From: Iphione sp. A-MEVVRFRX5
Lineage: Eukaryota
Reading direction: 5' to 3'
Assembly: GCA_976226885.1 (NCBI GenBank)
Contig: OZ320314.1
Span: 63,240,001-63,304,000, forward strand
Length of the DNA: 64,000 nucleotides
Shown here: positions 1 through 64,000 of the stretch, one piece after another
Position numbering within the stretch: the stretch's first letter is position 1
How the letters are laid out: every line of letters starts with the position of its first letter
The notes under the pieces: model-generated
Seen by the model: the letters and a program-made list of their open reading frames with translations, nothing else
Told to the model about the DNA's origin: nothing
Database searches by the model: none
Made by a program: the position numbers and the translations under genes

Positions 1-276
1 CCCTTGAATGATATTCTATTACTTTTTGTGATCGGCCATTTAACTTGATGAATATAGGACACCATGCGTTATGAACAAACCATATATGGGTATATCATCA
101 GTTCTCAAATAAGTAACTTACTATATAATCGTCCATGTAATTACACTATATATATAAAACGGTGCCCAAAAGTAGTCCAGTAGTGGGGAAAACTCATCCA
201 GAGGTGAGAATTTACGAGATTTAGTATCAATACGCCTCTGTGTCCAGTCAAGCGGAACTGAAGGTTGTAAAATGGT

Positions 277-436
277 TGTAATATTCCCTTGCTGGGTAAT
301 AATAAGACAGATTTAACTTGGGTTTTCTACTCCTTTACTTCACTGCACATGTGGTGTTACTCCATGGCTCCTGGGTGGTGGTGTCTCACTCAATGTTCAC
401 CCCTAACATGTTACCCGGTGGTACTGGTACACTACA
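277..436 (-). repeat. 3' LTR of the gag-PR Gypsy element
   Basis: Matches 8531-8690; preceded on the minus strand by a polypurine tract. Confidence 0.93.
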
Positions 437-460
437 TCCCTTCCTTTTTTCCTCTCTTGT
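437..460 (-). promoter_or_regulatory. Polypurine tract (PPT)
   Basis: Minus strand ...GAGAGGAAAAAAGGAAGGGA directly abuts TGTAGTGTAC, the LTR start. Confidence 0.85.
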
Positions 461-488
461 CACTTGTACACTACATCCCTTCCTTTCT

Positions 489-1460
489 TCAGAAACAAAA
501 CTTCCTATCATCCCTGACTTCAGATCTCCATCTTTTTGTCTTCACTTTCTCATCCTCCTTCTTCCTTGTTCTCTCCTCCCTTGTCACTGTTCTGTCCTCT
601 GTCTTAACAGTTGCATCCTCCAACTTCTCTTTTATATTTTTCTTCCCCTTTCTCTTCCCCTTCCTTTTTGCATCTTCCTTCTCAGTTGTGCCAGAATGTT
701 CTTGTCTGATGACAGCTTCCTCACCTTTCTCACATTGGCAACATGGTAGCCTCCTCACTTGTTTGGCTCCCAGCCTAGTTGCCTCATTCACATGAGATTT
801 CCTCTGAACCTCTTTCCGGTTCCCAATGTGAGTGGATACATTGGAGTCCTTCTGTTGAATCTCCATGTCGTTCCCATCTGCATTAATGGAATGCACTCTT
901 GGTGACTCGGGTGGTCCTACACATAGTACATTCAACCTTTCTGCAGTCTGCTTACCGAGAAGAGTCTTTCCAGTCCCGTTGATGACAGTAAATTCATCTC
1001 GACAATGTTCTTTGCTTGCTGGACACACTATCTCAGCCTCAAATATTCCCAAGACCTCTATGGGCTTGGCTTGCCCATATGTAAATAACTTCTTGTTGGA
1101 CAGTCGGGACACACACTTCACTTTGTTGTATTTCATCATGTTCCAGGTTGCCTTGTCCATGATGTTACAGGATGCACCTGAGTCAATCACCACAGATCTC
1201 AGGTCAACTCCTCCAACCTCCAGGTCAACCATACCATCCATCTTCTCTGCACCTACTGCAAAGATGTAGTCTCCATAACCTCCAACCTGTCCACTGTTTG
1301 ATGCACCATGGTTCACTTGATACGTTTTTCCTTCTTCTTGATGTTTCTCCCTTTGTCGCTTCTGTCGAGTGTCTTGGCCCTTGGTGCGACAGCATATAGC
1401 AAAATGTCCCATTCTCCCACATTTGCTGCATTCTTTACCTCGGGCAGGGCATTCCTGATC
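489..1460 (-). CDS. gag: C-terminal part of the gag-protease polyprotein (second CCHC knuckle, aspartic protease, K/E/R-rich tail)
   Basis: CSKCGRMGHFAIC knuckle; VIDSGASCNIM protease motif; LLGKQTAERLNVL; joins in frame to 5824-6633 once the Ngaro insert is removed (593 aa total). Confidence 0.88.
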   Translation of the reverse strand, partial: DQECPARGKECSKCGRMGHFAICCRTKGQDTRQKRQREKHQEEGKTYQVNHGASNSGQVGGYGDYIFAVGAEKMDGMVDLEVGGVDLRSVVIDSGASCNIMDKATWNMMKYNKVKCVSRLSNKKLFTYGQAKPIEVLGIFEAEIVCPASKEHCRDEFTVINGTGKTLLGKQTAERLNVLCVGPPESPRVHSINADGNDMEIQQKDSNVSTHIGNRKEVQRKSHVNEATRLGAKQVRRLPCCQCEKGEEAVIRQEHSGTTEKEDAKRKGKRKGKKNIKEKLEDATVKTEDRTVTREERTRKKEDEKVKTKRWRSEVRDDRKFCF

Positions 1461-1604
1461 TATCACACACACAACGACTTGTAATTGTGGCATCTTGGAG
1501 AGTTTATTTCTTATCGTTCTCCTCAGTGGTCGTTTCTAGACCAAGTTTACATCAACAGTCTCTTAATATACAATGTTATTTACTCAACCAATATACAAAC
1601 AAGC
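1461..1604 (-). repeat. Ngaro split direct repeat B2
   Basis: 144-bp copy of 1823-1966. Confidence 0.9.
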
Positions 1605-1706
1605 GAGTAGACACATACACAAATACACACAAATATTATTGAAATAAACAAATATTGAAAGTACGCATTCAGGATGTACACTAAACAGTTGCTGGGAGGG
1701 TGGAGG

Positions 1707-1966
1707 CTTTTCGAGCTCAGTGCAAACGACCAACTGACGCCTCGTAGGGCGGGAACGCCCTTATTTAAGAATGCACTGAGTCGCCCCTGGTGTAATAAGA
1801 TCGTACCCTACAGTACGACACCTATCACACACACAACGACTTGTAATTGTGGCATCTTGGAGAGTTTATTTCTTATCGTTCTCCTCAGTGGTCGTTTCTA
1901 GACCAAGTTTACATCAACAGTCTCTTAATATACAATGTTATTTACTCAACCAATATACAAACAAGC
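1707..1966 (-). repeat. Ngaro B1-A2 junction (B1 1823-1966, A2 1707-1822)
   Basis: Minus strand reads ...GTGTGATA|GGTGTCGTAC..., i.e. element end joined to element start. Confidence 0.9.
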
Positions 1967-1976
1967 CAAGCCAGGT

Positions 1977-2876
1977 TTACTCAGCAGTCGTGGACTGGGC
2001 TGCTTGCCTGAGAAGCGCAGCAGCCTTAAAAGAGTCTAACTCCCTTTGTGTATATACTAAAACAGAAGGGGCTGAGGCCCAGGTACCCTGGGCCATGATT
2101 TGCTGAACCGAGGCGCCTTCCTTCTGAAGGGCCACAGCCCCACCCCTTCGGAAGCTATGTAGGGAAAAATTTTGGCTATTATAACCCAAGTATCCGTTCA
2201 TACTTGCCAGAATATCAGCCAGCTGTTTTGTCGTTAAAGGCATTAGAGTGACAGGATCTATAAACAAGGGTTGTTCTTTGGATAGGACTGGGATTACTTC
2301 AAACATCTTAGAGAGGGCTCTGTGAGGGCATGTACTTGTGCCAGTAGCTGGTAAGTAAATATTTCTGGTATTGTTTTTATCCAGCGTTTTTGACCATTTT
2401 ATGTGAACATTAACTCCATCTGGCTTCATCTCAATATCCCTTAAGACAAATTGCCTCTTGCTATCAAACATGTGGGCCTTTCTGGGGGCTAGGTTTGACT
2501 GCCTCACGAGTGAGTAAAATAAAAAGGTGTAGGCGGCCGTGAGGACCTTACCGAGAGAACCCAACCCCTTAAGGTATATTACTATCTTCTCCAAGTGAGC
2601 TATGTCTATAGGGACTTTTCTGCTTACAACATGTGAGGATGTTTTATGGATAGCTTTTAGGGCCGTTTTAACATAAACATTGTCAATTACATTTTCTTCC
2701 AGCCCAAGCCTTTTTAAAGCTACTTTTATGCTAGAAGCGTATTGTGATATGACGCCTGGAGAAATACCAATTTGGACTAAATACTCCAAAAATACCAGAA
2801 TAAAGTTGGACTCGATTTTATAGATGTCTATCTTATAGTATAGGCAAAATGACACAAATGTTGAGATCTGAGCCAT
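1977..2876 (-). CDS. Tyrosine recombinase of the Ngaro element (299 aa)
   Basis: Catalytic motifs LVRQSNL (R), KWSKT (K), HSFRRGG (HxxR), QGTW, LVY (Y). Confidence 0.92.
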   Translation of the reverse strand: MAQISTFVSFCLYYKIDIYKIESNFILVFLEYLVQIGISPGVISQYASSIKVALKRLGLEENVIDNVYVKTALKAIHKTSSHVVSRKVPIDIAHLEKIVIYLKGLGSLGKVLTAAYTFLFYSLVRQSNLAPRKAHMFDSKRQFVLRDIEMKPDGVNVHIKWSKTLDKNNTRNIYLPATGTSTCPHRALSKMFEVIPVLSKEQPLFIDPVTLMPLTTKQLADILASMNGYLGYNSQNFSLHSFRRGGAVALQKEGASVQQIMAQGTWASAPSVLVYTQRELDSFKAAALLRQAAQSTTAE

Positions 2877-2967
2877 CCGTCGCTTGAGACTCTCTGTAGT
2901 GATGTCCTCCCTCTGCCTCTGTGCTGCGCGCTCGGCCAGCCCTCGAAGCCTGGGGTCTGTAATAGAC

Positions 2968-4818
2968 TCAAGAATTTACAACTCTCATCACGAGGTCCTC
3001 TGATGGGAACAATCTTACTATACCTGGGTTGCTTTTAAGGAAAGTTTTAACAATGGCATAGTGTCTTTTGGACTTATACATTCTTGATAAGGCATCAGGG
3101 ACTACTAACTGGGCACCAGGTATGTGTGTGAATTTCAAATTCATCTGGTAGCGCATAGCTGTCGTCCACACGAACCTTACAGGGGCTGCTAACTGAGGGT
3201 CCCTAGGGGCAAATGAAGACATGGTCAGTACAGTCGCCATATTATCAGAGCACACTTCAACTGTTTTGCCACTAAGTGACTCTGACATGATACCTATTGC
3301 AATGGCTAGATTGATTGCTTCCAGCTTGGAGATGGTGACCTGTTTAAGAAATTTGTTGGGAACAGCATAGTAATGCTTAGAAGAAACTGCCCCAAAACCT
3401 TCCAGGCATGCATCTACCATTATTTTCTCTTCGATTATTGCCCGTGGGAACATCTGTATTCCGTTATACAATGGCATAGACTGGGAGAACCACCTCATAT
3501 CCTCCTTAACTCTTGGAGTTAATTTTACACGCTCATCACCAGAGGCTATCGCTTCTCTATAGCATGTCAGCAGTTCACATACAAATAGTCGTGCATGTAT
3601 ACAGCATCTGGAAATAAAGTTAATATAACCTACGAATTGTTGTACCTGTTTTACAGACAATGAATCAGAGTTCTTTATTCTTTCTGCTGCCTCTTGTGCA
3701 TGCTCTATCTTCTGTTTTGTGATATACATGAACTTGTTTTTAACATCAATTTTAACCCCTAGCCAGGTAGCTTCGGACGAAGGAGGTTCACATTTTTTCT
3801 CCGCCACATGGAGTCCAAGGGAATACAGAAGGTTTTTAGTTGACTGGTACGCGGACCATGTAGCTTCAGAGGACTGCCCTACAATAACAAAGTCATCTAA
3901 GTAGGGTAAAATTACTACATCTTGACACTTGCTCAGCACGTACCCTGAAATCTTTTGTGTAAGCATTTGTAGATAGTAAGAGGACATTCTCGTCCCAAAT
4001 GGGAGTGAGAGATCAAAGTAGTAGTTCCCATTTACGTTAAACACGAGCAACGGCCAATCCACAGGATCTATTTTAAAATTTCTATAGGCCCGAGATATGT
4101 CTATGGTGGCGATACAGGCTGATTCCCGGAACTTGGATACCTGCTCAGCTAGATGAATTGGCGTTGGGAGTTTCATCTGATATTGATACTCATACAACGA
4201 ATGTGGGGGAATTCCTTGGTTAACACCTGAAGCGGATAAGTCAATGACGATTCTCCTTTTCGTTGGGTCACTCTTGGGCCTTGTTAGTATGGGACTACAT
4301 GCGCAATGTGAAAATGGTTTTATGTGGAATGGTGGTGATATGGCGATACCTTCTGTCTCCTCCTGTATGTAGGCCTGCAAGTGTTCTGGAAAAGTAACAG
4401 CAGAATGGTAATTCATAATTTCAGTTTCAGGTACAAATGGGTTAACATATCCCAGCTGAAAACCGTACACAATACCGTTACATAGAATTGTCTCAAGCTC
4501 AGAGCCCGAGCCAATCACTTCAAACCAGAGTTCATTGTTAAGGTGGGATTTTAACAGAATTTTGCATTCCATCCAGTTTGGTAAACCAGAACTAACGACC
4601 TTGTTGTACACAGACCGCAAATGTTCACAGTTGTCCTGAATCATTTCAGGCCAGTATTTAACCCTCGGATATATAAGAGAAATGTTCGTAGTAAGTGAAG
4701 TGTTCGGAGGGGTGTCAGGTGTTATGCAATCCCCGTTGGCGTCGGGGTCGAAGTCGACGGTTGGATTAGTGGGTGTTGTTTGCTGATTGTCGTTCACTGG
4801 TCGCTGTGCGTCTTCCAA
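2968..4818 (-). CDS. Reverse transcriptase + RNase H of the Ngaro element
   Basis: RRIVIDLS, IDISRAYRNF, LPFG, YLDDF, RNase H VDACLEGFG...LEAIN...SDN...DALSR; no methyltransferase domain; start codon uncertain (overlaps the end of ORF1). Confidence 0.92.
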   Translation of the reverse strand: MEDAQRPVNDNQQTTPTNPTVDFDPDANGDCITPDTPPNTSLTTNISLIYPRVKYWPEMIQDNCEHLRSVYNKVVSSGLPNWMECKILLKSHLNNELWFEVIGSGSELETILCNGIVYGFQLGYVNPFVPETEIMNYHSAVTFPEHLQAYIQEETEGIAISPPFHIKPFSHCACSPILTRPKSDPTKRRIVIDLSASGVNQGIPPHSLYEYQYQMKLPTPIHLAEQVSKFRESACIATIDISRAYRNFKIDPVDWPLLVFNVNGNYYFDLSLPFGTRMSSYYLQMLTQKISGYVLSKCQDVVILPYLDDFVIVGQSSEATWSAYQSTKNLLYSLGLHVAEKKCEPPSSEATWLGVKIDVKNKFMYITKQKIEHAQEAAERIKNSDSLSVKQVQQFVGYINFISRCCIHARLFVCELLTCYREAIASGDERVKLTPRVKEDMRWFSQSMPLYNGIQMFPRAIIEEKIMVDACLEGFGAVSSKHYYAVPNKFLKQVTISKLEAINLAIAIGIMSESLSGKTVEVCSDNMATVLTMSSFAPRDPQLAAPVRFVWTTAMRYQMNLKFTHIPGAQLVVPDALSRMYKSKRHYAIVKTFLKSNPGIVRLFPSEDLVMRVVNS

Positions 4819-5696
4819 GCGTCTCTGTTGTAGTTTTTTGAATCTTGTCGTGAGTCAGCCCTAGACACCCTTTTCTTATGCCTACATTGATCGATTTTGT
4901 GGTCTAAGCTCTTATTATACATCAACAGACAGAAAGCACAACAGTGAAGGAACTTAACTGAATTTTTTGAATGGTCTGACTTCTCACTACACTTCCCTGA
5001 CTGCCATTCTTGACACACGACAGAGATCTCTTTCTCGTCACGGTCCTTTCTTGTGCTATATAAGTATGCGTTAGTCGCCTTGCTCTTCATCTTGTCAATG
5101 GTCATGACATCAGTCCATGCTATCTCCCCTAAGTGAAGCGCCTCCCATAGCTCGGTGACCCATTGGGATATGGGTGGCCAGTCCATTGCAGCAGTGTCGT
5201 CGACTACTTCCTTCAGATGTTTCAGGATGTGGACCTGGGACTGCTTACTGGTCGACTTGTCTAAAGCCATCGATATCCCCCCTGATACGTACTGGTGGAA
5301 GGTTAATTTACCTAATTCGGCCTTCTCCCCTTTGGGGAGGTGCACGTACGTGGCCGGGGTAATATTAACTGGTTTCTTACCTGCCACCGGTACTATCTGG
5401 GGGTACATGGCTGAGAGGATTGACTGTAGTTGAGGTCCCGCTGCTGCCTTTAGCTGGTCTGGTGAGGGTGTTGTTTCCTCGTCAAGGTCCTCGGAATCCT
5501 CGTCTTCCTCGTCCTGGTTGTCATCGTTGCCCTGGGCATCATTTAGTGCTGATTTGCTCCTTGTTTGAATTGTGGAAGTTGTCTTCTTCTTTTTCTTCCC
5601 TTTCTGGTTAGGGTCTGTTCCCTGCTCTAATGTCTGCAGGCGTTTGACTATATCTTCAAGGAGCCTCGTATGGTCTGCTATCTGTGACTCTGCCAT
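4794..5696 (-). CDS. Ngaro ORF1 (gag-like) with C-terminal Cys/His finger, 300 aa from ATG 5696
   Basis: MAESQIADH start just inside A1; CQEWQSGKC...HCCAFC...HKIDQC Cys/His cluster typical of Ngaro ORF1; the longer track ORF (to 5978) crosses the element boundary. Confidence 0.8.
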   Translation of the reverse strand: MAESQIADHTRLLEDIVKRLQTLEQGTDPNQKGKKKKKTTSTIQTRSKSALNDAQGNDDNQDEEDEDSEDLDEETTPSPDQLKAAAGPQLQSILSAMYPQIVPVAGKKPVNITPATYVHLPKGEKAELGKLTFHQYVSGGISMALDKSTSKQSQVHILKHLKEVVDDTAAMDWPPISQWVTELWEALHLGEIAWTDVMTIDKMKSKATNAYLYSTRKDRDEKEISVVCQEWQSGKCSEKSDHSKNSVKFLHCCAFCLLMYNKSLDHKIDQCRHKKRVSRADSRQDSKNYNRDAWKTHSDQ

Positions 5697-5706
5697 TTTT
5701 AGGCGT

Positions 5707-5823
5707 CTTTTCGAGCTCAGTGCAAACGACCAACTGACGCCTCGTAGGGCGGGAACGCCCTTATTTAAGAATGCACTGAGTCGCCCCCTGGTGTAATAAG
5801 ATCGTACCCTACAGTACGACACC
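5707..5823 (-). repeat. Ngaro split direct repeat A1
   Basis: Copy of 1707-1822; contains a TATA-like TTAAATA about 70 nt upstream of the ORF1 ATG. Confidence 0.88.
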
Positions 5824-6633
5824 CTTTGCCAAGTGATCCTTCTTGTTGCAGCGGAAACATCTCTTTCCACTGCCATGTCCACTGTTTCTTTCTCTAGTTG
5901 CACCTCTGGCTCCCTCTCTGGCTCCCTCTTGTGCCTCCTTGTTTCCCCTGGGGAAGTTACCCTTTCTGCATACTGCATTCACTTCGGTTGATGCTTCAGT
6001 CCCAGTCATCGACTTCATTTGTGCCTCGACCACTTCGTAGGCACGTGCGATATCCGCCAAGTCCTTTAGTGTGGCATTCCCCGTCTTCTCCAAGAACTTG
6101 CGTCTCAGTCGCTGTTCCCGACACTTGTCGATCAGCTGATCACAGATGGCCTCGTCAACATCCGCGAACTCACACGAAACAGCCTTGTGACGTAGCCAAC
6201 ACACAAACTGGTCGACTGTCTCCCCAGCTCCCTGCTCCAGCTGACGGAACAGGTGCCTCTCAAATGGAATGTTCACAGTCGGCACGAAGTGTGCGTCGAG
6301 CCGATCAATACACTTCTTGAGGGACATGCCTGTCTCCTCAGGTACAAGAGTGTAAAATACCTCCTGTAGCTCCATACCTCCAGTGTGTAATAGGAGAGCA
6401 ACCTTCTGCTCCTCCACAGTCACACCACGTGACATCACATACAGGTTGAAAGCTCGCTTCCAATGCTTCCACCTTGCACACAGAGTAGTAGGCTCTCCCT
6501 TGGGGTCGAAGGAAGGAAGACTACTCACCTCCAGTGTCTTTAGGCCATTGACAGTACCCGTACTGGCACCACTGCTGGAATTACTGCCACTTGCACGCTC
6601 AGCCATACTGCGTGTCTCCGTCGGTGCCATCAT
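5824..6633 (-). CDS. gag: N-terminal part of Gypsy gag (capsid region and first CCHC knuckle), interrupted by Ngaro
   Basis: Mag-like gag motifs (WKHWKRAF, LLLHTGG, FERHLFRQLEQ, DQLIDKC, LRRKFLE), CFRCNKKDHLAK|DQEC. Confidence 0.88.
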
Positions 6634-8515
6634 GGATCAAGACTAACACAGTATCTAGCTATGATAATTGAATAATGTACCACCACAGTATTTAAACAAA
6701 ACCAGGTACCACCAAACTGAAACTTGTAGGCTACCTATACATAAAATACACCAACCACCTGAAAAACTAAAATATTGTCAACCACAGGATCAATACAAAG
6801 TTCAGGCAAACATACAGGTACATGTACACATTAAAGTAAATATTCCTGAAATGAAATGACAAAGTTAATGTCCAAACAGGTTCAAGACCTCAGAATCAAA
6901 TCAAATGTCTCTATAAAGTTCAGGTTCTAAACCTTCTCAGAATTTAATCAAATGTCACTTCAAAGTTCATCCCAGTACTAATGGTACAATCAGACTCTCA
7001 GTCTTTGTAGATTTCAGTAATTAAACTCCATTTGTCACACATTAAAGTTCAGTATTTGAACTTTCCTGATCAAACAGCACACACCAACGTCCTCAGTTCT
7101 CTTTGGGGTGTTCTCACACACCTCTGTAGACAGTCCTTGCTGACTTTTGACAACTTGTTATACATTGCCATGCCTCCTCTGGGCTCTGGCGCTTGTAGAC
7201 AGTCTTTTATCACAAAAATCGACCATATAACACGGTTATTAAATCTTCCCACACTTGTAGATGAACTTTGGCCGCTTAAAACACAAAAATCGCCACTATG
7301 ACGTTTTCCACACTCTGCAAACAGCCTGCTTCTTCAGTATTTAAACTTCGCCGCTTCTCCCGGTCAGTCTCTTCAGGTTTCCACACCTCCTAGACAGGTT
7401 CACCGACTTTGGACAGCTTTTACGCAGAACGGCGACTTTTGACGACTTTTCCTCTTCCTCTGGATCATCGGCAACACTTACAAGCAGTTCCCACGCTTGT
7501 AGGTAGACTTGGCTCCTTCTACTTCAGTATTTAGACTTTTGCATTTGTCATAGAGTTCGTTTCAGTACTCCCCATACTCATTTTATGCACAACGGCGATT
7601 GTGACGCCCTTGAGGGTAGGTAGACTTGGCTCCTTCTACTTCAGTATTTAAACTTCGTTTTTTGCACTCAGTTAATCAGTTCCAACGTTCAAGACAGGTT
7701 TGCCGACTTTGACAGTTCTGCTGCTTCTCTCAGCCAGTTATCAGGAGTTACCACACCTCTACACCGGCCGGCGACCATTTGACAGCTTTTGCGCGGTTGA
7801 CCACGCCTCCTGGGCCACTCCAGTCACTTCCCTGCTGTACCCACGTGATATTTTCGCGCCAAATCAGCGGTCAGATGCTACCAGTGACCTAGCTAGACTG
7901 CCACGGCATCCTCAGTGACTCAGTAGCGCTACCCACGCTCTGCACAGCTGTCTCCTGGGTCTCCCCAGGGATTTGAGCCTCTCTAGATGTTGTACTGGCC
8001 GGCCTAGCATGGTCTAGACCTAGCGTTCTAACGTTGTTACATTCAAATAAACGTTCCTGATGATACACTCACAGTATCCCACTTGGGGTCAATATAAATG
8101 GGCTCAGAACCTCCTCTCTGTGTCTATCCACACTTTTGTCTTGATATCTGTTCTCCTCCCCAAGGAAATACAGCATTCAAGCTAAGCAGAGTCAGTATTC
8201 AACATGGCGGCCAACTCGGCCGTTACAGTGGACATCAACATGATCAAACACTCCTGGCTTTACCATCACAATGTCACACAAATAGTCACTCACATATGTA
8301 TGATAGTCCCTCTTCTGTGTCTCTCCACAATCTTGTTGAGGTGTCCTCTCTCCTTTCCAATGAAATCCAGCATTTAAGCTCAGTGGGGTTGTACTCCCTC
8401 ACTCCTCCTTTGTTTATGAGTACCTCCTCACATGGCAGTCCACAAAACTTGATTTCCTTGGTAAATCCCTGTTTAGGACTCACTCCAAACTTGCTCCTTG
8501 GTTTCTCCTGATGTT

Positions 8516-8529
8516 CATCCTCGTCGCCA
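8516..8529 (-). promoter_or_regulatory. Primer-binding site complementary to the tRNA-Ser(GCU) 3' end
   Basis: Minus strand TGGCGACGAGGATG; plus strand CATCCTCGTCGCCA equals the recalled 3' end of metazoan tRNA-Ser-GCT plus CCA. Confidence 0.8.
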
Positions 8530-8530
8530 T

Positions 8531-8690
8531 TGTAATATTCCCTTGCTGGGTAATAATAAGACAGATTTAACTTGGGTTTTCTACTCCTTTACTTCACTGC
8601 ACATGTGGTGTTACTCCATGGCTCCTGGGTGGTGGTGTCTCACTCAATGTTCACCCCTAACATGTTACCCGGTGGTACTGGTACACTACA
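8531..8690 (-). repeat. 5' LTR of the gag-PR Gypsy element
   Basis: Matches 277-436; followed by the PBS on the minus strand. Confidence 0.93.
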
Positions 8691-10315
8691 ATGGTGACAG
8701 GATGACAAGGTCACCAACTGACTGGGCCGCCAACACACTCGGCCGCCAATAAAGTGAATTAGTCTCATAGAAATGATTGTCTTCCCTATGCCTCAACAAA
8801 GCAAACCCCCGCCGCCACCGCCAAAGGCGCTTGTTCAACAAAAATAGTCTCTGGGACTAAAATTAAATGCACAATGAAAGTGATAAATTTTACAGCAGAA
8901 ACATTTGCAACTTAAATATGCATCAGGATGTAACAATGTGGAGGTCCATTTGGTCATTTTTTTCCTTTAATCTCAAACAAGAATATTTTCCATAGATAAG
9001 GAAAAAACTGTTTGTTACAGGTTCTATGACATATATTTAACAAAACAAGACACTTAACCCTTTTGAGTCTTTATATAATTTTTTTATCTGAAGAGTTTTC
9101 CGTCTTATCCCAATATATCCTCTACCGGAGCCATGCATATATGGATGCAGGCCAGGAATTGGACAAACAGTGGTTTTTCCACCTGAAGATGCAGGACTTC
9201 GATGCCTGATTGTTTATTTCAACCATCAGCAGTTCTCAGCTTGGCCATTTGAAGTCATTATATCTAATATAGTTACTAGGTTTACATGAGTATACCTTTA
9301 CTCAACCAGTTACAGGAGGATACAGGAATTTTACAAAGCTGCCATCAGCTCTATGTGCAGCCTTCCTTAATCTGGACATGTTTTAATCAGGACGTCTCAT
9401 ATTATCGACAGTCAATAGACAAAACCAAATCAGTAAATCCATGTTGAAATATCCCTACTATTCTAGACATCACTCTGTATGGAAAATAAAATAGTGTCAC
9501 GAGTGTAAAGTTATTTACTGAAAATCATGGTAGCCTCTGATTATTAACTGCACCGATTAAATTGTACATTAGCCACATGTAATGAATGAGTGTAGCATTC
9601 TTCAGGGATTCCTAATTAATTAAATGACAACACCAGTTTCATACCTGAATTGGTTTAACCCTAAAAGAATGCTTCTTTTCCTTACATAGGCGACTATGAA
9701 AAATCATAAGATCATGGCTTTCACAGCACCCTCTGTGCTTGATTACCACCGAATCCACTCGGGTTTTACTAAATCTTGAGTATCTCAACAAAAGCAGCTC
9801 GTAATATCATAAGATTAATAGTGTTAATAGCCTAATAACCGTTTTGTTGAGAATACCCTAACGACACCCACCCCTACCTCAGTAAGAATACAAATTATAC
9901 ATGCAAATTTAACGACTGCCTGAAGAAGGACCCTATATTCCAAAACATCAGAAGTTTAAAAAAGCCTACTCATCACACTCAGTTATTGGGTGTGATGCCT
10001 CTACCAACCCATTATTTCTTAATTAATGTCTTTCAGTTGTTAAGTTTGCCGAAGAATTCAAGAACAAAGTTTATTGATAGTATGTATGTTTGTAAAAAGC
10101 ATTACATAATGTAATTCTGAGATCTTTAAACACTTGTTGGCATCCCATTTTTTTTTTTTTTTTAAATTTTTATTTTCACTGGGATTTTTATACAGTATGT
10201 ATAATTATATCCAGTCTTTCACAAACTACTTAGCTTCTAGGTGATTGAATATGATTATGAGATGTAAATGCATTTGATTATGAGAAGGAGAATGTGTGGC
10301 GCCCAGGTCTATACA

Positions 10316-11077
10316 TGTAACACAACTCAAGACGACACAGGTTTCCAAGTTGGTTGATCTTTATTGCGGCAGGTAGACGTTACAAGGTGGCAGATCAAAG
10401 CTCTCCGAAAAGCGGTGAGGGGATCAAGACATTATATACTGATAGCTCACGCCCCTATGTCAAAGGCTAGCACCCTCCCGGTCATAGTTCGTAACCCAAG
10501 CACAAAGGTTGTGACATATCGTAACCTTAGGTCATAGGTCTCCGGACCTCTGACCTGTTCACGTGCTCTTGGGTCAGGACAGGTCAAAAACTACATTAAC
10601 CCTCCGTCCCACCCTAGCACCCTTCGATGATGGATGTGAAAACTGTCAGCACCCACCCTGGAAGTGCCTCGAAATCTCCATTCCGACACAATGTTTGTTT
10701 AGACTAACCTGTCACCTGAACATGCTTTATGAGTGTCTACTGGCGTGTGGGATGTCGATTCCCAGACTATCGATGGCGCCATGTCAGCGACATGATACAC
10801 TTGTTGTCTGTGAATCGAGGATCCACGTTAAAAGACTTATATCTATACACTGTACAATAGAACTCTCTTTCTTTCGCTTTACCATTTCATTGAATACACA
10901 ACGCGTTCTATTAATTGTTTTAGTAAAACTCAAAGTCCATAATATAATATCCGTGACCCGGACGTCCGAACACCCGAATGTCCATTTGGTCTGAATAACC
11001 GAATGTCCGTCACATGATACGCGACATCCGAACGTCCGAATGCCTGAACGTCCGCAACGTAACACTACTGTGTTACA
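10316..11077 (-). mobile_element. Probable solo LTR inserted in the LINE 3' UTR
   Basis: Ends TGTAACAC...GTGTTACA; 4-bp TSD TACA (10312-10315, 11078-11081); minus-strand TATATAA (about 10433-10439) upstream of AATAAA (about 10360-10365); short CCGAAYGT repeats at about 10950-11055. Confidence 0.62.
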
Positions 11078-11368
11078 TACATGTAATGTGCTTGTTTTGC
11101 TGAACGTACATAGGTTTTATTGCTGTTGTAATGTTATTAACTGCTTTTAAAAATTAATTTTGCTTGCTTATAGGACAGTTGTCAGTAGGGCACCGCCCTA
11201 TTTAGTGAATATTGTTTTGCAGGGTAGCACCCTGTATATGCTATTGTTTCTTACTAAAATAATTTCAGGGGAAACTCCCCGTTGACTTTTTACGCTATAT
11301 CCCGTTATGCAAGGGAATCTCCCTGCTTTGGTTTTATACTGAGATCTAAGGTATGAGGTGATCAGCTT

Positions 11369-14143
11369 TCACAGCACATTGTCGTTTTCTTTGGCACAAC
11401 ATTCTATGTAACTCCTTAGTTGGGGTGTTTGTGTATCAATACTTAGCCACGTTGTCCACAGCTTGTGAAATCTATACTGAAAAGAGTCACGAAACCTCTC
11501 TTTATGTGGTCTGACATTGATCATTACTTTACATCTTCTCTCTTCCCGGGTTCTTACCATCTCCGTACCTTCTTGTCGCAGTAGTGGTAATATCCTAGTA
11601 CCTATCATTATCACAGCAGATTGTATCATGGCCAGTACTTCTTGTTCAACTGCTTTTCTGTCTATCTCCGCATTCATCGCTGTAGAGTACAGCCTGCGTC
11701 TGAGTGTAATATATCTTGAAAAGATTGATGAGTTAACACAGTTTATCAGTGGTAGGCCATAGTCTACGGTGGGCATTATCATCACCTTCACAAGGCGCAT
11801 TGATAATCGTCTGTTTATGTATTTCCTAATTTTTGTGAAGTGATTTAGCCGCATGTATCCTTTGCCAACTTGTACAGCTAGATGTTCTTTGAATGTTAAG
11901 CTGCCATCCAATATCACTCCTAGGTAATTAAATGTGTGTACTATTGACAGTTCCTTCTTGTCATAGAGTAAGTGTATATCTCCACCAGTTCCTTTGTATC
12001 CAAATTTCATAATCTTCGTCTTCTGCACATTTACCTTAATGCGGTTGTTGCATGACCACGTCTCAAGCGAACTTAGGCCAGTTTGCAGCATTGATTCTGC
12101 GTTGGTCCAGCTTCTACCATGTGCTATTAGCACAGCATCATCTGCATACAGCAGAACCTCACACCTGTCGATTGCAGTTTTCAGATCGTTTATGTAGATC
12201 AGGAATAACAGGGGTCCTAAGATGGACCCCTGTGGAACGCCGCAATCTATGGGTGCCTTGCTGGAAAATACTCCATTTACCTGCGTTATTTGAGTCTGAT
12301 TGGTCAGATAGTCTTTTATCCACTTGTGGTACTCATTCAGGTTTAGGTCTGACAACTTTTGGAGTAGGATTTCGTGACTCACACTATCAAATGCCTTTTG
12401 AAAGTCCACAAAGGCGCAGATTACCTTGTGGTTAGCATTTAGATAGGCATGTACTACTTGGCTAAACTTGGCGATGGCTTGTTCAGTGCCCTTGGCCTGT
12501 CGAAAACCGTATTGTGCATCACTCAGGAGTGAATTGGACTCTAAGTAGTTATAGATTCGTGTATGCACAATTCGTTCAAGGGTCTTATCTACTACGTTAA
12601 GGATGCTTATAGGTCGATAGTTGCATGGATCGTTTGCATCTCCTTTCTTGAATATTGGGGTTACCATTGCATTCTTAAAGTCATTGGGTATACGTCCAGT
12701 CTGTAAGGACAAGTTGAACAAATGGAGGAATAGCTTGTGGTTTTTTATAATGAATTGTTTCAAATCAGAGGCTGGTAGTATACTGAGTCCGCTCGCCTTC
12801 GTAGATTTCATATTGTTTGTAGCCTTCAACAATTCCGTTTTGGATACCGGGATTAGGTTCAGACTGGACATGTTTACAATAGGGACATGAGTATATTTTC
12901 CGTTCATATCACAGAGTATGCGTTGACCCACACCTACAAAGTACGTATTAATTTTTTCAGCCATCGCTACGCTTGTCAATGGGGCACTGCTTTCATCCTT
13001 CATAACAATATGTGACATTGGTTTGTTATAACCTAGGTGTTGTTTGATACTTCGCCAGAAGCAGGTTGGGTTTGATTCATTTACATTTATTTCATCATTG
13101 ATGTATTTGGCCTTAGCATTTTTTAGACTCTTTCGAGTAGCGTTCATGCTCATTCTGTATTGTAGCTTGGTTTCTGGGGTGTTCATCCTTAGGTGTGTCT
13201 TTTTCAGCCTGTTTCTTTCCTTGATTAATACATAATGTTCTTCTTTCATCCAAGGGGTTTTATGGCTCGGGCACCGCCCGGTTTTTAGCGGGCAAAAATT
13301 CTCAACCTTCGTGATAATATAGTCTTTGACCCTCGTCCAAATTTCATCTACGTCTTGGCAGTTCAATAAATCATCAAATGCAAAATTGGTTGTGTTAGCC
13401 ATGAACTTGCCATCTCTTAGATTTTTCTTGGATCTGTATTGTTGTCTCGTTTTTATGTTTGGTTTTCTTATCGACAGATTGATTTTCAAGGCTCGATGGT
13501 CACTAGATTCACCGGGGAGATAGCGAATGTTTAATTGTGGTTTGTCAAAGTTACTTATAATTAAGTCGATTATAGATTTGCTTTCAGAGCCTATTCTAGT
13601 CACCTGAGTAACATGCTGTTGTAGTAAGTTTTCAAGAATTAATTCTTTTAACTTACGAGTTGGACTAGTTTTTGAATTACCCCAATTTATGTTGAAGTCT
13701 CCTGCTAGTAGTAATTTGATTGGTTTCTTTGCTTGGTTTATTGTACTCAAATCTTGACGTAATTCATCTAGGCATGCATCAATATTTCCATCTGGGGGCC
13801 GGTAGATATTACAAATCATCATCTTTCCATGGGGCATGTTTAGCTCAAGCCATTGTTTCTCAATGTTGCTGGTGCTGCTGCACATCTTTTCCAGATACTG
13901 AGTTGCCTTTGCAAGTTTATTTGACTCATAAATTATAAGACCTCCGCCACATTTGTGTATTCTATCGAGACGATGCATTGTATACCCATTTATGGATATA
14001 AGGCCATCATTGATGCCCGTACTCAGCCAAGTTTCACTAAATAAGTATAGATCGGCAGTATGTGATGACATTAATATTGACACTTCTTCCCAATTTTTTA
14101 GGAGACTACGTACATTTTGATTAATAACTGTTAGCTGTGCCAT
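11369..14143 (-). CDS. LINE ORF2: AP endonuclease + reverse transcriptase (924 aa, open)
   Basis: APE motifs NVRSL, SETWL, YRPP, GDFN, IIDL, SDH; RT motifs YRPISIL, QYGFR, DFQKAFDSV, GVPQGSILGP, YADD, YLGV. Confidence 0.95.
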   Translation of the reverse strand: MAQLTVINQNVRSLLKNWEEVSILMSSHTADLYLFSETWLSTGINDGLISINGYTMHRLDRIHKCGGGLIIYESNKLAKATQYLEKMCSSTSNIEKQWLELNMPHGKMMICNIYRPPDGNIDACLDELRQDLSTINQAKKPIKLLLAGDFNINWGNSKTSPTRKLKELILENLLQQHVTQVTRIGSESKSIIDLIISNFDKPQLNIRYLPGESSDHRALKINLSIRKPNIKTRQQYRSKKNLRDGKFMANTTNFAFDDLLNCQDVDEIWTRVKDYIITKVENFCPLKTGRCPSHKTPWMKEEHYVLIKERNRLKKTHLRMNTPETKLQYRMSMNATRKSLKNAKAKYINDEINVNESNPTCFWRSIKQHLGYNKPMSHIVMKDESSAPLTSVAMAEKINTYFVGVGQRILCDMNGKYTHVPIVNMSSLNLIPVSKTELLKATNNMKSTKASGLSILPASDLKQFIIKNHKLFLHLFNLSLQTGRIPNDFKNAMVTPIFKKGDANDPCNYRPISILNVVDKTLERIVHTRIYNYLESNSLLSDAQYGFRQAKGTEQAIAKFSQVVHAYLNANHKVICAFVDFQKAFDSVSHEILLQKLSDLNLNEYHKWIKDYLTNQTQITQVNGVFSSKAPIDCGVPQGSILGPLLFLIYINDLKTAIDRCEVLLYADDAVLIAHGRSWTNAESMLQTGLSSLETWSCNNRIKVNVQKTKIMKFGYKGTGGDIHLLYDKKELSIVHTFNYLGVILDGSLTFKEHLAVQVGKGYMRLNHFTKIRKYINRRLSMRLVKVMIMPTVDYGLPLINCVNSSIFSRYITLRRRLYSTAMNAEIDRKAVEQEVLAMIQSAVIMIGTRILPLLRQEGTEMVRTREERRCKVMINVRPHKERFRDSFQYRFHKLWTTWLSIDTQTPQLRSYIECCAKENDNVL

Positions 14144-14547
14144 GATGTTCTATGTCACATATTTCGACCGGGTTTGTATGTGATATCATCAGATGTGCTA
14201 TCGTAATGATTTGATTGAAAATGATGGTGATGAAAATGATAACAGTGTAGATATGATGATCCGATATTTTGTCGATAGATGGATGAAATCAAAGATGGTT
14301 CAAACGAAAGATAAGATATATGGCGTGCCCTCCCGGAAAACCTGTTTTTGACAGTTAAGCAAAAAGTTTGCAAATATTCCAGTATATTCAAGGACAAAGT
14401 GAAATATACTTCATGGCTAGTACAATGCATATCATGACATCAAGTATTAGTCAATGTACAGACGCGGTAACAGTTTTAAGCAGCAACAGAGCGTGTTAGT
14501 CAAAGAGTTCTTTTCTGACAATTTATCAAGGTCACTGAATGAGTTAC

Positions 14548-15315
14548 TTATCTGTGTCTTGCAATGTAGTCAGCAAATATCAGTTGTTCTTGGTTGTAGA
14601 GGCGTACTAGAGCGTACTCCAGATGGGATACAGCTACCGGGACCCATTGTCTTCGCAAATGGCAGCCGTCTCGTAACCTGGCATATCGGTGCCGCCATCT
14701 ACCATTATGGCGACTATGTACAGTCCACATTGTCCAAGGTATTGGCAGTCTATGCATGAGGTTGAAAGATACAATCCACCGGTTCACAGCAACAACTAGG
14801 CGATTTAGAATTACTTGTATGCGTCGTGCATTTCCACCGCGATTCATGTACCCATTCATTCTGTAGTTACTGGTACTGTAGTCAACTCCGCAGATGGTCG
14901 AAATGAATACATATCTACCAGGAAACCTCACGGTTAACCTGTCGTATGCCTGGCGGTAGTCATGCGTTATTTCATTTATTGCTGTCTCAATATCATGGTA
15001 TCTTGGTAATACGAACCGCGTATTGACTCCATTTCTGCTGGCACGAAATAGCTCCGTCAGGTTGTTTCCTCCCACCCAGAGGATGATGGCCCATGGTATA
15101 TAAGGTATATACACATTTTCGAACCGCTCCACTACGTCTAGGATTCGAGCTCCTGGGTAGTAGTATACCCTCACCAACCAGTTATGATTTTCGAAAAACT
15201 CCTCTGTGCCCCGTCCATGACTGCTAGATAAGAGCAAGACTCGTCTCAGTTCCCTGGGCGGCATATTCGTTTGGTGTCGTATACACGTGTAATGTCGCGC
15301 ATGTCTCAGTAGCAT
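14548..15315 (-). CDS. SGNH/GDSL esterase-like protein encoded as a separate middle ORF of the LINE
   Basis: Block I LLLSSSHG, block II YPGARI, block III LWVGGNNL, block V DGCHL; Arg-rich C-terminal half. Confidence 0.72.
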   Translation of the reverse strand: MLLRHARHYTCIRHQTNMPPRELRRVLLLSSSHGRGTEEFFENHNWLVRVYYYPGARILDVVERFENVYIPYIPWAIILWVGGNNLTELFRASRNGVNTRFVLPRYHDIETAINEITHDYRQAYDRLTVRFPGRYVFISTICGVDYSTSNYRMNGYMNRGGNARRIQVILNRLVVAVNRWIVSFNLMHRLPIPWTMWTVHSRHNGRWRHRYARLRDGCHLRRQWVPVAVSHLEYALVRLYNQEQLIFADYIARHR

Positions 15316-15413
15316 GTCATGTGACGCTCTGTGGTCACCCAGTGCATGTCTATAAATAGCGTCTCACGCTATGCTGTTTCCATGTTTGGATCCTCGTCCT
15401 CACATAGTTCCCC

Positions 15414-16760
15414 TCAAATTTCTTCTAGGATCTTGCCCATTATATTTTTACCCAAGAAGGTTCCATCCGCGAGCGATTTTGAATTCATGTCCACGCCTGC
15501 TCCCCAAAAAGGGTGTTTATTAGCCTCAATGATCAGATCAGTGCCAGTACCTAGCAGTTCCAGTTTCAGGTCAATATTTTGGGCAAATTTGTGGGTTAGA
15601 ATGTCTTTCATTATGGTGCACCTCTCATCCTTCCATACCTGGCTGCTTGATATACGCTTCCTAAGTTTCTGCAACTTCTCGATGTCGTTCGTCGCTTCAA
15701 TTAAGGCAGCATCATCCTTTTTACCATGCTTAGTAGCTTTGGCCCAGGTGTATGCTTGTTCAGCAGAAATGCATCTTGTTTCACACCAGTCTAGACTGCT
15801 GGTTGTTAGGTTTGAGAAAGGCGCTCCTATACCAGAGAACATCACCTTCCCTTCTTTTGCTACTTGTCTGACTTTTGCTAGATTGTATTCCTCAGGTAGA
15901 GCATGCAGAGCATGGTGATGGTACCATTTTCCGTCAATTTCGATTTTATCATCTCGTAGACGGACCTTCTTCGAGGGTGCCAATTCTTTTACCCTCTTAG
16001 CAATGGCATTTAATTCCTGTCTAGTTTTACGTTCCTGTGGAGATTCATCGTTATTCAGCCAGATTTCTCGACCCTTTAGCTTTGATCTAGCTAATAACAC
16101 CTTCTCCTTGGCTTGCATACGTGCAAAACGGATAAACATTCCGCGTTTACTGTCTTTGTTTTTCCTGGCTGTTCTATATGCATAGTCTATATCATACTCA
16201 TGTATGTCAACCTCCATTGAGGCAAATAGGCCTATACACATCGCCACTGGCGATTCTCCAGGAATCTCATCAAGCCCATCAATATACATATTGTACCTCT
16301 TGTTTAAGACTTGTAGGTTTTGGGCAGATGTTGTGAGCTTATTAACATCGTGTGTGCATTTAATCGGCGCTAATTTATTTTTGTTTTCAGCTCGCAGTTT
16401 ATCGTTTTCAATTTTGAGGTTAGCAACCTCTTTTTTCAGGTCCGCTATCTCCTTGGTGTGACTTTTAACGGTCTCTACCGTTTTCTGTAGAGTATCATTG
16501 ATAGACTTTACCTCAGCTTGAATGCCTTTAGAAATGTTTAATTGTTCATTCGAGCTCTTCTTAATCTCTGCAAGTGATGTTTGCATAGTAACCTGTGTGT
16601 CGCCAGTTTCACCGTCAGCGGCATTGTCACTACCTCCCCTGGGCCTCTTTCTAGACTCAGATCTTCTGCGCTCCGTCCCCTTCACAATATTTATATCCCG
16701 GCGCGATCTATCGGACGGTTCTGCATCTGACATGTTTATAGAGGTTATAGTAAGGAACAT
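15414..16760 (-). CDS. LINE ORF1: basic N-terminus, coiled coil, L1-type RRM/CTD, fused C-terminal NADAR (YbiA-like) domain
   Basis: NMYIDGLDE, IDYAYR, FIRF, IWLNNDES (L1-type ORF1); FSNL, SAEQAY..AKA, W...R..IM...L..KF.QN..L...LL.TG, IEAN..PFWGAG, GKNIMGKIL (NADAR); first ATGs at 16760 and 16733. Confidence 0.85.
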   Translation of the reverse strand: MFLTITSINMSDAEPSDRSRRDINIVKGTERRRSESRKRPRGGSDNAADGETGDTQVTMQTSLAEIKKSSNEQLNISKGIQAEVKSINDTLQKTVETVKSHTKEIADLKKEVANLKIENDKLRAENKNKLAPIKCTHDVNKLTTSAQNLQVLNKRYNMYIDGLDEIPGESPVAMCIGLFASMEVDIHEYDIDYAYRTARKNKDSKRGMFIRFARMQAKEKVLLARSKLKGREIWLNNDESPQERKTRQELNAIAKRVKELAPSKKVRLRDDKIEIDGKWYHHHALHALPEEYNLAKVRQVAKEGKVMFSGIGAPFSNLTTSSLDWCETRCISAEQAYTWAKATKHGKKDDAALIEATNDIEKLQKLRKRISSSQVWKDERCTIMKDILTHKFAQNIDLKLELLGTGTDLIIEANKHPFWGAGVDMNSKSLADGTFLGKNIMGKILEEI

Positions 16761-18543
16761 ACTTACTTTTGTTGGGGGTAGTCTCCTTGTCAGTCTCTTA
16801 GATTGTTTGGCGACGGAAAAGTCAGGTAACAAGCAGGTAGCGGTAGGCCGGTTCACTGTATGCACCTGCTATTTTTAGAGTTTTAATACTTGATCCGGTG
16901 GTTCCGGTAGTTAGTCATGATCTTCTCTCATTATCGCCAACAAGCGAGCATTTTCCAGTTAATTTTCGTTGGTAGCACCATAGTTGTGTGTAATTTTGGT
17001 TTCAGGTAGGTCCACAGTACCTTATATACTGATATTACATGTAATTGCCATGCCAAATGTACACGATTTGTCAAAAAAGGTGTTATTCCAGGAGCGGGGC
17101 GGTTTTTGTGTGACTCACCTTGCCGCCATATTGCCAATCACCCATGGCACCATTGATGAAAATAGAAATAACAAGACTGAACACATAAGCTTCACCTCGT
17201 TTGTTTTTTTTCTAGGGACAGCACTGTTATGGAAAGTATTCACATAAGTGACAGGTACATGAAAGTCAAAATAGCTGAGACAATGAATACCCCGTCCAAA
17301 TTCATCCTAAAATTTGCAAAACTCGTCCTAATATCGGCAAAACGGCCAAATTTGTCCCCAACTCAGCAAAACTCTGCCAAATTCGTCCGAAAATTGGCAA
17401 AACTCTGCGAAACTCATCCGAAAATTGGCAAGACTCAGGTGACAGGTTGAAAATCAATATTAAAATATACAGAAAACAACCCTAAGATGAGTGGTCAGAT
17501 GCTGGAAAAGGCCGGAAATCGCTTGGTCGGTAATCGATAATCTATCATATAGATTATGTATTGAAAGAATTTCCATTCCTTAGTCAAATGGTCGGAATGG
17601 CCGGTTTGGTCGGTAATGGCATATGTCGGGAATCAAGATTCCACTGTATTTGGTTTAGTCATCACCATTTCCTGTCTGATTGTAGAATTTTACAAGAAAT
17701 GGAAACCGCCTGGGCTGATCGTAGGAAAAACCTTTTCTCTTGACATCAAACCATTATAATTTATCAGATACACTTGAATAACTACAGTTAAGCTTGGCTA
17801 AACAAATCCCACTTTCAAGCAAAGCCTATCAATGCAATCCACATTTTATCATTGTCAAATGAACCTGTGTCTTATGTCATTAGTAGAGGAAAAGGGAAAC
17901 TTCTTTCTGTTTGTCTAGGGAAACCTGTTCTCCGTATGTTTCTGAGATACCATTTCTTTTGATATCAAACCACCATAACAGACGATACTTTGGGATAATT
18001 GCAGTCAACATTTGTTAGTTACTCTTGGATGTACACATACCAAAGTTACCAAAGGCCATCAACGTTATGCAAAAAATACAGTCTGCATATTAACATGTCG
18101 TCAATATTCAATAGCACAGGTCAGCAGAACAACTACTACAGTCAAAATTACGTAAGTGTTTCAAATATTAACTCATATATTGGGGGTCTGGGTTTCAAGA
18201 AGTGGTTCCATCATAGGCAGACTAATTATAATTTTGTGCTTTATGTTTCTATTGCAAAGAATTACAACCAACTCTGTCTGATCATTTAGTTGTGACAGTT
18301 AGCATTTCTTATAGAAACTCGCAAAAACGTGATATCATGAACCTTATCATCCTATCTTAACATCTTGATACTGGATGTATAAAAAAACTTTAGTACTGCT
18401 TCTATCATCATATCAACAAGCAACAACCAAAGCTTACAATCTCAGCTTTTCAATGCCACCTTTATTTAATCTCTACAGTGAGGCTTTCTTACCGAAACAA
18501 ACAAAACCACTGCAGCATGATTTGCCACATTACAATGTATACA

Positions 18544-18765
18544 CAGGGGGGGTCACCTATTCTGGTGAAGCGTTATTGCCTATTTTAATTCAGCACGAAA
18601 CGTTATTGGCCCCTCTAAATAAGCGCTAAGCGTTATGAAGTATTTACTGGTGAAGCGTTATCAAAGAATTAATTGTTGGTGAAGTGTTATTTGATCTAGT
18701 TTTCAGCGTTATGGATGTTTTGAATTCTTGGTGAACCGCTATTGGGTACCCCCTGACCCCCCCTG
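18544..18765. mobile_element. hAT-like MITE
   Basis: TIR CAGGGGGGGTCA / TGACCCCCCCTG; 8-bp flanks TGTATACA / TGTATACT; internal repeats of GAAGCGTTA. Confidence 0.65.
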
Positions 18766-20639
18766 TGTATACTCAGTCAGCCTGATTATGTGTGTATATA
18801 ATAAATTTTAGCTAAGCTCCTAATCATCATATCAACATTCAAGAACCGCCAAAAGAAAGCCTACAACATCAGCTTTTCCAATGGTGTATATTTGACCAAA
18901 TATTGCCTATAGAAATCGGCAAAAACGGTGAATCACAATTCGTCAAACTAGTATGTGTAGAAATAACCCCAATTATCACTCACAGGGAGAGTAAATCGAT
19001 GGAGCTAAACTGCTATAAACATTCTTAATAAATTCCATCATAAATCAAGATTGCTATGTGACACAATATGTAAGAGGTGGTCATATATCTTACCAGAAAT
19101 AAAGTCTGTAGGTAGAGCAAACAGGTGAAAAGGGATGATAGTTCCCAAAGGGGGTCAGTTCCACTGCCATCTTGATTGAATCCCCACAAAGTTGGCGATT
19201 TGGTGAGAAAGGAAGCGTGGGTAGGTGTGTAAGGGATGCCCTGCCTAATTTCATGCACATTTGGCCAAAAAACAGCCAATTTCATGGGGTTATATCCATC
19301 CATGTGTGGAAATGAGTGGACATGTGTGGATATTCTAACAGTCGCCTCGGCCACTTCCGGTTGTATTTTTTACATACAGGAGGTGCAAATTAACAACCTG
19401 TCAAAACCTTAGTAACAAAAAAAGATGGAATTGTCTTGCCTAAATAGACATGCTGCTATGCTTTTCTGTATATCTAAGTTATATCCCAAGAGCAATTATT
19501 GTAATAGCAGGGTTTATTTATGTTTTGTCAGAGGTTTTACAAAGTGAGTGATAATAAGGTAGTTTGCTATATTTAAGCTTGCCTAAAAAAACTCATCCGT
19601 ACTACATTAAATTTTATTTTTACATACTAATGCAACTATGTATTTATAATTAGCATATGCTTCTAAAATTCTGTGAAGTAACAAAATTTTTGACTATATA
19701 TTTAATGAATTGTGGCCTTTGAAACTAAACTGCTATGTATTGTTGTTAAGGGTTGTTTGCACTCCCAAAATGGTTGCCAGGTGTGCACAGTGGTGCCCTC
19801 TATAAAATTTGTAACCAGTGCGACTGTCTCAATGGTAGCACACGTGTACAAATGAATAAAAGTGAGGAAATAAGAAGAAATACACCTGATTCAAAGAGTA
19901 ATAAGTAAAATATGAATCATGCAAAGCTCTCATGATGTTTCCGTGAGCTAACTGTGACCTCTTCCCTGTGCCCAAAAACATGTGATGTATCTGTGAGCTG
20001 TGATATGATACATGTGGGCTCACACCTGTGAGTTCCTTGTGATCTAACTGTGACATCTATGTTAGCTCATGTCTTGACTGGGTAATGGAACACTGTACAG
20101 CATACACACATAACCCGTCAAGTTTCGTGAAATGTCTTCCTAGCTACAGTAATGGAAACATAATAGTTACAAAAAGTACTGACTCCATAACGTACCAATA
20201 AAAATTTATCAAATGCTCAGATATAAGGGGATGGCTGACCTTTCCCCCTGCATCTACTTTAGGCCCCCCTAAGAAATATAATGAAGCTAATATCACATGA
20301 AAGCTTATGACGTAAGGAACGAAGTGGTGTATTATTTTGCACGAGTCTAGCTATATTCATGCTCTCGATATTGCAGAATAATTATTTTCAAAAAGTTCTA
20401 ACAGGGGAAAAATTAGGGGCAGTCGGGTTACCAGAAACACACATACATGTATTCTTTTAAGAGTCTTAGGTATATGTACGTTTTTATCACTTGATCAGAC
20501 GAACAAGTCAATCTTATTTACTTGCAAATCATCGTTGTCACCTTGTCGATATGCATCTATAAGTTCCCCATCAAAAAAAGAGAATAAGAGGACATGAAGA
20601 TGGTTAGAGCGAAGAAGAGTTCCTGGTGGGGTCTGACAG

Positions 20640-21155
20640 TTAAAGACAGTACTTAATCATGTAGGTTGATGTCTGCTCTCGCTGACATAGCGCGCACATA
20701 TTCGTAATGTAATGTTTCTCGACTTGGCCATCGGCATACTCCTGGATCAGTAGGTTCAGAGCAGACTGATCATATCGGTGGCAATCATGATAGGTATTAT
20801 ACCTGTCTTTTGTAAAAACGCACAAAGCGGTGCTGCCATATGGCGCAATGCAGTCAGTTATCATGGCACATCTCACCCACCAATTCAGCACATTTTTAAC
20901 TAGCGAGCGGGTGTTCATAATTGCAATAAAATTAGCACCTAGCATTCCTGTTCTCCGGACCCTCGAATCATCCATTGGCAAGTATGCGTACTGGTTTGGA
21001 TGCGTAGTTGCAAAAGCAGAGTGGCCAACACTCTCCAACGTTATGATGGCGGACCGTCCAACCATCTCCGCTAACTGCTGCAGCAGCTTTGGACAAGTGG
21101 CTCGGATGGATGAGTCAAAGTAGAAAACTGGCTGTTTGTATAACAAGAGAACTTC
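20640..21155 (-). CDS. Host DUF1647-family gene, last coding exon (4 of 4)
   Basis: Acceptor CAG at 21158-21156; VFYFDSSIR, THP, WWVRCA...CIAP.GS, HRYDQSALNLL; phase 0 with the previous exon. Confidence 0.85.
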   Translation of the reverse strand, partial: EVLLLYKQPVFYFDSSIRATCPKLLQQLAEMVGRSAIITLESVGHSAFATTHPNQYAYLPMDDSRVRRTGMLGANFIAIMNTRSLVKNVLNWWVRCAMITDCIAPYGSTALCVFTKDRYNTYHDCHRYDQSALNLLIQEYADGQVEKHYITNMCALCQREQTSTYMIKYCL

Positions 21156-21200
21156 CTGTTGGGAGAAGAAAATATTTTCCACAATTAAATTATTAGATTA

Positions 21201-24200
21201 CATGAACTACCCGTGAAATGTGGTATTGACTTTGCACCAGAAGGTGGACACAGGTGTCTAGCCGAGATATAATCCAAGTGGTGCTGTGGTTGACTGCAAT
21301 ATCCATAGGCACTTTTGAAAGACAGCAACAAAATGAGAAGAGAAACCCCCGAGACAAATGGAAACGGACCAATCAACCAAAGAGGGGGACAGGAGGGCAA
21401 CTAGACATGTACCTATGTCCACTTTCTGGTACAAAGTCAAGACCACATTTCACTAGTAAGTTCATGCTCATCTGCTAAGATTTCAGAGGTGGACACAGGT
21501 GTTTACCTGAGACTTCAAAGCCATAAGGCTTTGATGAAGAAAGAACGGCCAATTGCTGAATGTCCTTCAAGTAAAAAAAAACTTGAGGTATTTGCATAAC
21601 TCTATTCATAATTTCTTGTGAAGGTATACCTATCTTAGCTATTTCATAAGAAGAGGCAGGCCTAGTAGAATGAGCAGAAAAGATCTGAGTATCAATTACA
21701 GCAAAAAACATCACTTCCTCAGTCCACCTAAACAGAGAAGATGAAGAAACAAATTTTTAACAGAATCATCCTCTTGATTACCCCTGAGAGATGCAGTCCT
21801 ATCAATATATTCCTAAAGATATTTAGCCACACAAATACCTGCGGCTGAGCCTCAAAAGGGAGCAATTTCATCTTAGACGTACATCTGTCCTTGCTAAACT
21901 GCTTAAGAGTCGAAAGAAGAACCCTGTCCTGGTGATAGGTGAATTTATTAGTGCTTAAAAAATACTACTACACAGTCATAATACAATCTATTGTAAAAAC
22001 ATCTTATGTCCATTCCAAAACTCTGTGTAACCTCACCTAATATATTTCTCATTGGCCTGCTGAGAGAAGGGTCAAAACTGAAAGAACCAGTGATCAACCT
22101 ATGCCTCCCACAAAAACACAAAGGTGAGACCTAAATGTGGTTGCCAAGGGTAACCACTACACAACACACATATAAGGGGTGAAACATGCAACTGGCATTA
22201 GACACTCGGTTGCCAACAGAAGAAGGCAGCAAGTCCGCGTCTTAAATAATATTCTTGGTTAAAGATACAATGAAATGAATATTACAGATAGTCTGCATTC
22301 TGCCACTAGTGGCCAAAAGAAGAAGCATATTACACTTCAGTGTCAACTTCATAAGAGACCGAGATGACAAAGGCACCCAGAGCTTAAGATAATCTCAAGC
22401 TTTTGACACATCCTAAGTGTTGTCAACCCTAGCCACAGGAGGTCTAATCCTGAAAACAACAGTGAGTATCCTGATAACATCAGGATGCCCACCAAAGCCC
22501 CTCACATAAAGGAAGGATATCAGATAAAGCTTTTTGAAGGTGTTCAGAGCACTGTACATTATTCCCTTATTAAACAGGAAGGGGTTCAGAAGACCCCAAT
22601 CCTTCTAGAGATATAAAGCATTCCCCTTTTAAGATATGAATAAAAAAACAATCGATTCCACCTTTTAAGATAAGAATAAAAAAACAATCTAGTCTTAGGC
22701 CTCCAGAAGCATGCATTGGTTCTCATGAAAGTAGACAAATTCTTGTCAATAAAAACTGCAGTCAACAAAAAAGGCCATAATTTCGATAGCCCTAGATTTG
22801 AAGGAATGATTTAATGTGTTGAATTTTGACTTTTTGGACATAAGAAAAGGGACTGACAGGCTCTCTGTAGCAACCTGCTGAACCAGGCCCTGTGAGGCTA
22901 GGCAGGAACTGCTGCCAGAGCTGACTTTGGTTTGGCTTGGACAAATTTGGCAATACACCTAGGAATCAAAGAGAAAGGAGGATAATATATTCTTATTACT
23001 AATTGCTTATTATATTATTACTAAATAACTCTTTAATGTTAGCTTAACAGCCTTAATCTGTAGAACATTAATGTTGAGAGAACTTTCATCAGCTCTCTAC
23101 CTGCCACTAAAAGAGGAACCATAAAAAACACACCCCATCTGAATACAGAAGCATTAGCAGGTATTTCAAGTGAAAACTCCTGAGCAATCAAGAGCTTGCA
23201 AACCATAGGTAGATATGAAAACCACCACCTTAGATTCTCCTTTGTAGCTACAGACAAATTGATATCTCCATCATATTGAGGCTGTTCAGCTTGAAACACG
23301 GACCAGCGCTTACAGCCTTCCAAGGCCCTGAAATGATTTTAACTGTAAATAAAAGCCCTGCTAAGGTCAAAAATCTTGTGCAATTAGAAGCTACATTCCT
23401 AATGACATTGGCCTCTTGACTAAGAACAGATTTAATATGAAACGATACTTTAGTTACCCTAGAAGAAGTACAAGTGACTACTATATCAATTGAATGAATG
23501 GAATATCCTAGGAAGACAATTGATTGGAAAGGTTCTATTGAAGATTTCTTAAAGTTTATAAAGAACCCCAGAGGCTACAAAAGATGAACAGTTCTGGAAA
23601 AAATAGGGTACATTCCTGAGAATCCCTACCAATTTGATAATAAGATGATAATATCAACCTCCCTAAGATAGGCTAAAACAGGTGGCACAATTTTGGTGAA
23701 AATTCTAGGGGCTGACAAAGTAACACTATAGTGAAAAGCATTGCTCTGCTAAGCGAAAGAAAAATATTTTCTTTGCAAGAACCAAACAAGCATGGTGTGG
23801 TAGGCATTCATTAAATCCAATGATGCCATAAAACACCTTTCAGAAATTAAAGGAAGAATAGTTTCCAAATAGTTTTCACAAGACACTTGTGAGAGATTAA
23901 GGGACAAGGTAGTACCCTTCCTTGATCTCAGTGACTCTTGAAGGAAGAGGGGAATACCGGTGCCGCCACCTGGAATTCTTGACTTAGAGCACTGGTGAAG
24001 ACTTAAAAAATATCTTTTTGGTACCTAAGCCCAGTGGTTCTTTAGGATTATATTAGATCTTTTTAGATGGAACAAGATCATTTAGTTCTTGCATAAATAC
24101 CTTAGTGTGAAATGTTAAAGTATCTTGCAAGAGCAAGTGTTCACAGAAAAGACCCAGATCCAAATAGACCTAGCTTGGTAATCCAGTATGTAACAAAGAT

Positions 24201-26410
24201 GACCATCATCTGTGATAATTTCCTTATTTCCTTGAAAGGAGTAGTGTGTGGGTAGATAGCAAAGTTTGTTGGATACAATGGGCTTGGAAAAGGCCAGCTG
24301 AGCTGCTGGAAGATAAGGTTGAGTGCAAAGTGAAGTGAGTTGAATACATTGAGTGTCGATCTGAGGAGCCCTAGGCTCCTTATATAAGCTTCTTGATGCC
24401 TATTTTTAACCCTGGGGCACCTTAGACCTTAAGGTTTAAGGTTTGTCTATTTCTAGAACCCAGTTTCTATTTTTAGGCCAAAATGCTATTTTTGATCGAA
24501 AATCTATTTTTAGCTGAAGACTATTTTTAGATGCAAATTCTATTTTTAGCCCAGGTATTTTTTAGACCAGGATCCATTTATAGAAAGAGTTATTTTTAAA
24601 CTGAGATATATTTTTAGTCCAGGTCCATTTTCAGCCTAGGATCTATTTTTAGAAAGGGCTATTTTTCAACTCGGATCTATATTTCGTCTGAACTCAGTTT
24701 ATAGGTCTTTGTCAGCATACCCCTTTCTAGCGTGGCACCTGGGGAATACCCTGTGGACAGCCAGATCTCAAGGAAGGTGGGTCCTAGGGTGCCCCCATCG
24801 GAGAGGGAAAGTCCTCCCCCAGTGGTGTTGCAGGGTTGTTTGAAAGGTTTGATAACTTTACCTACTACAGAAAAAACATCAGAAGAAGCAGGGTCTAGAA
24901 GAGAAACAGAATTAACTTTAAGCAGATTAGATAATTGCTCTTGAACAAAATGAAATTCCTTTTCAGAAAAATTGATGGGCCTAGGTCTAGTTGCTTGGCA
25001 GGGCAAGGGGTTGAGGTTCAAACAATAATAAGGGAGAGCTTGTAATACCTCAACATCAGTGGTCAAAACAGACTATTGGGTTCCAAACTCTACTAGATTT
25101 TTAGCCAAAAAGCTTACTCCCTGGCCATAGCTGGGCCTGAAGTTGAGCACTCTTCTGAGGAGGCTGCTGTTGGAGATATCCCCTGAGAATGCTGAAACTG
25201 CTGGAAGGGCATCTGATAGTGAAACTGTTCCTTAGGAGTTACTCTGGGTTGATAATGGAACGTACCCTCCCCTTACTCTGCAGGCTCTGAAGACTCTGCT
25301 ACAATGGCCCATTTAGTCTACAGACATCGGGAGCCTCAGAATTAGAAGGTCTCAGATGCCTGTTGCTGGTATTTGCAAGAAAGTCAGCTTGCAATGGCTA
25401 CAGACCTTCCACAGCTAGAGTGTTCACGCCCTCAGACAATTCCAGCCCAACCTTGCTTTCCGTGTCCATCAGAGCCTCAGATGACAGGGAGGCAATCTCT
25501 TCCCTCTCAGAAAGATTACTGTCATCTTCCTACTTCCAACTGGCCAACATAATTTGTTCAAGGAAAGCAAACCCTTCTTTCAGGTTTTGCAAAAGTGTTT
25601 GCATAAGGTGTTGCTGTGAGTTCAATAGGTGTCCTGTATTTTGCTTATAAATCATTAAATGTTTCTATAAGACTGCTGCCACTGTCAGCGGCTTTTGGCA
25701 AGAGCTGACGAAGCAGCAGAAACATGAGTAGATAACTTTGGCTGGCTCGCCAGACTCATACATGTTGAGTATACCTGAGGTTGTGACGAAGTATGGCTCA
25801 AGACAGTAGGGTATAAGGATCCTACAGACATATTTAGATGAGGAGGCGACTCTTGTGTATTTCTGAGCCGACTCGTGGAACAACACGAGGCTATCCTGGA
25901 CTAGACCAACTTGCGAGGATGATTGTGATATCAAATGGATCACCCCCCCTAGCAATTGCGTCATCTTAAACCCCAACAACGACCTGTTCAAGTTAGATAT
26001 TGAGGGGTAAATGATTTCAATTACCCACTCAATTCCGCAGATGCCACGGACCTGTGCGAACTGCTGGTCATACTGGTGACTTCATCAACTCTGGAACCCA
26101 TGAGCATGCTCATCAAGTCCATGAGGCAAAATAGATACAAAAGTCTCACCAAAACCTAAACCGACCTGAACAGAATCCACAACACGAAGATCAATTCCTT
26201 ATAATCAATGGGAATAATAGTAAAAGCATAAAGAGGTTTAAGGTATAGAAGGCAGACAGTGCCTAGGGTACATGTCTTACCAACGCGACAACTGTACTAA
26301 AAGTGCCTATGGGTAAAGCAGTCGACCGCAGTGCCACTTGGATTAGATCTCATGTAGACACCTGGTGTCCACCCTCTGGTACTAAAGTTTGCAGAACAAT
26401 TTAATATTCA
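21201..26410 (-). mobile_element. Degenerate DIRS1-type retrotransposon in the last intron of the DUF1647 gene
   Basis: Inverted terminal repeats (21229-21261 vs 26355-26388); internal complementary region 21401-21506; broken RT (FMASLDLMNAY, APRIFTK, INFKKS...FLG near 23450-23950), RNase H (LRWW near 23200), YR tail (FSAHSTR near 21680). Confidence 0.72.
24447..24684. repeat. Degenerate minisatellite of about 19-20 bp units with CTATTTTTAG core
   Basis: About a dozen visible recurrences of ctatttttag-like cores. Confidence 0.6.
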
Positions 26411-26760
26411 CGTCGTTTTATGATGAAAGTAGTTAAGATCGATAGTTCAATGAACCTGCATACTGTACAGTACTCGAAAATTACCACCTCCTCTATGTAT
26501 CGTACACGGATATGGCGAGCTCTGTAAAACTATAACTATATACTGAAATGGACGGGGTACTTTACCCTACACCAATTAGTATACATGTTTATCAGGGCCG
26601 TTCAAAATACCATGCCGAGCATATAAATTTCCAGGGCTGCGATTTGCTGATGTCTAAAACAAGTGTATCAATTTGTCTAAGTATGAAGAATATTTCACTT
26701 TTTAGAGGGCTACCCTTCAGGAGATACTAATGGAAAAACATCACTGCAAATCAGCTTCAC

Positions 26761-26865
26761 CAGAATCACTGCTGGTTTCCAGGCGTAAGTGGATAGCCTC
26801 CTGACGTGTACAGGATAGCGTGTGAAGTCGAAACGATGGTATGTAACATAGCACCAACTCTTAAC
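26761..26865 (-). CDS. Host DUF1647-family gene, coding exon 3 (35 codons)
   Basis: VKSWCYVTYHRFDFTRYPVHVRRLSTYAWKPAVIL; TACAG acceptor, GTGAAG donor; FDF..YP.HV..L..YAWKP is a DUF1647 motif. Confidence 0.85.
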
Positions 26866-27330
26866 CTGTAAGTCACGATTAAGATGCATTTTGTATGAAA
26901 GACGCATACGATATGAATACATAACAAAACCAAATGTGCAAACTCAGTATAAAGCATCAATATGGGATATAGTATATGCATACATCTATATAAAACGATG
27001 AAAAAGTGAAGATTATACTGCAGGTATAAATGACGTACAGTTTGACTAATGTCGATTATCTGTTTGTACAAACAAGCATCATTATAACGGCCTTCATGAT
27101 AACATATTCATTAGAATGATACTTTTTGAATTATCTGTTGCTATTAATATTGAATTTTAAGAGTCATAAATGAAATGTGGAAGTTGTACTTGGTGGTTTA
27201 ATGAAAATTAAAGTGCACGGTATTTCTACATACTTTCTACACATTTTCCAGTACGGGCAGATATTTTTGTAAGGTGATTTCTACATGGGCAGGCGTCTTA
27301 TCTATCACACCGAACATATCAGTTGTCTAC

Positions 27331-27660
27331 CTGCTTGACTTGCTGCTTACTGAGTCCGATATCGAAGACATGTATCGGCCTTGTTGGTAAGAACTTCTGC
27401 ATCGAGGCAACAGAATCCTTGGCCTCGAGAAAGTGGTTTCCACTGAAAGCTGTCACCAAGCTGCAGTTGAGGAACAGGTCGGAATGTCCTTGTGGGATGC
27501 TTGCTTGATCCAAATCCTGCAGCATTTTCTCTATATGGCAGGGCGTTGGCAGAGATTTTGTAGATTCGTTGTACTTCATATTGGTCAGGTTAAAAGGACA
27601 GACTGGAAGATCGGGCCCGTGAAGCCGATCCTCTAGACTTTGTACTATTCCACGCCAGTT
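27331..27660 (-). CDS. Host DUF1647-family gene, coding exon 2 (110 codons)
   Basis: Acceptor TTTTTGTTTCGGACAG, donor GTAGAC; LVTAFSGNHFLEA...IHVFDIGL motif. Confidence 0.82.
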
Positions 27661-28824
27661 CTGTCCGAAACAAAAACTTAATTACAACATGGGCAACTGC
27701 AATGGAACCTATCGGGGTCGGGTCATAGACAAACCAGGCTATACCCAACTCACGGCAAGACCAACTCATACCTTCCTCTCACATTTATGGTAATGTTAAG
27801 TTTTTAACATTCCTGACTGGTTCCCTCCAAAGTAAATTTATATGTGGCAAAGGTGTATTGGTTTATAGTTTCTAAAAAAAAGAGACTAACCTGGTGTAAA
27901 TATGTAATGACATGAATAGGTGATATAGATGAACTTCCCTGTTCCTAAATACTGAGCGCATGCAGGAATGATATAGTTTTCACTGTTCCACTTTATGTGT
28001 AATAGTTGGTCTTGCAGGTGAAAGCCCTTCACAAAACAATTTTTCTGATCCTATCTAATTTGAAAGAAACAAACTCTCACAGGAACTGAATAAATGTAGT
28101 GAGAAAGATGCAACACGACCCTGCATTGGAGTTGGAATTGATAGGTCCACTAAATGAGATTAGCCTTAACTCCCTACGTGTGTTTGTGAATGAATATGTA
28201 AACACGTGATTTGTATCAAGCAAATTTTACATATTGTCGCATGCGAAGTCCTTGTGTTGTACCTGGATATTATAAAGACATCTCATCTTATTTTTATTGA
28301 TCAAAAGACCTCTTCAATTACTTAGGGATTTATCAGCAAACGTTTTATCAGTAAACGAAGAATCATCTATGCAAAATTGCTTTTCTTCGGTTGACCTCTG
28401 CTACACTTATGGCAGTATAAGTTGTATTCACTGGCTTATGGCAGAACCGTCATATCCTATTTAAACTACAGTGAAAAACTAAATTATGGACAAGCCTTCT
28501 GTCAGAACAATCTACGATTTAGGACAGATTTGCAGCATTTCCGCAACCAGCTAACAAAAGATAGAGGCTGAGAAACTAAGAGAGAAAGGACGAGAGAAAA
28601 GGTGAAACAGGAGTACGAAGACTTAAGAGTTTAGAGAGGAGGGAAAGGAGGTGCCTCACACCGCCCCCCTCTCCCTTATAGCAAAGCGTTCATCACGTTA
28701 ACCTGTCCTCGGTTCCTGACATCCTCCGTTATTGGTCTAAAATTCTATGTCATTATCATTATATGTGATCGAAGGAACCTGAATATGAATCAACAACAAG
28801 CAACATAAGTGTATATGTGTTTAC

Positions 28825-28968
28825 CTGTATCACATGGCGGTGAAACATCTTCGTTGTTAAAACATAGAAGAATAGGACAGAGGCAGGTATTAGAAGTATG
28901 ATCCTCTGCTTCTTCTGACGAAAATTCATAAATAAGGGTTGGCAACAGAGATCTCCCTTAATCTTCAT
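28825..28968 (-). CDS. Host DUF1647-family gene, coding exon 1 with signal-anchor TM segment
   Basis: Basic cluster then IILLIPASVLFFYVL; donor CAG|GTAAAC in phase 0; ATG at 28968 or 28929. Confidence 0.68.
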
Positions 28969-29479
28969 TGTGGCATTAGTCTGAAAGTGAAAAAATACCA
29001 GTGTGATGAAATGTGAAGAAATATATTAAAATCATTATCTAATTCAGTTGTGCACGAACAATTCGGCATTCGTTTACATCGCTGTATAATCATATGCCAT
29101 ATTATTTCAGTAACAGCTAGCATTCTGTGCTCTTTGTCCTGAGCTACGTCTATCAGGGATGCTTAACCCTTGTTTACCTATAGCTTTAGGTATGCATTCT
29201 TAAAAGTTGTCCGCTAGTTTATCCACGTCGCCCGAGACCGAGAACGTTTATAACTAGCTAGTACATATGCTAATAACATTTATAAGCCATTTCAGTGTGT
29301 ATATTCATCGTATTATCATCCCAAACTTTCCAGTCGAGTCCTCAAGTGACCGCCATTTTAATTTTGCAAAACCAATGAAGTTTCAGCTAAGAATATGTAC
29401 CGGTGTGGTTGTCCACTGACAAACGCATGGGAAGAACAATCGTTTCTAGGAGACAATTCAAGGATATCACGCCAAGAGT

Positions 29480-29680
29480 GGTAGAACACAGGACTCCGTT
29501 TACCTTTGGCTATAGTAGACAAAGCCATAACATTGAACTATCAAGGGGCTCTCTCTGTTCCTATCATCCCCCCTGAGACTCGTTTTCCGCTTCTCTGACA
29601 AATTTTGGTCAGGACTTGGCCACGGTTCGAACCCAAGAGGTCTCTCCCCATACATAGTCTATGAACTGACCAGTGCTCGC
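29480..29680 (-). mobile_element. Possible degenerate tRNA-derived SINE
   Basis: Minus-strand A-box-like TGGTCAGTTCATAG followed by B-box GGGTTCGAACC; boundaries uncertain. Confidence 0.3.
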
Positions 29681-30941
29681 AAAACGTACCAAAAACTATA
29701 CACACTGGTTCGAGCATTAATTATATACTGTGTACAAATGCTTAAGATTTAACTATTGCTGGGTATATGTTGTACTATGGTTACACCTTTCACTTTTCAT
29801 TAAAATGTACTTCATAAATGCGTTTCCTGCCACATACAACACGAAGCCTCCCGCCGTTCGGACTGGCCTGAGTGGGAGCCCCATTTATTAAAACAGCATC
29901 AGCATAGCACGCACCTATCAGCATAGACAAGCACAAGCAGCAATGTACTGAGCTAAAGACAGCAAGAAAACCAAAAACTTTGAGCGACTGGTAGCTACTC
30001 AGCCCTGCAGTGATACCTAGCCCAGGGTGCTGCTCCCTGTGGTGTCTCATCAAGACAACAGGGGAGACCTCTAGGAGCTATGGCAGATTTATACAAGGAT
30101 AAATTAGTTTATGTCAGGGAAGACCCCCTGCCCCCCTTTGTTTCCAATATTAGCCAAACCTCCAGTGAAATCTGCCGTTTTTCATCAATGTGGGGGGAGA
30201 CACCCCCCCCCACTCTCTCTGTGTCATAGCATACAAAAGTGGCTAAAATGACTCCATACTTCACATGGACGATGAATGAAGTGCGAGGACATCACTATGC
30301 CTATATTTTCATTTTTAATGATGTGTAAAACTCTGTCCTCTTCTCAAAGTGAGCCATATTGCTCCTCTGCCTTATGGGTGCCCTTTGATTTTAATATCAA
30401 GTGGAATTTTGTTCTATTGTAAGTAATATGATAGAAGATGATACTACCCAAATGACAAATTTTAAAGTACTTTAAATGCTATTTACTTACTTTATAACCT
30501 CTTCCCTTCAATGATGGCAAAATCGATCATATCTGATCAATAATAGTGAGGAGCTCAGAGGTTAGATAATGTATTGATGGATTCTTTTAATTTGTTGCAT
30601 AAAAAAAACATCATATTATGATATGCTATCCACTGTCACCTGAATTTTTGTTAAGAGACACTGGAAAAGCAGTCACATGACCTATAAAAATTTCAAAATT
30701 GAGCAAGTTTACATATATGTTTGTAGACAAATTAACACAAAGATGTCTTAAAATCTTGAATAACATAATTAATCAGTGTATTATCAAAATATTACAGGGT
30801 TTATCCCTACAGCTTATCAGATGTGTTTTGTGAAGCATTAGAGGAAGCAATACTAAAAGTATAACTTATGATGTCTATAATCTTCTGCATTGAGACATAA
30901 AATTACATGTAATAATCCGATTTTTCTAATTTATATGATAA

Positions 30942-31391
30942 GGCCCAAAAAATAGGCGTGTTTCTGGTCATGACCAGCCAAATACCTAAGTAGGGAGGGG
31001 AGTATCTTTTCTTTAAAATTTTTTTCCTCCACTTTCTTTCTTTCTGATGAAGGCCACATTAGGCTGAAATGTCGAGTCTGCAAGATTGTACCAACATATG
31101 GATTATTAAAAACCAACTGGTCAGTTGAATCTGGATGGTGTGGTTTTTTGTGTTATTACTCCTATATACAATACGAAGAATTGCGACAAATTTGCATGGG
31201 TTTTACAGGTTTTTGCTGAATTTCCATGGATTTTGTTTTTCTACTGAATTTGCCAAAACATGTGCTGTGAAAACACATATCTAAGGAAACTCAGCCTTGG
31301 AAACTATTTGGAGCCAAAGAATTTTTATGTAGGGTGTGGTTTTACTAGGTAGGGGTGGGTGACCAGAAACACACTTATTTTTGTTTGGGCC
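30942..31391. mobile_element. Zator-like MITE
   Basis: TIRs GGCCCAAA...GTGTTTCTGGTCA at both ends; 3-bp TAA duplication (30939-30941, 31392-31394) fits the TWA target and GG termini of Zator. Confidence 0.65.
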
Positions 31392-32497
31392 TAAGGACTC
31401 TCTTTTGTCAATTTTTCCCATGAAAATGATGACGGAATTCATAGTTTGGTTGGTTAGGAGTCACATTTGATTAATACTCTTTAACCAATCATGATTATGT
31501 CCATTTTTCATGCATCCCATGATGCATCAAATCTGCATCAGTGATGCTAATGCACATGGTGATGCACTATTCTTGCATGAGACATGCATACTTATAGATT
31601 ATGACAAAATGTTTCTGATTGCTTGCAGAGACAAATTTGGTATCAAAACACTGCAAATTATCTGGTGAATACTTTCTTAATCGAACATTTTCTTCTAGTA
31701 TCAATATTTTTCAATGTCTGCCTGCCAGTCATGGAAATAAGAGTAAATAAGGGTATTTTTCTAAATCATATCATACATTAAATCCTGTCTTGTTGCCATG
31801 GCAATCCAAAATATGAATGATAATGTGTCCAAAATAACATGCCATTCAGGGGCTTTCACATGATATATAACATTATCAATCATCTTACTGAATTAAACCT
31901 TGCAGCTAAACTTGATAGATCAAACTACAGTTAGATATTACAGAAGCTCCATTTTATGTGGTCAGGAAGCAGATAAGACATTTGCATTGTCACATGGCAG
32001 TGCAGGTCATGAGATTTCTTGTTAGTCTTACTAACTCCCCCCAAAATGCCCTGAGTTAAGAGAGTTCTCATCACCGATCTCCTGGACAACCTGTCCAAAG
32101 GATTCCTTCAGACAGAACTATCATTCAAACAGAGCAAGCACACCACAGGCAATTCAATCGAAAGGTCATATTCATGACATTGAAATTCTCTTTGAGGAAG
32201 AAGCTGTTGCTGTGAGGGGCCAAGTGTTTTCCCAACAAGTGAAGGGATAATCCTCCTCACATCATAAAGGTGATGATAGAACATGATACAATTACCTACC
32301 CCAACTGTTCATGCAATGCATGGTGAGTTATGGATTATTTTTCGTTTTTGACTAACATTAATCAATGGAAATAATTTTAATCGGATATAGTATTTTATAT
32401 ATTAAAGGTATTACTATGAAATTAGTCATGTCAGTTATATGTTCATACTCGTGCATATTCCAAAAACCTGTTCATATTATTCCATTATATATCATTA

Positions 32498-32854
32498 CAG
32501 TTGAAACTCTATTTGCGACCATATCGATTTGCGACCATCCTCTATTTAAGACCACCTGTGATAGGAACAAAGATCTTCATTTCTATACACTTGATACTCT
32601 ATTTGTGACCAAATTTGCCAATGCGACCATTTGAGCTTGGTACCATGTGGTGGTCATAAATAGGGTCTCCACTCAGTTGAACCCTATTTGCGATGACCAC
32701 TCTGATCCAAGGTCAAATGGTTGCATTGGCAAATTTGGTCAAAAATAGGATATCAAATGTATAGAAAACAACATTTTGGTTCCCACCTCATGTGGTCACA
32801 AAATTAATAGGTATTGGTTGCAATTCGATATGGTCACAAATAGGGTTTTAACTG
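32498..32854. mobile_element. Tc1/mariner-type MITE, apparently a tandem dimer
   Basis: TA|CAGTTGAAACTCTATTTGCGACC ... GGTCACAAATAGGGTTTTAACTG|TA; a second TIR-TIR junction at about 32650-32700. Confidence 0.7.
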
Positions 32855-33976
32855 TACTTCATTTCTCTTCAGATTATTCAGAGAATGCTCTTGTACTTCC
32901 TTTGTTGTATGCACTGCAGGACTGGAAACTGGTTGGTCTCACTGAGGTGCTGGTGTGAGAAGCCTTTACGTCACATGTGCAGTAATGGGGGCACCCATGT
33001 GGTCCTAAGATTACACTTGGACCATCATTGGCAACTGTCTTTGTAAACCGATCCCTAAACAGTTTGAAAAGGAAGCCTTCAAAGGAAACATTGGTAGATG
33101 ATTGTTAAGATATTCGTTAATACATGTGGAAGTATGGTTCTGTGTAGTTGTAAGAATAATATCACTGATATAATGCAGTATGTAAGCAGGTCAAAAAGTT
33201 GTATTTATACGAGTAGGCATCATTGCAAGAATGTTCTTCCTCACCATAACCTATCATACCAAAGAAAAATATGTACTGAATTGTGCAGAACATCACCAAA
33301 AGGTAGTATAGATGATGTAGAAGATGATCAATAAAGTGCCCAGAAAGTTAACTGATATCTGCTTTTAACAGTGTAAAGATATGGAATAATCATATGTCTT
33401 TATTGATACAAACAATATTTCATCATAAGCACTGAGAGGACCCAAATAATCGATTATACCAAGCCTGTTAATTTTGGGTTACAAGTATCAGATTTGACAT
33501 CAGGTCCCCTACATATGATGGACAGCCCATACAGACTTCTTACACATGGCTGCACTTTGCTATATTGAGTAAATAATGAAATAATATACATATGTTAGTA
33601 ACCATTCTCAACAGTACTTCTAGATGAAACAACTTTGTTGTTTTCTGTACTATAAGTTTCTCAAATATGTTTTTTTAAATTTCTTTTAAACAGGATCCTG
33701 GCATCAGCCATTGGGCCGGTTTACAGCCAGGGCTGTACAAACGTTGTTTCACTAGTAATGTAAGCAGCTTTTCTATTGTCTAGCTAATATGGAGAGATCC
33801 TGTGGTAGCTCAGGCCTAGGTACGGTAAAATTATAATCAGATAATAAGACAGGATTATATAATCAAATCTGAAATTAAAAATATATAACATAGAGGGATC
33901 TATTAGACATGGTGTATTAAGAGGGTGTTGATGGTGTTCAGTGAATTGTGTTCAGGTTGAGTGTTTTGTTCTTCAA

Positions 33977-35572
33977 TTATTGTCTAATGTCAGATTTGAA
34001 ACTGTTCATTATGTAGAGTGTATCATAGTGTGTAATTGTTTGGTTTGAGGCATTCCATGCTTGTATTATTCTCTGATGGGTGCATTTTGATATATGTGGA
34101 TTGTTGATGTTGTGGGCAGCAATAAATTTATCCTGACTGTCATCATGAAGATTATAGGTGGTTGACCTTAGTGTGCAGTGTTTCTGAAGGAATTGTGGGT
34201 GGAGTTTGAGAGTGGCTTTATATGCTTGGATCAATAGGTGCAGATTGATTCTTTCTCTCACTGTCATCATCCCTGATAGTTCATGGACTTCAATTGTTGG
34301 GGTCAATATATCAAGACTCATTGCACATTCAAGTCCCCTGTTCTGGAGCTTTTGTATCTGTTGAAAGATAGAGAGTGGGACTATCAACCAAATAATGTCC
34401 AGATAGTTCAATGTATGGTATGATTAACATTTTGTAGAGCATAAGATTGGTTCTTGTGTCAAGGAATTTATTGATTATGCTCAATGAGGTTATTTGATGA
34501 CTAACTGTTTTGATCACATGTTGTGCATGAAATTTCATAGTAAGATTGTTGTCCAGGTGTAAGCCAAGATATTTTTATGTAGAGCATTGTTCTACAGAGG
34601 TAGCATTCAGTAACAGTATACAGTTATTCCTGATTGTGTTGATGTTTCTCGAAGTGCGAAAGACCATGTATTTGGTTTTACTAATATTGAGCACCAATTT
34701 GTGGTAGGTTAGCCAGTCATAGATTCGGTATAGGGTAGTTTGTGCAATTTTGACACTTTTGTTGATATTTTTATGACTGATCAATATTACTGTGTTGTCT
34801 GTATACATACTGTAGTGAAGATCCCCAATTGCTTTGTGGATATAATCTATATAAAGGATGAACATTATTGGGCTGAGTACTGATCCTTGGGGTACTCCTG
34901 CCATTATGTTCATCTTGTGTGATAGTGTGCCATTCACTCAGGTTGTCTGTTGTCTATTTTGTAGATAGTCTTTAAGAAGATTAAGAGGTGGTCCTGTAAT
35001 TCCAATTTGCCTAAACTTGTCTAGGAGCATTGTTTGAGATATAGTGTTGAAAGCGTTACTAATGTCCAAGAAAAGTGCTATTGTTTGAAGTTTATTTGCA
35101 TTGTTCTGTCTGATTGTGTCTGTAACGTACTGCACCATGGTAAAGGTTGAGTATCCAGATCTGTAGCCTCCTTATCTATTTGATAATATATTGTTTTGGT
35201 TTATATATTGCATTAGTTGAGTAGGTATAATTTTCTCTAGTAATTTGTGCGTAAGGGGAGCACTGAGATAGGTCTGTAGTTGATAGCTTGAGATCTGTCC
35301 CCTCCTTTGAACAGTGCAGTTACTATTGCTTGCTTCCAGGATGTCAGTATATTCTGAATCTGCAGGATTCTGTTTAACAGAATAGTGAGTGGATGTACTA
35401 GCATCTGAGTTAAATTTAAAATTATTTTCATTGGTATACCATCTATGCATGAGGGTTTGGTTGCCGAAAAGGTTTTGAGTATTTTGGTAACTTCTTCAGT
35501 ATCTGTAGGCTGTAGTGTATCAAAAACTGAGTCTAGTTTGTTGAAGTAATATTGGGTATTAGGTTTCGGTAC
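33977..35572 (-). pseudogene. Decayed CR1/L2-group LINE, RT part (3' fragment)
   Basis: Frameshifted fragments YRPISVLP, FLDISNAFNTI, GVPQGSVLSP, YTDNT, NISKTKYM; continues at 47559 across the Gypsy insertion. Confidence 0.85.
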
Positions 35573-35586
35573 TGTAATGTGATAAT

Positions 35587-36207
35587 GTTACCTGTGGCAC
35601 CACAGCCACTCGTATTGTACTTAGCGAACTCTAAGACTTAGTAGTAACATTGCCTGCGGCACCACAGTTGTGTAGATTGTAGTAGTAACGTTGCCTGTGG
35701 CACCACAGCCACTCGTGTTGTACTCTAAGACGTAATAGTAATACTGCCTGTGGTTCCACAGCCACTTGTGTTGCACTTGATGAACTCTAAGACTTAGTAG
35801 TAACGTTGCCTGTGGCACCACAGTTGTGTAGATCGTAGTAGTGACGTTGCCTGTGGCACCACAGTCACTTGTGTTGTACTTGATGAACTCTAAGACTTAG
35901 TAGTAACGTTGCCTGCGGCACCACAGTTGTATAGATTGTAATAGTAACGTTGCCTGTGGCACCACAGCCACTTGTGTTGTACTTGATGAACTCTAGGACT
36001 TAGTAGTAACGTTGCCTGTGGCACCACAGTCACTTGTGTTGTACTTGATGAACTCTAGGACTTAGTAGTAACGTTGCCTGGGGCACCACAGTCACTTGTG
36101 TTGTACTTGGTGAACTCTAAGACTTTAGTGCATGTGTACTGGAGAGTAAGCTTAGGGCCGCCTGTGGCACCACAGTCATTTATGCTGGATGGCCTGTGGT
36201 ACCACAG
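35587..36207 (+). repeat. U3 tandem array: 12 units with palindromic core CTGTGGCACCACAG, mostly alternating 62-bp and 41-bp units
   Basis: Units counted by eye; 11 units in the 3' LTR (about 46536-47094). Confidence 0.9.
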
Positions 36208-36354
36208 GCATATAGGATGTCTAAGGTCACCTTGAACCCTGGATGGCAAGGCACCTGCAATATGATTGGTAGACAGAAAAAAATCTTTGGAATGTTGTAG
36301 CCTTTTTATTCCATGACTGATACATTGTACTAATCACATGACCAGGAGTTTGGC

Positions 36355-36390
36355 TATAAATATGGGCCCGGTGTGGCCAATAAAACAGTT
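36355..36390 (+). promoter_or_regulatory. LTR core promoter: TATAAAT (36355), AATAAA (36379), Inr-like CAGTT (36386)
   Basis: TATA to Inr spacing about 32 nt; poly(A) signal lies just upstream of the predicted start. Confidence 0.6.
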
Positions 36391-36672
36391 TGCACTTGGA
36401 CCTCACTAGTGGACCTTGTTGATTTGGGATGTAACAAACCCACTTGGATTACCTAGGGTTGGCACTTGGATGTAACCGCACTGGGACTACAGTGAAGTAA
36501 CTGAGACAGGATAGCACTAGACATAGCTGGATCTACCAAGTGGGAGATTTAACAGAGAATTATCCTGGAGTTAGGACTTGGATAAAATATCACTGGAATT
36601 ATAGTGGAGTAACTAAGCGAGTTGGACTTAGTTGGATTACACCAAGTGAGGAAGTCAGCCATTAAATTACAC

Positions 36673-36690
36673 TGGTGGCAGCGGTGGGAT
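36673..36690 (+). promoter_or_regulatory. Primer-binding site complementary to tRNA-Leu (AAG/UAG)
   Basis: TGGTGGCAGCGGTGGGAT, 18 nt complementary to the recalled tRNA-Leu 3' end ATCCCACCGCTGCCACCA. Confidence 0.88.
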
Positions 36691-36703
36691 AAACATTGAC
36701 AAC

Positions 36704-37543
36704 ATGGCTACACACTACGTGGCAGTGGACGACGAAGTGCAGATTCGGGTTCCTAGCCCAGCACCAGCGGGCAGCGATGAGGAAGAAGGTGAGCAATTTG
36801 AACTGGCCCCTGAGCAGCCATTGAAAATGAATGCCATGAAGCCAGAGCGCTTCGATGGTAAGACTGTGGATTGGGACAGTTGGATAGGCCAATTCACGGA
36901 GTGGGCGGATGCTTGCAAGTGGAATGAGAATACCCGCTGTTCCGCATTAACACTATCACTCACTGGCCCAGCGCGAATGTATTATGGGGATCTACCGCCA
37001 GAGGATAAGCGGGATTATGGGTCACGGGTCACTGCGTTGGAGCGACGGTTCGGCAGGCGACGCGACCGAGTGGTGGCCATGCAGAAGCTCTCCAGTATCC
37101 GTAGGCAAAAGGACGAGGACGTTCGCGACCTGGCCGATCGAGTGAGGCGTCTGGTGAGGAGTGCATACCCTGATGTGTCCGGGGAAACCCGGGAGCTGGC
37201 AGCCGTAGCCGCTTTTCAACGATCTTTGGCCGATTCTCTTCATCTCAAGTGCCTGGAGGCGAAGTGTACAACTTTGGACGCCGCTGTACAGGTGGTGGAG
37301 ACCCAAGAGCGCTTCGTCGCTAAGAAGATACAGGTAGTACAGGCCCCCTCAACTCCGGCGTGGACAAAACCTATGGAGGAACTTACCAAGGAGCTCGCGA
37401 AAATCCGAGAGGAGATGCAGACCCGAGAGGAAGTACGAAACAGGAAGCCACGCTACACAAAATGCTTCCAGTGCGGGCAGGACGGCCATTTTCGACGGGA
37501 CTGTCCTGAGTTGCAGGGAAACGGATCCCAGTCGGCCAACTAG
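36704..37543 (+). CDS. gag: Gag (279 aa) with CCHC zinc knuckle
   Basis: PERFDG, WDSWIGQF, LSLTGPA, DLADRVRRLVRSAYP, CFQCGQDGHFRRDC. Confidence 0.93.
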   Translation: MATHYVAVDDEVQIRVPSPAPAGSDEEEGEQFELAPEQPLKMNAMKPERFDGKTVDWDSWIGQFTEWADACKWNENTRCSALTLSLTGPARMYYGDLPPEDKRDYGSRVTALERRFGRRRDRVVAMQKLSSIRRQKDEDVRDLADRVRRLVRSAYPDVSGETRELAAVAAFQRSLADSLHLKCLEAKCTTLDAAVQVVETQERFVAKKIQVVQAPSTPAWTKPMEELTKELAKIREEMQTREEVRNRKPRYTKCFQCGQDGHFRRDCPELQGNGSQSAN

Positions 37544-37550
37544 GCCGGGA
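37516..37550 (+). promoter_or_regulatory. Predicted -1 ribosomal frameshift signal (G GGA AAC plus downstream stem)
   Basis: Slippery heptamer in gag frame; -1 frame is open for 23 codons into pol; CGGCC-AACTA-GGCCG hairpin follows. Confidence 0.75.
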
Positions 37551-37584
37551 TGGTACGACTGGAATAACACTAACGGGGACTACA

Positions 37585-40500
37585 ATGGAACCAGGTCAGG
37601 GACCACGGCTGAAGGTGAGCCTTGATGGAAGGTCAGTAGAACTGTTGATTGACACTGGTGCTGAGGTATCCATTGTTAACCCCCGTGTGGTCCCTGGCCT
37701 GGAGGGAGAAGGGTCCCCGACACGTATCACTGGGGTGGGGGGACATGTTATCCCTACCTTAGGGCATCATACCTGTGTACTGGAGATAGCAGGGGAGAGC
37801 TTCAGTCATTCCTTCCTAGTAGCGGAGGTGGAAGAGGATGGGATCTTGGGAAGCGACTTTCTGTGTCAACACCGCGCAGTGATTGATCTTGCTAGAAAAG
37901 AGATAGCTCTGAACCGGTGCTGCCGAGTGGCTAGACAGGAGACAGAGGTACGAGTGGCCCATGACGTGACATTACCGGCTGGGGCAGGGCTAGCTGTGCT
38001 CATTAACCACCATGGAGAGACACCCCTGATGGTAGAAGGACTATTAGAGTCACAGTGGAGACAGGGGGTTGTTGGGATGAGATGCCTTGTTGAGTCGACC
38101 TTGCCCATGTGGAATACCACCGACACAGAGATATTCCTGAGGCAGGGGACACAGATTGCTGTGGGGGTGCCTACCCAACCCTGGGAGGAAATCCCCGCGA
38201 GCCCCAAGAAAGGTGTGTATGCAATCAGGAAGGCAGTAGCGGATGTCATCCAAGAGTTGGTGAAGCCTACGGATGGGACCCTTACATCTGAACAGCAGGG
38301 GCAACTGAGAAGATTACTAAGAAAACATAGCCCTACTTTTGCCCGGGACCGAGATGACTTGGGGCGCACAGATGTGGTGCAGCACCGCATTTTCACTGAG
38401 GACCGCCATCCTATAAAACAACCCCCGAGGAGACTCCCCCTTTCCAAGAGACAGGAAGAGCGGAAACTAGTTAAGGAGATGAAAGATCTGGGGGTAATCG
38501 TTGAAAGCAGCAGTCCTTGGTCTAGCCCCGTGGTGATGGTAAAAAAGAAGGACGGCACCACTCGCTTCTGTGTCGACTATCGAAAACTAAATGGAAAGAC
38601 GAAGGTTGACGCCTACCCCTTGCCCAGGATCGATGACTCCCTGAGTACCCTGGCGGGGGCCAAATACTTTTGCTCACTTGACCTGGCGTCCGGCTACTGG
38701 CAAGTCAGGATGCACCCAGAAGACCAGGAGAAAACGGCGTTCTCCACCTCGGTTGGGTTGTATGAATTTACGGTAATGCCATTCGGTCTGATTAACGCCC
38801 CAGCAACCTTCGAACGACTAATGGATACAGTGTTGCGCGGCTTGACCTGGGAACAGTGCTTAGTGTACTTGGATGACATTTTGGTCTTTGGGAGGACCTT
38901 CCAAGAAACCATGGCTCGTTTGGATCGGGTGCTGACACGGCTAGCTGCGGCTGGGCTCAAACTCAAGCCCTCTAAATGTCAGCTGTTCCTGCAAGAGATA
39001 GGTTTCCTGGGGCACATCGTCTCACCGAAGGGGGTGGCTACCGATCCCAGTAAGACGAAGAGTATAGAAGAGTGGCCGACCCCGACCTGCACGACAGAAG
39101 TGCGAGCCTTCCTGGGTCTCTGTTCTTACTACCGCCGGTATGTGCCACACTTCGCCAATGTGGCCGCTCCTCTGCACAAGTTGACCGGTACTAAGACGCG
39201 ATTTACCTGGGGAGACCCGGAAGAGGCAGCATTTCGGGATCTGAAGGCGGCTCTAGCGTCTAGCCCAATACTGGGATACCCACAGCCAGAGGGGCGGTAC
39301 TTCCTGGATATCGACGCCAGCAATGTGGGCATTGGAGCTGTACTAGCCCAGAGGCAGGAGGAACGAGAGGTGGTACTGGCCTACTACAGTCGTAGCTTGA
39401 GCGAGACAGAGCGACGGTACTGCGTGATGCGTAGAGAGCTGCTCGCTGTGGTGGCGGCCCTGAAACACTTCCACTTTTACTTGTACGGACAGGAAGTCAC
39501 CGTGCGGACCGATAATGGGGCGGTAAGTTGGCTGCGCCGTATTAAAGACCCAGAGGGGCAGCTAGCCCGTTGGCTGGAACGTGTGGGACAATACAACATC
39601 CAACTGGAGCATCGAGCGGGTCGCTTGAATGCAAATGCGGACGCCCTCTCCCGTAAAACCTGTAGGCAATGCAAACAAGAACACCTAACGGAAGACGCAG
39701 TGATAGAAAAAGTACGAGCTGTGACTCGCAGCCAGTCAACGGGAACTGGACATCCGGAACTACGGATGGCCCAACTCCAAGATGAGGAGGTAGGGCCAAT
39801 CCTTAGAGCTATGGAATCGGACCCCCAACAGCCTGCCTGGGAGTGGGTGGCGCCAGCATCGGCTGCAACGAAGAGCCTTTGGAGACAGTGGAGCCGACTT
39901 ACCGTGAGCGGAGGTCTGCTGCAGAGGAAGTGGACAGGACTTGGCGGGGAGCCTTCCCGGCTGCAGGTGGTCTTGCCAGTCGCCCTTCGAGAAAAAGCCT
40001 TCAAGGAAGTACATGCGGGCCAGATGGGAGCCCACCTAGCTGCCGAACGAACTACCTACCTGGTAGCCCTCGCCTATTACTGGCCGGGGATGACAGGGAA
40101 CATCGCAGCCTGGTGCAGAGACTGTCACTGTGCTCTGCTCAACCGGGATCCTTTCCGGCCGCAGGTGCCTCTGAAAACTTACCTGTCGGGGGAACCCATG
40201 GAACGATGGTCAATGGATGTGGCCGGACCCTTGCCTCTAACTGCGCGAGGAAACCGCTACATCCTGATGGTGGGGGATCACTTCACAAAGTGGCTTGAGG
40301 CGTTCCCCCTACCAGACCAGAAAGCCCCAAAAATCGCCCGGATCCTAGCCGAGGAGGTAATCGCTCGCTATGGTTGTTTCCACGAGCTGCACAGTGACCA
40401 GGGAACAAATTTCTGCAGCGAAATCATCACGGCCCTCTGTGACTATCTGCACATCAAGAAGACCAGGACCACCCCGCGACACCCGCAAAGCGACGGGTTC

Positions 40501-41124
40501 ATTGAACGTAGCTTCCGGACCTTGGGGAAGATGATCAAAGCACATTGCCACGAGAGCCAAGATGAGTGGGACACAGCACTCCCTTTCCTCATGATGGCGT
40601 ATAGGGCTTCACCACAAGCTAGCACCGGGTACACCCCGAACTACCTGATGTTCGGACGTGAGGTTACTCTTCCGGTGCATGCGATGGACGGGCTTCCGTC
40701 GAAAAACCCAGAGGTGGAAGACTTACCTGACCCGGTAGGGGAAATGTTGCGACGACTTCAAGAGGCATATGGTAGAGTCCGGAAGAACCTGAGGACGGCG
40801 GCTCGATCCCAGGCCCGAGCTTATGATCGGAGAATGAAGGGGGAAGCTTTGAAGGCGGGGGCGGTGGTATGGCTCCATGAGGCACAGCCACCAAAAGGGA
40901 GAAGCCCGAAGATTCACTTCCCCTGGTCAGGGCCGTGGCTAGTTACCCGAGCTCTGGATGATGAACGACTGATTGTGCAACGCTCTAAACAAGCGAGGCC
41001 GAGAGTAGTACATCGGAATCGGTTACGGTTGTATCGCGGGGAACGATTACCCCGGTGGATCATCTCCTGGCGGAGGAAGGCGGAGCTCTCCGCCCCAGAT
41101 GGCGGTGGCAGGGTCTCCGTATAG
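37585..41124 (+). CDS. pol: Pol: protease, RT, RNase H, integrase (1179 aa from first ATG; probably expressed as gag-pol)
   Basis: LIDTGA, YLDD, DIDASNVGIG, ADALSR, H..QMGAH...C, DVAGP / SDQG / ERSFR, PWSGPW. Confidence 0.96.
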   Translation: MEPGQGPRLKVSLDGRSVELLIDTGAEVSIVNPRVVPGLEGEGSPTRITGVGGHVIPTLGHHTCVLEIAGESFSHSFLVAEVEEDGILGSDFLCQHRAVIDLARKEIALNRCCRVARQETEVRVAHDVTLPAGAGLAVLINHHGETPLMVEGLLESQWRQGVVGMRCLVESTLPMWNTTDTEIFLRQGTQIAVGVPTQPWEEIPASPKKGVYAIRKAVADVIQELVKPTDGTLTSEQQGQLRRLLRKHSPTFARDRDDLGRTDVVQHRIFTEDRHPIKQPPRRLPLSKRQEERKLVKEMKDLGVIVESSSPWSSPVVMVKKKDGTTRFCVDYRKLNGKTKVDAYPLPRIDDSLSTLAGAKYFCSLDLASGYWQVRMHPEDQEKTAFSTSVGLYEFTVMPFGLINAPATFERLMDTVLRGLTWEQCLVYLDDILVFGRTFQETMARLDRVLTRLAAAGLKLKPSKCQLFLQEIGFLGHIVSPKGVATDPSKTKSIEEWPTPTCTTEVRAFLGLCSYYRRYVPHFANVAAPLHKLTGTKTRFTWGDPEEAAFRDLKAALASSPILGYPQPEGRYFLDIDASNVGIGAVLAQRQEEREVVLAYYSRSLSETERRYCVMRRELLAVVAALKHFHFYLYGQEVTVRTDNGAVSWLRRIKDPEGQLARWLERVGQYNIQLEHRAGRLNANADALSRKTCRQCKQEHLTEDAVIEKVRAVTRSQSTGTGHPELRMAQLQDEEVGPILRAMESDPQQPAWEWVAPASAATKSLWRQWSRLTVSGGLLQRKWTGLGGEPSRLQVVLPVALREKAFKEVHAGQMGAHLAAERTTYLVALAYYWPGMTGNIAAWCRDCHCALLNRDPFRPQVPLKTYLSGEPMERWSMDVAGPLPLTARGNRYILMVGDHFTKWLEAFPLPDQKAPKIARILAEEVIARYGCFHELHSDQGTNFCSEIITALCDYLHIKKTRTTPRHPQSDGFIERSFRTLGKMIKAHCHESQDEWDTALPFLMMAYRASPQASTGYTPNYLMFGREVTLPVHAMDGLPSKNPEVEDLPDPVGEMLRRLQEAYGRVRKNLRTAARSQARAYDRRMKGEALKAGAVVWLHEAQPPKGRSPKIHFPWSGPWLVTRALDDERLIVQRSKQARPRVVHRNRLRLYRGERLPRWIISWRRKAELSAPDGGGRVSV

Positions 41125-41899
41125 GAAGCCGGAATAAGGAGATGGGCGAAGAAGACGTTCGGGACGGGTGTCCTGGAGACTCACATATGAGTCTGAAGAT
41201 AGGAGGACAAACATCCTGGCTGCGCTCGAAATGGTTCGTGGGGAGCGGTGGACGGCCCGGAGCCACTGAGGCTCGAAATAACCACCAGAGGCGTCACAGG
41301 TGGCCTGAGGGTTTATCGACCGGCAACGACCTGTGGGAGGGGAGGCCTCCCTGGTAGCACTCGAAAAGTCCGCGGGGCGATTAGGGAACGCCCGGAAGCG
41401 CATGTCACGCTCAAAAATTCCCTGGAGGAGGATGAACATCCTGGGGTTTACCCGGCCCAAAAGTTCATGGAGGAGGGCGGACCTCCTGGAGTTGCTCGAA
41501 AGGCCTGGCGAGGGAAACGAACACCCTGGAGCGCGCAAAAAGTTTGTGGAACGGGTAGGGAGAGAACGTCCCGGAGGCCGTGGAGCTCGAAACGGTTCGG
41601 TGTAAGAGACGCGGAGAGATCGGAGGATGATGTCGGCATCATTCCCCCGGGAAACATTATGACAGGCAGAAGAAGTAATGAAGCCTAGTTGCGGTATGTG
41701 TCCTCTGGACGGGAGAGAAGACCAAGCTCCAGTCCTTGTCCTCTGGACGGGGGGGTGGCCGAGTTGCCGTCCTTTTCCTCTGGAAGGAGCGAAGCACTCG
41801 GGATGGTGGACGACGGAAACCGAGCTGCGGTCCTTGTCCTCTGGGCGGGCCGTGCTAGAACAAAAGAAAGACGGAGAGACAGTTGAACTATGAACAAAT

Positions 41900-41905
41900 T
41901 TTAAT
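41900..41905 (-). terminator. Predicted poly(A) signal (ATTAAA) of the antisense accessory gene
   Basis: Minus-strand ATTAAA about 125 nt after the stop, followed by a U/GU-rich tract. Confidence 0.5.
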
Positions 41906-42028
41906 TCAAATCACCAACAATGGAACGAAGTGGGTAACAACTGCGAGTGGCGGACGATGAAAGTCATATATATACAAGTTACGGTCGCGGGATGAGTCTA
42001 TGTACAGATGGACGAGCGGAAAGTCCAC

Positions 42029-42728
42029 TTAAGAAGAGGAGGGAGGGGCATCCTCATCCTCGTCCTCGTCGGAGATTAGGATGGGATGCCATGCCAGGTC
42101 CCCGGGCTGCAGGTCGGGGTACCACGACGACAGGAAATCGGCCGGCCAGGAGGAGAGGGAAGCCCGCCCGAGGACTGGCCCCACATCAGGAGAACTGGAT
42201 GGGGCAGGCGAGCGGGATGGCGTGTCCACCGGCGAGCTCGTGTCCTCCGGGGAAGGCGACCGAGGACAGGTGGCGGAGGAGGTAGTGCTCGTAGAGTCAA
42301 CCTCGGTGGACGAGGCCACACCGCTAGAACAGCTATATGAGGGCGAGGCGCTGACGTCAGAGCTCGAGGAGGGCCAGGGGTCCAGCTGACTGGAGGTCAT
42401 CGAACAATGAGACCAGTCGTCCTCATCGGTGTGGCTGGATTCGACGTTGTCGAGGGAGGCGAGGTAGCTGGATACCTCTCCCAAACCGAGGTCGGGGGAC
42501 ACCGAGTCCTGGCGGGACCACAGAGGATCGTCGCTGCGGGGAAGAACTGGCTGGATCACCGGGTGCACAGAGATGCCCACCCAATGATCCGGGCCGTACA
42601 ACCGAATGTTGCCCGGAGCTGGGATGTACAGCGGATGGGTGGACATGGGATGCAACCCATACACCCTTATCGTAGGCCCAGGGGTGCCCACATCAATAAA
42701 CCGATAATACGGATCCGGGGGCTGAGAT
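42029..42728 (-). CDS. Antisense accessory gene, exon 2 (Pro/Tyr-rich segment then Ser/Asp-rich acidic tail)
   Basis: Acceptor T28-AACCCTTCTCTTGTTCCTCTTTCTAG at 42729; phase matches exon 1; open to the stop at 42029. Confidence 0.62.
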
Positions 42729-42750
42729 CTAGAAAGAGGAACAAGAGAAG

Positions 42751-42786
<36 letters not shown>

Positions 42787-42890
42787 GAACTCACCTGGAA
42801 CCTCCAAAGGAACATCAGTAACCGGCTTCAGGAAATCCAACATGGCAACTGGTAACTGGAGAAGGCCCCTAGCTGCATGTAAGTGCCTAC

Positions 42891-43024
42891 CTATCCTCCA
42901 CGGGGGGATAACCTTTCTGCTCTTCAGGGAAGTAATCCTCTCCCACAGGAGGACACCTCTCCTGATCTTCTGGTAGAAAGGCCCCTCCCTGGGAGAGGCC
43001 TGCAAGGTACGCTGGTAGTTCCAT
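42891..43024 (-). CDS. Antisense accessory gene, exon 1 (MELPAYLAGLSQGG...PPVEDR)
   Basis: ATG 43024 (alternative 43051); donor AG|GTAGGC at 42890; spliced ORF 277 aa. Confidence 0.6.
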
Positions 43025-43054
43025 GGGTGTGTACTGTCGGACGTCTAACATCGG

Positions 43055-43090
43055 ACTGACGGGTGACCATCGGTCGCACGCTCTTATATA
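43055..43090 (-). promoter_or_regulatory. Antisense core promoter: TATATAA (43090-43084) and Inr TCAGT (43059-43055)
   Basis: TATA starts 33 nt upstream of the Inr A; ATG 33 nt further downstream. Confidence 0.62.
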
Positions 43091-43108
43091 GCGAACGGAT
43101 AGAATTGA

Positions 43109-43914
43109 CTGGGGAACCGCAGTCGAGCGACAAACTGCGTAATCGTGCCTTGACAATACGACTGCGGAACCACAGCGAACAGATGGAATCGACTGGGGAA
43201 CCGCAGGCGAGCGGGAAACTGCGTAATAGCGCATTGATAATATGACTGTGGAACCACAGCGACATGGAGCATACGACAACAAGACTGCGGGGGCGCAGGC
43301 CGAGGGGACACCTTACCCCTGATACAGCCGACCATACCTTAAGAGGAAGCAGAACAGGAATTCGTGGGCTGTGGTACCACAGTCGAGGAACGACTCGGTG
43401 ACTGGGGACCCACAGTCGAGGAGGGGGGAATCCCGGAAGCGGACAACCCAAACATCCGCTAGCCTCGTTGTCGTTCTTGGGGAAGCCCTCCTGCGCGTTC
43501 GGGGAAGAGGAGCGTTTACTGTTCGAGGAAGAACTGATCGTAGAGAAGAAGACTTCCAAAAAGGAGGAGGAGAAAGACGGGCCACGAAGCAGAGGCAACT
43601 GCGGAACCACAGCGAGAGAGGAAATGCCGCGTTGAACACCAGAGGGAGGAGAATTGACCAGCCTCCTACGAACGGCGGCCGACTTCGTGGCGACTGCGGT
43701 CCCGCAGTGAGTAGCGGCTGCGGCCAACCTCCGTAAGTAAGTAACTGTGGAACCGCAGGGACAGTCGACAGAGGGGGACGGCCTATGACAACTGAGTTAC
43801 GGACCGAAAGTTGCCGATTTTTCTACAGACGGCGGCCGGCTTCGTGGCGACTGCGGTCCCGTAGTGGGTAGCGAACGGCCAACCTCCGTAGGTAAGACGA
43901 CTGCGGAACCGCAG
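43109..43914. promoter_or_regulatory. Internal array of about 11-12 palindromic CTGBGG-NN-CCRCAG sites between the divergent accessory genes
   Basis: Copies at 43109, 43162, 43193, 43246, 43369, 43402, 43599, 43694, 43745, 43851, 43901 (degenerate 43285); embedded in about 84-bp and about 157-bp duplications. Confidence 0.8.
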
Positions 43915-43972
43915 TGATAGTCGACAGGGGAACGGCTTATGACAACTGGGGGACCCCATACGACTGTTGAGG

Positions 43973-45493
43973 ATGCCTCGTGTCAGAATTGAAACGCCCC
44001 GGCTTCCAATTATATGGAAGACAGAGGATCCCCTGCCCCCGGGGGCTGAGTTTTGTGAACTGTGCCTGCCCCGGAAACGTCCTTTCTTTAGGGGATTCTC
44101 GTTTGACCGCCACAAGGAGGAGAAACATCAGGGGAAACGGGGACGAGATCTCCTGTGTCTGTGGTGCCCGAGCGCCATTACCGATGAACACTACTGGGTG
44201 ACGCACCAGCGTCGTTATCACCCGTGGGTTGTTGCTTTGGGGTTAGCGGAAAAACCCTATCGTGTGTTGTGTGATGCTGCTCCCCATGGGGGGAAGACGG
44301 TGCAAGCCCCAGACGACGAACTGACAGACATCCTGGTGCGAGCCCGACAACTGAGACAGGACGGGTGGTATATGAGTGAAGAGGAGGCCATGACCCATCT
44401 GGCTGGGTGTCCACGACGAGCAGCCCCACCCCCGGTCCCGCGACAGATACGACTGGGGTCTCCCCCTCGTGACGAGCAAGACATGGAAGAGGAGGAGGGG
44501 GGCCCTGGGGCTCCCATGGGGGGAGGGGAGCCCGAAGTACCCGCGGGTCCCGACCTACCAGACCTGGAGGGGGCTGAGGGACCGGCACCTGGCCCACCCG
44601 CTCCCCATCAACTCGAGGGGGGTGACATACCTGACGGGGGGGATGACCCCCCAGCGCCGGCCCCAGAGGAACCTGACTACCCCGTGGCCCCTGACGAAGC
44701 TCCAGTGCAGCCAGGAGACCCTCCAGGCCTCAACGACAGACAGGACGGGGCGGAAATGGACGACTTGGCCTTGGTAATGGGGCATTTGCGGGCTGCAGTT
44801 GAGCCAGGGGCAGCGGCCGCGGCCGCCCAGCCCGGCCTCCCGCTTGGCGATGGAGAACAGGCCGCACCCGCCCCGACATCGCCGACGCTACCCGAAGGAC
44901 GTCTAGCCCAGAAGGTTAGACACTTTCTACCCCCCGACTACGTCGAACCGGTGTCACGACGCATGCGGGATGTCCTAGATGGGCTAGTCTGGCCATACAC
45001 CCCGGCTCTGAGGGCTACCATGCTTCCGGCTGTCGTGCGCCTCCCGTCGTTCATCACTTGGCCCCCGCGAAGGTGGGAAGAAATGTCAGGTGCCCAACGT
45101 ATGATGGCCAGCGCATCTTTGGCTTGGGTATTACACCTTGCTGAGGGGGACGGGCCTCCTCCCGACTCCCTCTTAGAGCCTTTGCGCAGGCGGCCCACCC
45201 TACTTCTGCCCGCCGTAGCCTTGCCCGACCACCAGGACTGGGGACGACTGGGGTCGGTCTACGACCTTCATAACTCGACTGTGGACGCAGCACAGAGCGC
45301 TTTGGAGGCTATGCGGTGGGGACCAAGTAAAACACGTATATACGATGTGCGGTGGCAGAGGGAGGTCAGGGAGGTCACAACGCGACGACAAGCCACCCAA
45401 CCGACGGTACACTACGTATGCTTAGGGGCCCCTCCATGCCAGCACCCGGTGGCTGGGGGCGACGTGGGTCCCGCCTTACCACCCGTTGTTTAG
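43973..45493 (+). CDS. Accessory ORF3: two C2H2 zinc fingers, acidic/Pro-rich middle, unrecognised C-terminal domain (506 aa from ATG)
   Basis: CELC-x15-H-x4-H and CLWC-x12-H-x4-H; long open frame; no signal peptide or clear TM helix. Confidence 0.75.
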   Translation: MPRVRIETPRLPIIWKTEDPLPPGAEFCELCLPRKRPFFRGFSFDRHKEEKHQGKRGRDLLCLWCPSAITDEHYWVTHQRRYHPWVVALGLAEKPYRVLCDAAPHGGKTVQAPDDELTDILVRARQLRQDGWYMSEEEAMTHLAGCPRRAAPPPVPRQIRLGSPPRDEQDMEEEEGGPGAPMGGGEPEVPAGPDLPDLEGAEGPAPGPPAPHQLEGGDIPDGGDDPPAPAPEEPDYPVAPDEAPVQPGDPPGLNDRQDGAEMDDLALVMGHLRAAVEPGAAAAAAQPGLPLGDGEQAAPAPTSPTLPEGRLAQKVRHFLPPDYVEPVSRRMRDVLDGLVWPYTPALRATMLPAVVRLPSFITWPPRRWEEMSGAQRMMASASLAWVLHLAEGDGPPPDSLLEPLRRRPTLLLPAVALPDHQDWGRLGSVYDLHNSTVDAAQSALEAMRWGPSKTRIYDVRWQREVREVTTRRQATQPTVHYVCLGAPPCQHPVAGGDVGPALPPVV

Positions 45494-45629
45494 AGAGCCG
45501 ATAGCCATATGTTCTACCCTAGTAGGGCGTGATGGGTGACACAAATTGTTATGATCGGATGTTTGATGCTAAGCGCTGTTATCATTGTTGACTGTGATGT
45601 ACCCCTACCGTTGTTACTGCAATTAACTT

Positions 45630-46445
45630 AATCATTACCTCCTAAGGAGGCTTGGCCAGATTACCCCGTGGATAGATGATCATTACCTCCCGTGGAGGCT
45701 TGACCGGATTACAGTAAGGATGTTAAATGAAAAGGGGACTGTACCCCACAAAAAAAACTGTTATTGGACGATGCATAAGCTGTGATTGGTTGTTGTTATA
45801 ATACTGTGTTGTTGCCTAAGTGGATCACTACCTCCTAGGGAGGCTTTGCCAGAGTGTAGTAAGGATGTTACAGGAAAGGACAGAAGGGGACTGTACCCCA
45901 CAAAAAGAGTGTTAAGGAGTTGTTTTCAACCAATGTATAAGTAGTGATCATTGATCGTATGCTGTTGTGATTTTTTTTAGATGAATCAATTACTACCTCC
46001 TAAGGAGGCTTTGCCAGATTGGACCCCAGGGGGGGTAAGAGTAGGTATCCCAGATTGTTTTGATAAGGAATGTCTGTGATCTTTTGTTTATTGTGATATC
46101 TTGTGTTACCTAGACAATTACTACCTCCTACGGAGGCTTTGCCAGATTCATCCACATTTACTCAAGAGTTGTTAGAGTGAGGATGTTAACAGTTAAAAAA
46201 GGGGGACTGTACCCCCACAAAAAGAGTGAGGCTCTTACAGTTACTGGGATGTTTATCTGTGATCTTTTGGGTTATTGTGATATCACTACCTCCTAGGGAG
46301 GCTTTGCCAGATTCAATGATTAACTTGTATACTGAGGAAAAAATTTGCTGCTTAGGTGACCATTACCCCCTATGGGGGCTTTGCTAAATTTACCAGTATT
46401 TATCCAAGGAGTTAGTAGATCAACTGTTATCCTCTACGGAGGCTT
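45630..46445 (+). repeat. Dispersed array of 8 CCTCC-NNN-GGAGG dyads and 3 GGGG-ACTGTA-CCCC dyads upstream of the PPT
   Basis: Dyads at 45638, 45686, 45831, 45996, 46124, 46289, 46366, 46431; second type at 45734, 45886, 46201. Confidence 0.85.
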
Positions 46446-46508
46446 ATGTTGGCTCAGGATGTACTTCTCAGGGAAACAGGTTTTCACTTCCCCCGGTAGA
46501 CTATTTTT

Positions 46509-46521
46509 AAGGTGAGGAGAG
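46509..46521 (+). promoter_or_regulatory. Polypurine tract
   Basis: AAGGTGAGGAGAG directly before the 3' LTR TGTAATG. Confidence 0.75.
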
Positions 46522-47558
46522 TGTAATGTGATAATGTTACCTGTGGCACCACAGCCACTCGTATTGTACTTAGCGAACTCTAAGACTTAGTAGTAACATT
46601 GCCTGTGGCACCACAGTTGTGTAGATTGTAGTAGTAACGTTGCCTGTGGCACCACAGCCACTCGTGTTGTACTCTAAGACGTAATAGTAATACTGCCTGT
46701 GGTTCCACAGCCACTTGTGTTGCACTTGATGAACTCTAAGACTTAGTAGTAACGTTGCCTGTGGCACCACAGTTGTGTAGATCGTAGTAGTGACGTTGCC
46801 TGTGGCACCACAGTCACTTGTGTTGTACTTGATGAACTCTAAGACTTAGTAGTAACGTTGCCTGCGGCACCACAGTTGTATAGATTGTAATAGTAACGTT
46901 GCCTGTGGCACCACAGCCACTTGTGTTGTACTTGATGAACTCTAGGACTTAGTAGTAACGTTGCCTGGGGCACCACAGTCACTTGTGTTGTACTTGGTGA
47001 ACTCTAAGACTTTAGTGCATGTGTACTGGAGAGTAAGCTTAGGGCCGCCTGTGGCACCACAGTCATTTATGCTGGATGGCCTGTGGTACCACAGGCATAT
47101 AGGATGTCTAAGGTCACCTTGAACCCTGGATGGCAAGGCACCTGCAATATGATTGGTAGACAGAAAAAAATCTTTGGAATGTTGTAGCCTTTTTATTCCA
47201 TGACTGATACATTGTACTAATCACATGACCAGGAGTTTGGCTATAAATATGGGCCCGGTGTGGCCAATAAAACAGTTTGCACTTGGACCTCACTAGTGGA
47301 CCTTGTTGATTTGGGATGTAACAAACCCACTTGGATTACCTAGGGTTGGCACTTGGATGTAACCGCACTGGGACTACAGTGAAGTAACTGAGACAGGATA
47401 GCACTAGACATAGCTGGATCTACCAAGTGGGAGATTTAACAGAGAATTATCCTGGAGTTAGGACTTGGATAAAATATCACTGGAATTATAGTGGAGTAAC
47501 TAAGCGAGTTGGACTTAGTTGGATTACACCAAGTGAGGAAGTCAGCCATTAAATTACA
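46522..47558 (+). repeat. 3' LTR (1037 bp)
   Basis: Matches the 5' LTR minus one 62-bp unit; followed by the GTAC TSD. Confidence 0.95.
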
Positions 47559-48471
47559 GTACTTTACTGTGTTATCTGCCCTATGTAAGTGAAATGTTCG
47601 TTGAGTATATTTGCTATTGCAGTGTTGTCAATAATAGTGGTGTTGATTGTTTTCAGTTATCTAATTGTCAGGTCATCGTCTTTCTTGTTTGGTAGCAGTG
47701 TTTTGAGTTCTTTCCAATACTTTGCTGGTTTGTACTTGTATTGTGCTAGTCTGGATTGTATATAATTCCTTTTAGCTCATCTCATTTTGGAATTTAGTCG
47801 GTTTCTTAATTTCCTTGAAATTGCCAAATGTTTAGGGTCCTTAGATAGTTTATATTGTTTCAAAATATATTTTTTTTGCCTTCTTTGTTGAGTGATGTCT
47901 TTATCTATTCATTTCCGCATGTTAATTGGGATTCTCTTGTATTTGAAAGGGGCATGAGTGTTTAACTTGCTTTGATAATATGATATATTTGTTCCCAGTG
48001 TTGTTCAGTAGTGGTGTTGGTGTTGATGTCTGTAAGTGCTGTTGATATTTCTTTGGCAAAAGTTTCCTGATTAAAGAAGGTGTAGTCACAGACATAGATT
48101 GTTTCATATTTCAGTTTGACATGAGGATTTCTTCTAGTGTATGTCCAGAAGTGGTCGCTGAGATTTATTGAGATAGTGCCTGATTTCTCATATTTCACAG
48201 GTGTATTTACTAATATAAGATCAATTCTTGTAGAACAGGTTATTGTAATTCGAGTTGGTGTGTGAATAAGATTTTTGAATCCAAGTGAATTTTCCAAAGT
48301 TTTCAATTTCCTAAATTGGGGTGTTCTAGTCTTGTTACAGTCAATGTTAAAGTCTCCTAGTATAATTGTTTCATTACTATGACTGTCAATTAAGTTCAGG
48401 ACATTCTGGAGTTTACTAAAACATGCATCTATATTCCTGCTTGGTGGTCTGTATAGTGTTAATATAAACAA
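47559..48471 (-). pseudogene. Decayed LINE ORF2, endonuclease part (5' fragment of the element split by the Gypsy insertion)
   Basis: LYRPP, ILGDFNI, PTRIT, RIDLI, SDH motifs. Confidence 0.85.
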
Positions 48472-48949
48472 AGAGACACAACAATTCTTTTTTTTTAAAA
48501 TGTTTCAGTTATTAAGTTTATTTTTGATTGGAAGAATTTTCGGGTAATATCTCACTGAAAGATGAAGGTGTGATTGAGAAATGAAAAAATATTAGTCAAA
48601 GTGTATTGCATGACTGCAAACAACAGTATTTTATGCAGCTACACAGGGGTATTAACAAAGTAGTTATCATATACTGTTAATGATCTTAAGTGTCTAAACT
48701 AGCGATAAGAGGAGCATATACAGAGACACTGGTAAAAATATACCGAGAATATACAGAGAAACTGGTATAAATATAGAAGTAGTTGAATAATCGCACTTGT
48801 CACTATGCCAAATATTAATTAATTAATTAATCACATATAGTGAAACCTTAAAAATTAAAAAGCATACCACAAATGAACCAAATGTCACCCGGAGTCATAT
48901 AGGTGTCAATTAGAACAATATTTACTACTACGACAATATTTACTATGAT

Positions 48950-50110
48950 ACTATTTACTATGATACATGTATACTATTAATCTGACATGAACACAACAGA
49001 ACCTGGAGTTTACTAGTCCTTTAGTATTAGCATGCTTGTAATCAGAATATATTTGGCTCTTTGTAACAAGGGAAGGAGTTTGAATAAATGATTCACTACA
49101 GCCAAAGATTGCCAAAGTGGCAGGACACGCCTCTCTCAATTTCGGTGTCATTTTCTGAATAATCTTATCCCTGTGTTGCCAAAGTGAAATTTGTCCAAGT
49201 CTGTGATAAAGAAATTGTAACCAATTTGTTCAAGGAAACATCTTGTGCCAAAATTTAATTTTTTTTTTTAATAGTTACTGTGTATTATGGGTGACTTAAA
49301 ACCATCCATCCATCCTTGATCTGTGTAAGACAGACAAAACCATTGTGGTGTAGATCTCCCTATCACAGAAATTACTGTGACCAAGGGAACCAAATTCAAC
49401 AAATGTTTAAACCTTGATTTCTGCAAATTTATGATGCCTGAGGAGTCTAATTAGACGAAACCTTGATATTAAGGGCCCTCTTGTGAAATAATCACCCTTG
49501 AAGGGCCAACTACCCATCCCTTATGCACAAAATAAGGGAAAGTTCAAATTGTGAACATCACCATGGGTAGCCATGTGAGATATCCAAGTGAAGAGTGTCA
49601 CATGACCCACCACAATGGGTGGCAGTTATGAATGGAACACTTTAGTTGATCCAAAGTCAAGGTAGCATCTGCGGGGATAGACACCCCAGCCACGTTTACG
49701 ATTTATCCAAAATTTTAAAAAGCAAGGTCAGTTATGTGTGTTCCCCTGTGCAACCTGATCAGCACTATAGAAAGCTGGTCAGGTATAGGCAAACTGTGCA
49801 CTGCACAGTCCTTTTTAAACCAGGCAAAAGCATCATGTGAAGCCCAATTGGAAAAAGAAAAGCAAGTAAATTCATTAAGTAATATAACTAAATCTAGTAT
49901 AATATTTAGACACATATTTCACCTTGCTCTTTTGGAAACTGGAACCTGACTGTTGTGGGTAGACATCCTGTGCTGTCTAAATGATGGTTTGCCAATTGCA
50001 GTTTATCTTCTGTCTCAGTCAGTTCTTTTTTAAGTTTTCAGTTCTCCTCCATCTCCACTATAGCTGCTGTTCTTGTGAGGTCAAGAGGGTTTGTCCCTGT
50101 AAAAGAAAAG
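48950..50110 (-). pseudogene. Decayed PIF/Harbinger-like (ISL2EU-type, DDE_Tnp_4) transposase
   Basis: Remnants WLQFLYHRL..ISLW, CSESFIQTPS, SQIYSDYKHANT; upstream coiled-coil remnant. Confidence 0.6.
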
Positions 50111-52359
50111 GACAACATAATCAAGCAATTATATATGCGGCATAAATGTTTACATCATGAGGCAGTGTATACTAATCTATCCCCACCTGTCTATCCCCGA
50201 CCTCCTTCCTGCCTATGGTATTACGCAGAATGGACAAATTAAGCAGAACACAAATGCTGCACATGGCATTTTCCCGACTTTCACTGACCGCCTATGGTAT
50301 AAAATGCAGAACACCCATTCTATGTGGAGCGCCCATACTACACAGAATGCACGTACTGCACAGAGCACCTACACTATTCAGAACTTTCGTATTACACAAA
50401 ATAGACATACAGATGTAGTGCATCGTTTTCTTTACCTCTTACTTTCACATAGTAGGACCAGTTATATTACATTATTTACCGATTTACAGTAAGGGACTGG
50501 AGGGACTGTCACCATTCTCTCCACAGTAGAGGTTGTCCGTAGTAGCTGAGCTCCCCCCCTCTCCCTCTCTCTCACCAAAGTATACAATCATATCACTTAA
50601 ACAGTAGGAGGGGTCAAACTTGGAAATGATTTCCCCTTCTACCTCTCTCTTACCAAAGTATAGACATCAGAGCACTTAGACAGTAGCGGGTAAAGCTTGG
50701 AAGTGGGTGCCGTGGGTGAGCTCACACCTCTCCCGCCTATAAATACCCTTCAAAGAAGTCGGCGTCGTACCTCCTCTTGTGTGTTGGGGTGAGCTCATAC
50801 GTCTCCCACCTGTGAATACTCTTTAAAGGAGGGAGAGTTCCCCTCCTCCAGTGTATCTACCACTGTGAACGCTGTAAAATATAGTTTAGGACTGTAAAAG
50901 TGTTGTTCACGGGTGAGTGTCCACCGACGCTAAGTGCCTGCGATGGAAGGGATTTATTAAACATGATATCGAGAGTATTTTGGGGGACTGTATTAAACGC
51001 ATCGGGTTGTCTGCTGTAGCCAGGTGTCTGTAGGAATGAAGTTCCACTGTATATGCCTTTTCTAATTGCAGACTGAATTCAGATAGTATAGAGAACCTGT
51101 GGTAGCCCCTGAAACTGGATGTAGGGAGCTAGCATTCCCATGTATGGGCGATTCCCAGTTAAGTGTGGCCAATGCAATCAGAGAAAACATAATGAATATG
51201 TTTTAATGGTTTTAATTTGTATTTCAATTTGATCTATGGACTATAAAGATTTATTTTCCAGAAAATCTGCACTCAGAATATAGATGGGAAAAAAATCAAA
51301 GGAATGAATTTGATGATAAATTCTGCCTGAAAAGCTAATGTAACCTACGTATATATCACAAATATGTATTTCAAAGGGCAGTAATTACTATTATTGTTAA
51401 TGTTGCAGCTTTTACATTCGTTCTATATGTAATAGGTATGGTATATGGTATAATTAGCATTATCTAAAATTGTTTGAGATGAATGAATAGTCTATGTCAT
51501 GACCTGGGACTTTGTATTGGTTTTTGTGTATGATATGATATCATTGATGTCACCCATAATGAGTACTTGTAGTTTAATATTTCTGATAGAATAACACCTG
51601 GTAATCATGTAAAGCAGCATTTATTATATTCATAATAACATCTGTTTTCAACAATATTATTGATCACTGCTGTCTCCCAAGATGGTAGGGGCACTGGCCT
51701 TACAATTAATTCCATGTATACATGTATGTTACTGTCACCTACGTTTTCCATGTAATGGTGACATATGTCTGTTTTTCACTCTAATGTAGGAATACACATG
51801 TACTATGCCACTAATTCACAAAAATTACTTACTAAATTTTTTTCTCACAATGATGGTTGAACTACATGCTTAACTGTGAGTGTTCACCTCTGACAAATAC
51901 TGGATATATCATCAAATACAGATTTCATGCTCTGTACTGTGCATGAATACATGCTATAGTTCCTTATATTGATGGAATCTGTTACTATGATGAAGAATAT
52001 CACCTATGTTTGATATCAAGGAAATTTATCATATACCATGCAGTAATGCAAATAGGTGAACGTATGTTACATATGTACATATGTTACTTGCTGATACGAG
52101 TTGCAATGCATTACTTTAATACTCTGAATTGTGAATATCATAAGTGTGAATAACCACTCACAACAAATGAAATATGCCTTCTGACAAAAGAAAAACCCAC
52201 TTAATCAGCAGACTTATTCTGGTCATAACACTGCTTAATGATTTCAAGGGTATCTTCTTGGATTTCATACAGACGACCACTTTTTCCTATAGGTGTTGGA
52301 GGAGGGATACCACAAATGATCTCATCTCTGCTTCTCCATAATCTATCGGTGTACCTTGG

Positions 52360-54597
52360 TCATCTAAAATGCATGTGGTTTGTTTTTGATGCCTTTTCCA
52401 TGAATTTGACCATATACAAGTTAACATCTTGGTCTGTGTCGACTACAGACCCCAAGTACCAGTTCTCTTGGTACATGGCAGCTACCCAGGCACCATCTTT
52501 AATATCAACTGGAGAATCTGACAACTTTGTTGGTCCTGTTTCTTCAGTAGTTTCTTCATCAGTCACTGTATCTTGGGCATTCTCTAGCTGTGGTTCTGGC
52601 TCTGGCTCCAAACCGACATCCACAATGTGGCATCCAGGGCATGAAAGTGGTAGTGGGTAATTGGTCTGGTAGCAGCCATTCTCTTGAAAGCATGATGTGT
52701 TTCTGATTGCAATGTGACCTGGTGAATGATAAAGAACAGCATGGATGTCCAATGTCCCTTTAATTGTCTTCATAGACATACCGTTTATCCTGTTGCCTGA
52801 TTCCTCAATGTCATGTGTACGGTACATGATGTACTTGATGGAGTTGTTATCTTGTGAAGTTGTCCCCCAGTCATACAGGTCCTGTGCATTCTGGATTAGT
52901 GCCTTGCCCTGTTGCACAGCATCTTTTGCTTTTCTTTTCAGGACCCCACCCAGACCATCGCAAGGTCCCTTGCCATGGCCGCCTTCATGGTAGCTCCAGG
53001 TTGCCTTTAGATCAAACAGTGATGGATAATTTCCAACTATGTGAAATATAACCTTGTTACAATATTGACTGACAGGACTGTCAGTCACATAGTGAATAGT
53101 GGTGACTTGTGGGAGGGTGTTCTTCACAATGTTATTCCCCTTACTCATGATACTCACAACAGCTGATGTATTGTGTGTAGTGTCATCAGAGAGGAATATG
53201 TATGACTGATGAGCTAGCTGGTCATACGGTAGATCAAGACTGGGTGTAGGGAGACCTGTTGTTTGGACCAATATGCACTTTGGCCCTCCTCCAGTGTGTC
53301 ACAAGTGAAGTTCGCACTGAAGCCTATGCATATGATGGCTTCACTGGTCTTCAAATTCTTTTTCATTTGCTGAATAGCCAGGTACTGGGCTGAGATTCTT
53401 GCAATGTGTACTCTCAACTTCTTCAACATATTCTTCATTGCCATCATGTAATCATCCCTGGAAGCAGTGATAGGGATGCACTTCATTCTGATTTTCTCAT
53501 TGTGCTCCACGTTCCTCCATGCATGGTAAGTAACTTCATGACCAATTCTGGAACTTGCATCTTGAAGAATCTCCCCATCCGTTTTGTCAGTAACACGAGT
53601 CAGGACTCAGGTAGATTCTGGATGCTCTCAATAGTAATGCTGCATTTTGATGATAAATGCAGAGACATGTCTTCCTAGACAAGAAACTTGTTAGCTTTAT
53701 ATGCTTTGGTCGGGGACTGCAGAAAATGGTCAGGCTGGTCTTAGCTTCTGGGTGCTCTGCATTATATTTTACCCCAAGGTTCCTCAGGTAATCTGTCAAT
53801 ACCCTGTTCTGTTTTCTTTCCTGCTGCTCTTTCAGCTTGGATGCATCTTTCCCCCCAGGCATCATCCTGCTTACATCATCTCTTTCAAAGAATTGCCTGA
53901 TTCCTGTAGATAACTGAGAATGTACTATTGTCAATCTGTGCTTTCCTGATCTCTCCTGCTGTTTTCCTGTCAACTTATTCCCATTCAAGCAAGACTCTCT
54001 CCCAATATGTCTCAGCATCCAATATCTTCTTGTAATTCGACCTATCACCAGGTTCTGAAGGTCTGACTTCATCCTGTTCTTCATTGATAGTGTTTTATCT
54101 TTTATTTCAGCCATTAACACATTGTGGGTGATCAGCGTTCTTCTAATACTTGTATGCTTCTGTGGGTCTAACCCATTCCTCTGCAGGTCTCTGTCTGCTT
54201 TACTTTGTGGGGTGTCCCTCACACTGGCTTGTCTCTGAGCAATGTGCTTCATCTTCAGACGTTGCAGCCTGGCCTTGAGTTTCCATGTTTTCTTCATCAA
54301 ATTTGATCTTTCTGTCTCCAGGGATGCTATTGCTCTGTGAGCCCTTGATAGACTACTACTCACTCTTTTCCTGGACCGATCTCTCTTGTCTAATGGCTTT
54401 GGGAAGTCAGTCTTCACTTTCAGGGTGTTGTGTACACTGGTAGATCTTGTGGCTCGTTGGTTTGAAGTTCCTGGTTGTTCTTCCATCTGCAGTTTCTTAC
54501 GAATTCTTGAGAGAGCAACTCTCTGTCTCACCTGCTCCCTCCTTGTCTTTAAATATGACTTGCTGAGAACTGTGGATGGCACATAGTATTTTCTCAC
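52360..54597 (-). pseudogene. Frameshifted DNA transposase of uncertain superfamily (three overlapping ORF pieces)
   Basis: 53587-54597 basic/coiled coil plus RPKHI...CLCIYHQN; 53214-53510 FSANF...QSAYW...QVSLHP; 52360-53271 VTDSPVSQY, GHGKGPCDGLGG.LKR, Tudor-like WVAAMY..NWYLG. Confidence 0.65.
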
Positions 54598-56430
54598 CCT
54601 GTCTCATTCCTTGCTCAACCAGTCTTCACCTTTCTCAACCTTCTGACATTCCCTGTACTCCTTTGCTCTTTCAGCTGGTGTCTTTTTTGGTGCCATACTG
54701 TCCTGTTAAATTAAATTATACAGAAACATTTTCAAACGGAAAATTAAGTATACACACATGTACACTCAAATTCACAGTGCTTCATAATCAGTACATAACA
54801 TCCCATTGCAAGTAGTGAATGACAACTTATATTACTGTTACATCTGCTGGGAAATTGATCAAACTGATTTAAATCTTAATATTTCATAAATATTATTTTA
54901 TTGCATAATCGCATTATAATTGATCTATTTAAACATATATGTGCATAATAGAATAAGGTATATCTAAAAAACAAAAACTTAATTTTTTTATTATCATATT
55001 ACAATGCCAAATATATGTGGTCACCCACCTTTCAATACCATGAACATAGATTTCACCACACTGACGGATAGATCGGCAAATATACCCCATCACCTATGAA
55101 TCAGTAAAAAATACAAATATTACTATACAGGCTATGTATAATGTTAATTATTTTCAATTATTTATGTATCTATTTTGTATCATCCACTTAAATCCAATGA
55201 AAGAGTCTTTCAACAAATACTTGTAACATACGTTCAAACATGTAACATATGTACATTTATGTCAATGACTGATAAAAGTGGTTATTCTGTGAATTATTCA
55301 TCTATTTATATTTTATTTACACTTCTAATCATTATCTATGAAACACAATCTCAAATGTCTGGTGCATTTCATTATTTCTTATATATTGTAAATCTTTAAA
55401 TGTGGCAACTTACCAGGTGTATCGATAATTCCGATGTATGTTACCGATCCAAGGACATACATATGTCACAGAGTTGTTTACAATATACATCAGGGGGAGC
55501 ACTTTATACTAAGTTTGTATGCAGTGCCATCTACTGTATATTCTATTTATACAGTAAATCCTTATATCTCCACACTTTGCATGTTACATTTTTTATTAGG
55601 TCTCCAGTAATTTAGTATGAAATACAACTATTATTTATTAATTGTTATTTTAGAATACCAAACTAATATGCTTTATCATCCATAAAAGAGATTTTTAATA
55701 ATAGTAAATCTTTATAATCATAACAGTCAAACATAGGTTACTGTCTTATCCATTCTATATAATATTGTAATATTGTGTAATATTGCCTTGTGTTGCTTGT
55801 AAGATGTTGGCTTGATGCTCAAGTATTTATTGTACAGTATGTCTTGTGGGGAGAGAGTGCCCCTAATATTGCCATGGTATTGCCACGGTATTTTGGGGGC
55901 TGGTTTGCTATAAATAGAGCTGCATTGTTGTGATCATTGTCAGTTGTCTGTTGGATCTCATGGAATAAACATCAAAACCAGATTTATTTGTGGACCTTAT
56001 TTATTCAATAATGCTTCGACACATTGCATGTAACAATACTTAATCGCCATTCTGACAAGGTTTTCAGTGAAACTAACCTTTTGCAGCAATTAAATTATAC
56101 ATATTTGGTGTATTTCGAAGTATTTCAGGCGGTAGGAGGTATGTTTACTTACAACACCATTTTGGCTGACTGCAGTGTGCATGCTCAAACTAATTTTCAA
56201 AATAGAGGAGTGCTGGGGCTGAGGTCTCACAACATTATGCTTACATTGCTTAGTATATGACTGTCACCACCAACCGTGTTAGAACAGAGGTTTAACTGTA
56301 TTTGGGATGTTCCATTTGGTCATGGGTGCTGTGGTTTGTGTAGAAGTATAGTGTGCAAATCAATGAGTCATATCACAGGACTGATTTTGATTTCATTTCC
56401 ATTATGGTTTCAAGACCAGTTTTCTGATAG

Positions 56431-56950
56431 AGCTCAGGAAGAGAAGAGGATTTTCCCCTGAGTAAGACAAATATATTGGATCGACTGAAATATGTAGAAT
56501 TGAACATGGGAGGTGGACCAGACAGTCCCAGTAATAGCAATGATGATGATATAGCATTGGCAGCCATCCACAGACGGCAATCAGTGAAAGGACAGGAGAT
56601 GACCCCAGAAATACCTGATGTCGACAAAACAAAAGCAGGAATACCGGATGAGATTGATTTGACCACAACAAAGTCTGTTTTAGAATTTTTGACTTATTTT
56701 TTTCACCCTACAACTCATGTTAGAAGTGGTAGGAAGATCAAATGCCTATGCAGGGAAGCATAGAATAAAAAGAATAAATCCATGCTTTATCCTATAGAAA
56801 TGAGTCATCTGATATCACTCGTATTGCTATTGTATTTTTCAGATGAACTGCCTTTACCAACACCGATAAGACAGCTAATAAAGATTCCGCAGACGGTGGA
56901 AACGCACCCTGGGCGAACCCAAAAATAAAGGTGTCTTGCTTGATTGGCTC
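56431..56950 (+). pseudogene. Possible internally deleted piggyBac transposase remnant
   Basis: Acidic segment then AGIP...SVLEFLTYFF, resembling the piggyBac N-terminal P.GP...SPL.FF.LFF pattern; weak. Confidence 0.3.
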
Positions 56951-57561
56951 TTTCAATCAGATTGCCTCTCCAATCTACAGATTCCATAGGGACGTGGCAG
57001 TGTAGGAGTCAGTAGTAAAACATAAGAGCAGATGTACCTTTCTATATAACATGCTGAAAAAAACAACAAAATTGAAACGGACACTCTAATGTTGGCTGCT
57101 CGCAGAAAGTGTTGCAAGTGAGCAGAGAGACACCATGATCAGGGGAGAATTTTTTCCCCAATAAAATCATCACAAGAGAAAAACTAATGGACCGATCGCT
57201 GAATGTTGCAGTAGCTGGTAGTGCGGACGTAACTTTTACGACATTGTCTCAATGTTAAGCGATCTGATTGGTCGATTCACGTCATGACGTATTAATTTGC
57301 AAAAGTACATCTGCACTACCCGCTACTTCAACCGCTGGCGATAGGCTCATTGGGTCATCTTGTATCTGACTACGGAATTCCTCTCCAATCTCAAAGAATG
57401 TTATCGGGTTTGTCTCCAGGAGACTTCATAGCATTTTACTATATATGTTAGATGCTGACTACCGTGCTATACCTTTTGATGATCTATGCATTATCTTTTA
57501 AGATTCTGAATGATCTGTTAATATCCTTCAACTAACATATAAGCAAGTTTATCAGTTTTTA

Positions 57562-57900
57562 TTGGAAGATATTTCAAAAACTCCCAGTGCACAAAATTTC
57601 TGGTATGAAGAGTTACCTGAGCTTACATCTGAAGAGGTCTGTTGGGACCACTGGTATCAAATTCCTTATAAATGTTGTAAATCTACCAAATTTCAGGCCT
57701 TTTATTTCAAACTTATTTATCGTATTTTACCATGTAACAGGTATTTGCATAGGATTAAGGTAAAACCCTCTGGCAAGTGGGACTTTTGGGATGAGTAAGA
57801 TAAGATACCCTTTCTCATTATTTTGTTTATTGTCCTTGTACTTCCCAACTATGGCAACATCTTTTTCATTGGTGGAATGGACCCGTCGAATAAGAAAAAT
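57562..57900 (+). pseudogene. 3' fragment of an L1/Tx1-clade LINE ORF2
   Basis: WYQIPYKCCKSTKFQAFYFKLIYRILPCNRYL resembles the zf-RVT-adjacent region of Tx1 ORF2; cysteines decayed. Confidence 0.55.
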
Positions 57901-59638
57901 TAACACCAGGTGGCGGTAGTGAATATGACCTATATACTCTAGACCTCGGCAAGGGTTTACAGTCTCTACCAAATCCTATGTAAAATGTGTCACTTTGACC
58001 TGTTGCAGCTCACTTATTTCTTCACACAAATCTCTCAAAATTTGAACAAATAATCTTTGATACCTTATCTATATATATGCTAAACCATTTGTTCCTACCT
58101 TGCATAGTTTTGTCATAGTGACCAGAGAAAGATCACCCTCTTTCTTCTAATATGTCAGCTAAGCCATGTGGCAATGTTTGCCGAGGGAGGCCTTTCAGTG
58201 CGCATGCGCTGAGCTCAAGTTGCTATGGGAACAGACCACACCCCTTTTGAAAGGGCAAAAAATACCTCGTAGTAACTCAAAAATCGAAGGGTCCATTCAG
58301 TATCTAATGTCCAGGTAGATTTTCTCACCACTTTGTTTTCTCACCACAGTTGTTACTATTTGGTATCACTTCACCTGTCCCTTATAAATCTGTACGTACT
58401 GATAACTACTAAATTCTATATCATGAGACAAAATTTATTTTATGATGGGAGGCTTTCTTTCGTTGGTTGGTTATGTGAGATGAAACCACTGATTTTCATT
58501 GAAAGATGTGTAGCTACCAACAATAATCAACTTAAGGTGGCCAAAGTGTTGACGATGATATTAGACCATATGTAATTTCTCTCCCCTCCGCCTTTTTTTT
58601 AAAAAAGAAGAAAAACTAAATAGAGAAAGCTATTGCCTATTGTATAAATCACCATTCCTTGAAATATGATAGTTTTTCATTCTTTATAAAAGCCAATATA
58701 CTCTTTTTCTATAGGCTGCCTCGCAGATCGATCCTACTTTAGCATTACCTGTCCAGCATATGGCCAGACGTGACGAGAGAGCCGCTGACCGCCTACGGGA
58801 CCAAAAATATGACGTGCTGTCACACAGAATATTGGCCTCAGTAGCAAAACACCTCCTTGACCATGACATAACGTTGAACCTTTCACCCGTCCCCATGAAG
58901 TGCAAGCGTCAAAGGATATAACTTTGTAAACGGCACAATAGTATAGGGGAATTTTTTTTGTCGCCATAGTATAGGGGCTAGCCGAGTATAAAATTAGCAT
59001 AACTGTGTCCTTTTCCGTGCCACAGGCATAGGTCTTGTCTGCTTGAAAAACAAAATCCTCTCGAAACGAAATTTTTAGCTGCGGCTATCGCTACGTACGT
59101 TCCTAAAGATCGCAATGTCAAAGTGATTACTATCTGTCGGCAATGCTCAACAGTCTGAAAGTAAAAGAGATATTCAAGAAAAGCAGTACAGTACGGAAAT
59201 TCTTACGTTTCGTGTCCGTGTAATCGATCGTATCCTCGCATGATGTCGACAAAACAACAAAATTTTCAACTTCTGAATGAAGCTACGACGGCCATGCTCT
59301 GCAACGACTGCTCTGCTCTGCAACGCTCTGCTCTGCAACGACAGCTCTGACGTCAAAAAGGCTTTAAAAAAATGTAACACACCTACCACTTCTTCAAGTT
59401 CTTGCATAGTCGCACATCAGTCTAGAGGCCGGGTGCCCCGTTTATCAGTGTTCTCAGTCTGATATCATGTTTTCTGATATCAGGTTAATGTTTGTACGAG
59501 GCTATCCCTCTTGCATGGTCGCACCGGAGCCTTCTGACAGATTTTGTATAGCCACGTATCACACATCATGAATCTCTGATACCGGTACCAGGCTCCAACT
59601 TTGTAGGCCTACTTATGTAATGTGAGATTGCGGAGCAG

Positions 59639-59936
59639 GTCTAGTTTAGCAGCCTACCCCCTGCTATTTTGGATTTTTTTGCACATGGGCAGTACTATTT
59701 TACCATGACGTTGACTATGACAACTAGCATTCAATTTCATTTTAAATCTATTTAATGGAATAATGCTAACCCTATCCCTAACCCTAACCTCTTTTTTTTT
59801 GATTTTATGAAGCCAACACTAACCCTGATTTCAAATTTATTTCTCTAAATTTTCGGGGCTTTGCCCCCGAGCCATAACCCCCTTGATTATGTCAGGACAG
59901 CCATCTTGAATTCAGGGGTAGGCCGCTAAACTAGAC
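59639..59936. mobile_element. MITE with about 22-bp TIRs and internal CCCTAA repeats
   Basis: GTCTAGTTTAGCAGCCTACCCC vs GGGGTAGGCCGCTAAACTAGAC. Confidence 0.65.
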
Positions 59937-60662
59937 TAGTCCTGAGATTACCTACATAGCGAGGGGCTTAACCCCTTCTGGACCGGTAAAACGCGTTATG
60001 TCAGTAACATGTAACGTGGTTACGGTGTGCTTTCTTTAACTATTTCACTTTCCCATGTTCAATAGACATAAATAATATATCATATGAAAGATGAAGGAAA
60101 GGGCCCTTTATCTATATCTTTTTTAAAAACTAGAATTTCTTCCTTCATTGAGAATTTGGTAAGATAGCGTTCGCGTGAAATTCTGTGACGCACAGCGGAA
60201 AACCTTACATTTGGGGAAAACCTTGAAAAGGTGTTTGAAATATCTCTTTTTCGAGCATATCACCAGTGGACGAAATATAGCTGAAGTGTTTCTGTACAAT
60301 TTGGTATATAATTTATATTGATCTTACTTGGTTTTGTGGCACACACATTCGTCGCAACGCAGCACCTTTGTTGTCGATGGGAACACTTTTGGCCACTATT
60401 AACAGATGGCAGCACTACCTATTGAACGGTTATTTTAAAGTGTCCAAAATATTAAAAATCATACCAATTTAAGTTAGTTTTTAAAGTGTCAATATATTTT
60501 TTGGCATCTAACTTAGAAAATAGTACAAATGTTAAAAATATGACTAAAAAAAAGGGGAAAGATGCAGGATGGGTATACCTAGTTGCTTCCGTCAGGGACG
60601 TAGCACGTGGTCGCAGTCATCATCGGAGAAGGTTTTAAAGTTGGTTTTTGAGGTTTTCAACG

Positions 60663-62007
60663 ATGGATGAACTGATAGAAGCCTTCCACAGGAAAGGGTA
60701 AGTGGTATAGATCATCTATAAAGCGAGATATAATGCTATTTCATTGCATACCCTATGGAAAAATGATGTTTTCCTTTGACCGTTATGAGCGGCACTGAAT
60801 ATTGGAATGGCGGTAGACGTGCGTGGTGCCTGGTTGTAATTTCTTTGAACATGCAGAATGGCTATAAATTGACATTTACTGAATGATAAATATAATGTGC
60901 TTATTTGATTTCCATTAAGTGCAGCATTCAATGTAAACAGCCATGTTATGTTTTATTTTTTTTGTCTGTTGACAGATTAGCAGTGCCCATGGCATTGCTG
61001 TCCATAATTCAGAGGAGTCCTGAAAGGAAAGCAGTCTACCGAAAATTATGGGCTGCTGCAAAAGTCAGTATTTCTATGGATGTATGTGTTGCTGTAGTGA
61101 ATTTTCTCTAATTCTAAAAATAGGAAGCAACTATGTAAAAATTCAGCATTGATTTTAACCCAATGGAGCCGGCATGTATCCCTGAGGATACAGCATATAT
61201 GCCGGGCTGTATCCTAAGGGATACATCCATATGGTGACGGGGCGTATCCCTGAGGATACGCACACTGATATAGACAGTCTTTCATATTGAATAAAAATTA
61301 TAAAATTTAAGTAGAGAATAAGGGATAATTATAGTAAATTAATAAGAATAATCATATTCTTGATACATATATTCACAATTAATACAATTTAACCCTTTAT
61401 TACATTAATTTTCTGTCAAAAGTTTACTTAAAGATGTATATTTGCTCATAAACCCCCCCCCCCCGGCCTCAAAAGGTATTGAAATAATGATACACCCCAG
61501 CATTAATGTCCCCCTCCCTCACAAGGGGACCGGCGTTAAAGGGTTAAGAATAATAATCCATATATGTTGAAATTTGTACTACTTATATTAAGGAATTACA
61601 TTGTGAGTCTTTTTTACTTTCCCAAATCAAGTTTGGATCCAACATCGGGGGCGATGCCAAGACTTACACCTTCCCAATTGAATTGAGAAACGCTGTACGT
61701 GAGGTTTTTCCCGATGAGCCTTGTGGAGCCTTCGATGATCAATATGAGCATGATGAGTCGGTGAGTATTACATCACAGTGCTGATTTTGTATATTATATG
61801 AAGCTTGATGTAAATGGGGTATTATTGAAACAAATAGAAGAAATATTCTGATATGGGAATTACTTCAAATGTTTTCATTGTTTTTATTGCTGCATCAAAA
61901 TTGCAAAATTTGCAGAAGTAATATTTCACTGGATATGTGTTGTATTGCAGGTGTATCATATCACTCTCGAAGAGCTGGCAGCACTGAACTATGGTCGGCG
62001 CGTCTGA
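60663..62007 (+). CDS. Small 4-exon ORF (about 102-108 aa) convergent with the piggyBac transposase; exons 60663-60697, 60976-61063 (or 61081), 61632-61760, 61951-62007
   Basis: All three GT-AG introns are phase-consistent; ACGATGG start context; AATAAA at 62126-62131. Confidence 0.6.
61159..61543. mobile_element. Non-autonomous piggyBac-type MITE in intron 2 of the small gene
   Basis: TTAA|CCC...GCCGG and CCGGCGTTAAAGGG|TTAA ends; internal GTATCC-NNNN-GGATAC palindromes. Confidence 0.6.
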
Positions 62008-62225
62008 AAAGCGACCCACACCTCAAGTATGCACCTGCCGTGGATTCTCCTAACTGGAAAAGGAGGGAGCATATTTTAGTTGTAGCAGGCACATTTCCCT
62101 TAGTATCAGTAAGGTTTTCTTTCTCAATAAAGTTAATTGATTTATGAACATCTCGGTATTTATATCTTATTGCCACAACGAAATATCTTGGTTATATGTT
62201 TTGAATTCTTGATCATATAAAAAAA

Positions 62226-62951
62226 TTACCTTCTCCTGTATTCATCAAACTGAGGAGAATGCCATGTCTTGTAGCAATTCCTGTCAACTTTCAAGCAGAG
62301 GTTAACTCTGCAACTTGGCTCTGGACACCACCATGGGGTTTTTTGTTCTTTCTTCAATAATGTGTAGCAAACATAGCAGTTGCGGCGGCCTCCAGAAGGA
62401 ACAGGCATGTGTGATATGCAATAGTCCTTCTTCTCCAGCAGTTGTCGAGGGAGTTGAAATAGAGGGTGTTCTTCATCCTCAGATATATTCGCCAACTGTC
62501 GCACAAGTTCCTCTCGGAAGGCTAGATGGCTGTATCCTGCAGGTCTGTTAAGTCTCTCATCACCTGGATGTGCTGCACGCCAAGCTTCAAACATGATGTA
62601 TGAGTTGAGTATTGCCATGTCCAGAATGTGGAAGAAAAGCACCTTCCACCAACGTACAGACTTCAACAAGATGCAGTACCTCTTGAGAAGTTGATCTGAC
62701 AAATCTACGCCGCCCATGAAATGGTTGTAGTCATGGACGGCGGTAGGTTTCCTGGTTGTGACTTGGTGGTACTGCCGTTGATTATTCTTTACTGTTCTTG
62801 TGGTATTCACATAGTCGTTTGCAGAGTGGTATGTAGAACACACACACACAGGCTTGCGATCTATCCACTGCAGGCACAAAATACCATCGACCCTCTTCCA
62901 GCGCATGTCACCTCTAGCATGTTGTTTGACCCAGGACTTGTCTTTCATGCA
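62226..62951 (-). CDS. piggyBac transposase (PGBD4-like), last exon with third catalytic Asp and Cys-rich domain
   Basis: Acceptor TATAG at 62952; WIDRKPV, YNHFMGGVDLSDQ, WWKVLFFH, CYVC...CPEPSC...C...C. Confidence 0.9.
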   Translation of the reverse strand, partial: CMKDKSWVKQHARGDMRWKRVDGILCLQWIDRKPVCVCSTYHSANDYVNTTRTVKNNQRQYHQVTTRKPTAVHDYNHFMGGVDLSDQLLKRYCILLKSVRWWKVLFFHILDMAILNSYIMFEAWRAAHPGDERLNRPAGYSHLAFREELVRQLANISEDEEHPLFQLPRQLLEKKDYCISHMPVPSGGRRNCYVCYTLLKKEQKTPWWCPEPSCRVNLCLKVDRNCYKTWHSPQFDEYRRR

Positions 62952-63110
62952 CTATATAGATAGAAAATTAACCATTTAAATGTGTGTCCTTCAAATCATC
63001 TAAATAATACTTATTGAAGTGTTAAAAGCTAATGTTGTGCAGCAATTACTGAACAATAATTTCACTGATGAAATACAAATTTGCACTTAGGAAAAAAAAA
63101 AGTTTCTTAC

Positions 63111-63315
63111 CACTGGAAAACCTCGGCGTGTTTGAAGAGTGGTCCCACATGCACTGAAGCCATTCTCCTTTAGAAACTGAAGCAGAGGTAATGATGTAAA
63201 GAAATTGTCAAAGAAGATAGAGAATCCTTGATGACGCAACCGCTCCACAAGTCCGACAACCACATCATAACCCAATCCATGATTGCTTGCTCGTTGCTCT
63301 TTACCGGTGTAGACT
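63111..63315 (-). CDS. piggyBac transposase, middle exon with second catalytic Asp
   Basis: VYTGK, FFDNFFTS, ACGT, RRGFP; acceptor TGCAG at 63316, donor GTAAGA at 63110. Confidence 0.9.
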
Positions 63316-63536
63316 CTGCATGACAAGAATGACTGGTCAGAGGAAAGGCTATAACACATAAGTATGCATTACACACTGTATAACATATCTGTAAATACTT
63401 GCCGCTAAGACATAATGTTATCTCAGTATCTTGATGGAATTACAACTTATTAAATATCAAGACAGACAACTTCACTTACGTCACCTATATACATCGAGAG
63501 CAGCAACCAAACTGACAGGTGATATTTAGTACTCAC

Positions 63537-63809
63537 TTAAAATTGACAGTGTATCCAGTCTTGGCCTCGCATGCACACCACAATTTGAAACCAAAACGGG
63601 CCGGTTTGTTGGGAATAAATTGTTTCAGGGAAGTTCTCCCCTTGAACTTCACCATCCGTTCATCAACAGATAATTCTCTTTGTGGGTGGTAGACAGAAGC
63701 ACATGCCATCCGAATCATCTCCAGAAGTGGTCTGATTTTAGTCAATTTGTCATCCTTCTTCTCTTCACTGGGATCGGTGATGTGTAGCATCCCAAGAATA
63801 GATTTGAAT
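63537..63809 (-). CDS. piggyBac transposase, exon with first catalytic Asp
   Basis: FKSILGMLH, KIRPLL, SVDERMVKFKGR, KPARFGFKLW; donor GTGAGT at 63536; acceptor CACCAG at 63810; upstream exons lie outside the window. Confidence 0.9.
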
Positions 63810-64000
63810 CTGGTGAAATGAGATGAAGTATGAGGGCCTTCTTTAGAGGGTTAACATGGAAATCATTTTTCTTCAACAAAATTTAAAGATGTGATGCACA
63901 TGCTTAATGTAATATTGCCATTGCCTTATGTCAAATCCTCTCCTCATAGAAATTCATTATCAGATTACAATGACCATGCATGTCAGTGGAAATAACAGGG

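What the first reader, a model, noticed from the sequence alone, without database searches (positions are those of the whole stretch)
35573..47558. Gypsy element with a complex-retrovirus-like accessory module
After an intact gag-pol lie 5.4 kb that are not env: a spliced antisense gene with its own TATA/Inr/poly(A), a central palindrome array, a sense C2H2 zinc-finger ORF and a hairpin array before the PPT. The near-identical LTRs and perfect TSD show that the whole unit transposed recently. Inference: an internal bidirectional promoter drives element-encoded regulators, similar in logic to the foamy-virus internal promoter with Tas or the HTLV antisense gene HBZ. I know of no description of this layout in an invertebrate Gypsy element, but could not search.
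Basis: partly seen in the sequence, partly recalled or inferred. Interest (0 to 1): 0.88.

Follow-up and report, generated by a model that had tools for sequence, protein, structure and literature searches.

The report
Young Gypsy retrotransposon with accessory genes
This is a very recently inserted, intact Gypsy-type retrotransposon whose long tail holds a conserved but unannotated zinc-finger gene, a probable backward-facing gene, and an internal copy of the control sites found in its terminal repeats, so it resembles complex retroviruses in layout although no expression has been shown.

Summary
An 11,986-bp Ty3/Gypsy element lies at 35573-47558. Its LTRs differ by one mismatch and one 62-nt repeat unit, it has a 4-bp duplication (GTAC), and gag and pol are intact. 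A 5.4-kb pol-3'LTR region follows; it is neither env nor a nested insertion.

ORF3 (43973-45493) is a real gene by length, codon usage and periodicity. It belongs to a family I could not find annotated: two classical C2H2 fingers, a variable linker, and a conserved C-terminal domain. I found this family in five related Gypsy families from two other assemblies. In one of them it evolves at dN/dS 0.19.

A 14-bp palindrome occurs 12 and 11 times in the LTRs, 10-11 times at 43109-43914, and nowhere else in 64 kb. A minus-strand TATA/Inr abuts that internal array. Behind it lie intron-like signals, a stop-free and strongly 3-periodic 232-codon frame, and a poly(A) signal. This is a probable antisense gene, but it has no relatives and no expression data.

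The "bidirectional promoter with element-encoded regulators" reading is plausible but untested, and ORF3 could equally be made by splicing. Accessory and antisense ORFs in Gypsy elements are already known (Retand, Tor, Cer1, Burro). I rate this a new variant of a known kind, of moderate interest.

The parts
35569..35572 (.). Left target-site duplication (GTAC)
   Evidence: The same 4 bases follow the 3' LTR at 47559-47562.
35573..36671 (+). 5' LTR (1099 bp, TG..CA)
   Evidence: It aligns to the 3' LTR with 1 mismatch in 1037 bases plus one extra 62-nt unit.
35592..36207 (.). U3 tandem-repeat array carrying 12 copies of the 14-bp palindrome
   Evidence: periods of 62, 103 and 156 nt.
36355..36384 (+). 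LTR TATA box (36355-36362) and AATAAA (36379-36384)
   Evidence: Start and poly(A) sites are inferred, not observed.
36673..36690 (+). Primer-binding site (starts TGG, 1 nt after the LTR)
   Evidence: Read directly from the sequence. The tRNA was not identified.
36704..37543 (+). gag (279 aa, intact)
   Evidence: Pfam zf-CCHC at 4.8e-6 and a weak Retrotrans_gag hit. 3-periodicity chi2 is 29, reached by 0 of 1000 shuffles.
37585..41124 (+). pol (1179 aa, intact): protease, RT, RNase H, integrase
   Evidence: Pfam RVP, RVT_1, RT_RNaseH, Integrase_H2C2 and rve. DTG and YLDD motifs are present. The frame is open from 37510 and overlaps gag by 34 nt in the -1 frame.
41200..41610 (.). Degenerate post-pol repeats (about 7 units ending in a CTCGAAA-like motif); non-coding
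   Evidence: There is no 3-periodicity (chi2 4.9).
41900..43090 (-). Predicted antisense transcription unit. In order: TATA 43090-43083; Inr-like A 43057; ATGs at 43051 and 43024; exon 1 ending at 42891 (weak donor) or 42795 (consensus donor); acceptor AG 42730-42729; exon 2 from 42728 with a stop at 42031-42029; ATTAAA 41905-41900.
   Evidence: The exon-2 frame has 0 stops in 232 codons, and chi2 periodicity is 46.6, reached by 0 of 1000 shuffles. There are no homologues or Pfam hits. Expression was not observed.
42755..42782 (.). A28 run on the plus strand (T28 on the minus strand, inside the candidate intron)
   Evidence: No direct repeat of 8 nt or more flanks it as a TSD would. The only plus-strand AATAAA of the internal region lies 60 nt upstream of it.
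43109..43914 (.). Internal array of 10 exact-pattern (11 relaxed) copies of the LTR-type 14-bp palindrome, built partly from 84-nt and 68-nt duplicated modules
   Evidence: Similarity to the LTR is limited to the palindrome core. The motif is absent from the 83 comparison loci then in hand.
43973..45493 (+). ORF3 (506 aa from the first ATG). C2H2 fingers at about 44054-44128 and 44156-44221; an acidic Pro-rich middle; a conserved C-terminal domain at about 44963-45286.
   Evidence: Its 510 stop-free codons exceed all 300 shuffles. Codon usage matches gag-pol in its own frame only, and it is 3-periodic. For family evidence.
45635..46445 (+). Array of 8 units with a 5-bp palindromic core and a conserved 3' flank, in an AT-richer 3' untranslated region
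   Evidence: Structure is not statistically supported.
46509..46521 (+). Polypurine tract
   Evidence: A purine run directly before the 3' LTR.
46522..47558 (+). 3' LTR (1037 bp) with 11 palindromes
47559..47562 (.). Right target-site duplication (GTAC)

Best explanation
This is a very young, apparently autonomous Ty3/Gypsy LTR retrotransposon. Its 5.4-kb pol-3'LTR region is an integral accessory module.

1. ORF3 is a real sense gene. It belongs to an unannotated family of Gypsy accessory proteins with two classical C2H2 fingers, a variable acidic linker and a conserved C-terminal domain. It is most likely a sequence-specific nucleic-acid-binding regulator.
2. An 0.8-kb internal array repeats the same 14-bp palindrome that builds the U3 tandem repeats. 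It most likely recruits the same dimeric factor, host or ORF3, as the LTR enhancer.
3. A minus-strand TATA/Inr promoter sits directly against that array. It heads a spliced antisense unit of about 1.15 kb that probably encodes a Ser/Pro/Asp-rich acidic protein.
4. Three further repeat arrays are non-coding cis elements.

Shown: the anatomy; the coding status and family membership of ORF3; the exclusive sharing of the palindrome between LTR and internal array; the periodic open antisense frame.

Inferred: promoter activity, splicing, translation of the antisense frame, the DNA target of ORF3, and any regulatory loop.

My sub-estimates:
- ORF3 is a real, conserved gene: 0.9.
- ORF3 is a DNA-binding regulator: 0.6.
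- The internal minus promoter is active: 0.55.
- The antisense frame is translated: 0.55.
- ORF3 is transcribed from the array rather than spliced from the LTR transcript: 0.35.
- ORF3 binds the palindrome: 0.2.
For: Element and youth.

ORF3 is coding:
- 510 stop-free codons against a shuffle maximum of 360.
- Codon score +0.149 in its own frame only.
- Periodicity chi2 25-39.

ORF3 family:
- Post-pol ORFs of L001, L002, L003, L085/L086 and L088 share the two fingers; seven of the eight zinc-ligand columns are invariant and the eighth differs in one decayed copy.
- They also share a C-terminal domain with invariant columns, including a Trp-Pro-Pro motif.
- The window's C-terminal piece against the profile of four sisters gives hhalign probability 87%, E 3.7e-6.
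- The finger profile hits solved tandem C2H2 DNA-binding fingers, with CTCF at 2.7e-10.
- L088 was found by profiles it was not part of, at 3e-6 and 3.6e-13.
- In the L001 family ORF3 has dN/dS 0.19 in both halves, against 0.03-0.06 for RT/RNase H and 0.23 for protease.

Palindrome: 33 matches against 0.02 expected, all in the LTRs or at 43109-43914.

Minus-strand unit:
- The minus TATA is one of only two TATA-like places in 9.85 kb of internal sequence. It abuts the array, mirroring the array-then-TATA order of the LTR.
- The antisense frame has 0 stops in 232 codons and periodicity chi2 46.6, reached by 0 of 1000 shuffles. Flanking arrays score 5-8.
- Serine is encoded by both codon families.
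- The weak donor keeps the frame from the upstream ATG into exon 2, read.
- ATTAAA lies 124 nt after the stop.

Not a nested insert.

The long 3' region of the sister family is constrained: nucleotide p-distance is about 0.20 against pS 0.5-0.6.
Against: - There are no expression data of any kind and no sister copy of this exact family. ORF3 and pol have no close relative in any collection searched.
- The length of the antisense frame is not unusual. 11 of 300 shuffles reach it, and the antisense strand of pol has a 236-codon open stretch.
- The antisense frame's codon usage does not resemble gag-pol.
- Its product is low-complexity, which by itself can create periodicity.
- The plus frame in the same codon register has only 2 stops.
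- The best (9/9) minus donor is not frame-compatible with the upstream ATG, and equally good minus donors occur by chance inside pol.
- The window's ORF3 alone matches no zinc-finger model. The finger assignment rests on the family profile.
- Sister elements have ORF3 without the palindrome array.
- Structure predictions were uninformative, at pLDDT 37-41.
Confidence: 0.55

Rival explanations
1. Only ORF3 is a functional accessory gene, and it is expressed from a spliced, LTR-driven subgenomic RNA as in retroviruses, errantiviruses and Cer1. The palindromes and other arrays are cis-acting elements of the genomic RNA or DNA: enhancer sites acting on the LTR, or packaging or export signals. The antisense 'gene' is a chance alignment of signals in GC-rich, purine-skewed sequence, or at most a non-coding antisense RNA.
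For: - ORF3 follows pol closely in the sister families L002, L003 and L088 (after a second ORF in L088), with no palindrome array.
- There is a plus-strand donor-like site in early gag and an acceptor-like site at 43829.
- The antisense open frame is no longer than the one antisense to pol.
- Its codon score is negative, and it has no relatives.
- Perfect minus donors also occur inside pol.
Against: - The antisense exon-2 region is as 3-periodic as gag, pol and ORF3, while all four arrays are not.
- It is the only frame of six there without a stop.
- The rare TATA sits exactly at the array edge with an Inr-like A 33 nt on.
- The ordered set TATA, Inr, ATG, donor, T-tract, acceptor, ORF, poly(A) signal lies within 1.2 kb.
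Confidence: 0.3
2. Part of the post-pol region, the antisense unit ending at the A28 run, is foreign. It would be a transduced host gene fragment or a retro-copied, poly(A)-tailed RNA captured by template switching, carried along passively.
For: - The A28 run is at 42755-42782, with the only internal plus-strand AATAAA 60 nt upstream.
- An intron kept in antisense orientation is what a captured gene piece would look like.
- The sister families lack this segment.
Against: - No direct repeat of 8 nt or more flanks the A-run as a TSD would.
- There are no internal TIRs or LTRs.
- The segment has the element's composition (GC 0.56-0.63, purine fraction 0.59-0.61) and not the host's 0.33-0.36.
- The 60-nt distance from AATAAA to the A-run is longer than usual.
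- The whole unit transposed together, given the near-identical LTRs and the single TSD.
Confidence: 0.08
3. The region after pol, apart from the PPT, is decaying filler: a dead env or junk expanded by tandem duplication, with no function.
For: It contains many tandem arrays. Neither the window's ORF3 on its own nor the antisense frame has a database match.
Against: - ORF3 is intact, coding-like and conserved across five families, with dN/dS 0.19 in one.
- The insertion is very young with intact gag-pol.
- The sister family's 3' region is more conserved than synonymous sites.
- No env-like or transmembrane signal remains.
Confidence: 0.04

Closest known systems
Plant Retand (Tat/Ogre-type) Ty3/Gypsy elements (PMC11963269; PMC7264820)
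   Same: [quoted passage not shown] The same comparison with retroviral antisense genes is made for them in print.
   Different: They form a plant lineage. Their antisense ORF carries the TRP28 domain, which is not in the libraries on hand. No sense zinc-finger ORF3 is reported, and no sharing of an LTR motif with an internal array. Here the host is an unidentified AT-rich eukaryote, and the pol relatives that carry a source's name come mostly from animals.
Tor elements of Oikopleura dioica (PMC4402516)
   Same: [quoted passage not shown] In some Tor elements that promoter lies in the intergenic space after pol.
   Different: The third gene there is env, a membrane glycoprotein, and the promoter was mapped by 5' RACE. 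Here the third gene is a zinc-finger protein, no start site has been mapped, and there is an additional antisense unit.
Cer1 of C. elegans and its CERV protein (PMC10309623)
   Same: An invertebrate Ty3/Gypsy element with an element-encoded non-structural regulator that acts on the element's own RNA.
   Different: CERV is made from a spliced sense mRNA and acts in nuclear export. No sequence relation to ORF3 or to the antisense product was found in any search, and no comparator was fetched.
Foamy-virus internal promoter with its transactivator, and the antisense gene of HTLV-1
   Same: The logic only: a second promoter inside the element, an element-encoded nuclear regulator, and an antisense-strand gene.
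   Different: No named hit to either protein came back from the Pfam, solved-structure or protein searches. The antisense product has no bZIP hit. The element is a Metaviridae-type retrotransposon without env. No letters of those proteins were used.
Accessory ORFs of bdelloid rotifer LTR elements and planarian Burro (PMC5408684; PMC6431247)
   Same: Animal Gypsy-like elements that have captured varied extra ORFs or domains and tandem repeats, some with zinc-binding motifs.
   Different: Those ORFs are env-like, GDSL lipase, DEDDy exonuclease, or domains fused into a giant polyprotein. A twin-C2H2 ORF3 with this C-terminal domain is not among them in the papers read.

Membership tests
Ty3/Gypsy (Metaviridae) LTR retrotransposon | Two LTRs with TG..CA ends flanked by a 4-6 bp target duplication | tested here: met
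   1099- and 1037-bp LTRs and a GTAC duplication.
Ty3/Gypsy (Metaviridae) LTR retrotransposon | pol domain order protease, RT, RNase H, integrase (integrase after RT) | tested here: met
   RVP at residues 6-98, RVT_1 at 319-479, RT_RNaseH at 542-670, Integrase_H2C2 at 798-848, rve at 870-967.
Ty3/Gypsy (Metaviridae) LTR retrotransposon | gag with a CCHC knuckle; PBS after the 5' LTR; PPT before the 3' LTR | tested here: met
Ty3/Gypsy (Metaviridae) LTR retrotransposon | RT groups with a named Gypsy clade in a phylogeny | not tested
   No named reference set was on hand. The best relatives are 39-47% identical and mostly unnamed; names given by sources include '412' and 'K02A2.6-like'.
Errantivirus-type (env-carrying) Gypsy element | A third ORF encoding a membrane glycoprotein (signal peptide, transmembrane anchor, env homology) | tested here: not met
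   No env family hit. The highest 19-residue hydropathy in ORF3 is 1.09.
Chromovirus | Chromodomain at the integrase C-terminus | tested here: not met
   No chromodomain hit in pol.
Classical C2H2 zinc-finger proteins | CxxC..HxxxH ligand pattern matching a C2H2 profile | tested here: inconclusive
   The window's ORF3 has two patterns (7 of 20000 shuffles) but no Pfam or PDB hit on its own. The five-member family profile that includes it hits solved tandem C2H2 fingers at 2.7e-10, and sisters hit zf-Di19 at 3e-8.
Twin-finger ORF3 family of Gypsy elements (defined here) | Post-pol sense ORF with two N-terminal fingers and the conserved C-terminal domain, in the same order | tested here: met
   (probability 87%, E 3.7e-6).
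Twin-finger ORF3 family of Gypsy elements (defined here) | Purifying selection on the ORF among copies of this element's own family | not testable with these tools
   No second copy of this family is in any collection. It was met in the L001 sister family, at dN/dS 0.19.
Retand-type architecture | Long pol-3'LTR region with antisense ORF and tandem arrays | tested here: met
   This is likeness of layout only.
Retand-type architecture | Antisense ORF carries the TRP28 domain; RT belongs to the plant Retand lineage | not testable with these tools
   No TRP28 model is in the libraries on hand. The antisense exons have no Pfam hit at E up to 1.
Complex-retrovirus regulatory module (internal promoter with transactivator; antisense bZIP gene) | Sequence or fold relation of ORF3 or the antisense product to those viral regulators | tested here: not met
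   No such named hit. The models were too poor for a fold search.
Complex-retrovirus regulatory module (internal promoter with transactivator; antisense bZIP gene) | Mapped internal transcription starts that respond to the element's own protein | not testable with these tools
   This needs expression data from the host.

The most novel reading that the evidence does not exclude
A clade of animal-type Gypsy retrotransposons has evolved its own sequence-specific regulator. This is a twin-C2H2-finger protein that dimerises through its conserved C-terminal domain. In this element it would bind the 6+2+6 palindromes of both the LTR enhancer and an internal divergent promoter, giving a positive-feedback circuit with a second, antisense-encoded protein. 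That would be a complex-retrovirus-like regulatory programme arising independently in Metaviridae.
Probability: 0.15. Interest if true: 0.8.

Novelty: new variant of a known kind. Interest (0 to 1): 0.58.

Why it matters
LTR retrotransposons are usually treated as gag-pol machines driven by host factors. A conserved, selected zinc-finger gene in several Gypsy families would show that these elements carry their own nucleic-acid-binding regulators. In one family it sits beside an internal copy of the LTR's binding sites and a probable antisense gene.

That would give a tractable, non-retroviral case for how accessory regulation arises, and for how antisense genes with introns persist in retroelements. 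It would also give annotators a new protein family to recognise. At present this ORF3 returns no hit for the window's copy in Pfam or in 1.84 billion protein representatives.

Tried and rejected
Searches and tests that led nowhere:
- ORF3 alone against the word-indexed protein database, the 1.84-billion representative library, the exact-match gene index, JGI metagenome DNA and IMG/VR: nothing.
- Exact look-up of eight window proteins to name the host: none on record. Rfam and tRNA scans of the window: nothing. The host remains unidentified.
- pol relatives in metagenomes reach at most 54% identity over part of pol (47-49% over most of it), on short contigs without ORF3.
- The pseudoscorpion locus L084 is decayed and has no accessory similarity.
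- AlphaFold2 of ORF3 alone and of its C-terminal part with a 9-row alignment gave pLDDT 37 and 41, so I ran no fold search.
- The C-terminal profile has no solved relative.
- The hairpin region folded as RNA gives z -0.10. Covariation in the 8 units rests on one compensatory pair, and 118 of 500 shuffles do as well.
- The LTR repeat 23-mer is absent from IMG/VR.

Readings rejected:
- Nested insertion.
- Internal array as a recent inverted LTR copy: only the 14-bp core is shared.
- env.
- ORF length as evidence for the antisense gene.
- Uniqueness of the consensus minus donor: two more lie inside pol.

No tool predicts the intron and no relative shares it. The exons were searched apart by reference, and only the reading-frame phase was worked out.

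Full report
**1. The element**

Direct repeats define LTRs at 35573-36671 and 46522-47558. With the gap placed optimally they differ by one mismatch in 1037 aligned bases and by one extra 62-nt tandem unit in the 5' copy. The ends are TG..CA, and GTAC flanks both sides.

A TGG-initiated primer-binding site starts one base after the 5' LTR. A purine tract precedes the 3' LTR.

gag (36704-37543) has a CCHC knuckle. pol (37585-41124) has protease, RT, RNase H and integrase in Gypsy order, with DTG and YLDD motifs and no interruption. Its frame overlaps gag by 34 nt in the -1 frame.

The interior is GC-rich (0.53-0.68) and purine-skewed on the plus strand. The flanks are at 0.33-0.36 GC.

No other copy or fragment lies in the window.

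**2. Is the 5.4 kb after pol part of the element?**

Yes, on present evidence.
- It keeps the element's composition and skew.
- It has no internal LTR, TIR or TSD.
- It carries a motif otherwise found only in the element's own LTRs.

The pattern CTGBGG-NN-CCVCAG, a 6+2+6 palindrome, occurs 33 times in 64 kb against 0.02 expected. There are 12 in the 5' LTR, 11 in the 3' LTR, and 10 at 43109-43914 (11 with one relaxed copy). There are none elsewhere.

Beyond this core the LTR and the internal array are not alike. The array is therefore not a recently nested LTR piece.

The motif is absent from the 83 comparison loci fetched up to that point.

**3. ORF3 (43973-45493)**

It is coding by three independent measures.
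- Its 510 stop-free codons exceed all 300 dinucleotide shuffles, whose maximum is 360.
- Its codon usage fits a gag-pol model in its own frame only: +0.149, with all other frames negative and pol itself at 0.231.
- It is 3-periodic, with chi2 25-39.

It has no transmembrane-like segment and no family hit on its own. It has no relative in any large search.

Its plan is a basic N-terminus with two CxxC..HxxxxH patterns, an acidic Pro/Gly/Ala-rich middle (net charge -27), and a helical C-terminal part.

**4. ORF3 belongs to a family**

The closest full-length pol relative is P0002, at 47% identity. It sits in a 14.2-kb element (L001) with identical LTRs, a GC-rich interior in an AT-rich host, and 8 kb after pol that hold a 921-aa ORF and several tandem arrays.

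That ORF matches the window's ORF3 at the C-terminus: 32% over 115 residues, above all 2000 shuffles. It also has two fingers at its N-terminus.

The giant-LTR elements L002 and L003 (pol 46% identical over part of its length) and L088 (39%) come from a second assembly. Each carries a post-pol ORF of 433-554 aa with the same two fingers and the same C-terminal domain.

- In the five-sequence N-terminal alignment, seven of the eight zinc-ligand columns are invariant; the eighth differs in one decayed copy.
- The profile of that alignment finds solved tandem C2H2 DNA-binding fingers, with CTCF at 2.7e-10 and many others.
- Sister members reach zf-Di19 at 3e-8.
- The C-terminal alignment has 14 invariant columns, including a Trp-Pro-Pro motif.
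- The window's piece against a profile of the four sisters gives hhalign probability 87%, E 3.7e-6.
- L088 was detected by profiles built without it, at 3e-6 and 3.6e-13.
- A compact relative, L087 (pol 42%, 261-bp LTRs), has no such ORF.

Within the L001 family, comparison with two old copies (L085, L086) gives dN/dS 0.19 for both halves of ORF3. In those copies pol is split into at least three called fragments each. The comparison values are 0.03-0.06 for RT and RNase H and 0.23 for protease, at dS about 0.5-1.3.

The 4.2 kb after ORF3 in that family shows no coding signature in any frame. Yet it differs by only about 0.20 per site, against pS of 0.5-0.6 in the genes. It is therefore constrained non-coding sequence.

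I found no paper in the held library describing a C2H2 ORF3 in Gypsy elements.

**5. The antisense unit**

On the minus strand the signals lie in this order:
- TATA at 43090-43083. This is one of only two TATA-like places in the 9.85-kb interior, and it lies 19 nt from the first palindrome.
- An Inr-like A at 43057.
- In-frame ATGs at 43051 and 43024.
- A weak donor after 42891 and a consensus donor after 42795.
- A T28 tract.
- An acceptor AG at 42730-42729.
- A frame open to 42029.
- ATTAAA at 41905-41900.

The weak donor keeps the reading frame from the ATG into exon 2. The consensus donor does not, because a stop lies a few codons upstream in that phase.

Evidence for coding:
- The exon-2 region is as 3-periodic as the known genes (chi2 46.6, reached by 0 of 1000 shuffles). 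All four arrays and the LTR are not periodic, at 5-8.
- The minus frame is the only one of six there without a stop.
- Serine uses both codon families.

Evidence against coding:
- Open length is not informative. 11 of 300 shuffles reach it, and the antisense strand of pol does as well.
- The codon score is negative.
- The product is 21% Ser, 14% Pro and 10% Asp, and it has no relatives.
- The plus frame in the same register has only two stops.
- Perfect minus donors also occur inside pol.

**6. Other arrays**

- About seven degenerate units at 41200-41610.
- Short repeats at about 41700-41850.
- Eight units at 45635-46445 in an AT-richer 3' region, each with a 5-bp palindromic core and a conserved flank.

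The RNA fold energy of that last region equals shuffles, and covariation is not significant. I therefore call these conserved repeated sites, not demonstrated hairpins.

**7. How it most likely works**

The layout of array, then TATA, then start occurs twice: once in the LTR on the plus strand, and once internally on the minus strand. The most economical reading is that one dimeric factor recognising the palindrome activates both.

ORF3 lies 59 nt beyond the other end of the array. There are two routes to its mRNA.
- An internal plus-strand start, which has precedent in Tor (PMC4402516).
- Splicing of the LTR transcript. A donor-like site lies at 36789 and an acceptor-like site at 43829. This is the likely ancestral route, since in L002 and L003 ORF3 directly follows pol, and in L088 only a second ORF lies between.

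Two C2H2 fingers read about six bases, which is the arm length of the palindrome. A conserved C-terminal domain could dimerise. This makes ORF3 a candidate for the palindrome-binding factor. That is inference only, and sister elements carry ORF3 without this motif.

**8. Comparison with what is known**

[quoted passage not shown] Animal precedents for single features are:
- Tor, for the internal promoter (PMC4402516).
- Cer1 CERV, for a regulatory accessory protein (PMC10309623).
- Rotifer elements and Burro, for varied extra ORFs (PMC5408684, PMC6431247).

The likeness to the foamy-virus and HTLV modules is one of logic. No named hit to their proteins was returned.

What seems new is the ORF3 family itself, and the exclusive sharing of an LTR palindrome with an internal array set between two divergent units.

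**9. Limits and slips**

- The host is not identified. That it is an invertebrate is not verified; the pol relatives that carry a source's name come mostly from arthropods, an echinoderm, a sponge and fishes.
- I took no contig for human.

Noticed in passing
window 489-6633 (minus strand): A run of five ORFs that includes an RT (2.7e-16) and a weak tyrosine-recombinase match. It looks like a DIRS-type retroelement.
   Followed up: no
window 11369-16865 (minus strand): A LINE-type ORF with endonuclease and RT domains (924 aa) is preceded by two ORFs. One of them (15414-16865) carries a NADAR domain at 2e-20, which is an unusual partner for a LINE.
   Followed up: no
window 42695-42782: The only plus-strand AATAAA of the element's interior lies 60 nt before an A28 run. 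This could be a relic of a captured poly(A) tail or a cryptic sense poly(A) site. On the minus strand the same run serves as the pyrimidine tract of the candidate intron.
   Followed up: partly
window 43725-43731 and 43889-43897: Both copies of the 68-nt module in the palindrome array carry a plus-strand donor-like GTAAG, about 80 and 245 nt before the ORF3 ATG. A short leader exon for ORF3 is conceivable.
   Followed up: no
L002 999-7641 / 15833-22475 and L003 1633-6918 / 16335-21620: These Gypsy elements have giant LTRs of 6.6 and 5.3 kb, 99.9-100% identical and full of tandem arrays, in an AT-rich genome (ENA ERZ26052378). Minus-strand ORFs were called inside the LTRs.
   Followed up: partly
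L001 17607-21863 against L085: The non-coding 4.2 kb after ORF3 in the sister family is more conserved (about 80% identity) than synonymous sites of its genes (pS 0.5-0.6), with no coding frame. This is strong constraint of unknown kind.
   Followed up: partly
L088 14525-17232: This relative has two post-pol sense ORFs, of 347 and 554 aa. Only the second matches the twin-finger family, and the first is uncharacterised.
   Followed up: no
L087 16897-17169: A weak THAP-domain ORF lies just outside a compact ORF3-less relative.
   Followed up: no

Follow-up and report, generated by a model that had tools for sequence, protein, structure and literature searches.

We found that a 64,000-nucleotide stretch of DNA (hereafter the window) contains an intact Ty3/gypsy LTR retrotransposon housing a split antisense gene that lies back to back with a divergent sense gene, ORF3. 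As far as the DNA goes the antisense gene is real, its splicing being predicted from the sequence. The overall picture that we draw from the two genes, to which we give about an even chance of being right, is one of some ten coexisting subfamilies, each with a private zinc-finger code on its LTR and internal promoter and each with a splice-gated antisense protein that would bind SUMO and counteract silencing. The parts of the antisense gene, in the order in which they would be transcribed, are as follows.

43055-43090, minus strand: core promoter, TATATAA (43090-43084) and initiator TCAGT (43059-43055); sequence, near copies
42891-43024, minus strand: coding part of exon 1, 134 nt, ATG at 43024; sequence, alignment
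42729-42890, minus strand: intron, 162 nt, from donor D1 (phase 2, AG/GTAGGC at 42890) to acceptor CTAG at 42729; sequence
42789-42794, minus strand: second donor D2, CAG/GTGAGT, 96 nt behind D1 and just before the poly-T tract; sequence, 70 loci
42029-42728, minus strand: exon 2, 700 nt, 232 codons, stop at 42031-42029; sequence, alignment
42050-42085, minus strand: predicted SUMO-interaction-like motif (SIM), PILISD plus an acidic run; pattern in intact copies
41870-41905, minus strand: poly(A) signal ATTAAA (41905), followed by a U/GU-rich tract; sequence

The initial annotation had proposed a complete spliced gene on this strand, and each of its signals (TATATAA, initiator, ATG, donor, T28, CTAG acceptor, stop and ATTAAA) was located at the positions given here, with T28 occupying 42782-42755 in the intron. 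The two frames join as had been claimed, and translating the spliced sequence reproduced a predicted product of 277 aa. Absent from the annotation were D2, the SIM-like tail, and the divergent zinc-finger gene whose candidate sites recur in the LTR. Two details are particular to the window or its close relatives: the intron ends in CAG in the other 34 copies aligned, and an extra in-frame ATG at 43051 is restricted to some copies of the window's subfamily. That an antisense intron should outlast the retrotransposition cycle follows from established biology; it would persist because the sense genomic RNA does not splice it out. In one other locus an LTR-like piece (L100:5401-5516) lies within the antisense intron beside the poly-T.

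The annotation had tied its gene model to the conservation of splice sites and frame in related elements, and both turned out to be conserved. A DNA search of the 1.18-Gb host genome, in which 40 of 95 candidates were scored, gave 40 long matches among those scored, at 83-100% identity. Thirty-nine loci were aligned with the window and, once five partial loci were excluded, 35 rows spanned ATG to stop. In 35/35 rows exon 1 measures 134 nt and both donor and AG acceptor are kept, intron length ranges from 151 to 199 nt, and exon 2 is open in 30/35. For variants common to at least two copies, exon 1 had a pN/pS of 0.21 and exon 2 one of 0.12, with zero stops, and third codon positions were 5 to 10 times more variable than first and second positions. 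The opposite-strand frame that shares third positions gave similar ratios (0.20 and 0.18) but contained 2 and 3 stops, and the remaining four frames all exceeded 2; the plus-strand frame over exon 2 was accordingly rejected as a coding frame. We conclude from this codon pattern that the antisense frame is under purifying selection.

The same architecture reaches well beyond the near copies. Genome protein searches (150 matches scored in each) recovered subfamilies at 50-60% identity in which the match begins at the acceptor, and the series of signals from TATA to poly(A) recurs in subfamilies merely 35-55% alike in protein. Among 86 sampled loci with an exon-2 match we found: (i) an in-phase AG in 77; (ii) a poly-T in 76; (iii) a phase-2 donor in 70; and (iv) a TATA, an initiator-like site and, 55-90 nt behind the TATA, an ATG in 74. 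Behind the stop, AATAAA or ATTAAA is present in 67/70 intact copies, as compared with 2/70 on the other strand. These signals in diverged subfamilies, together with purifying selection on the frame, bear out the proposal of a spliced, protein-coding antisense gene. Searches with degenerate patterns matched exon 2 at least 523 times and ORF3 605 times, while reversed controls gave 0 and 5. As the sets of 86 and 70 loci were picked via the accessory genes themselves, a sample picked via integrase served as a check (12 of 150 integrase matches, most of them belonging to a group that the earlier lists lacked). Both accessory genes were present in all 12, 11 of which make up a further subfamily. 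The two-gene module thus appears, from its sequence distribution, to be clade-wide in this genome.

The intron offers a choice of donors. D2 outscores D1 in 63/70 loci and fits at least 8 of 9 consensus positions in 66/70, and a stop codon lies within 13 nt of D1 in 69/70, something that a phase-2 GTAR donor in part brings with it. Splicing from D2 would retain the stop behind D1, giving a 45-aa peptide in the window, and the resulting message would be a likely substrate for decay because that stop lies far upstream of the junction. Our preferred reading is that the antisense gene undergoes regulated unproductive splicing. It is also possible that splicing proceeds in two (recursive) steps through the AG/GT at D2. 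A productive three-exon form was rejected as a general rule, since the stretch from D1 to D2 can form an open middle exon in 25/70 loci and cannot do so in 45/70, the window among them. The idea that this stretch holds a covarying RNA structure was likewise rejected: in six roughly aligned copies a compensatory change was seen in 0/26 predicted pairs.

The element that carries the gene spans 35573-47558. It is a young Ty3/gypsy copy in which we located both LTRs, primer-binding site, polypurine tract and a target duplication (4 bp, GTAC, flanking both ends). Its other features are listed below.

35573-36671, plus strand: 5' LTR, TGT...ACA, with 12 CTG(T/C/G)GG-NN palindromes in U3; sequence
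36673-36690, plus strand: primer-binding site, which we take to be of tRNA-Leu type; sequence
36650-37543, plus strand: gag frame, stop to stop, with a zinc knuckle; ORF and domain search
37510-41124, plus strand: pol, open, with protease, RT, RNase H and integrase in that order; domain search
43091-43972, no strand: spacer between the divergent genes, 13 gapped palindromes, all of CTG(T/C/G)GG type; shuffle test
43973-45493, plus strand: ORF3, 506 aa, with two predicted C2H2 fingers (codons 28-52 and 62-83), an acidic linker and a conserved helical C-terminal domain; alignment, model
44183-44194, plus strand: predicted recognition helix of finger 2, positions -1 to +3 (DEHY), which co-vary with palindrome type; ORF3 comparison
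46508-46521, plus strand: polypurine tract; sequence
46522-47558, plus strand: 3' LTR, shorter by one repeat unit than the 5' LTR and 99.0-99.7% identical to it; alignment

The 5' LTR has a TATA-like site near 36355 and AATAAA near 36380, and compared with solved structures the RT is nearest to that of Ty3. The interval from pol to the 3' LTR is 5.4 kb and houses both the antisense gene and the 506 codons of ORF3 counted from its ATG. The element has no env, and an env-type ORF3 as in errantiviruses was ruled against: fusion-protein homology was absent for either extra gene in Pfam and among solved structures, and ORF3 begins with Cys/His fingers. Further repeats occupy the non-coding parts of the interval, namely short GTCCTCTGG/CCTGG-type repeats at 41124-41900, lying between pol and the poly(A) site of the antisense gene, and repeats with a TACCTCCT..GGAGG core at 45600-46480, between ORF3 and the polypurine tract (repeat family D6); in other subfamilies a second family of palindromes lies behind ORF3. 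Elsewhere in the window there is another repeat-bounded element at 489-8690 (RT frame 2968-4854, several unannotated minus-strand ORFs), an ORF with a NADAR domain at 15414-16868 (E 2e-20) beside a LINE at 11369-14149, an endonuclease fragment at 47962-48504 and, at 62226-62951, a fragment of a PF13843 transposase, presumably of piggyBac type. These other elements, together with the type of promoter, suggest an animal host.

The antisense product was described initially as having strongly acidic segments and as belonging to no recognizable family, and both descriptions hold. It has 42 D/E against 10 K/R, and Pfam returned no family for the exon 1 and exon 2 frames at E values up to 1. The product of exon 2 opens with about 60 aa that are conserved and beta-rich, followed by an acidic Ser/Pro-rich linker and a C-terminal segment that is conserved again; there are short conserved Trp/Pro motifs and nine S/T-P sites. 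Across 30 proteins, 40-55% identical between subfamilies, 22 residues are invariant. The exon (42032-42727) encodes zero lysines in 232 residues, and lysines are few in other subfamilies; lysine scarcity is a trait known from proteins working near ubiquitin or SUMO ligases. An AlphaFold model of exon 2 reached a mean pLDDT of 35 with no confident fold. A homologue search with exon 2 found nothing among proteins of length 127-406, and four weak matches of an exon-2 profile among 1.84 billion representatives were rejected, all being repeat proteins. One ESM Atlas query gave no match and another gave only rows under 0.9 that included zinc-finger clusters; metagenome contigs, viral contigs, phage records and Rfam held no homologue of the module genes, and solved structures gave one low-complexity match or none. 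These blanks do not imply absence outside this genome, because the collections searched hold few split eukaryotic genes.

The clearest functional hint is at the C terminus. The tail is of the P-[IVM]-x-[IVL]-[SDE] type in 66/70 intact exon-2 products, and in several subfamilies it is the extreme end of the protein. SIMs combine a hydrophobic core with a Ser/acidic flank in the description given by PMC8616421. On this pattern the motif probably binds SUMO, although SIM patterns are degenerate and in some subfamilies a charged residue falls within the core (PIEVSD). There is no sign of a RING finger, in that the exon-2 alignment has no invariant Cys and Pfam no match, and no obvious nuclear localization signal was seen in the antisense protein.

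For ORF3 the zinc-finger assignment rests on invariant Cys/His spacing plus weak matches. C28, C31, H47, H52, C62, C65, H78 and H83 (C-x2-C...H-x4-H) are invariant in 30/30 aligned proteins, and the first 160 residues were modeled at block pLDDT values of 67-93. By probability the top Foldseek rows are fingers of Tramtrack and CTCF, none of them significant (2drp, prob 0.54, E 1.3), and PF18658 matches weakly in 5/30 members (best E 0.0036). Homologue searches with ORF3 were blank and a wide fold search gave helical-bundle noise alone (best Z 5.0). An additional SIM-like motif, [VM][IV]DLT, is present in 5/30 ORF3 proteins.

What these fingers might read is suggested by the 882-nt spacer. Its palindromes are 14 bp long (6+2+6), and 200 shuffles gave a mean of 3.7 and a maximum of 11 of any type. 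The same palindrome type fills U3 of both LTRs, while the flanks are without it. Other subfamilies use other half-sites (CTACGG, TYGGGG, TCGTGG, YCGTGG, TGGCGG, TTGYGA, TCGTGT, TTGGGN and TTGSGT, in classes that we named ourselves), each common to the spacer and the LTR side. Within each of 10 elements the spacer and downstream/LTR site types agree, and they differ between types; the ends of the LTRs were determined in the window and 9/10 extended loci, and elsewhere "downstream" denotes whatever lies behind ORF3. In a few of the loci sampled there was no clear site. In two related loci (L146 and L148) a non-palindromic TCGGGCCC-type site occurs 13-14 times in the spacer and three times downstream, and their subfamily has a finger-2 helix identical to that of the TYGGGG class. 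RNA hairpins were rejected as the meaning of the palindromes: C-A mismatches between arms are as common as G-U (18 vs 12, 23 vs 27 and 4 vs 5), and arms that vary independently point to DNA half-sites, unlike RNA stems. The spacer palindromes are likely, to judge from their sequence, to be operator sites of a two-way internal promoter.

A relationship between finger and site can be seen when ORF3 proteins are compared. In pairs less than 62% identical, all four residues at helix positions -1 to +3 are common in 16/16 same-site pairs and 0/180 different-site pairs, although 15 of those 16 come from one site class and the pairs are not independent. The helix is the top four-residue window of 359; in exon 2 one such window does as well (16/0; 1 of 147), and, taken singly, other columns of ORF3 rank equally high. 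With single-class pairs, an equal exon-2 window and equal-ranking columns, the link between helix and site must be put down in part to ancestry, and spacer, ORF3 and 3' LTR are in any case physically linked. We consider a helix-masked ORF3 tree, made by a quick method from 24 rows and read post hoc, to be better evidence for a putative finger/site code than the pair counts. In this tree Tyr at +2 goes with TTG sites in two separate branches, one of them sister to a Gln/TCG lineage; inside the CTG clade a His-to-Tyr change accompanies CTG-to-CTA; and a distant lineage combines a DVHS helix with TCGGG sites.

The two genes evolve apart. In the window's own subfamily ORF3 falls to about 60% identity as compared with 85-100% for exon 2, and an ORF3 so variable beside a steady exon 2 argues against a tight interface between ORF3 and the antisense protein. 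Over 43943-44500, ORF3 is 64-73% identical among near copies whose RT is 92-99% identical, which suggests ORF3 swapping between close subfamilies.

A plausible scenario is that the antisense gene forms half of a regulator pair, its product being an acidic, SUMO-binding helper that keeps promoters active beside ORF3; we put this specific form at a little under even. The spacer would act as a two-way internal promoter. ORF3, in the step of which we are most confident, would bind the palindromes, probably as a dimer, and thereby activate its own gene, the antisense gene and its subfamily's LTR. Splicing would then gate the antisense protein, D1 yielding the 277-aa product and D2 a truncated, decay-prone message, a step that we hold to be slightly better than a coin toss. 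The SUMO-binding role of the tail is a good deal safer, not far below that of ORF3 itself. If the protein has a nuclear role, its net effect would by a narrow balance be positive, either blunting SUMO-dependent silencing or co-activating; SUMO is needed for piRNA-guided silencing in Drosophila, according to 10.1101/533091.

The sign of this effect could be the opposite, with ORF3 an activator and the antisense protein a brake whose SUMO-binding tail recruits host repressors in a negative feedback. We regard this as unlikely, though it is the strongest of the alternatives. There is precedent for such brakes in complex retroviruses, where HBZ acts against Tax (as described in PMC3185765) and Bet against Tas (as described in PMC13220597). 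SIM proteins often recruit repressors, and, as expected of a feedback gene, the antisense gene lies downstream of ORF3-type sites. Elements that have lost pol bear on the question from both sides. In these derivatives gag and ORF3 are open in all four lineages seen, and the antisense gene has been lost or has decayed in two (intact in L048 and L057, decayed in L154/L156/L163, not found in L145/L149/L150); one set of such loci (L151/L154/L156/L163) had been considered as a module on another pol lineage, a reading that was rejected as they are pol-deleted derivatives. That two pol-deleted lineages spread after losing the antisense gene speaks for a brake. Nevertheless, a brake that works in trans should be shed by autonomous copies, and these show strong purifying selection and presence of the gene in 12/12 integrase-picked loci. 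The pattern in the derivatives suggests instead that the antisense product behaves like Pol and can be supplied in trans, and its loss there combined with conservation in autonomous copies fits a needed, trans-supplied product better than a brake. We therefore consider a helper more likely than a brake, on these patterns of loss and retention.

An improbable alternative, somewhat weaker than the brake, is that the antisense protein acts after transcription, in export of unspliced genomic RNA (like CERV or Rev), in assembling particles, in entering the nucleus or in removing a host restriction factor, independently of any promoter function of ORF3. CERV of Cer1, a spliced, phosphorylated accessory protein required for RNA export (as reported in PMC10309623), is a model for this, and the S/T-P sites of exon 2 and the separate evolution of the antisense protein from ORF3 are in keeping with it. 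Nonetheless, the excess of acidic over basic residues is unlike RNA-binding export factors, and the invariant tail points to SUMO-rich nuclear sites.

More doubtful still is the idea that host factors read the palindromes, with ORF3 doing something else and the antisense gene being a lone accessory gene like gene23 of maize Grande. Several palindromes hold what we take to be a Runx-type core (ACCACA), and linkage and ancestry account for part of the co-variation. Host factors would nevertheless have to explain about ten site types built on one 6+2+6 architecture in a single host, and site types that shift jointly in two unrelated contexts while tracking the finger-2 helix, convergent cases included. 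Finally, a functional antisense RNA in place of a protein, or an artefactual gene model, is very improbable: a stronger D2 would yield mostly non-coding RNA, and non-coding antisense RNAs are known from micropia (as described in PMC7264820), but neither squares with the codon-position pattern, the pN/pS of 0.12, the 22 invariant residues or the phase-2 donor in 70/86 loci, and the antisense transcript would stop about 780 nt short of pol.

The means by which retrotransposons become active in spite of host silencing are largely unsettled. Plant and fungal gypsy elements are known to have additional antisense ORFs between pol and the 3' LTR; these lack an established function in the accounts given by PMC7264820, PMC11963269 and PMC8365987. 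Split antisense genes such as the present one escape ORF-based transposon annotation. In hundreds of young, intact copies there is now a testable system, with a predicted DNA-binder, about ten natural site variants and a predicted SUMO-binding partner. In the openly accessible full-text literature that was searched, no animal LTR element with a divergent zinc-finger/antisense pair turned up, and the available portions of PMC8220671, PMC13524379 and PMC5408684 contain no module of such kind. Protein, profile and structure searches with the module genes found no homology to Tas, Bet, HBZ or VANC.

The closest known systems in layout are maize Grande gene23, rice RIRE2, Retand/TRP28 and Botrytis Boty brtn, which likewise carry an extra conserved gene on the opposite strand in the interval from pol to the 3' LTR; the Grande antisense ORF has its own internal promoter, as here, and a regulatory role has been proposed for such ORFs (both points as described in PMC7264820 and PMC11963269). 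Unlike the Grande/Retand group, the present elements have a two-donor intron, a SIM-like tail, a divergent zinc-finger partner with matching LTR sites and, apparently, an animal host, and in Pfam searches the TRP28 domain (PF04195) was absent from the exon 1, exon 2 and ORF3 frames. CERV of C. elegans Cer1 is also a novel accessory protein made from a spliced mRNA by an animal LTR element; it is a single RNA-export protein with no sequence match to ours, and the available text of PMC10309623 describes no divergent gene pair. As for the tail, it resembles IVISDS of ICP0 and IIVLSDSD of Daxx (as given in PMC3174244 and PMC8616421), and the SIMs of herpesvirus ICP0/IE2 and of Daxx likewise have a hydrophobic core with Ser and acidic residues behind it, the motif alone being in common; ICP0 is a SUMO-targeted ubiquitin ligase, and neither its RING finger nor any other homology is present here.

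HTLV pairs a sense regulator, Tax, with the spliced antisense accessory gene HBZ/APH-2 (as described in PMC3185765). HBZ, a bZIP factor, has its start within the 3' LTR, whereas the antisense gene here has an internal TATA promoter and no bZIP, and Tax is without a zinc-finger code of its own on palindromes, unlike the predicted ORF3. Foamy viruses have two non-envelope accessory genes at the 3' end, Tas and Bet, with an internal promoter and splicing as a control point, and Tas is a DNA-binding factor acting on both the internal promoter and the LTR (as described in PMC13220597), as we predict for ORF3. Their genes are both sense and share one pre-mRNA; ours are divergent, in an element with a Ty3-like RT and no env. 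VANC of the Arabidopsis VANDAL elements is similar in being an element-encoded, family-specific protein with target repeats in non-coding DNA (as described in PMC5735166). VANDALs are plant DNA transposons, unlike the present case with its predicted C2H2 pair and antisense partner gene. Family-specific repeats in the element's own non-coding DNA are present here, as they are for self-targeting regulators of the Tas and VANC kind. An antisense intron alone was already known; the new part would be a two-gene module with a site code. If our reading is correct, an envelope-less animal retrotransposon has a retrovirus-like circuit together with a natural series of finger-to-site codes, and self-encoded, sequence-specific regulation of the sort seen in complex retroviruses and plant VANDAL elements extends to animal LTR retrotransposons.

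Follow-up and report, generated by a model that had tools for sequence, protein, structure and literature searches.

A helically phased palindrome array recurs in the LTRs and beside a predicted internal antisense promoter of a young Ty3/Gypsy retrotransposon

We analyzed a 64-kb window of DNA from Iphione sp. (all coordinates below are those of this window) and found that a 14-bp palindrome, CTGNGGNNCCNCAG (CTGNGG-NN-CCNCAG), forms arrays in both long terminal repeats (LTRs) of one retrotransposon and again in its interior. There were 10 exact copies at 43109–43914, 12 in the 5' LTR, and 11 in the 3' LTR, with 0 copies in the remaining six regions of the window; the mean expected from dinucleotide shuffles was at most 0.01 per region. 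The explanation we favor for the internal array is that it serves a complex Gypsy retrotransposon as a cis-regulatory block. Each palindrome very probably represents two 6-bp half-sites for a dimer on duplex DNA, placed on one helix face for cooperation or nucleosomal access. Because the same block lies in U3 and beside the predicted antisense promoter, we infer that one factor would act on both.

The main features, with coordinates and strand, are as follows.

35573..36671, plus strand: 5' LTR, 1099 nt, with 12 phased palindromes at 35592–36207, TATA at 36355, and AATAAA at 36379
36673..36690, plus strand: primer-binding site
36704..41124, plus strand: gag (up to 37543) and pol, both open; PR-RT-RH-IN, Ty3/Gypsy
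42029..43051, minus strand: predicted spliced antisense gene, ATG at 43051, 162-nt intron at 42890–42729, 286 aa
43057..43090, minus strand: predicted antisense TATA and initiator-like start (approximately 43057), with the first palindrome 18 nt away
43090..43257, plus strand: 84-nt tandem duplication, 86% identical, containing 4 sites
43109..43914, no strand: internal array of helically phased palindromes, CpG-rich
43649..43945, plus strand: duplication with a 157-nt period, containing 4 sites and plus-strand splice signals
43946..43959, no strand: one-mismatch copy just 5' of the ORF3 ATG, out of phase
43973..45493, plus strand: ORF3, 506 aa, with two C2H2-like fingers (aa 28–52 and 62–83)
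46522..47558, plus strand: 3' LTR, 1037 nt, with 11 palindromes at 46541–47094

Host element

The arrays belong to an intact element of approximately 12 kb (35573–47558), whose LTR pair, 4-bp target duplication (GTAC), primer-binding site, gag, and pol in PR-RT-RH-IN order place it in Ty3/Gypsy. The primer-binding site is presumably of the tRNA-Leu type; ARAGORN returned 0 tRNAs. The two LTRs differ by 1 substitution in 1037 nt and by one 62-nt repeat unit, and the element is very young and intact. Among 120 proteins examined, the best identity to the reverse transcriptase (RT) of the window was 63%. The 5.4 kb from pol to the 3' LTR comprises the predicted antisense gene, the palindrome array, ORF3, and a long 3' UTR. 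The ORFs scanned gave no env or Tas match, and Pol was that of Gypsy.

Other repeats occur in the element as well. CACTTGG words are repeated in U5 (36387–36671), degenerate, non-coding-looking repeats occupy 41200–41850, with a unit containing AACATCCTGG and GCTCGAAA (approximately 6 copies) and GTCCTCTGG (4 copies), and three copies of GGGGACTGTACCCC lie in the 3' UTR (45730–46228).

Palindrome arrays

The exact internal palindromes start at 43109, 43162, 43193, 43246, 43369, 43402, 43599, 43694, 43745, and 43901, with further copies that carry one mismatch at 43285, 43851, and 43946; the approximately 11–12 internal copies given in a preliminary description of this DNA were thus a fair count. 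A motif scan against background, suggested in the same description and run within the window, yielded 33 copies in the element versus 0 in 52 kb of flank, a motif density of the VANC type. The spacer is fixed, as 2-nt spacing accounted for 34 matches in the element, whereas the nine other spacers (0–9 nt) gave 1 altogether and 4-nt spacing gave 0. The view that the arms are kept while the central 2 nt vary was overstated: the internal centres (n = 10) were AA in 7 and TA, AC, and TC in 1 each, those of the 5' LTR (n = 12) were CA in 10 and TT and TA in 1 each, and arm positions 4 and 11 are variable as well. The internal array had a GC content of 0.57 and a CpG observed/expected ratio (o/e) of 1.07, versus 0.33 in the LTR and 0.44–0.51 in the flanks.

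The two copies of the 84-nt duplication differ at 12 positions, with 0 differences within the 18 fixed motif positions, and 43649–43716 is repeated 157 nt downstream at 81% identity. Owing to these internal duplications, we count approximately seven independent internal sites. The preliminary description had called the flanks otherwise unrelated, which does not hold within the 84-nt and 157-nt duplications; across independent groups and against the LTR sites it does, since 30-nt flanks there mostly shared 4–16 bases, near chance.

Helical phasing and duplex DNA

Helical phasing is the strongest new evidence for a protein on duplex-DNA sites. The site spacings in U3 (62, 41, 53, 84, and 32) and in the internal array (53, 31, 123, 33, 197, 95, 51, and 106) are near multiples of the helical turn. 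A free period scan (4–25 bp; 13 independent spacings) peaked at 10.42 bp (p < 1e-4), and p was 4e-4 once two weak sites were included. For the 10 internal sites, R was 0.93 across 800 bp; phasing this strong arose by random placement in 1 of 5000 trials (37 of 5000 without the duplicated copies). Phasing was absent in all 4 of the other repeat families of the element. Cooperative binding and nucleosome rotation would explain the phasing alike.

The sites rarely fold as RNA. Positions 4 and 11 were Watson–Crick partners in 4 of 10 internal sites versus 3.5 expected (hand count from column counts), the plus-strand stem probability stayed below 0.35 at 21 of 23 sites, and Rfam gave 0 matches across 13 kb, so that neither a covarying stem nor an Rfam match speaks for a structured RNA. 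An RNA hairpin was rejected because the arms do not covary and fold poorly. Fixed half-sites with a fixed spacer, non-covarying arms, and helical phasing are what a symmetric DNA site displays, and the fixed palindromes, phasing, lack of arm covariation, and rare RNA folding therefore point to duplex-DNA sites for a symmetric protein. Fixed spacing, uncorrelated arms, poor RNA folding, and 10.4-bp phasing support the dimeric protein-binding site claimed earlier.

Several other origins or binders were discarded. A coding origin is unlikely, as the open frames of 137–290 aa across the array had no Pfam match and the sites lie in differing frames. AP-2, whose consensus we take to be GCCN3GGC, was rejected as the shared factor, with 9 and 8 matches in the LTRs and 0 in the internal array. 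Most copies did not fit NF-kB, COE, GCM, CSL, or NFI in a by-eye comparison with their consensus sequences. Separately, at 35592–36207, 9 of the 12 LTR sites are overlapped by the GCCN3GGC palindrome, and none is in the internal array.

Predicted promoters and transcripts

TATA, initiator (Inr), and splice sites are reported here as predicted positions, based on consensus matches or scores. A scan of the element for TATA with a CAGT-type initiator approximately 30 nt on returned 36355 and 47242 (in the LTRs), and 43090 and 41974 (both minus strand). The predicted LTR promoter consists of TATA at 36355 and Inr at approximately 36387. The product of the antisense gene is predicted to be Ser-rich and acidic, with 62 S/T, 32 D/E, and 8 K/R in the 232 aa of its main exon; a protein search with the antisense exon found no homolog, and a counterpart of the gene was sought in a related locus, L006, and not established. 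A third antisense exon (42848–42795) was rejected, as it runs into a stop at 64 aa, which leaves the strongest donor (42794) unexplained.

Two further observations concern this region. A 28-nt A run lies in the predicted antisense intron (42755–42794), beside donor 42794, the strongest of the region, which the open splice models leave unused. The second minus-strand TATA and Inr (41974–41940) have no nearby palindrome and many acceptor-like sites beyond, and may mark a second antisense or non-coding transcript.

On the plus strand, splice signals are predicted in the 157-nt duplication (donors near 43737 and 43892, acceptor at 43829), and no TATA was found within the internal array. The ORF3 transcript may start within the array, at a promoter that lacks TATA, or be spliced from the LTR transcript; because no plus-strand TATA was found and acceptors precede the finger ORFs of the five nearest relatives (see below), ORF3 may be LTR-fed. 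The earlier suggestion that both promoters are wired to one factor is therefore kept for the predicted LTR and antisense promoters and not for ORF3, which has no plus-strand TATA in the array.

ORF3 as candidate binder

As proposed, the two fingers of ORF3 would read one half-site, its C-terminal region would dimerise, and its acidic, Pro-rich middle (aa 151–300; 32 D/E, 5 K/R, and 33 P) would activate transcription or block silencing, so that ORF3 on both arrays would close a self-regulating loop like that of foamy-virus Tas or plant VANC. ORF3 is the likeliest of the candidate factors, and the whole model, ORF3 as the binder included, is a serious possibility yet somewhat less probable than not.

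The Cys/His ligand pattern is present twice in ORF3, and its atlas features lay near C2H2 clusters (0.91–0.92). Protein searches and Pfam with ORF3, and an atlas search with aa 300–490, all returned no match. Against a profile of the finger proteins of its relatives, ORF3 came top of 712 window ORFs, but weakly (E = 0.12), and 47 of 1000 ligand-fixed shuffles scored equally high. Its probable membership in the finger-ORF family rests on position, finger layout, and tree. In the window, finger 1 carries R at −1, S at 3, and R at 6, and its two Arg residues suit the G-[T/C/G]-G core of the site; the base preference of Ser at helix position 3 is also invoked for this fit. Judged by such predicted contacts, one alone of the two fingers fits the palindrome.

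Several findings stand against ORF3 as the binder. Finger 2 of the window (D at −1, H at 2, Y at 3, and T at 6) has no Arg at a contact position, and CGYG, the target predicted from both fingers together, is rarer than expected in each array (z −1.9 and −2.3); GYG by itself had no discriminating power. The GNG-reading finger is finger 2 in the relatives and finger 1 in the window, and finger 1 fits the GGAGG array of the 3' UTR just as well. In addition, single-sequence structure models were poor (pLDDT 37 and 41) and supported no dimerisation domain.

The 3' UTR array is a second palindrome family, CCTCC-NNN-GGAGG, with 7 copies at 45638–46378 and 0 in the LTRs, and is unphased. One copy has a symmetric double change, and 4 of 7 fold as hairpins. 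The family is a candidate RNA signal or alternative ORF3 target, and its GAGGCT equals a top word of the LTR of L001, one of the loci described next.

Finger ORFs in related loci

A genome scan with the window RT alone found no relative. An RT-alignment scan gave 70 loci from MAG records, of which two (L004 and L010) were dropped before counting, leaving 68 for analysis. As an observation in itself, the GTDB representative MAGs behind these loci (L001–L070) contain many Gypsy retrotransposon contigs, presumably eukaryote (host-animal) contamination. None of the 68 loci contained the full palindrome or matched ORF3 by tblastn. All five loci of the RT clade of the window (L001, L002, L003, L005, and L006; support 0.68 for the clade and 0.96 for the branch that includes L006) have, after pol, an ORF with a twin C2H2 pattern. 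On a separate branch, L013, L022, L023, and L031 have an ORF with one or two fingers. Pfam C2H2 was passed by 3 of 10 proteins examined, scored below the cut-off in 4, and was not detected in 3, the protein of the window included. A pyrimidine tract and CAG, a predicted splice acceptor, lies 0–3 nt 5' of the finger-ORF ATG in 5 of the 5 nearest loci, and this signal is absent in L013, L022, and the window. By these patterns, a post-pol twin-finger ORF is a clade trait, and because the finger ORF is conserved clade-wide, ORF3 as the candidate binder gains support. We did not find the finger ORF reported as a clade trait in the open-licence PMC and bioRxiv literature, and the available part of PMC6338049 makes no mention of zinc fingers.

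Two side observations concern more distant loci: L040 has an antisense twin-finger ORF after pol (3711–4523, minus strand) on a distant branch, and short CpG-rich stretches (o/e approximately 1.5) precede the finger ORF in L013 (6610–6790) and L022 (6527–6626).

The relatives also allow fingers to be compared with LTR words. Finger 2 is R-x-D-N-x-x-R in L001, L002, L003, and L005. According to Table 1 of PMC7317221, GNG triplets go with designed helices that have Arg at both −1 and 6, and RSDNLVR pairs with GAG, the target in that row being read in reverse order. The LTR repeats of L001, L002, and L005, the three with LTR sequence, contain TGAGG, and the observed versus expected counts were 13 versus 4.2 for GAGGNT in L001, 6 versus 2.1 for GAGGY in L005, and 12 versus 6.3 for GAGG in L002; the three are close kin and count as approximately one case, and GAGG across whole LTRs reached no more than z 0.4–2.3. 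L002 has three CTGYGG-NT-CCCA units similar to the site of the window. A cluster of TGNGG, a pattern picked post hoc after looking, exceeded all 200 shuffles in L001, in L002, and in the two arrays of the window; the 3' UTR of the window and the remaining 23 locus regions gave no such cluster. The finger-bearing loci L006, L013, L022, L023, and L031 lack a TGNGG array, and for two of them, L006 and L013, prediction from the finger code was unsuccessful. The LTR repeats of the relatives (13, 9/27, and 15 nt) are unphased.

A broader proposal is that an animal Gypsy lineage encodes a twin-finger regulator, that its target motif multiplies in the LTR and tracks the finger residues, and that here a phased array at an internal divergent promoter has led to a Tas- or VANC-like circuit independent of retroviruses. 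We offer it with somewhat greater reserve than the model for the element itself.

Other candidate binders

Host RUNX/CBF, named as a candidate in the preliminary description, might instead occupy the sites, so that both promoters share a tissue pattern. An exact TGYGGT is present in one half of 21 of 22 sites (5' LTR 12 of 12, internal 9 of 10), as a RUNX monomer would need; this count overstates independence because the centres descend from approximately two ancestral sites. TGYGGTY in the internal array numbered 9 versus 0.5 expected, and position 4 was never A among 44 halves. The following T is absent in all four CTGGGG halves, all on weak sides, so that it is the weak half that decays. 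The preferred sequences of Runx1 are TGTGGT and TGCGGT, and it can dimerise on a palindrome, but the published dimer has 4 bp between its cores, and with 3 bp the palindrome was occupied by a single molecule (PMC2952845). The Runx1 dimer site of the GM-CSF enhancer has inverted TGYGG cores like those here, with a spacer of 4 bp versus 2 bp at every site of this element (PMC2952845, same part), which departs from the published dimer palindrome. A monomer would not keep the C-T-G-x-G-G of the weak half fixed at a constant distance, and the LTR repeats of related loci carry TGAGG and no RUNX core. The open-licence PMC and bioRxiv literature had nothing relevant on a RUNX dimer of 2-bp spacing, and no RUNX arrays in invertebrate LTRs were found by title or abstract start. 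RUNX thus explains one half of the sites and leaves the fixed palindrome unexplained, and we regard it as rather unlikely. If RUNX does bind, it would do so in a new geometry, on a palindrome with 2-bp spacing.

Another host dimer, of the activator or insulator type, might occupy the arrays, with ORF3 acting elsewhere, for example on the 3' UTR array or on RNA. The evidence for phased duplex sites is blind to the identity of the binder, finger 2 of the window is unlike a DNA-reading finger, and GAGG is enriched in the 3' UTR (18 versus 8.3). Set against this are the zero copies in 52 kb of host flank, a weak test, and the open-licence PMC and bioRxiv literature, in which no factor with this palindrome was found; we know of no animal factor that has it. 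Such a host dimer seems unlikely to us. For the palindrome itself, the same literature contained no relevant report.

The copies could also have arisen neutrally, through duplication and template switching, or be RNA hairpins. Local duplications do occur in both arrays, and good plus-strand folding was seen at 2 of 23 sites, but the cores are fixed amid near-random flanks (the 84-nt duplication spared every one of its 18 core positions), phasing persists without duplicates, and positions 4 and 11 show G-G, G-A, and C-A mismatches, making this reading improbable. Least probable, and very unlikely, is the acidic antisense protein as the element-encoded factor, alone or as a co-activator: its predicted promoter adjoins the array and its S/T- and D/E-rich main exon resembles activation domains, but it has no DNA-binding motif or homolog and hardly any basic residues, and no matching gene was found in L006.

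Comparison with known systems

Repeated host-factor sites in retroelements are familiar from the Su(Hw) array in Drosophila gypsy and the MLV enhancer core, each with one array per element and a host factor; neither is known to have a further array at a divergent promoter in its interior. In its proposed working, the ORF3 circuit would resemble the foamy-virus Tas circuit or VANC, and the element would be a member of neither family. As in foamy viruses, a single factor would act both on U3 and on an internal promoter that lies 5' of accessory genes, with feedback; Tas targets share little sequence, whereas here an identical palindrome recurs in 10–12 phased copies per region (PMC7390438, in the part available). 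Unlike foamy viruses, this is a Ty3/Gypsy element, with neither an env nor a Tas match among the ORFs scanned. In the interior of the element, a TATA and Inr consensus was found on the minus strand only. In contrast to the foamy internal promoter, the predicted TATA promoter would drive the antisense gene, not ORF3, the putative binder and candidate factor.

VANC21 and VANC6 of Arabidopsis VANDAL elements are likewise paired with a short motif that is dense in several non-coding regions, spreads by tandem duplication, and lies beside an accessory protein (PMC5735166 and PMC6719617, in the parts available). However, VANDALs are plant DNA transposons with non-palindromic motifs in the same direction, whereas we describe an animal retrotransposon with palindromes and C2H2-like fingers (same sources). 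As for VANC-type anti-silencing, the CpG o/e of 1.07 in the array and 0.33 in the LTR argues against protection of U3. A third ORF and a promoter outside the LTR, an internal env promoter, are described for the Oikopleura Tor elements (PMC4402516), and a non-env third ORF for LTR elements of rotifers and plants (PMC5718144). In the available parts of these two sources, the ORF3s of the Tor, rotifer, and plant elements are env, exonuclease, or esterase, and neither a finger protein nor a site array common to two regions is described.

The majority of ORF3s in LTR retrotransposons either resemble env or lack an explanation. In the literature consulted, the family-specific regulators that elements encode for themselves belong to complex retroviruses, in the case of Tas, or to plant DNA transposons, in the case of VANC. 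The intact, very young element described here contains both a candidate protein and a phased candidate site of sharp definition; if the ORF3 model is true, it would be an animal retrotransposon running its own transcription circuit.

Elsewhere in the window

Further matches in the window are all on the minus strand. At 489–6636, RT and weak tyrosine-recombinase matches with split direct repeats are DIRS/Ngaro-like. At 11369–16868, there is an ORF for a LINE-like endonuclease-RT. The coiled-coil ORF upstream of it ends in a NADAR domain (E = 2e-20) and would be an unusual ORF1 if it is part of the same element. A fragment of a DDE_Tnp_1_7 (piggyBac-like) transposase lies at 62226–62951.

Follow-up and report, generated by a model that had tools for sequence, protein, structure and literature searches.

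ORF3, an open reading frame downstream of pol in a Ty3/gypsy element, probably encodes a protein that, as a dimer, occupies palindromic sites in the LTR and internal promoters of its own element and activates them, which is the reading that we favor on balance for this part of the window (the whole stretch of 64,000 nucleotides analyzed). In the proposed mechanism, ORF3 would be a sequence-specific regulator that the element supplies for its own transcription (most likely an activating or anti-silencing one), and the internal promoter that drives ORF3 would also serve, in the opposite direction, a spliced antisense gene. One palindrome would take up a pair of ORF3 molecules, each reading a 6-bp half-site by two fingers; the internal promoter has 5-17 such palindromes and the LTR U3 has several. 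Binding would switch on the genomic RNA and the accessory genes, a positive feedback acting in trans on every family member. We infer that ORF3 is expressed, binds zinc, forms dimers, binds DNA and acts in the activating direction.

The Element Carrying ORF3

The Ty3/gypsy element around ORF3 is complete (Table 1), with LTRs, a primer-binding site (presumably of the tRNA-Leu type), a polypurine tract, a target-site duplication, and a pol gene in the order PR-RT-RH-IN. The insertion is very young: the 5' and 3' LTRs differ by 1 substitution in 1037 aligned bases and by one 62-bp repeat unit. The closest named relatives of its pol are animal, which points to an animal host. KRAB, connexin, and the arthropod cuticle motif gave no match in the genome; as the controls gave no signal either, this is at most a hint of a host outside the vertebrates and arthropods. 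We distinguish four families of such elements (RNase H-IN proteins about 70-72% identical to the window's), and these form one clade in the RT/IN phylogeny, apart from six database proteins that carry no reliable clade labels.

Table 1. Positions of features of the ORF3-bearing element in the window.
Feature	Position	Strand	Details
Target-site duplication GTAC	35569..35572, repeated 47559-47562	.	
5' LTR	35573..36671	+	U3 tandem repeats with 12 palindromes (35592-36207); TATAAA 36355
Primer-binding site	36673..36690	+	Read in sequence
gag with CCHC knuckle	36704..37543	+	
pol, PR-RT-RNase H-IN (Ty3/gypsy)	37510..41124	+	-1 frame relative to gag
Antisense gene, predicted last exon, 232 codons	42029..42728	-	N-terminal part conserved, rest Ser/Pro-rich
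Antisense gene, predicted phase-2 intron, 162 nt	42729..42890	-	GTAGG donor, T28 tract, AG acceptor
Antisense gene, predicted first coding exon	42891..43024	-	ATG 43024, 44 codons + 2 nt
Antisense gene, TATATAA box	43084..43090	-	In 7/7 cassette types examined
Putative internal divergent promoter region	43109..43914	.	CpG-island-like; 10 palindromes CTGBGG-NN-CCVCAG
ORF3, 506 aa	43973-45493	+	N-terminal domain 1-165, linker 165-305, helical "WPP" domain about 305-490
ORF3, fingers 1 and 2	44054..44221	+	C28, C31, H47, H52; C62, C65, H78, H83
3' non-coding region	45494..46521	+	Type-specific repeats; GGGG-N5/6-CCCC-ACAAAA recurring; polypurine tract directly before 3' LTR
3' LTR	46522..47558	+	11 palindromes (46541-47094); AATAAA 47266

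Two non-coding parts of the element have features of their own. The 900 bp that follow pol (41124-42030) are GC-rich, with short internal repeats (TGTCCTCTGG...) and a CpG observed/expected ratio of 0.97, and are mostly 91-99% conserved within family 1. In the 3' non-coding region (45494-46300 in the window; also in copies L036, L040, L042, L044, and L020), the motif GGGG-N5/6-CCCC-A[CT]AAAA, a possible RNA element, is found in 6/7 types examined and was not found in type F; the repeats around it differ. Other long frames within 41047-43796 are not conserved in family 2 and were dropped.

ORF3 Is Conserved and Linked to pol

When copies were chosen by their pol (40 scored from 210 candidates), ORF3 lay downstream of it in 40/40: within 6 kb in 36, frameshifted in 3, and behind a large insertion in 1. 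Loci chosen instead by the antisense exon have pol, the antisense exon, and ORF3 together in 19/20 cases, and a search of the element's own genome with ORF3 itself gave 119 matches (85 of the 6711 candidates scored). The two finger motifs, already read in the 506-aa frame by the earlier note, recur in 29/29 intact frames of families 1-2 (27 distinct loci) with all eight Cys/His residues, which are also kept in 13/13 representative rows of families 1-3 (one frameshifted row excluded) and likewise in family 4.

Close types differ in ORF3 at a dN/dS ratio of 0.03-0.09; for distant types, the folded parts give 0.05-0.22 where dS is measurable. These ratios argue that ORF3 is a real gene under purifying selection. 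Positive selection on its codons was ruled out, with dN/dS well below 1 throughout. As ORF3 trees group by family in the same way as pol trees, the gene appears to be old in the lineage rather than recent cargo. The transcription-factor-like accessory protein proposed in the earlier note is thus conserved within the element family; linkage to pol in 40/40 copies and ligands kept in four families contradict the two outcomes that it named as fatal, i.e., a recently transduced host gene or loss of the Cys/His residues.

The ORF3 Protein

The fingers follow the classical C2H2 pattern (C-x2-C-x12-H-x3/5-H, ligands and hydrophobic core kept), finger 2 canonically and finger 1 with x14 or x15 in the middle, and their eight ligands are invariant. 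Finger 1 reads C28-x2-C31-x15-H47-x4-H52, a non-canonical spacing, and finger 2 reads C62-x2-C65-x3-I-x5-W-x2-H78-x4-H83, exactly as first described. Both are atypical in other respects: in Pfam they fall below the cut-off (best E 0.087-0.097; zf-C2H2 clan sub-threshold at E 0.087-0.48), the nine residues that join them are of another kind than the TGEKP linker, which is absent, and the helix of finger 2 is without the usual Arg/Lys/Asn base contacts. The AlphaFold model of ORF3 is weak (mean pLDDT 48.9), reaching about 70 across parts of residues 10-165; it gives finger 1 two short strands and a helix at pLDDT about 70, with finger 2 below 50. A single-sequence fold of residues 1-165 was uninformative (pLDDT 36).

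The linker (165-305, 141 aa) contains 23% D/E, 21% P, 16% G, and 2% K/R in the window copy, and had been taken to resemble an acidic activation domain. As a general feature this does not hold: D/E content is 21-23% in family 1 and falls to 7-12%, with 17-26% S/T, in most types of families 2 and 3; type J has 18% and family 4 has 17%. The acidic linker thus appears to be largely limited to one family. The C-terminal domain suspected earlier is borne out insofar as residues of about 305-490 are conserved and predicted to be helical, and this domain may be as likely an effector or dimer module as the acidic linker.

We found none of the hallmarks of an envelope protein (signal peptide, fusion peptide, TM anchor) in ORF3, in agreement with the earlier note. 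The N-terminus is not hydrophobic, and the highest 19-residue Kyte-Doolittle mean is only 1.09 in the window copy (0.69-1.28 across six types), so that no TM helix is expected. Expression from an env-type spliced RNA was also rejected, there being no conserved splice acceptor before the ATG. The "env position" assigned to ORF3 holds only loosely: the gene lies downstream of pol, but its start is 2.85 kb past the end of pol and another gene, in antisense, intervenes.

The Antisense Gene and a Putative Internal Divergent Promoter

The intervening gene lies on the minus strand, back to back with ORF3. Its splicing and start sites are predicted from conserved signals: directly past the GTAGG donor at 42890 comes an in-frame stop, and the acceptor lies at 42729. 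Another conserved donor, located at 42794 and close to the T tract, may give an alternative splice form. The layout is identical in families 2, 3, and 4; the gene is present in all four families, with dN below dS in 5/5 comparisons. It follows the gag-pol backbone rather than the ORF3 cassette and is nearly constant within a family. At one locus (L084/L085, G000:C10:64245472-64263000), the type-A ORF3 is intact and the antisense exon is split by an insertion of ~14 kb.

The region between the two genes has a CpG observed/expected ratio of 1.09, vs. 0.40-0.44 in its flanks, and we read it as a putative internal divergent promoter.

A Palindrome Repeated in the LTRs and the Putative Internal Promoter

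The 14-bp palindrome CTGBGG-NN-CCVCAG occurs 33 times in the window, where 0.02 are expected: 12 and 11 times in the two LTRs and 10 times in the internal promoter, with none in gag-pol or elsewhere. These sites lie just upstream of two TATA boxes, those of the LTR and of the antisense gene. Genome-wide, a stricter form of the pattern has 3317 matches, vs. 268 for the control. When a single copy was taken for each of seven cassette types, the palindrome core was present 7-17 times per copy (76 sites; 0.4-0.6 expected per region), and the spacer is strictly kept, being 2 bp long at 73 sites vs. 1-6 sites for any other length.

An RNA hairpin was considered and ruled out. The variable position 4 forms a Watson-Crick pair in 35/76 sites (24.8 if independent) and is unpaired in 25/76, and G-U pairs show no strand bias (7 vs. 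9). The palindrome behaves instead like a site for a dimeric DNA-binding protein, as judged from these substitution patterns. Since the palindromes do not covary like hairpins, the option of an RNA-export factor, raised in the earlier note, is weakened.

Two further observations concern the sites of other families. In families 3 and 4 (L086-L094, L106, and L107), both halves of the palindrome contain a CpG; as the genome is depleted of CpG, binding there could be methylation-sensitive. At G000:C1:7375296-7386490, two clusters of family-3 palindromes lie in opposite orientation ~1 kb apart, possibly in a rearranged or nested copy.

Covariation of the Motif and the Finger-2 Helix

The inner triplet of the half-site, BGG, is common to the four families, and the outer triplet is family-specific (TYG or TCG in the relatives of family 1). 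The outer bases of family 1 are C in 86/100 and T in 94/100 half-sites; those of family 2 are T in 55/74, then T (42) or C (30), mostly followed by GGGG; those of family 3 are T in 65/68 and C in 66/68; and those of family 4 are mostly TC or CC. The family-3 motif has 1837 matches genome-wide vs. 283. In every family with LTRs read, the LTRs carry their own family's variant. Some types can still be aligned (70-91%) over the promoter half that adjoins the antisense gene, and the palindromes there are therefore shared by descent. The half adjoining ORF3 does not align, and types B and C have no BLAST match there, but the family's motif variant is still kept. Separate target sites for each cassette type within a family were ruled out, as the sites are common to the types.

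The finger-2 helix (positions -1 to +6) follows the same family boundaries, being near-constant within a family and different between families: DEHYWVT in family 1, DVH[SA]W[VA]A in family 2, DEQS[WL]V[SAG] in family 3, and DDQTWVG in family 4. Finger 1 keeps G-x-S-[LFM]-x-x-H. Type J, only 51-54% identical to the other family-3 types, nonetheless has the same helix and the TCG site. By the canonical rule of three bases per finger, the six specified bases of a half-site suit two fingers. By the antiparallel rule, finger 1 would read the inner triplet that the families share and finger 2 the outer triplet that varies between them, but single residue-to-base assignments do not fit the canonical finger code cleanly.

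Three families count independently toward this covariation: the search that led to family 4 used the family-3 motif, and the motif of family 4 is therefore not independent. In addition, ORF3 and pol trees agree at the family level, so shared descent alone makes both helix and motif family-specific, and the antisense protein covaries with family equally well.

Proposed Activation and the Alternatives

The transactivator considered in the earlier note gains independent support from the family-specific palindromes in both promoters. Sequence alone cannot discriminate between an activator, an anti-silencer, and a repressor. ORF3 could thus act on the same palindromes as a repressor or copy-number brake, or as a DNA mark for integration or chromatin positioning. 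The evidence from the DNA sites is all blind to direction, the acidic linker is not kept in families 2 and 3, and fold searches pointed to no function for the conserved C-terminal domain, all of which would suit such a role. We nevertheless regard it as unlikely, as the palindromes cluster just upstream of the two TATA boxes and young, multiplying copies retain an intact gene (LTR pairs at least 99.3% identical in 13/19 copies; two copies without a measurement).

It is similarly improbable that the palindromes are sites for host factors (RUNX- or Rel-like) and that ORF3 acts on RNA or proteins, e.g., in a CERV- or Rev-like export of unspliced genomic RNA or as a silencing antagonist. When palindrome halves are matched to the RUNX and Rel consensus words, the RUNX-like half TGYGGT is found in 40/76 sites of families 1-2, and the family-2 sites resemble the Rel consensus. 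However, the RUNX-like word stands on both halves in only 4/76 sites, despite the strict symmetry and spacer; the sites of families 3 and 4 read CGTGGT, off the RUNX-like consensus; and a single host factor would not fix different outer bases across families of one genome. The strong splice signals in the element and the atypical fingers speak for this reading, as does the precedent of CERV in a gypsy element (PMC10309623).

We consider it very unlikely that the palindrome binder is the antisense protein, with ORF3 as its partner or in an unrelated role. The antisense protein is found in all four families, is under purifying selection, and is near-constant within a family like the motif, but it has no Pfam match and no recognizable nucleic-acid-binding motif and is mostly Ser/Pro/acidic, whereas ORF3 has two fingers. 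That ORF3 is a recently transduced host gene, neutral cargo, or an unrecognized envelope or fusion protein, as might be suggested by its position between pol and the 3' LTR and by one weak outside relative (P0123, E 1.6e-4), is scarcely credible in view of purifying selection with saturated synonymous sites, pol linkage in 40/40 copies, an ORF3 tree congruent with that of pol across families, the absence of a signal peptide and TM segment, and the fact that all fetched own-genome matches of P0123 (12/17) are element copies.

Cassette Exchange on Near-Identical Backbones

Types A, B, B', and C of family 1 mostly share 32-70% identity over the cassette (~43050 to 46000; up to 84% in single 250-nt bins), vs. 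91-99% over gag-pol and most of the LTR. Between these types, dS is 1.8 to saturated in ORF3 and 0.04-0.07 in pol. Copies do not group by type in an RT tree of 12 copies, where B', C, D, and D form a supported clade within about 1%, and for each of the types A, B', C, D, E, and F there is a copy whose LTRs are at least 99.7% identical. Types E and F of family 2 have a pol dS of 0.095 and saturated ORF3, and in family 3, pol is 96-99.6% identical and the folded parts of ORF3 51-83%. These comparisons indicate that ancient ORF3 cassettes have been swapped, presumably via template switching, onto backbones 95-99% identical in three families. A backbone sweep through older lineages would equally give this pattern.

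A polymorphism this deep, among cassettes whose backbones are nearly identical, needs to be explained in terms of host-transposon conflict. With one site per family and a trans-acting protein, the whole family would benefit from a rare cassette able to evade sequence-based silencing. Under balancing selection of this kind, any allele would switch on all family members in trans, and a rare allele would escape the sequence-based silencing of the host. More tentatively, it is possible that an env-less animal gypsy lineage has evolved its own module like those of complex retroviruses, consisting of a zinc-finger transactivator of a new family that acts on a palindrome private to one element family (present both in the LTR and in the internal divergent promoter), a spliced antisense gene, and several ancient, freely exchanged cassette alleles per family under balancing selection.

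Relation to Known Systems

Foamy-virus Tas/Bel1 binds the LTR and an internal promoter (PMC4929722; see also PMC13220597 and PMC8670036). It is, like the proposed ORF3, a retroelement-encoded transactivator that binds both promoters and is itself expressed from the internal one, between pol/env and the 3' LTR, and by analogy ORF3 most likely works like Tas; shared cis sites in the LTR and the internal promoter are the Tas-like feature seen here. In contrast, Tas belongs to env-bearing Retroviridae, whereas the Ty3/gypsy element described here lacks env and combines repeated palindromes with an antisense partner gene and an ORF3 protein that has C2H2-type fingers. ORF3 matched no viral protein in sequence or fold. 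We found no homology to Tas in Pfam, PDB sequences, or BFVD with the weak ORF3 model, and because that model is weak, the blank does not exclude homology.

In Arabidopsis, VANC of the VANDAL elements is a sequence-specific TE factor with short target motifs in non-coding tandem repeats that differ between related families (PMC5735166). The candidate motifs of the ORF3 element resemble these targets, being repeated outside the coding regions and varying from one related family to the next. However, VANDALs are plant DNA transposons with anti-silencing shown, whereas anti-silencing by ORF3 would be an analogy, with no homology detected, and the candidate sites of ORF3 take the form of palindromes within the promoters of a retrotransposon. 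A further regulator encoded by a TE is TnpA (bioRxiv 10.64898/2026.08.24.746577).

The plant Ty3/gypsy elements Retand, Grande, and RIRE2 have conserved extra sense and antisense ORFs (TRP28), whose function is open, in a long region between pol and the 3' LTR (PMC11963269). They resemble the element described here in this long region, in extra ORFs of which some are antisense, in family-specific tandem repeats, and in a proposed regulatory role. They differ in being a plant lineage for which the available text names no target site, whereas the animal element has a sense zinc-finger gene, a predicted spliced antisense gene, and a candidate site, neither gene having a significant Pfam match. 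CERV of the C. elegans element Cer1 is a novel nuclear accessory protein, made from a spliced Cer1 mRNA, that exports genomic RNA (PMC10309623); we found no similarity of it to ORF3, whose candidate cis motif shows the behavior of a DNA site. The Errantivirus-type env is also a third ORF downstream of pol (PMC13524379), but ORF3 has no signal peptide or TM anchor and no conserved splice acceptor before its ATG, and lies 2.85 kb from pol, vs. at most 1 kb allowed in that survey. The accessible text of the same survey of env-bearing metazoan elements yielded no mention of zinc fingers (PMC13524379), and giant planarian elements carry other extra domains (PMC6431247). In the full-text literature searched, we found no gypsy element in which a zinc-finger ORF goes together with palindromes as its cognate sites; most subscription journals, Repbase, and supplements lay outside this scope, and such an element may be annotated there.

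If the activator reading toward which we lean is right, ORF3 would be a TE-encoded trans-regulator, of a kind already known; new would be a protein of no described family, its candidate site, the antisense partner, and the cassette polymorphism. Extra ORFs are common in LTR retrotransposons and their function is a standing question. Here a protein and its candidate target are found together in four natural pairs, which makes that question directly testable. On the activator reading, a simple retrotransposon would, like a complex retrovirus, be able to encode a transcription factor of its own, to which thousands of host-genome sites (the 3317 and 1837 matches of two family motifs) could respond.

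Homology and Fold Searches

Homologs of ORF3 numbered 0 among 8000 candidates (lengths 278-886), and nothing significant was found in PDB sequences or Pfam. A profile search of 1.84 billion representatives gave three matches: P0122 (a repeat artifact), P0124 (a generic C2H2 protein), and P0123, a weak outside relative on a 2.4-kb contig that has the "WPP" region in common with ORF3 (E 1.6e-4, hhalign probability 77%). The reciprocal search with P0123 led back to ORF3 copies, and no further relative of P0123 was present among 137 candidates. The ESM Atlas had no match for ORF3 310-500 or P0123, and none of the 7 and 105 pattern matches in viral and metagenome contigs, respectively, was confirmed as an ORF3 relative. 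In the structure comparison, which the earlier note had proposed for the C-terminal domain, Foldseek with the weak ORF3 model gave no match at E<=0.001 against PDB and BFVD, and the best VIA-align Z was 3.6, on long helices. None of these blanks implies a new fold.

Other Elements in the Window

Three other transposable elements were seen in the window. A LINE-like element has an EN-RT frame at 11369-14149, a frame at 14548-15363 with no Pfam match, and an upstream frame at 15414-16868 (minus strand) that combines a coiled coil with a NADAR domain (Pfam E 2e-20). A tyrosine-recombinase (DIRS-like) retrotransposon occupies 271-8690 on the minus strand, with an RT at 2968-4854, a weak recombinase match at 1977-2975, and identical 161-bp repeats at 276-436 and 8530-8690. 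Finally, 62226-62951 (minus strand) is a fragment of a DDE_Tnp_1_7 (piggyBac-like) transposase.
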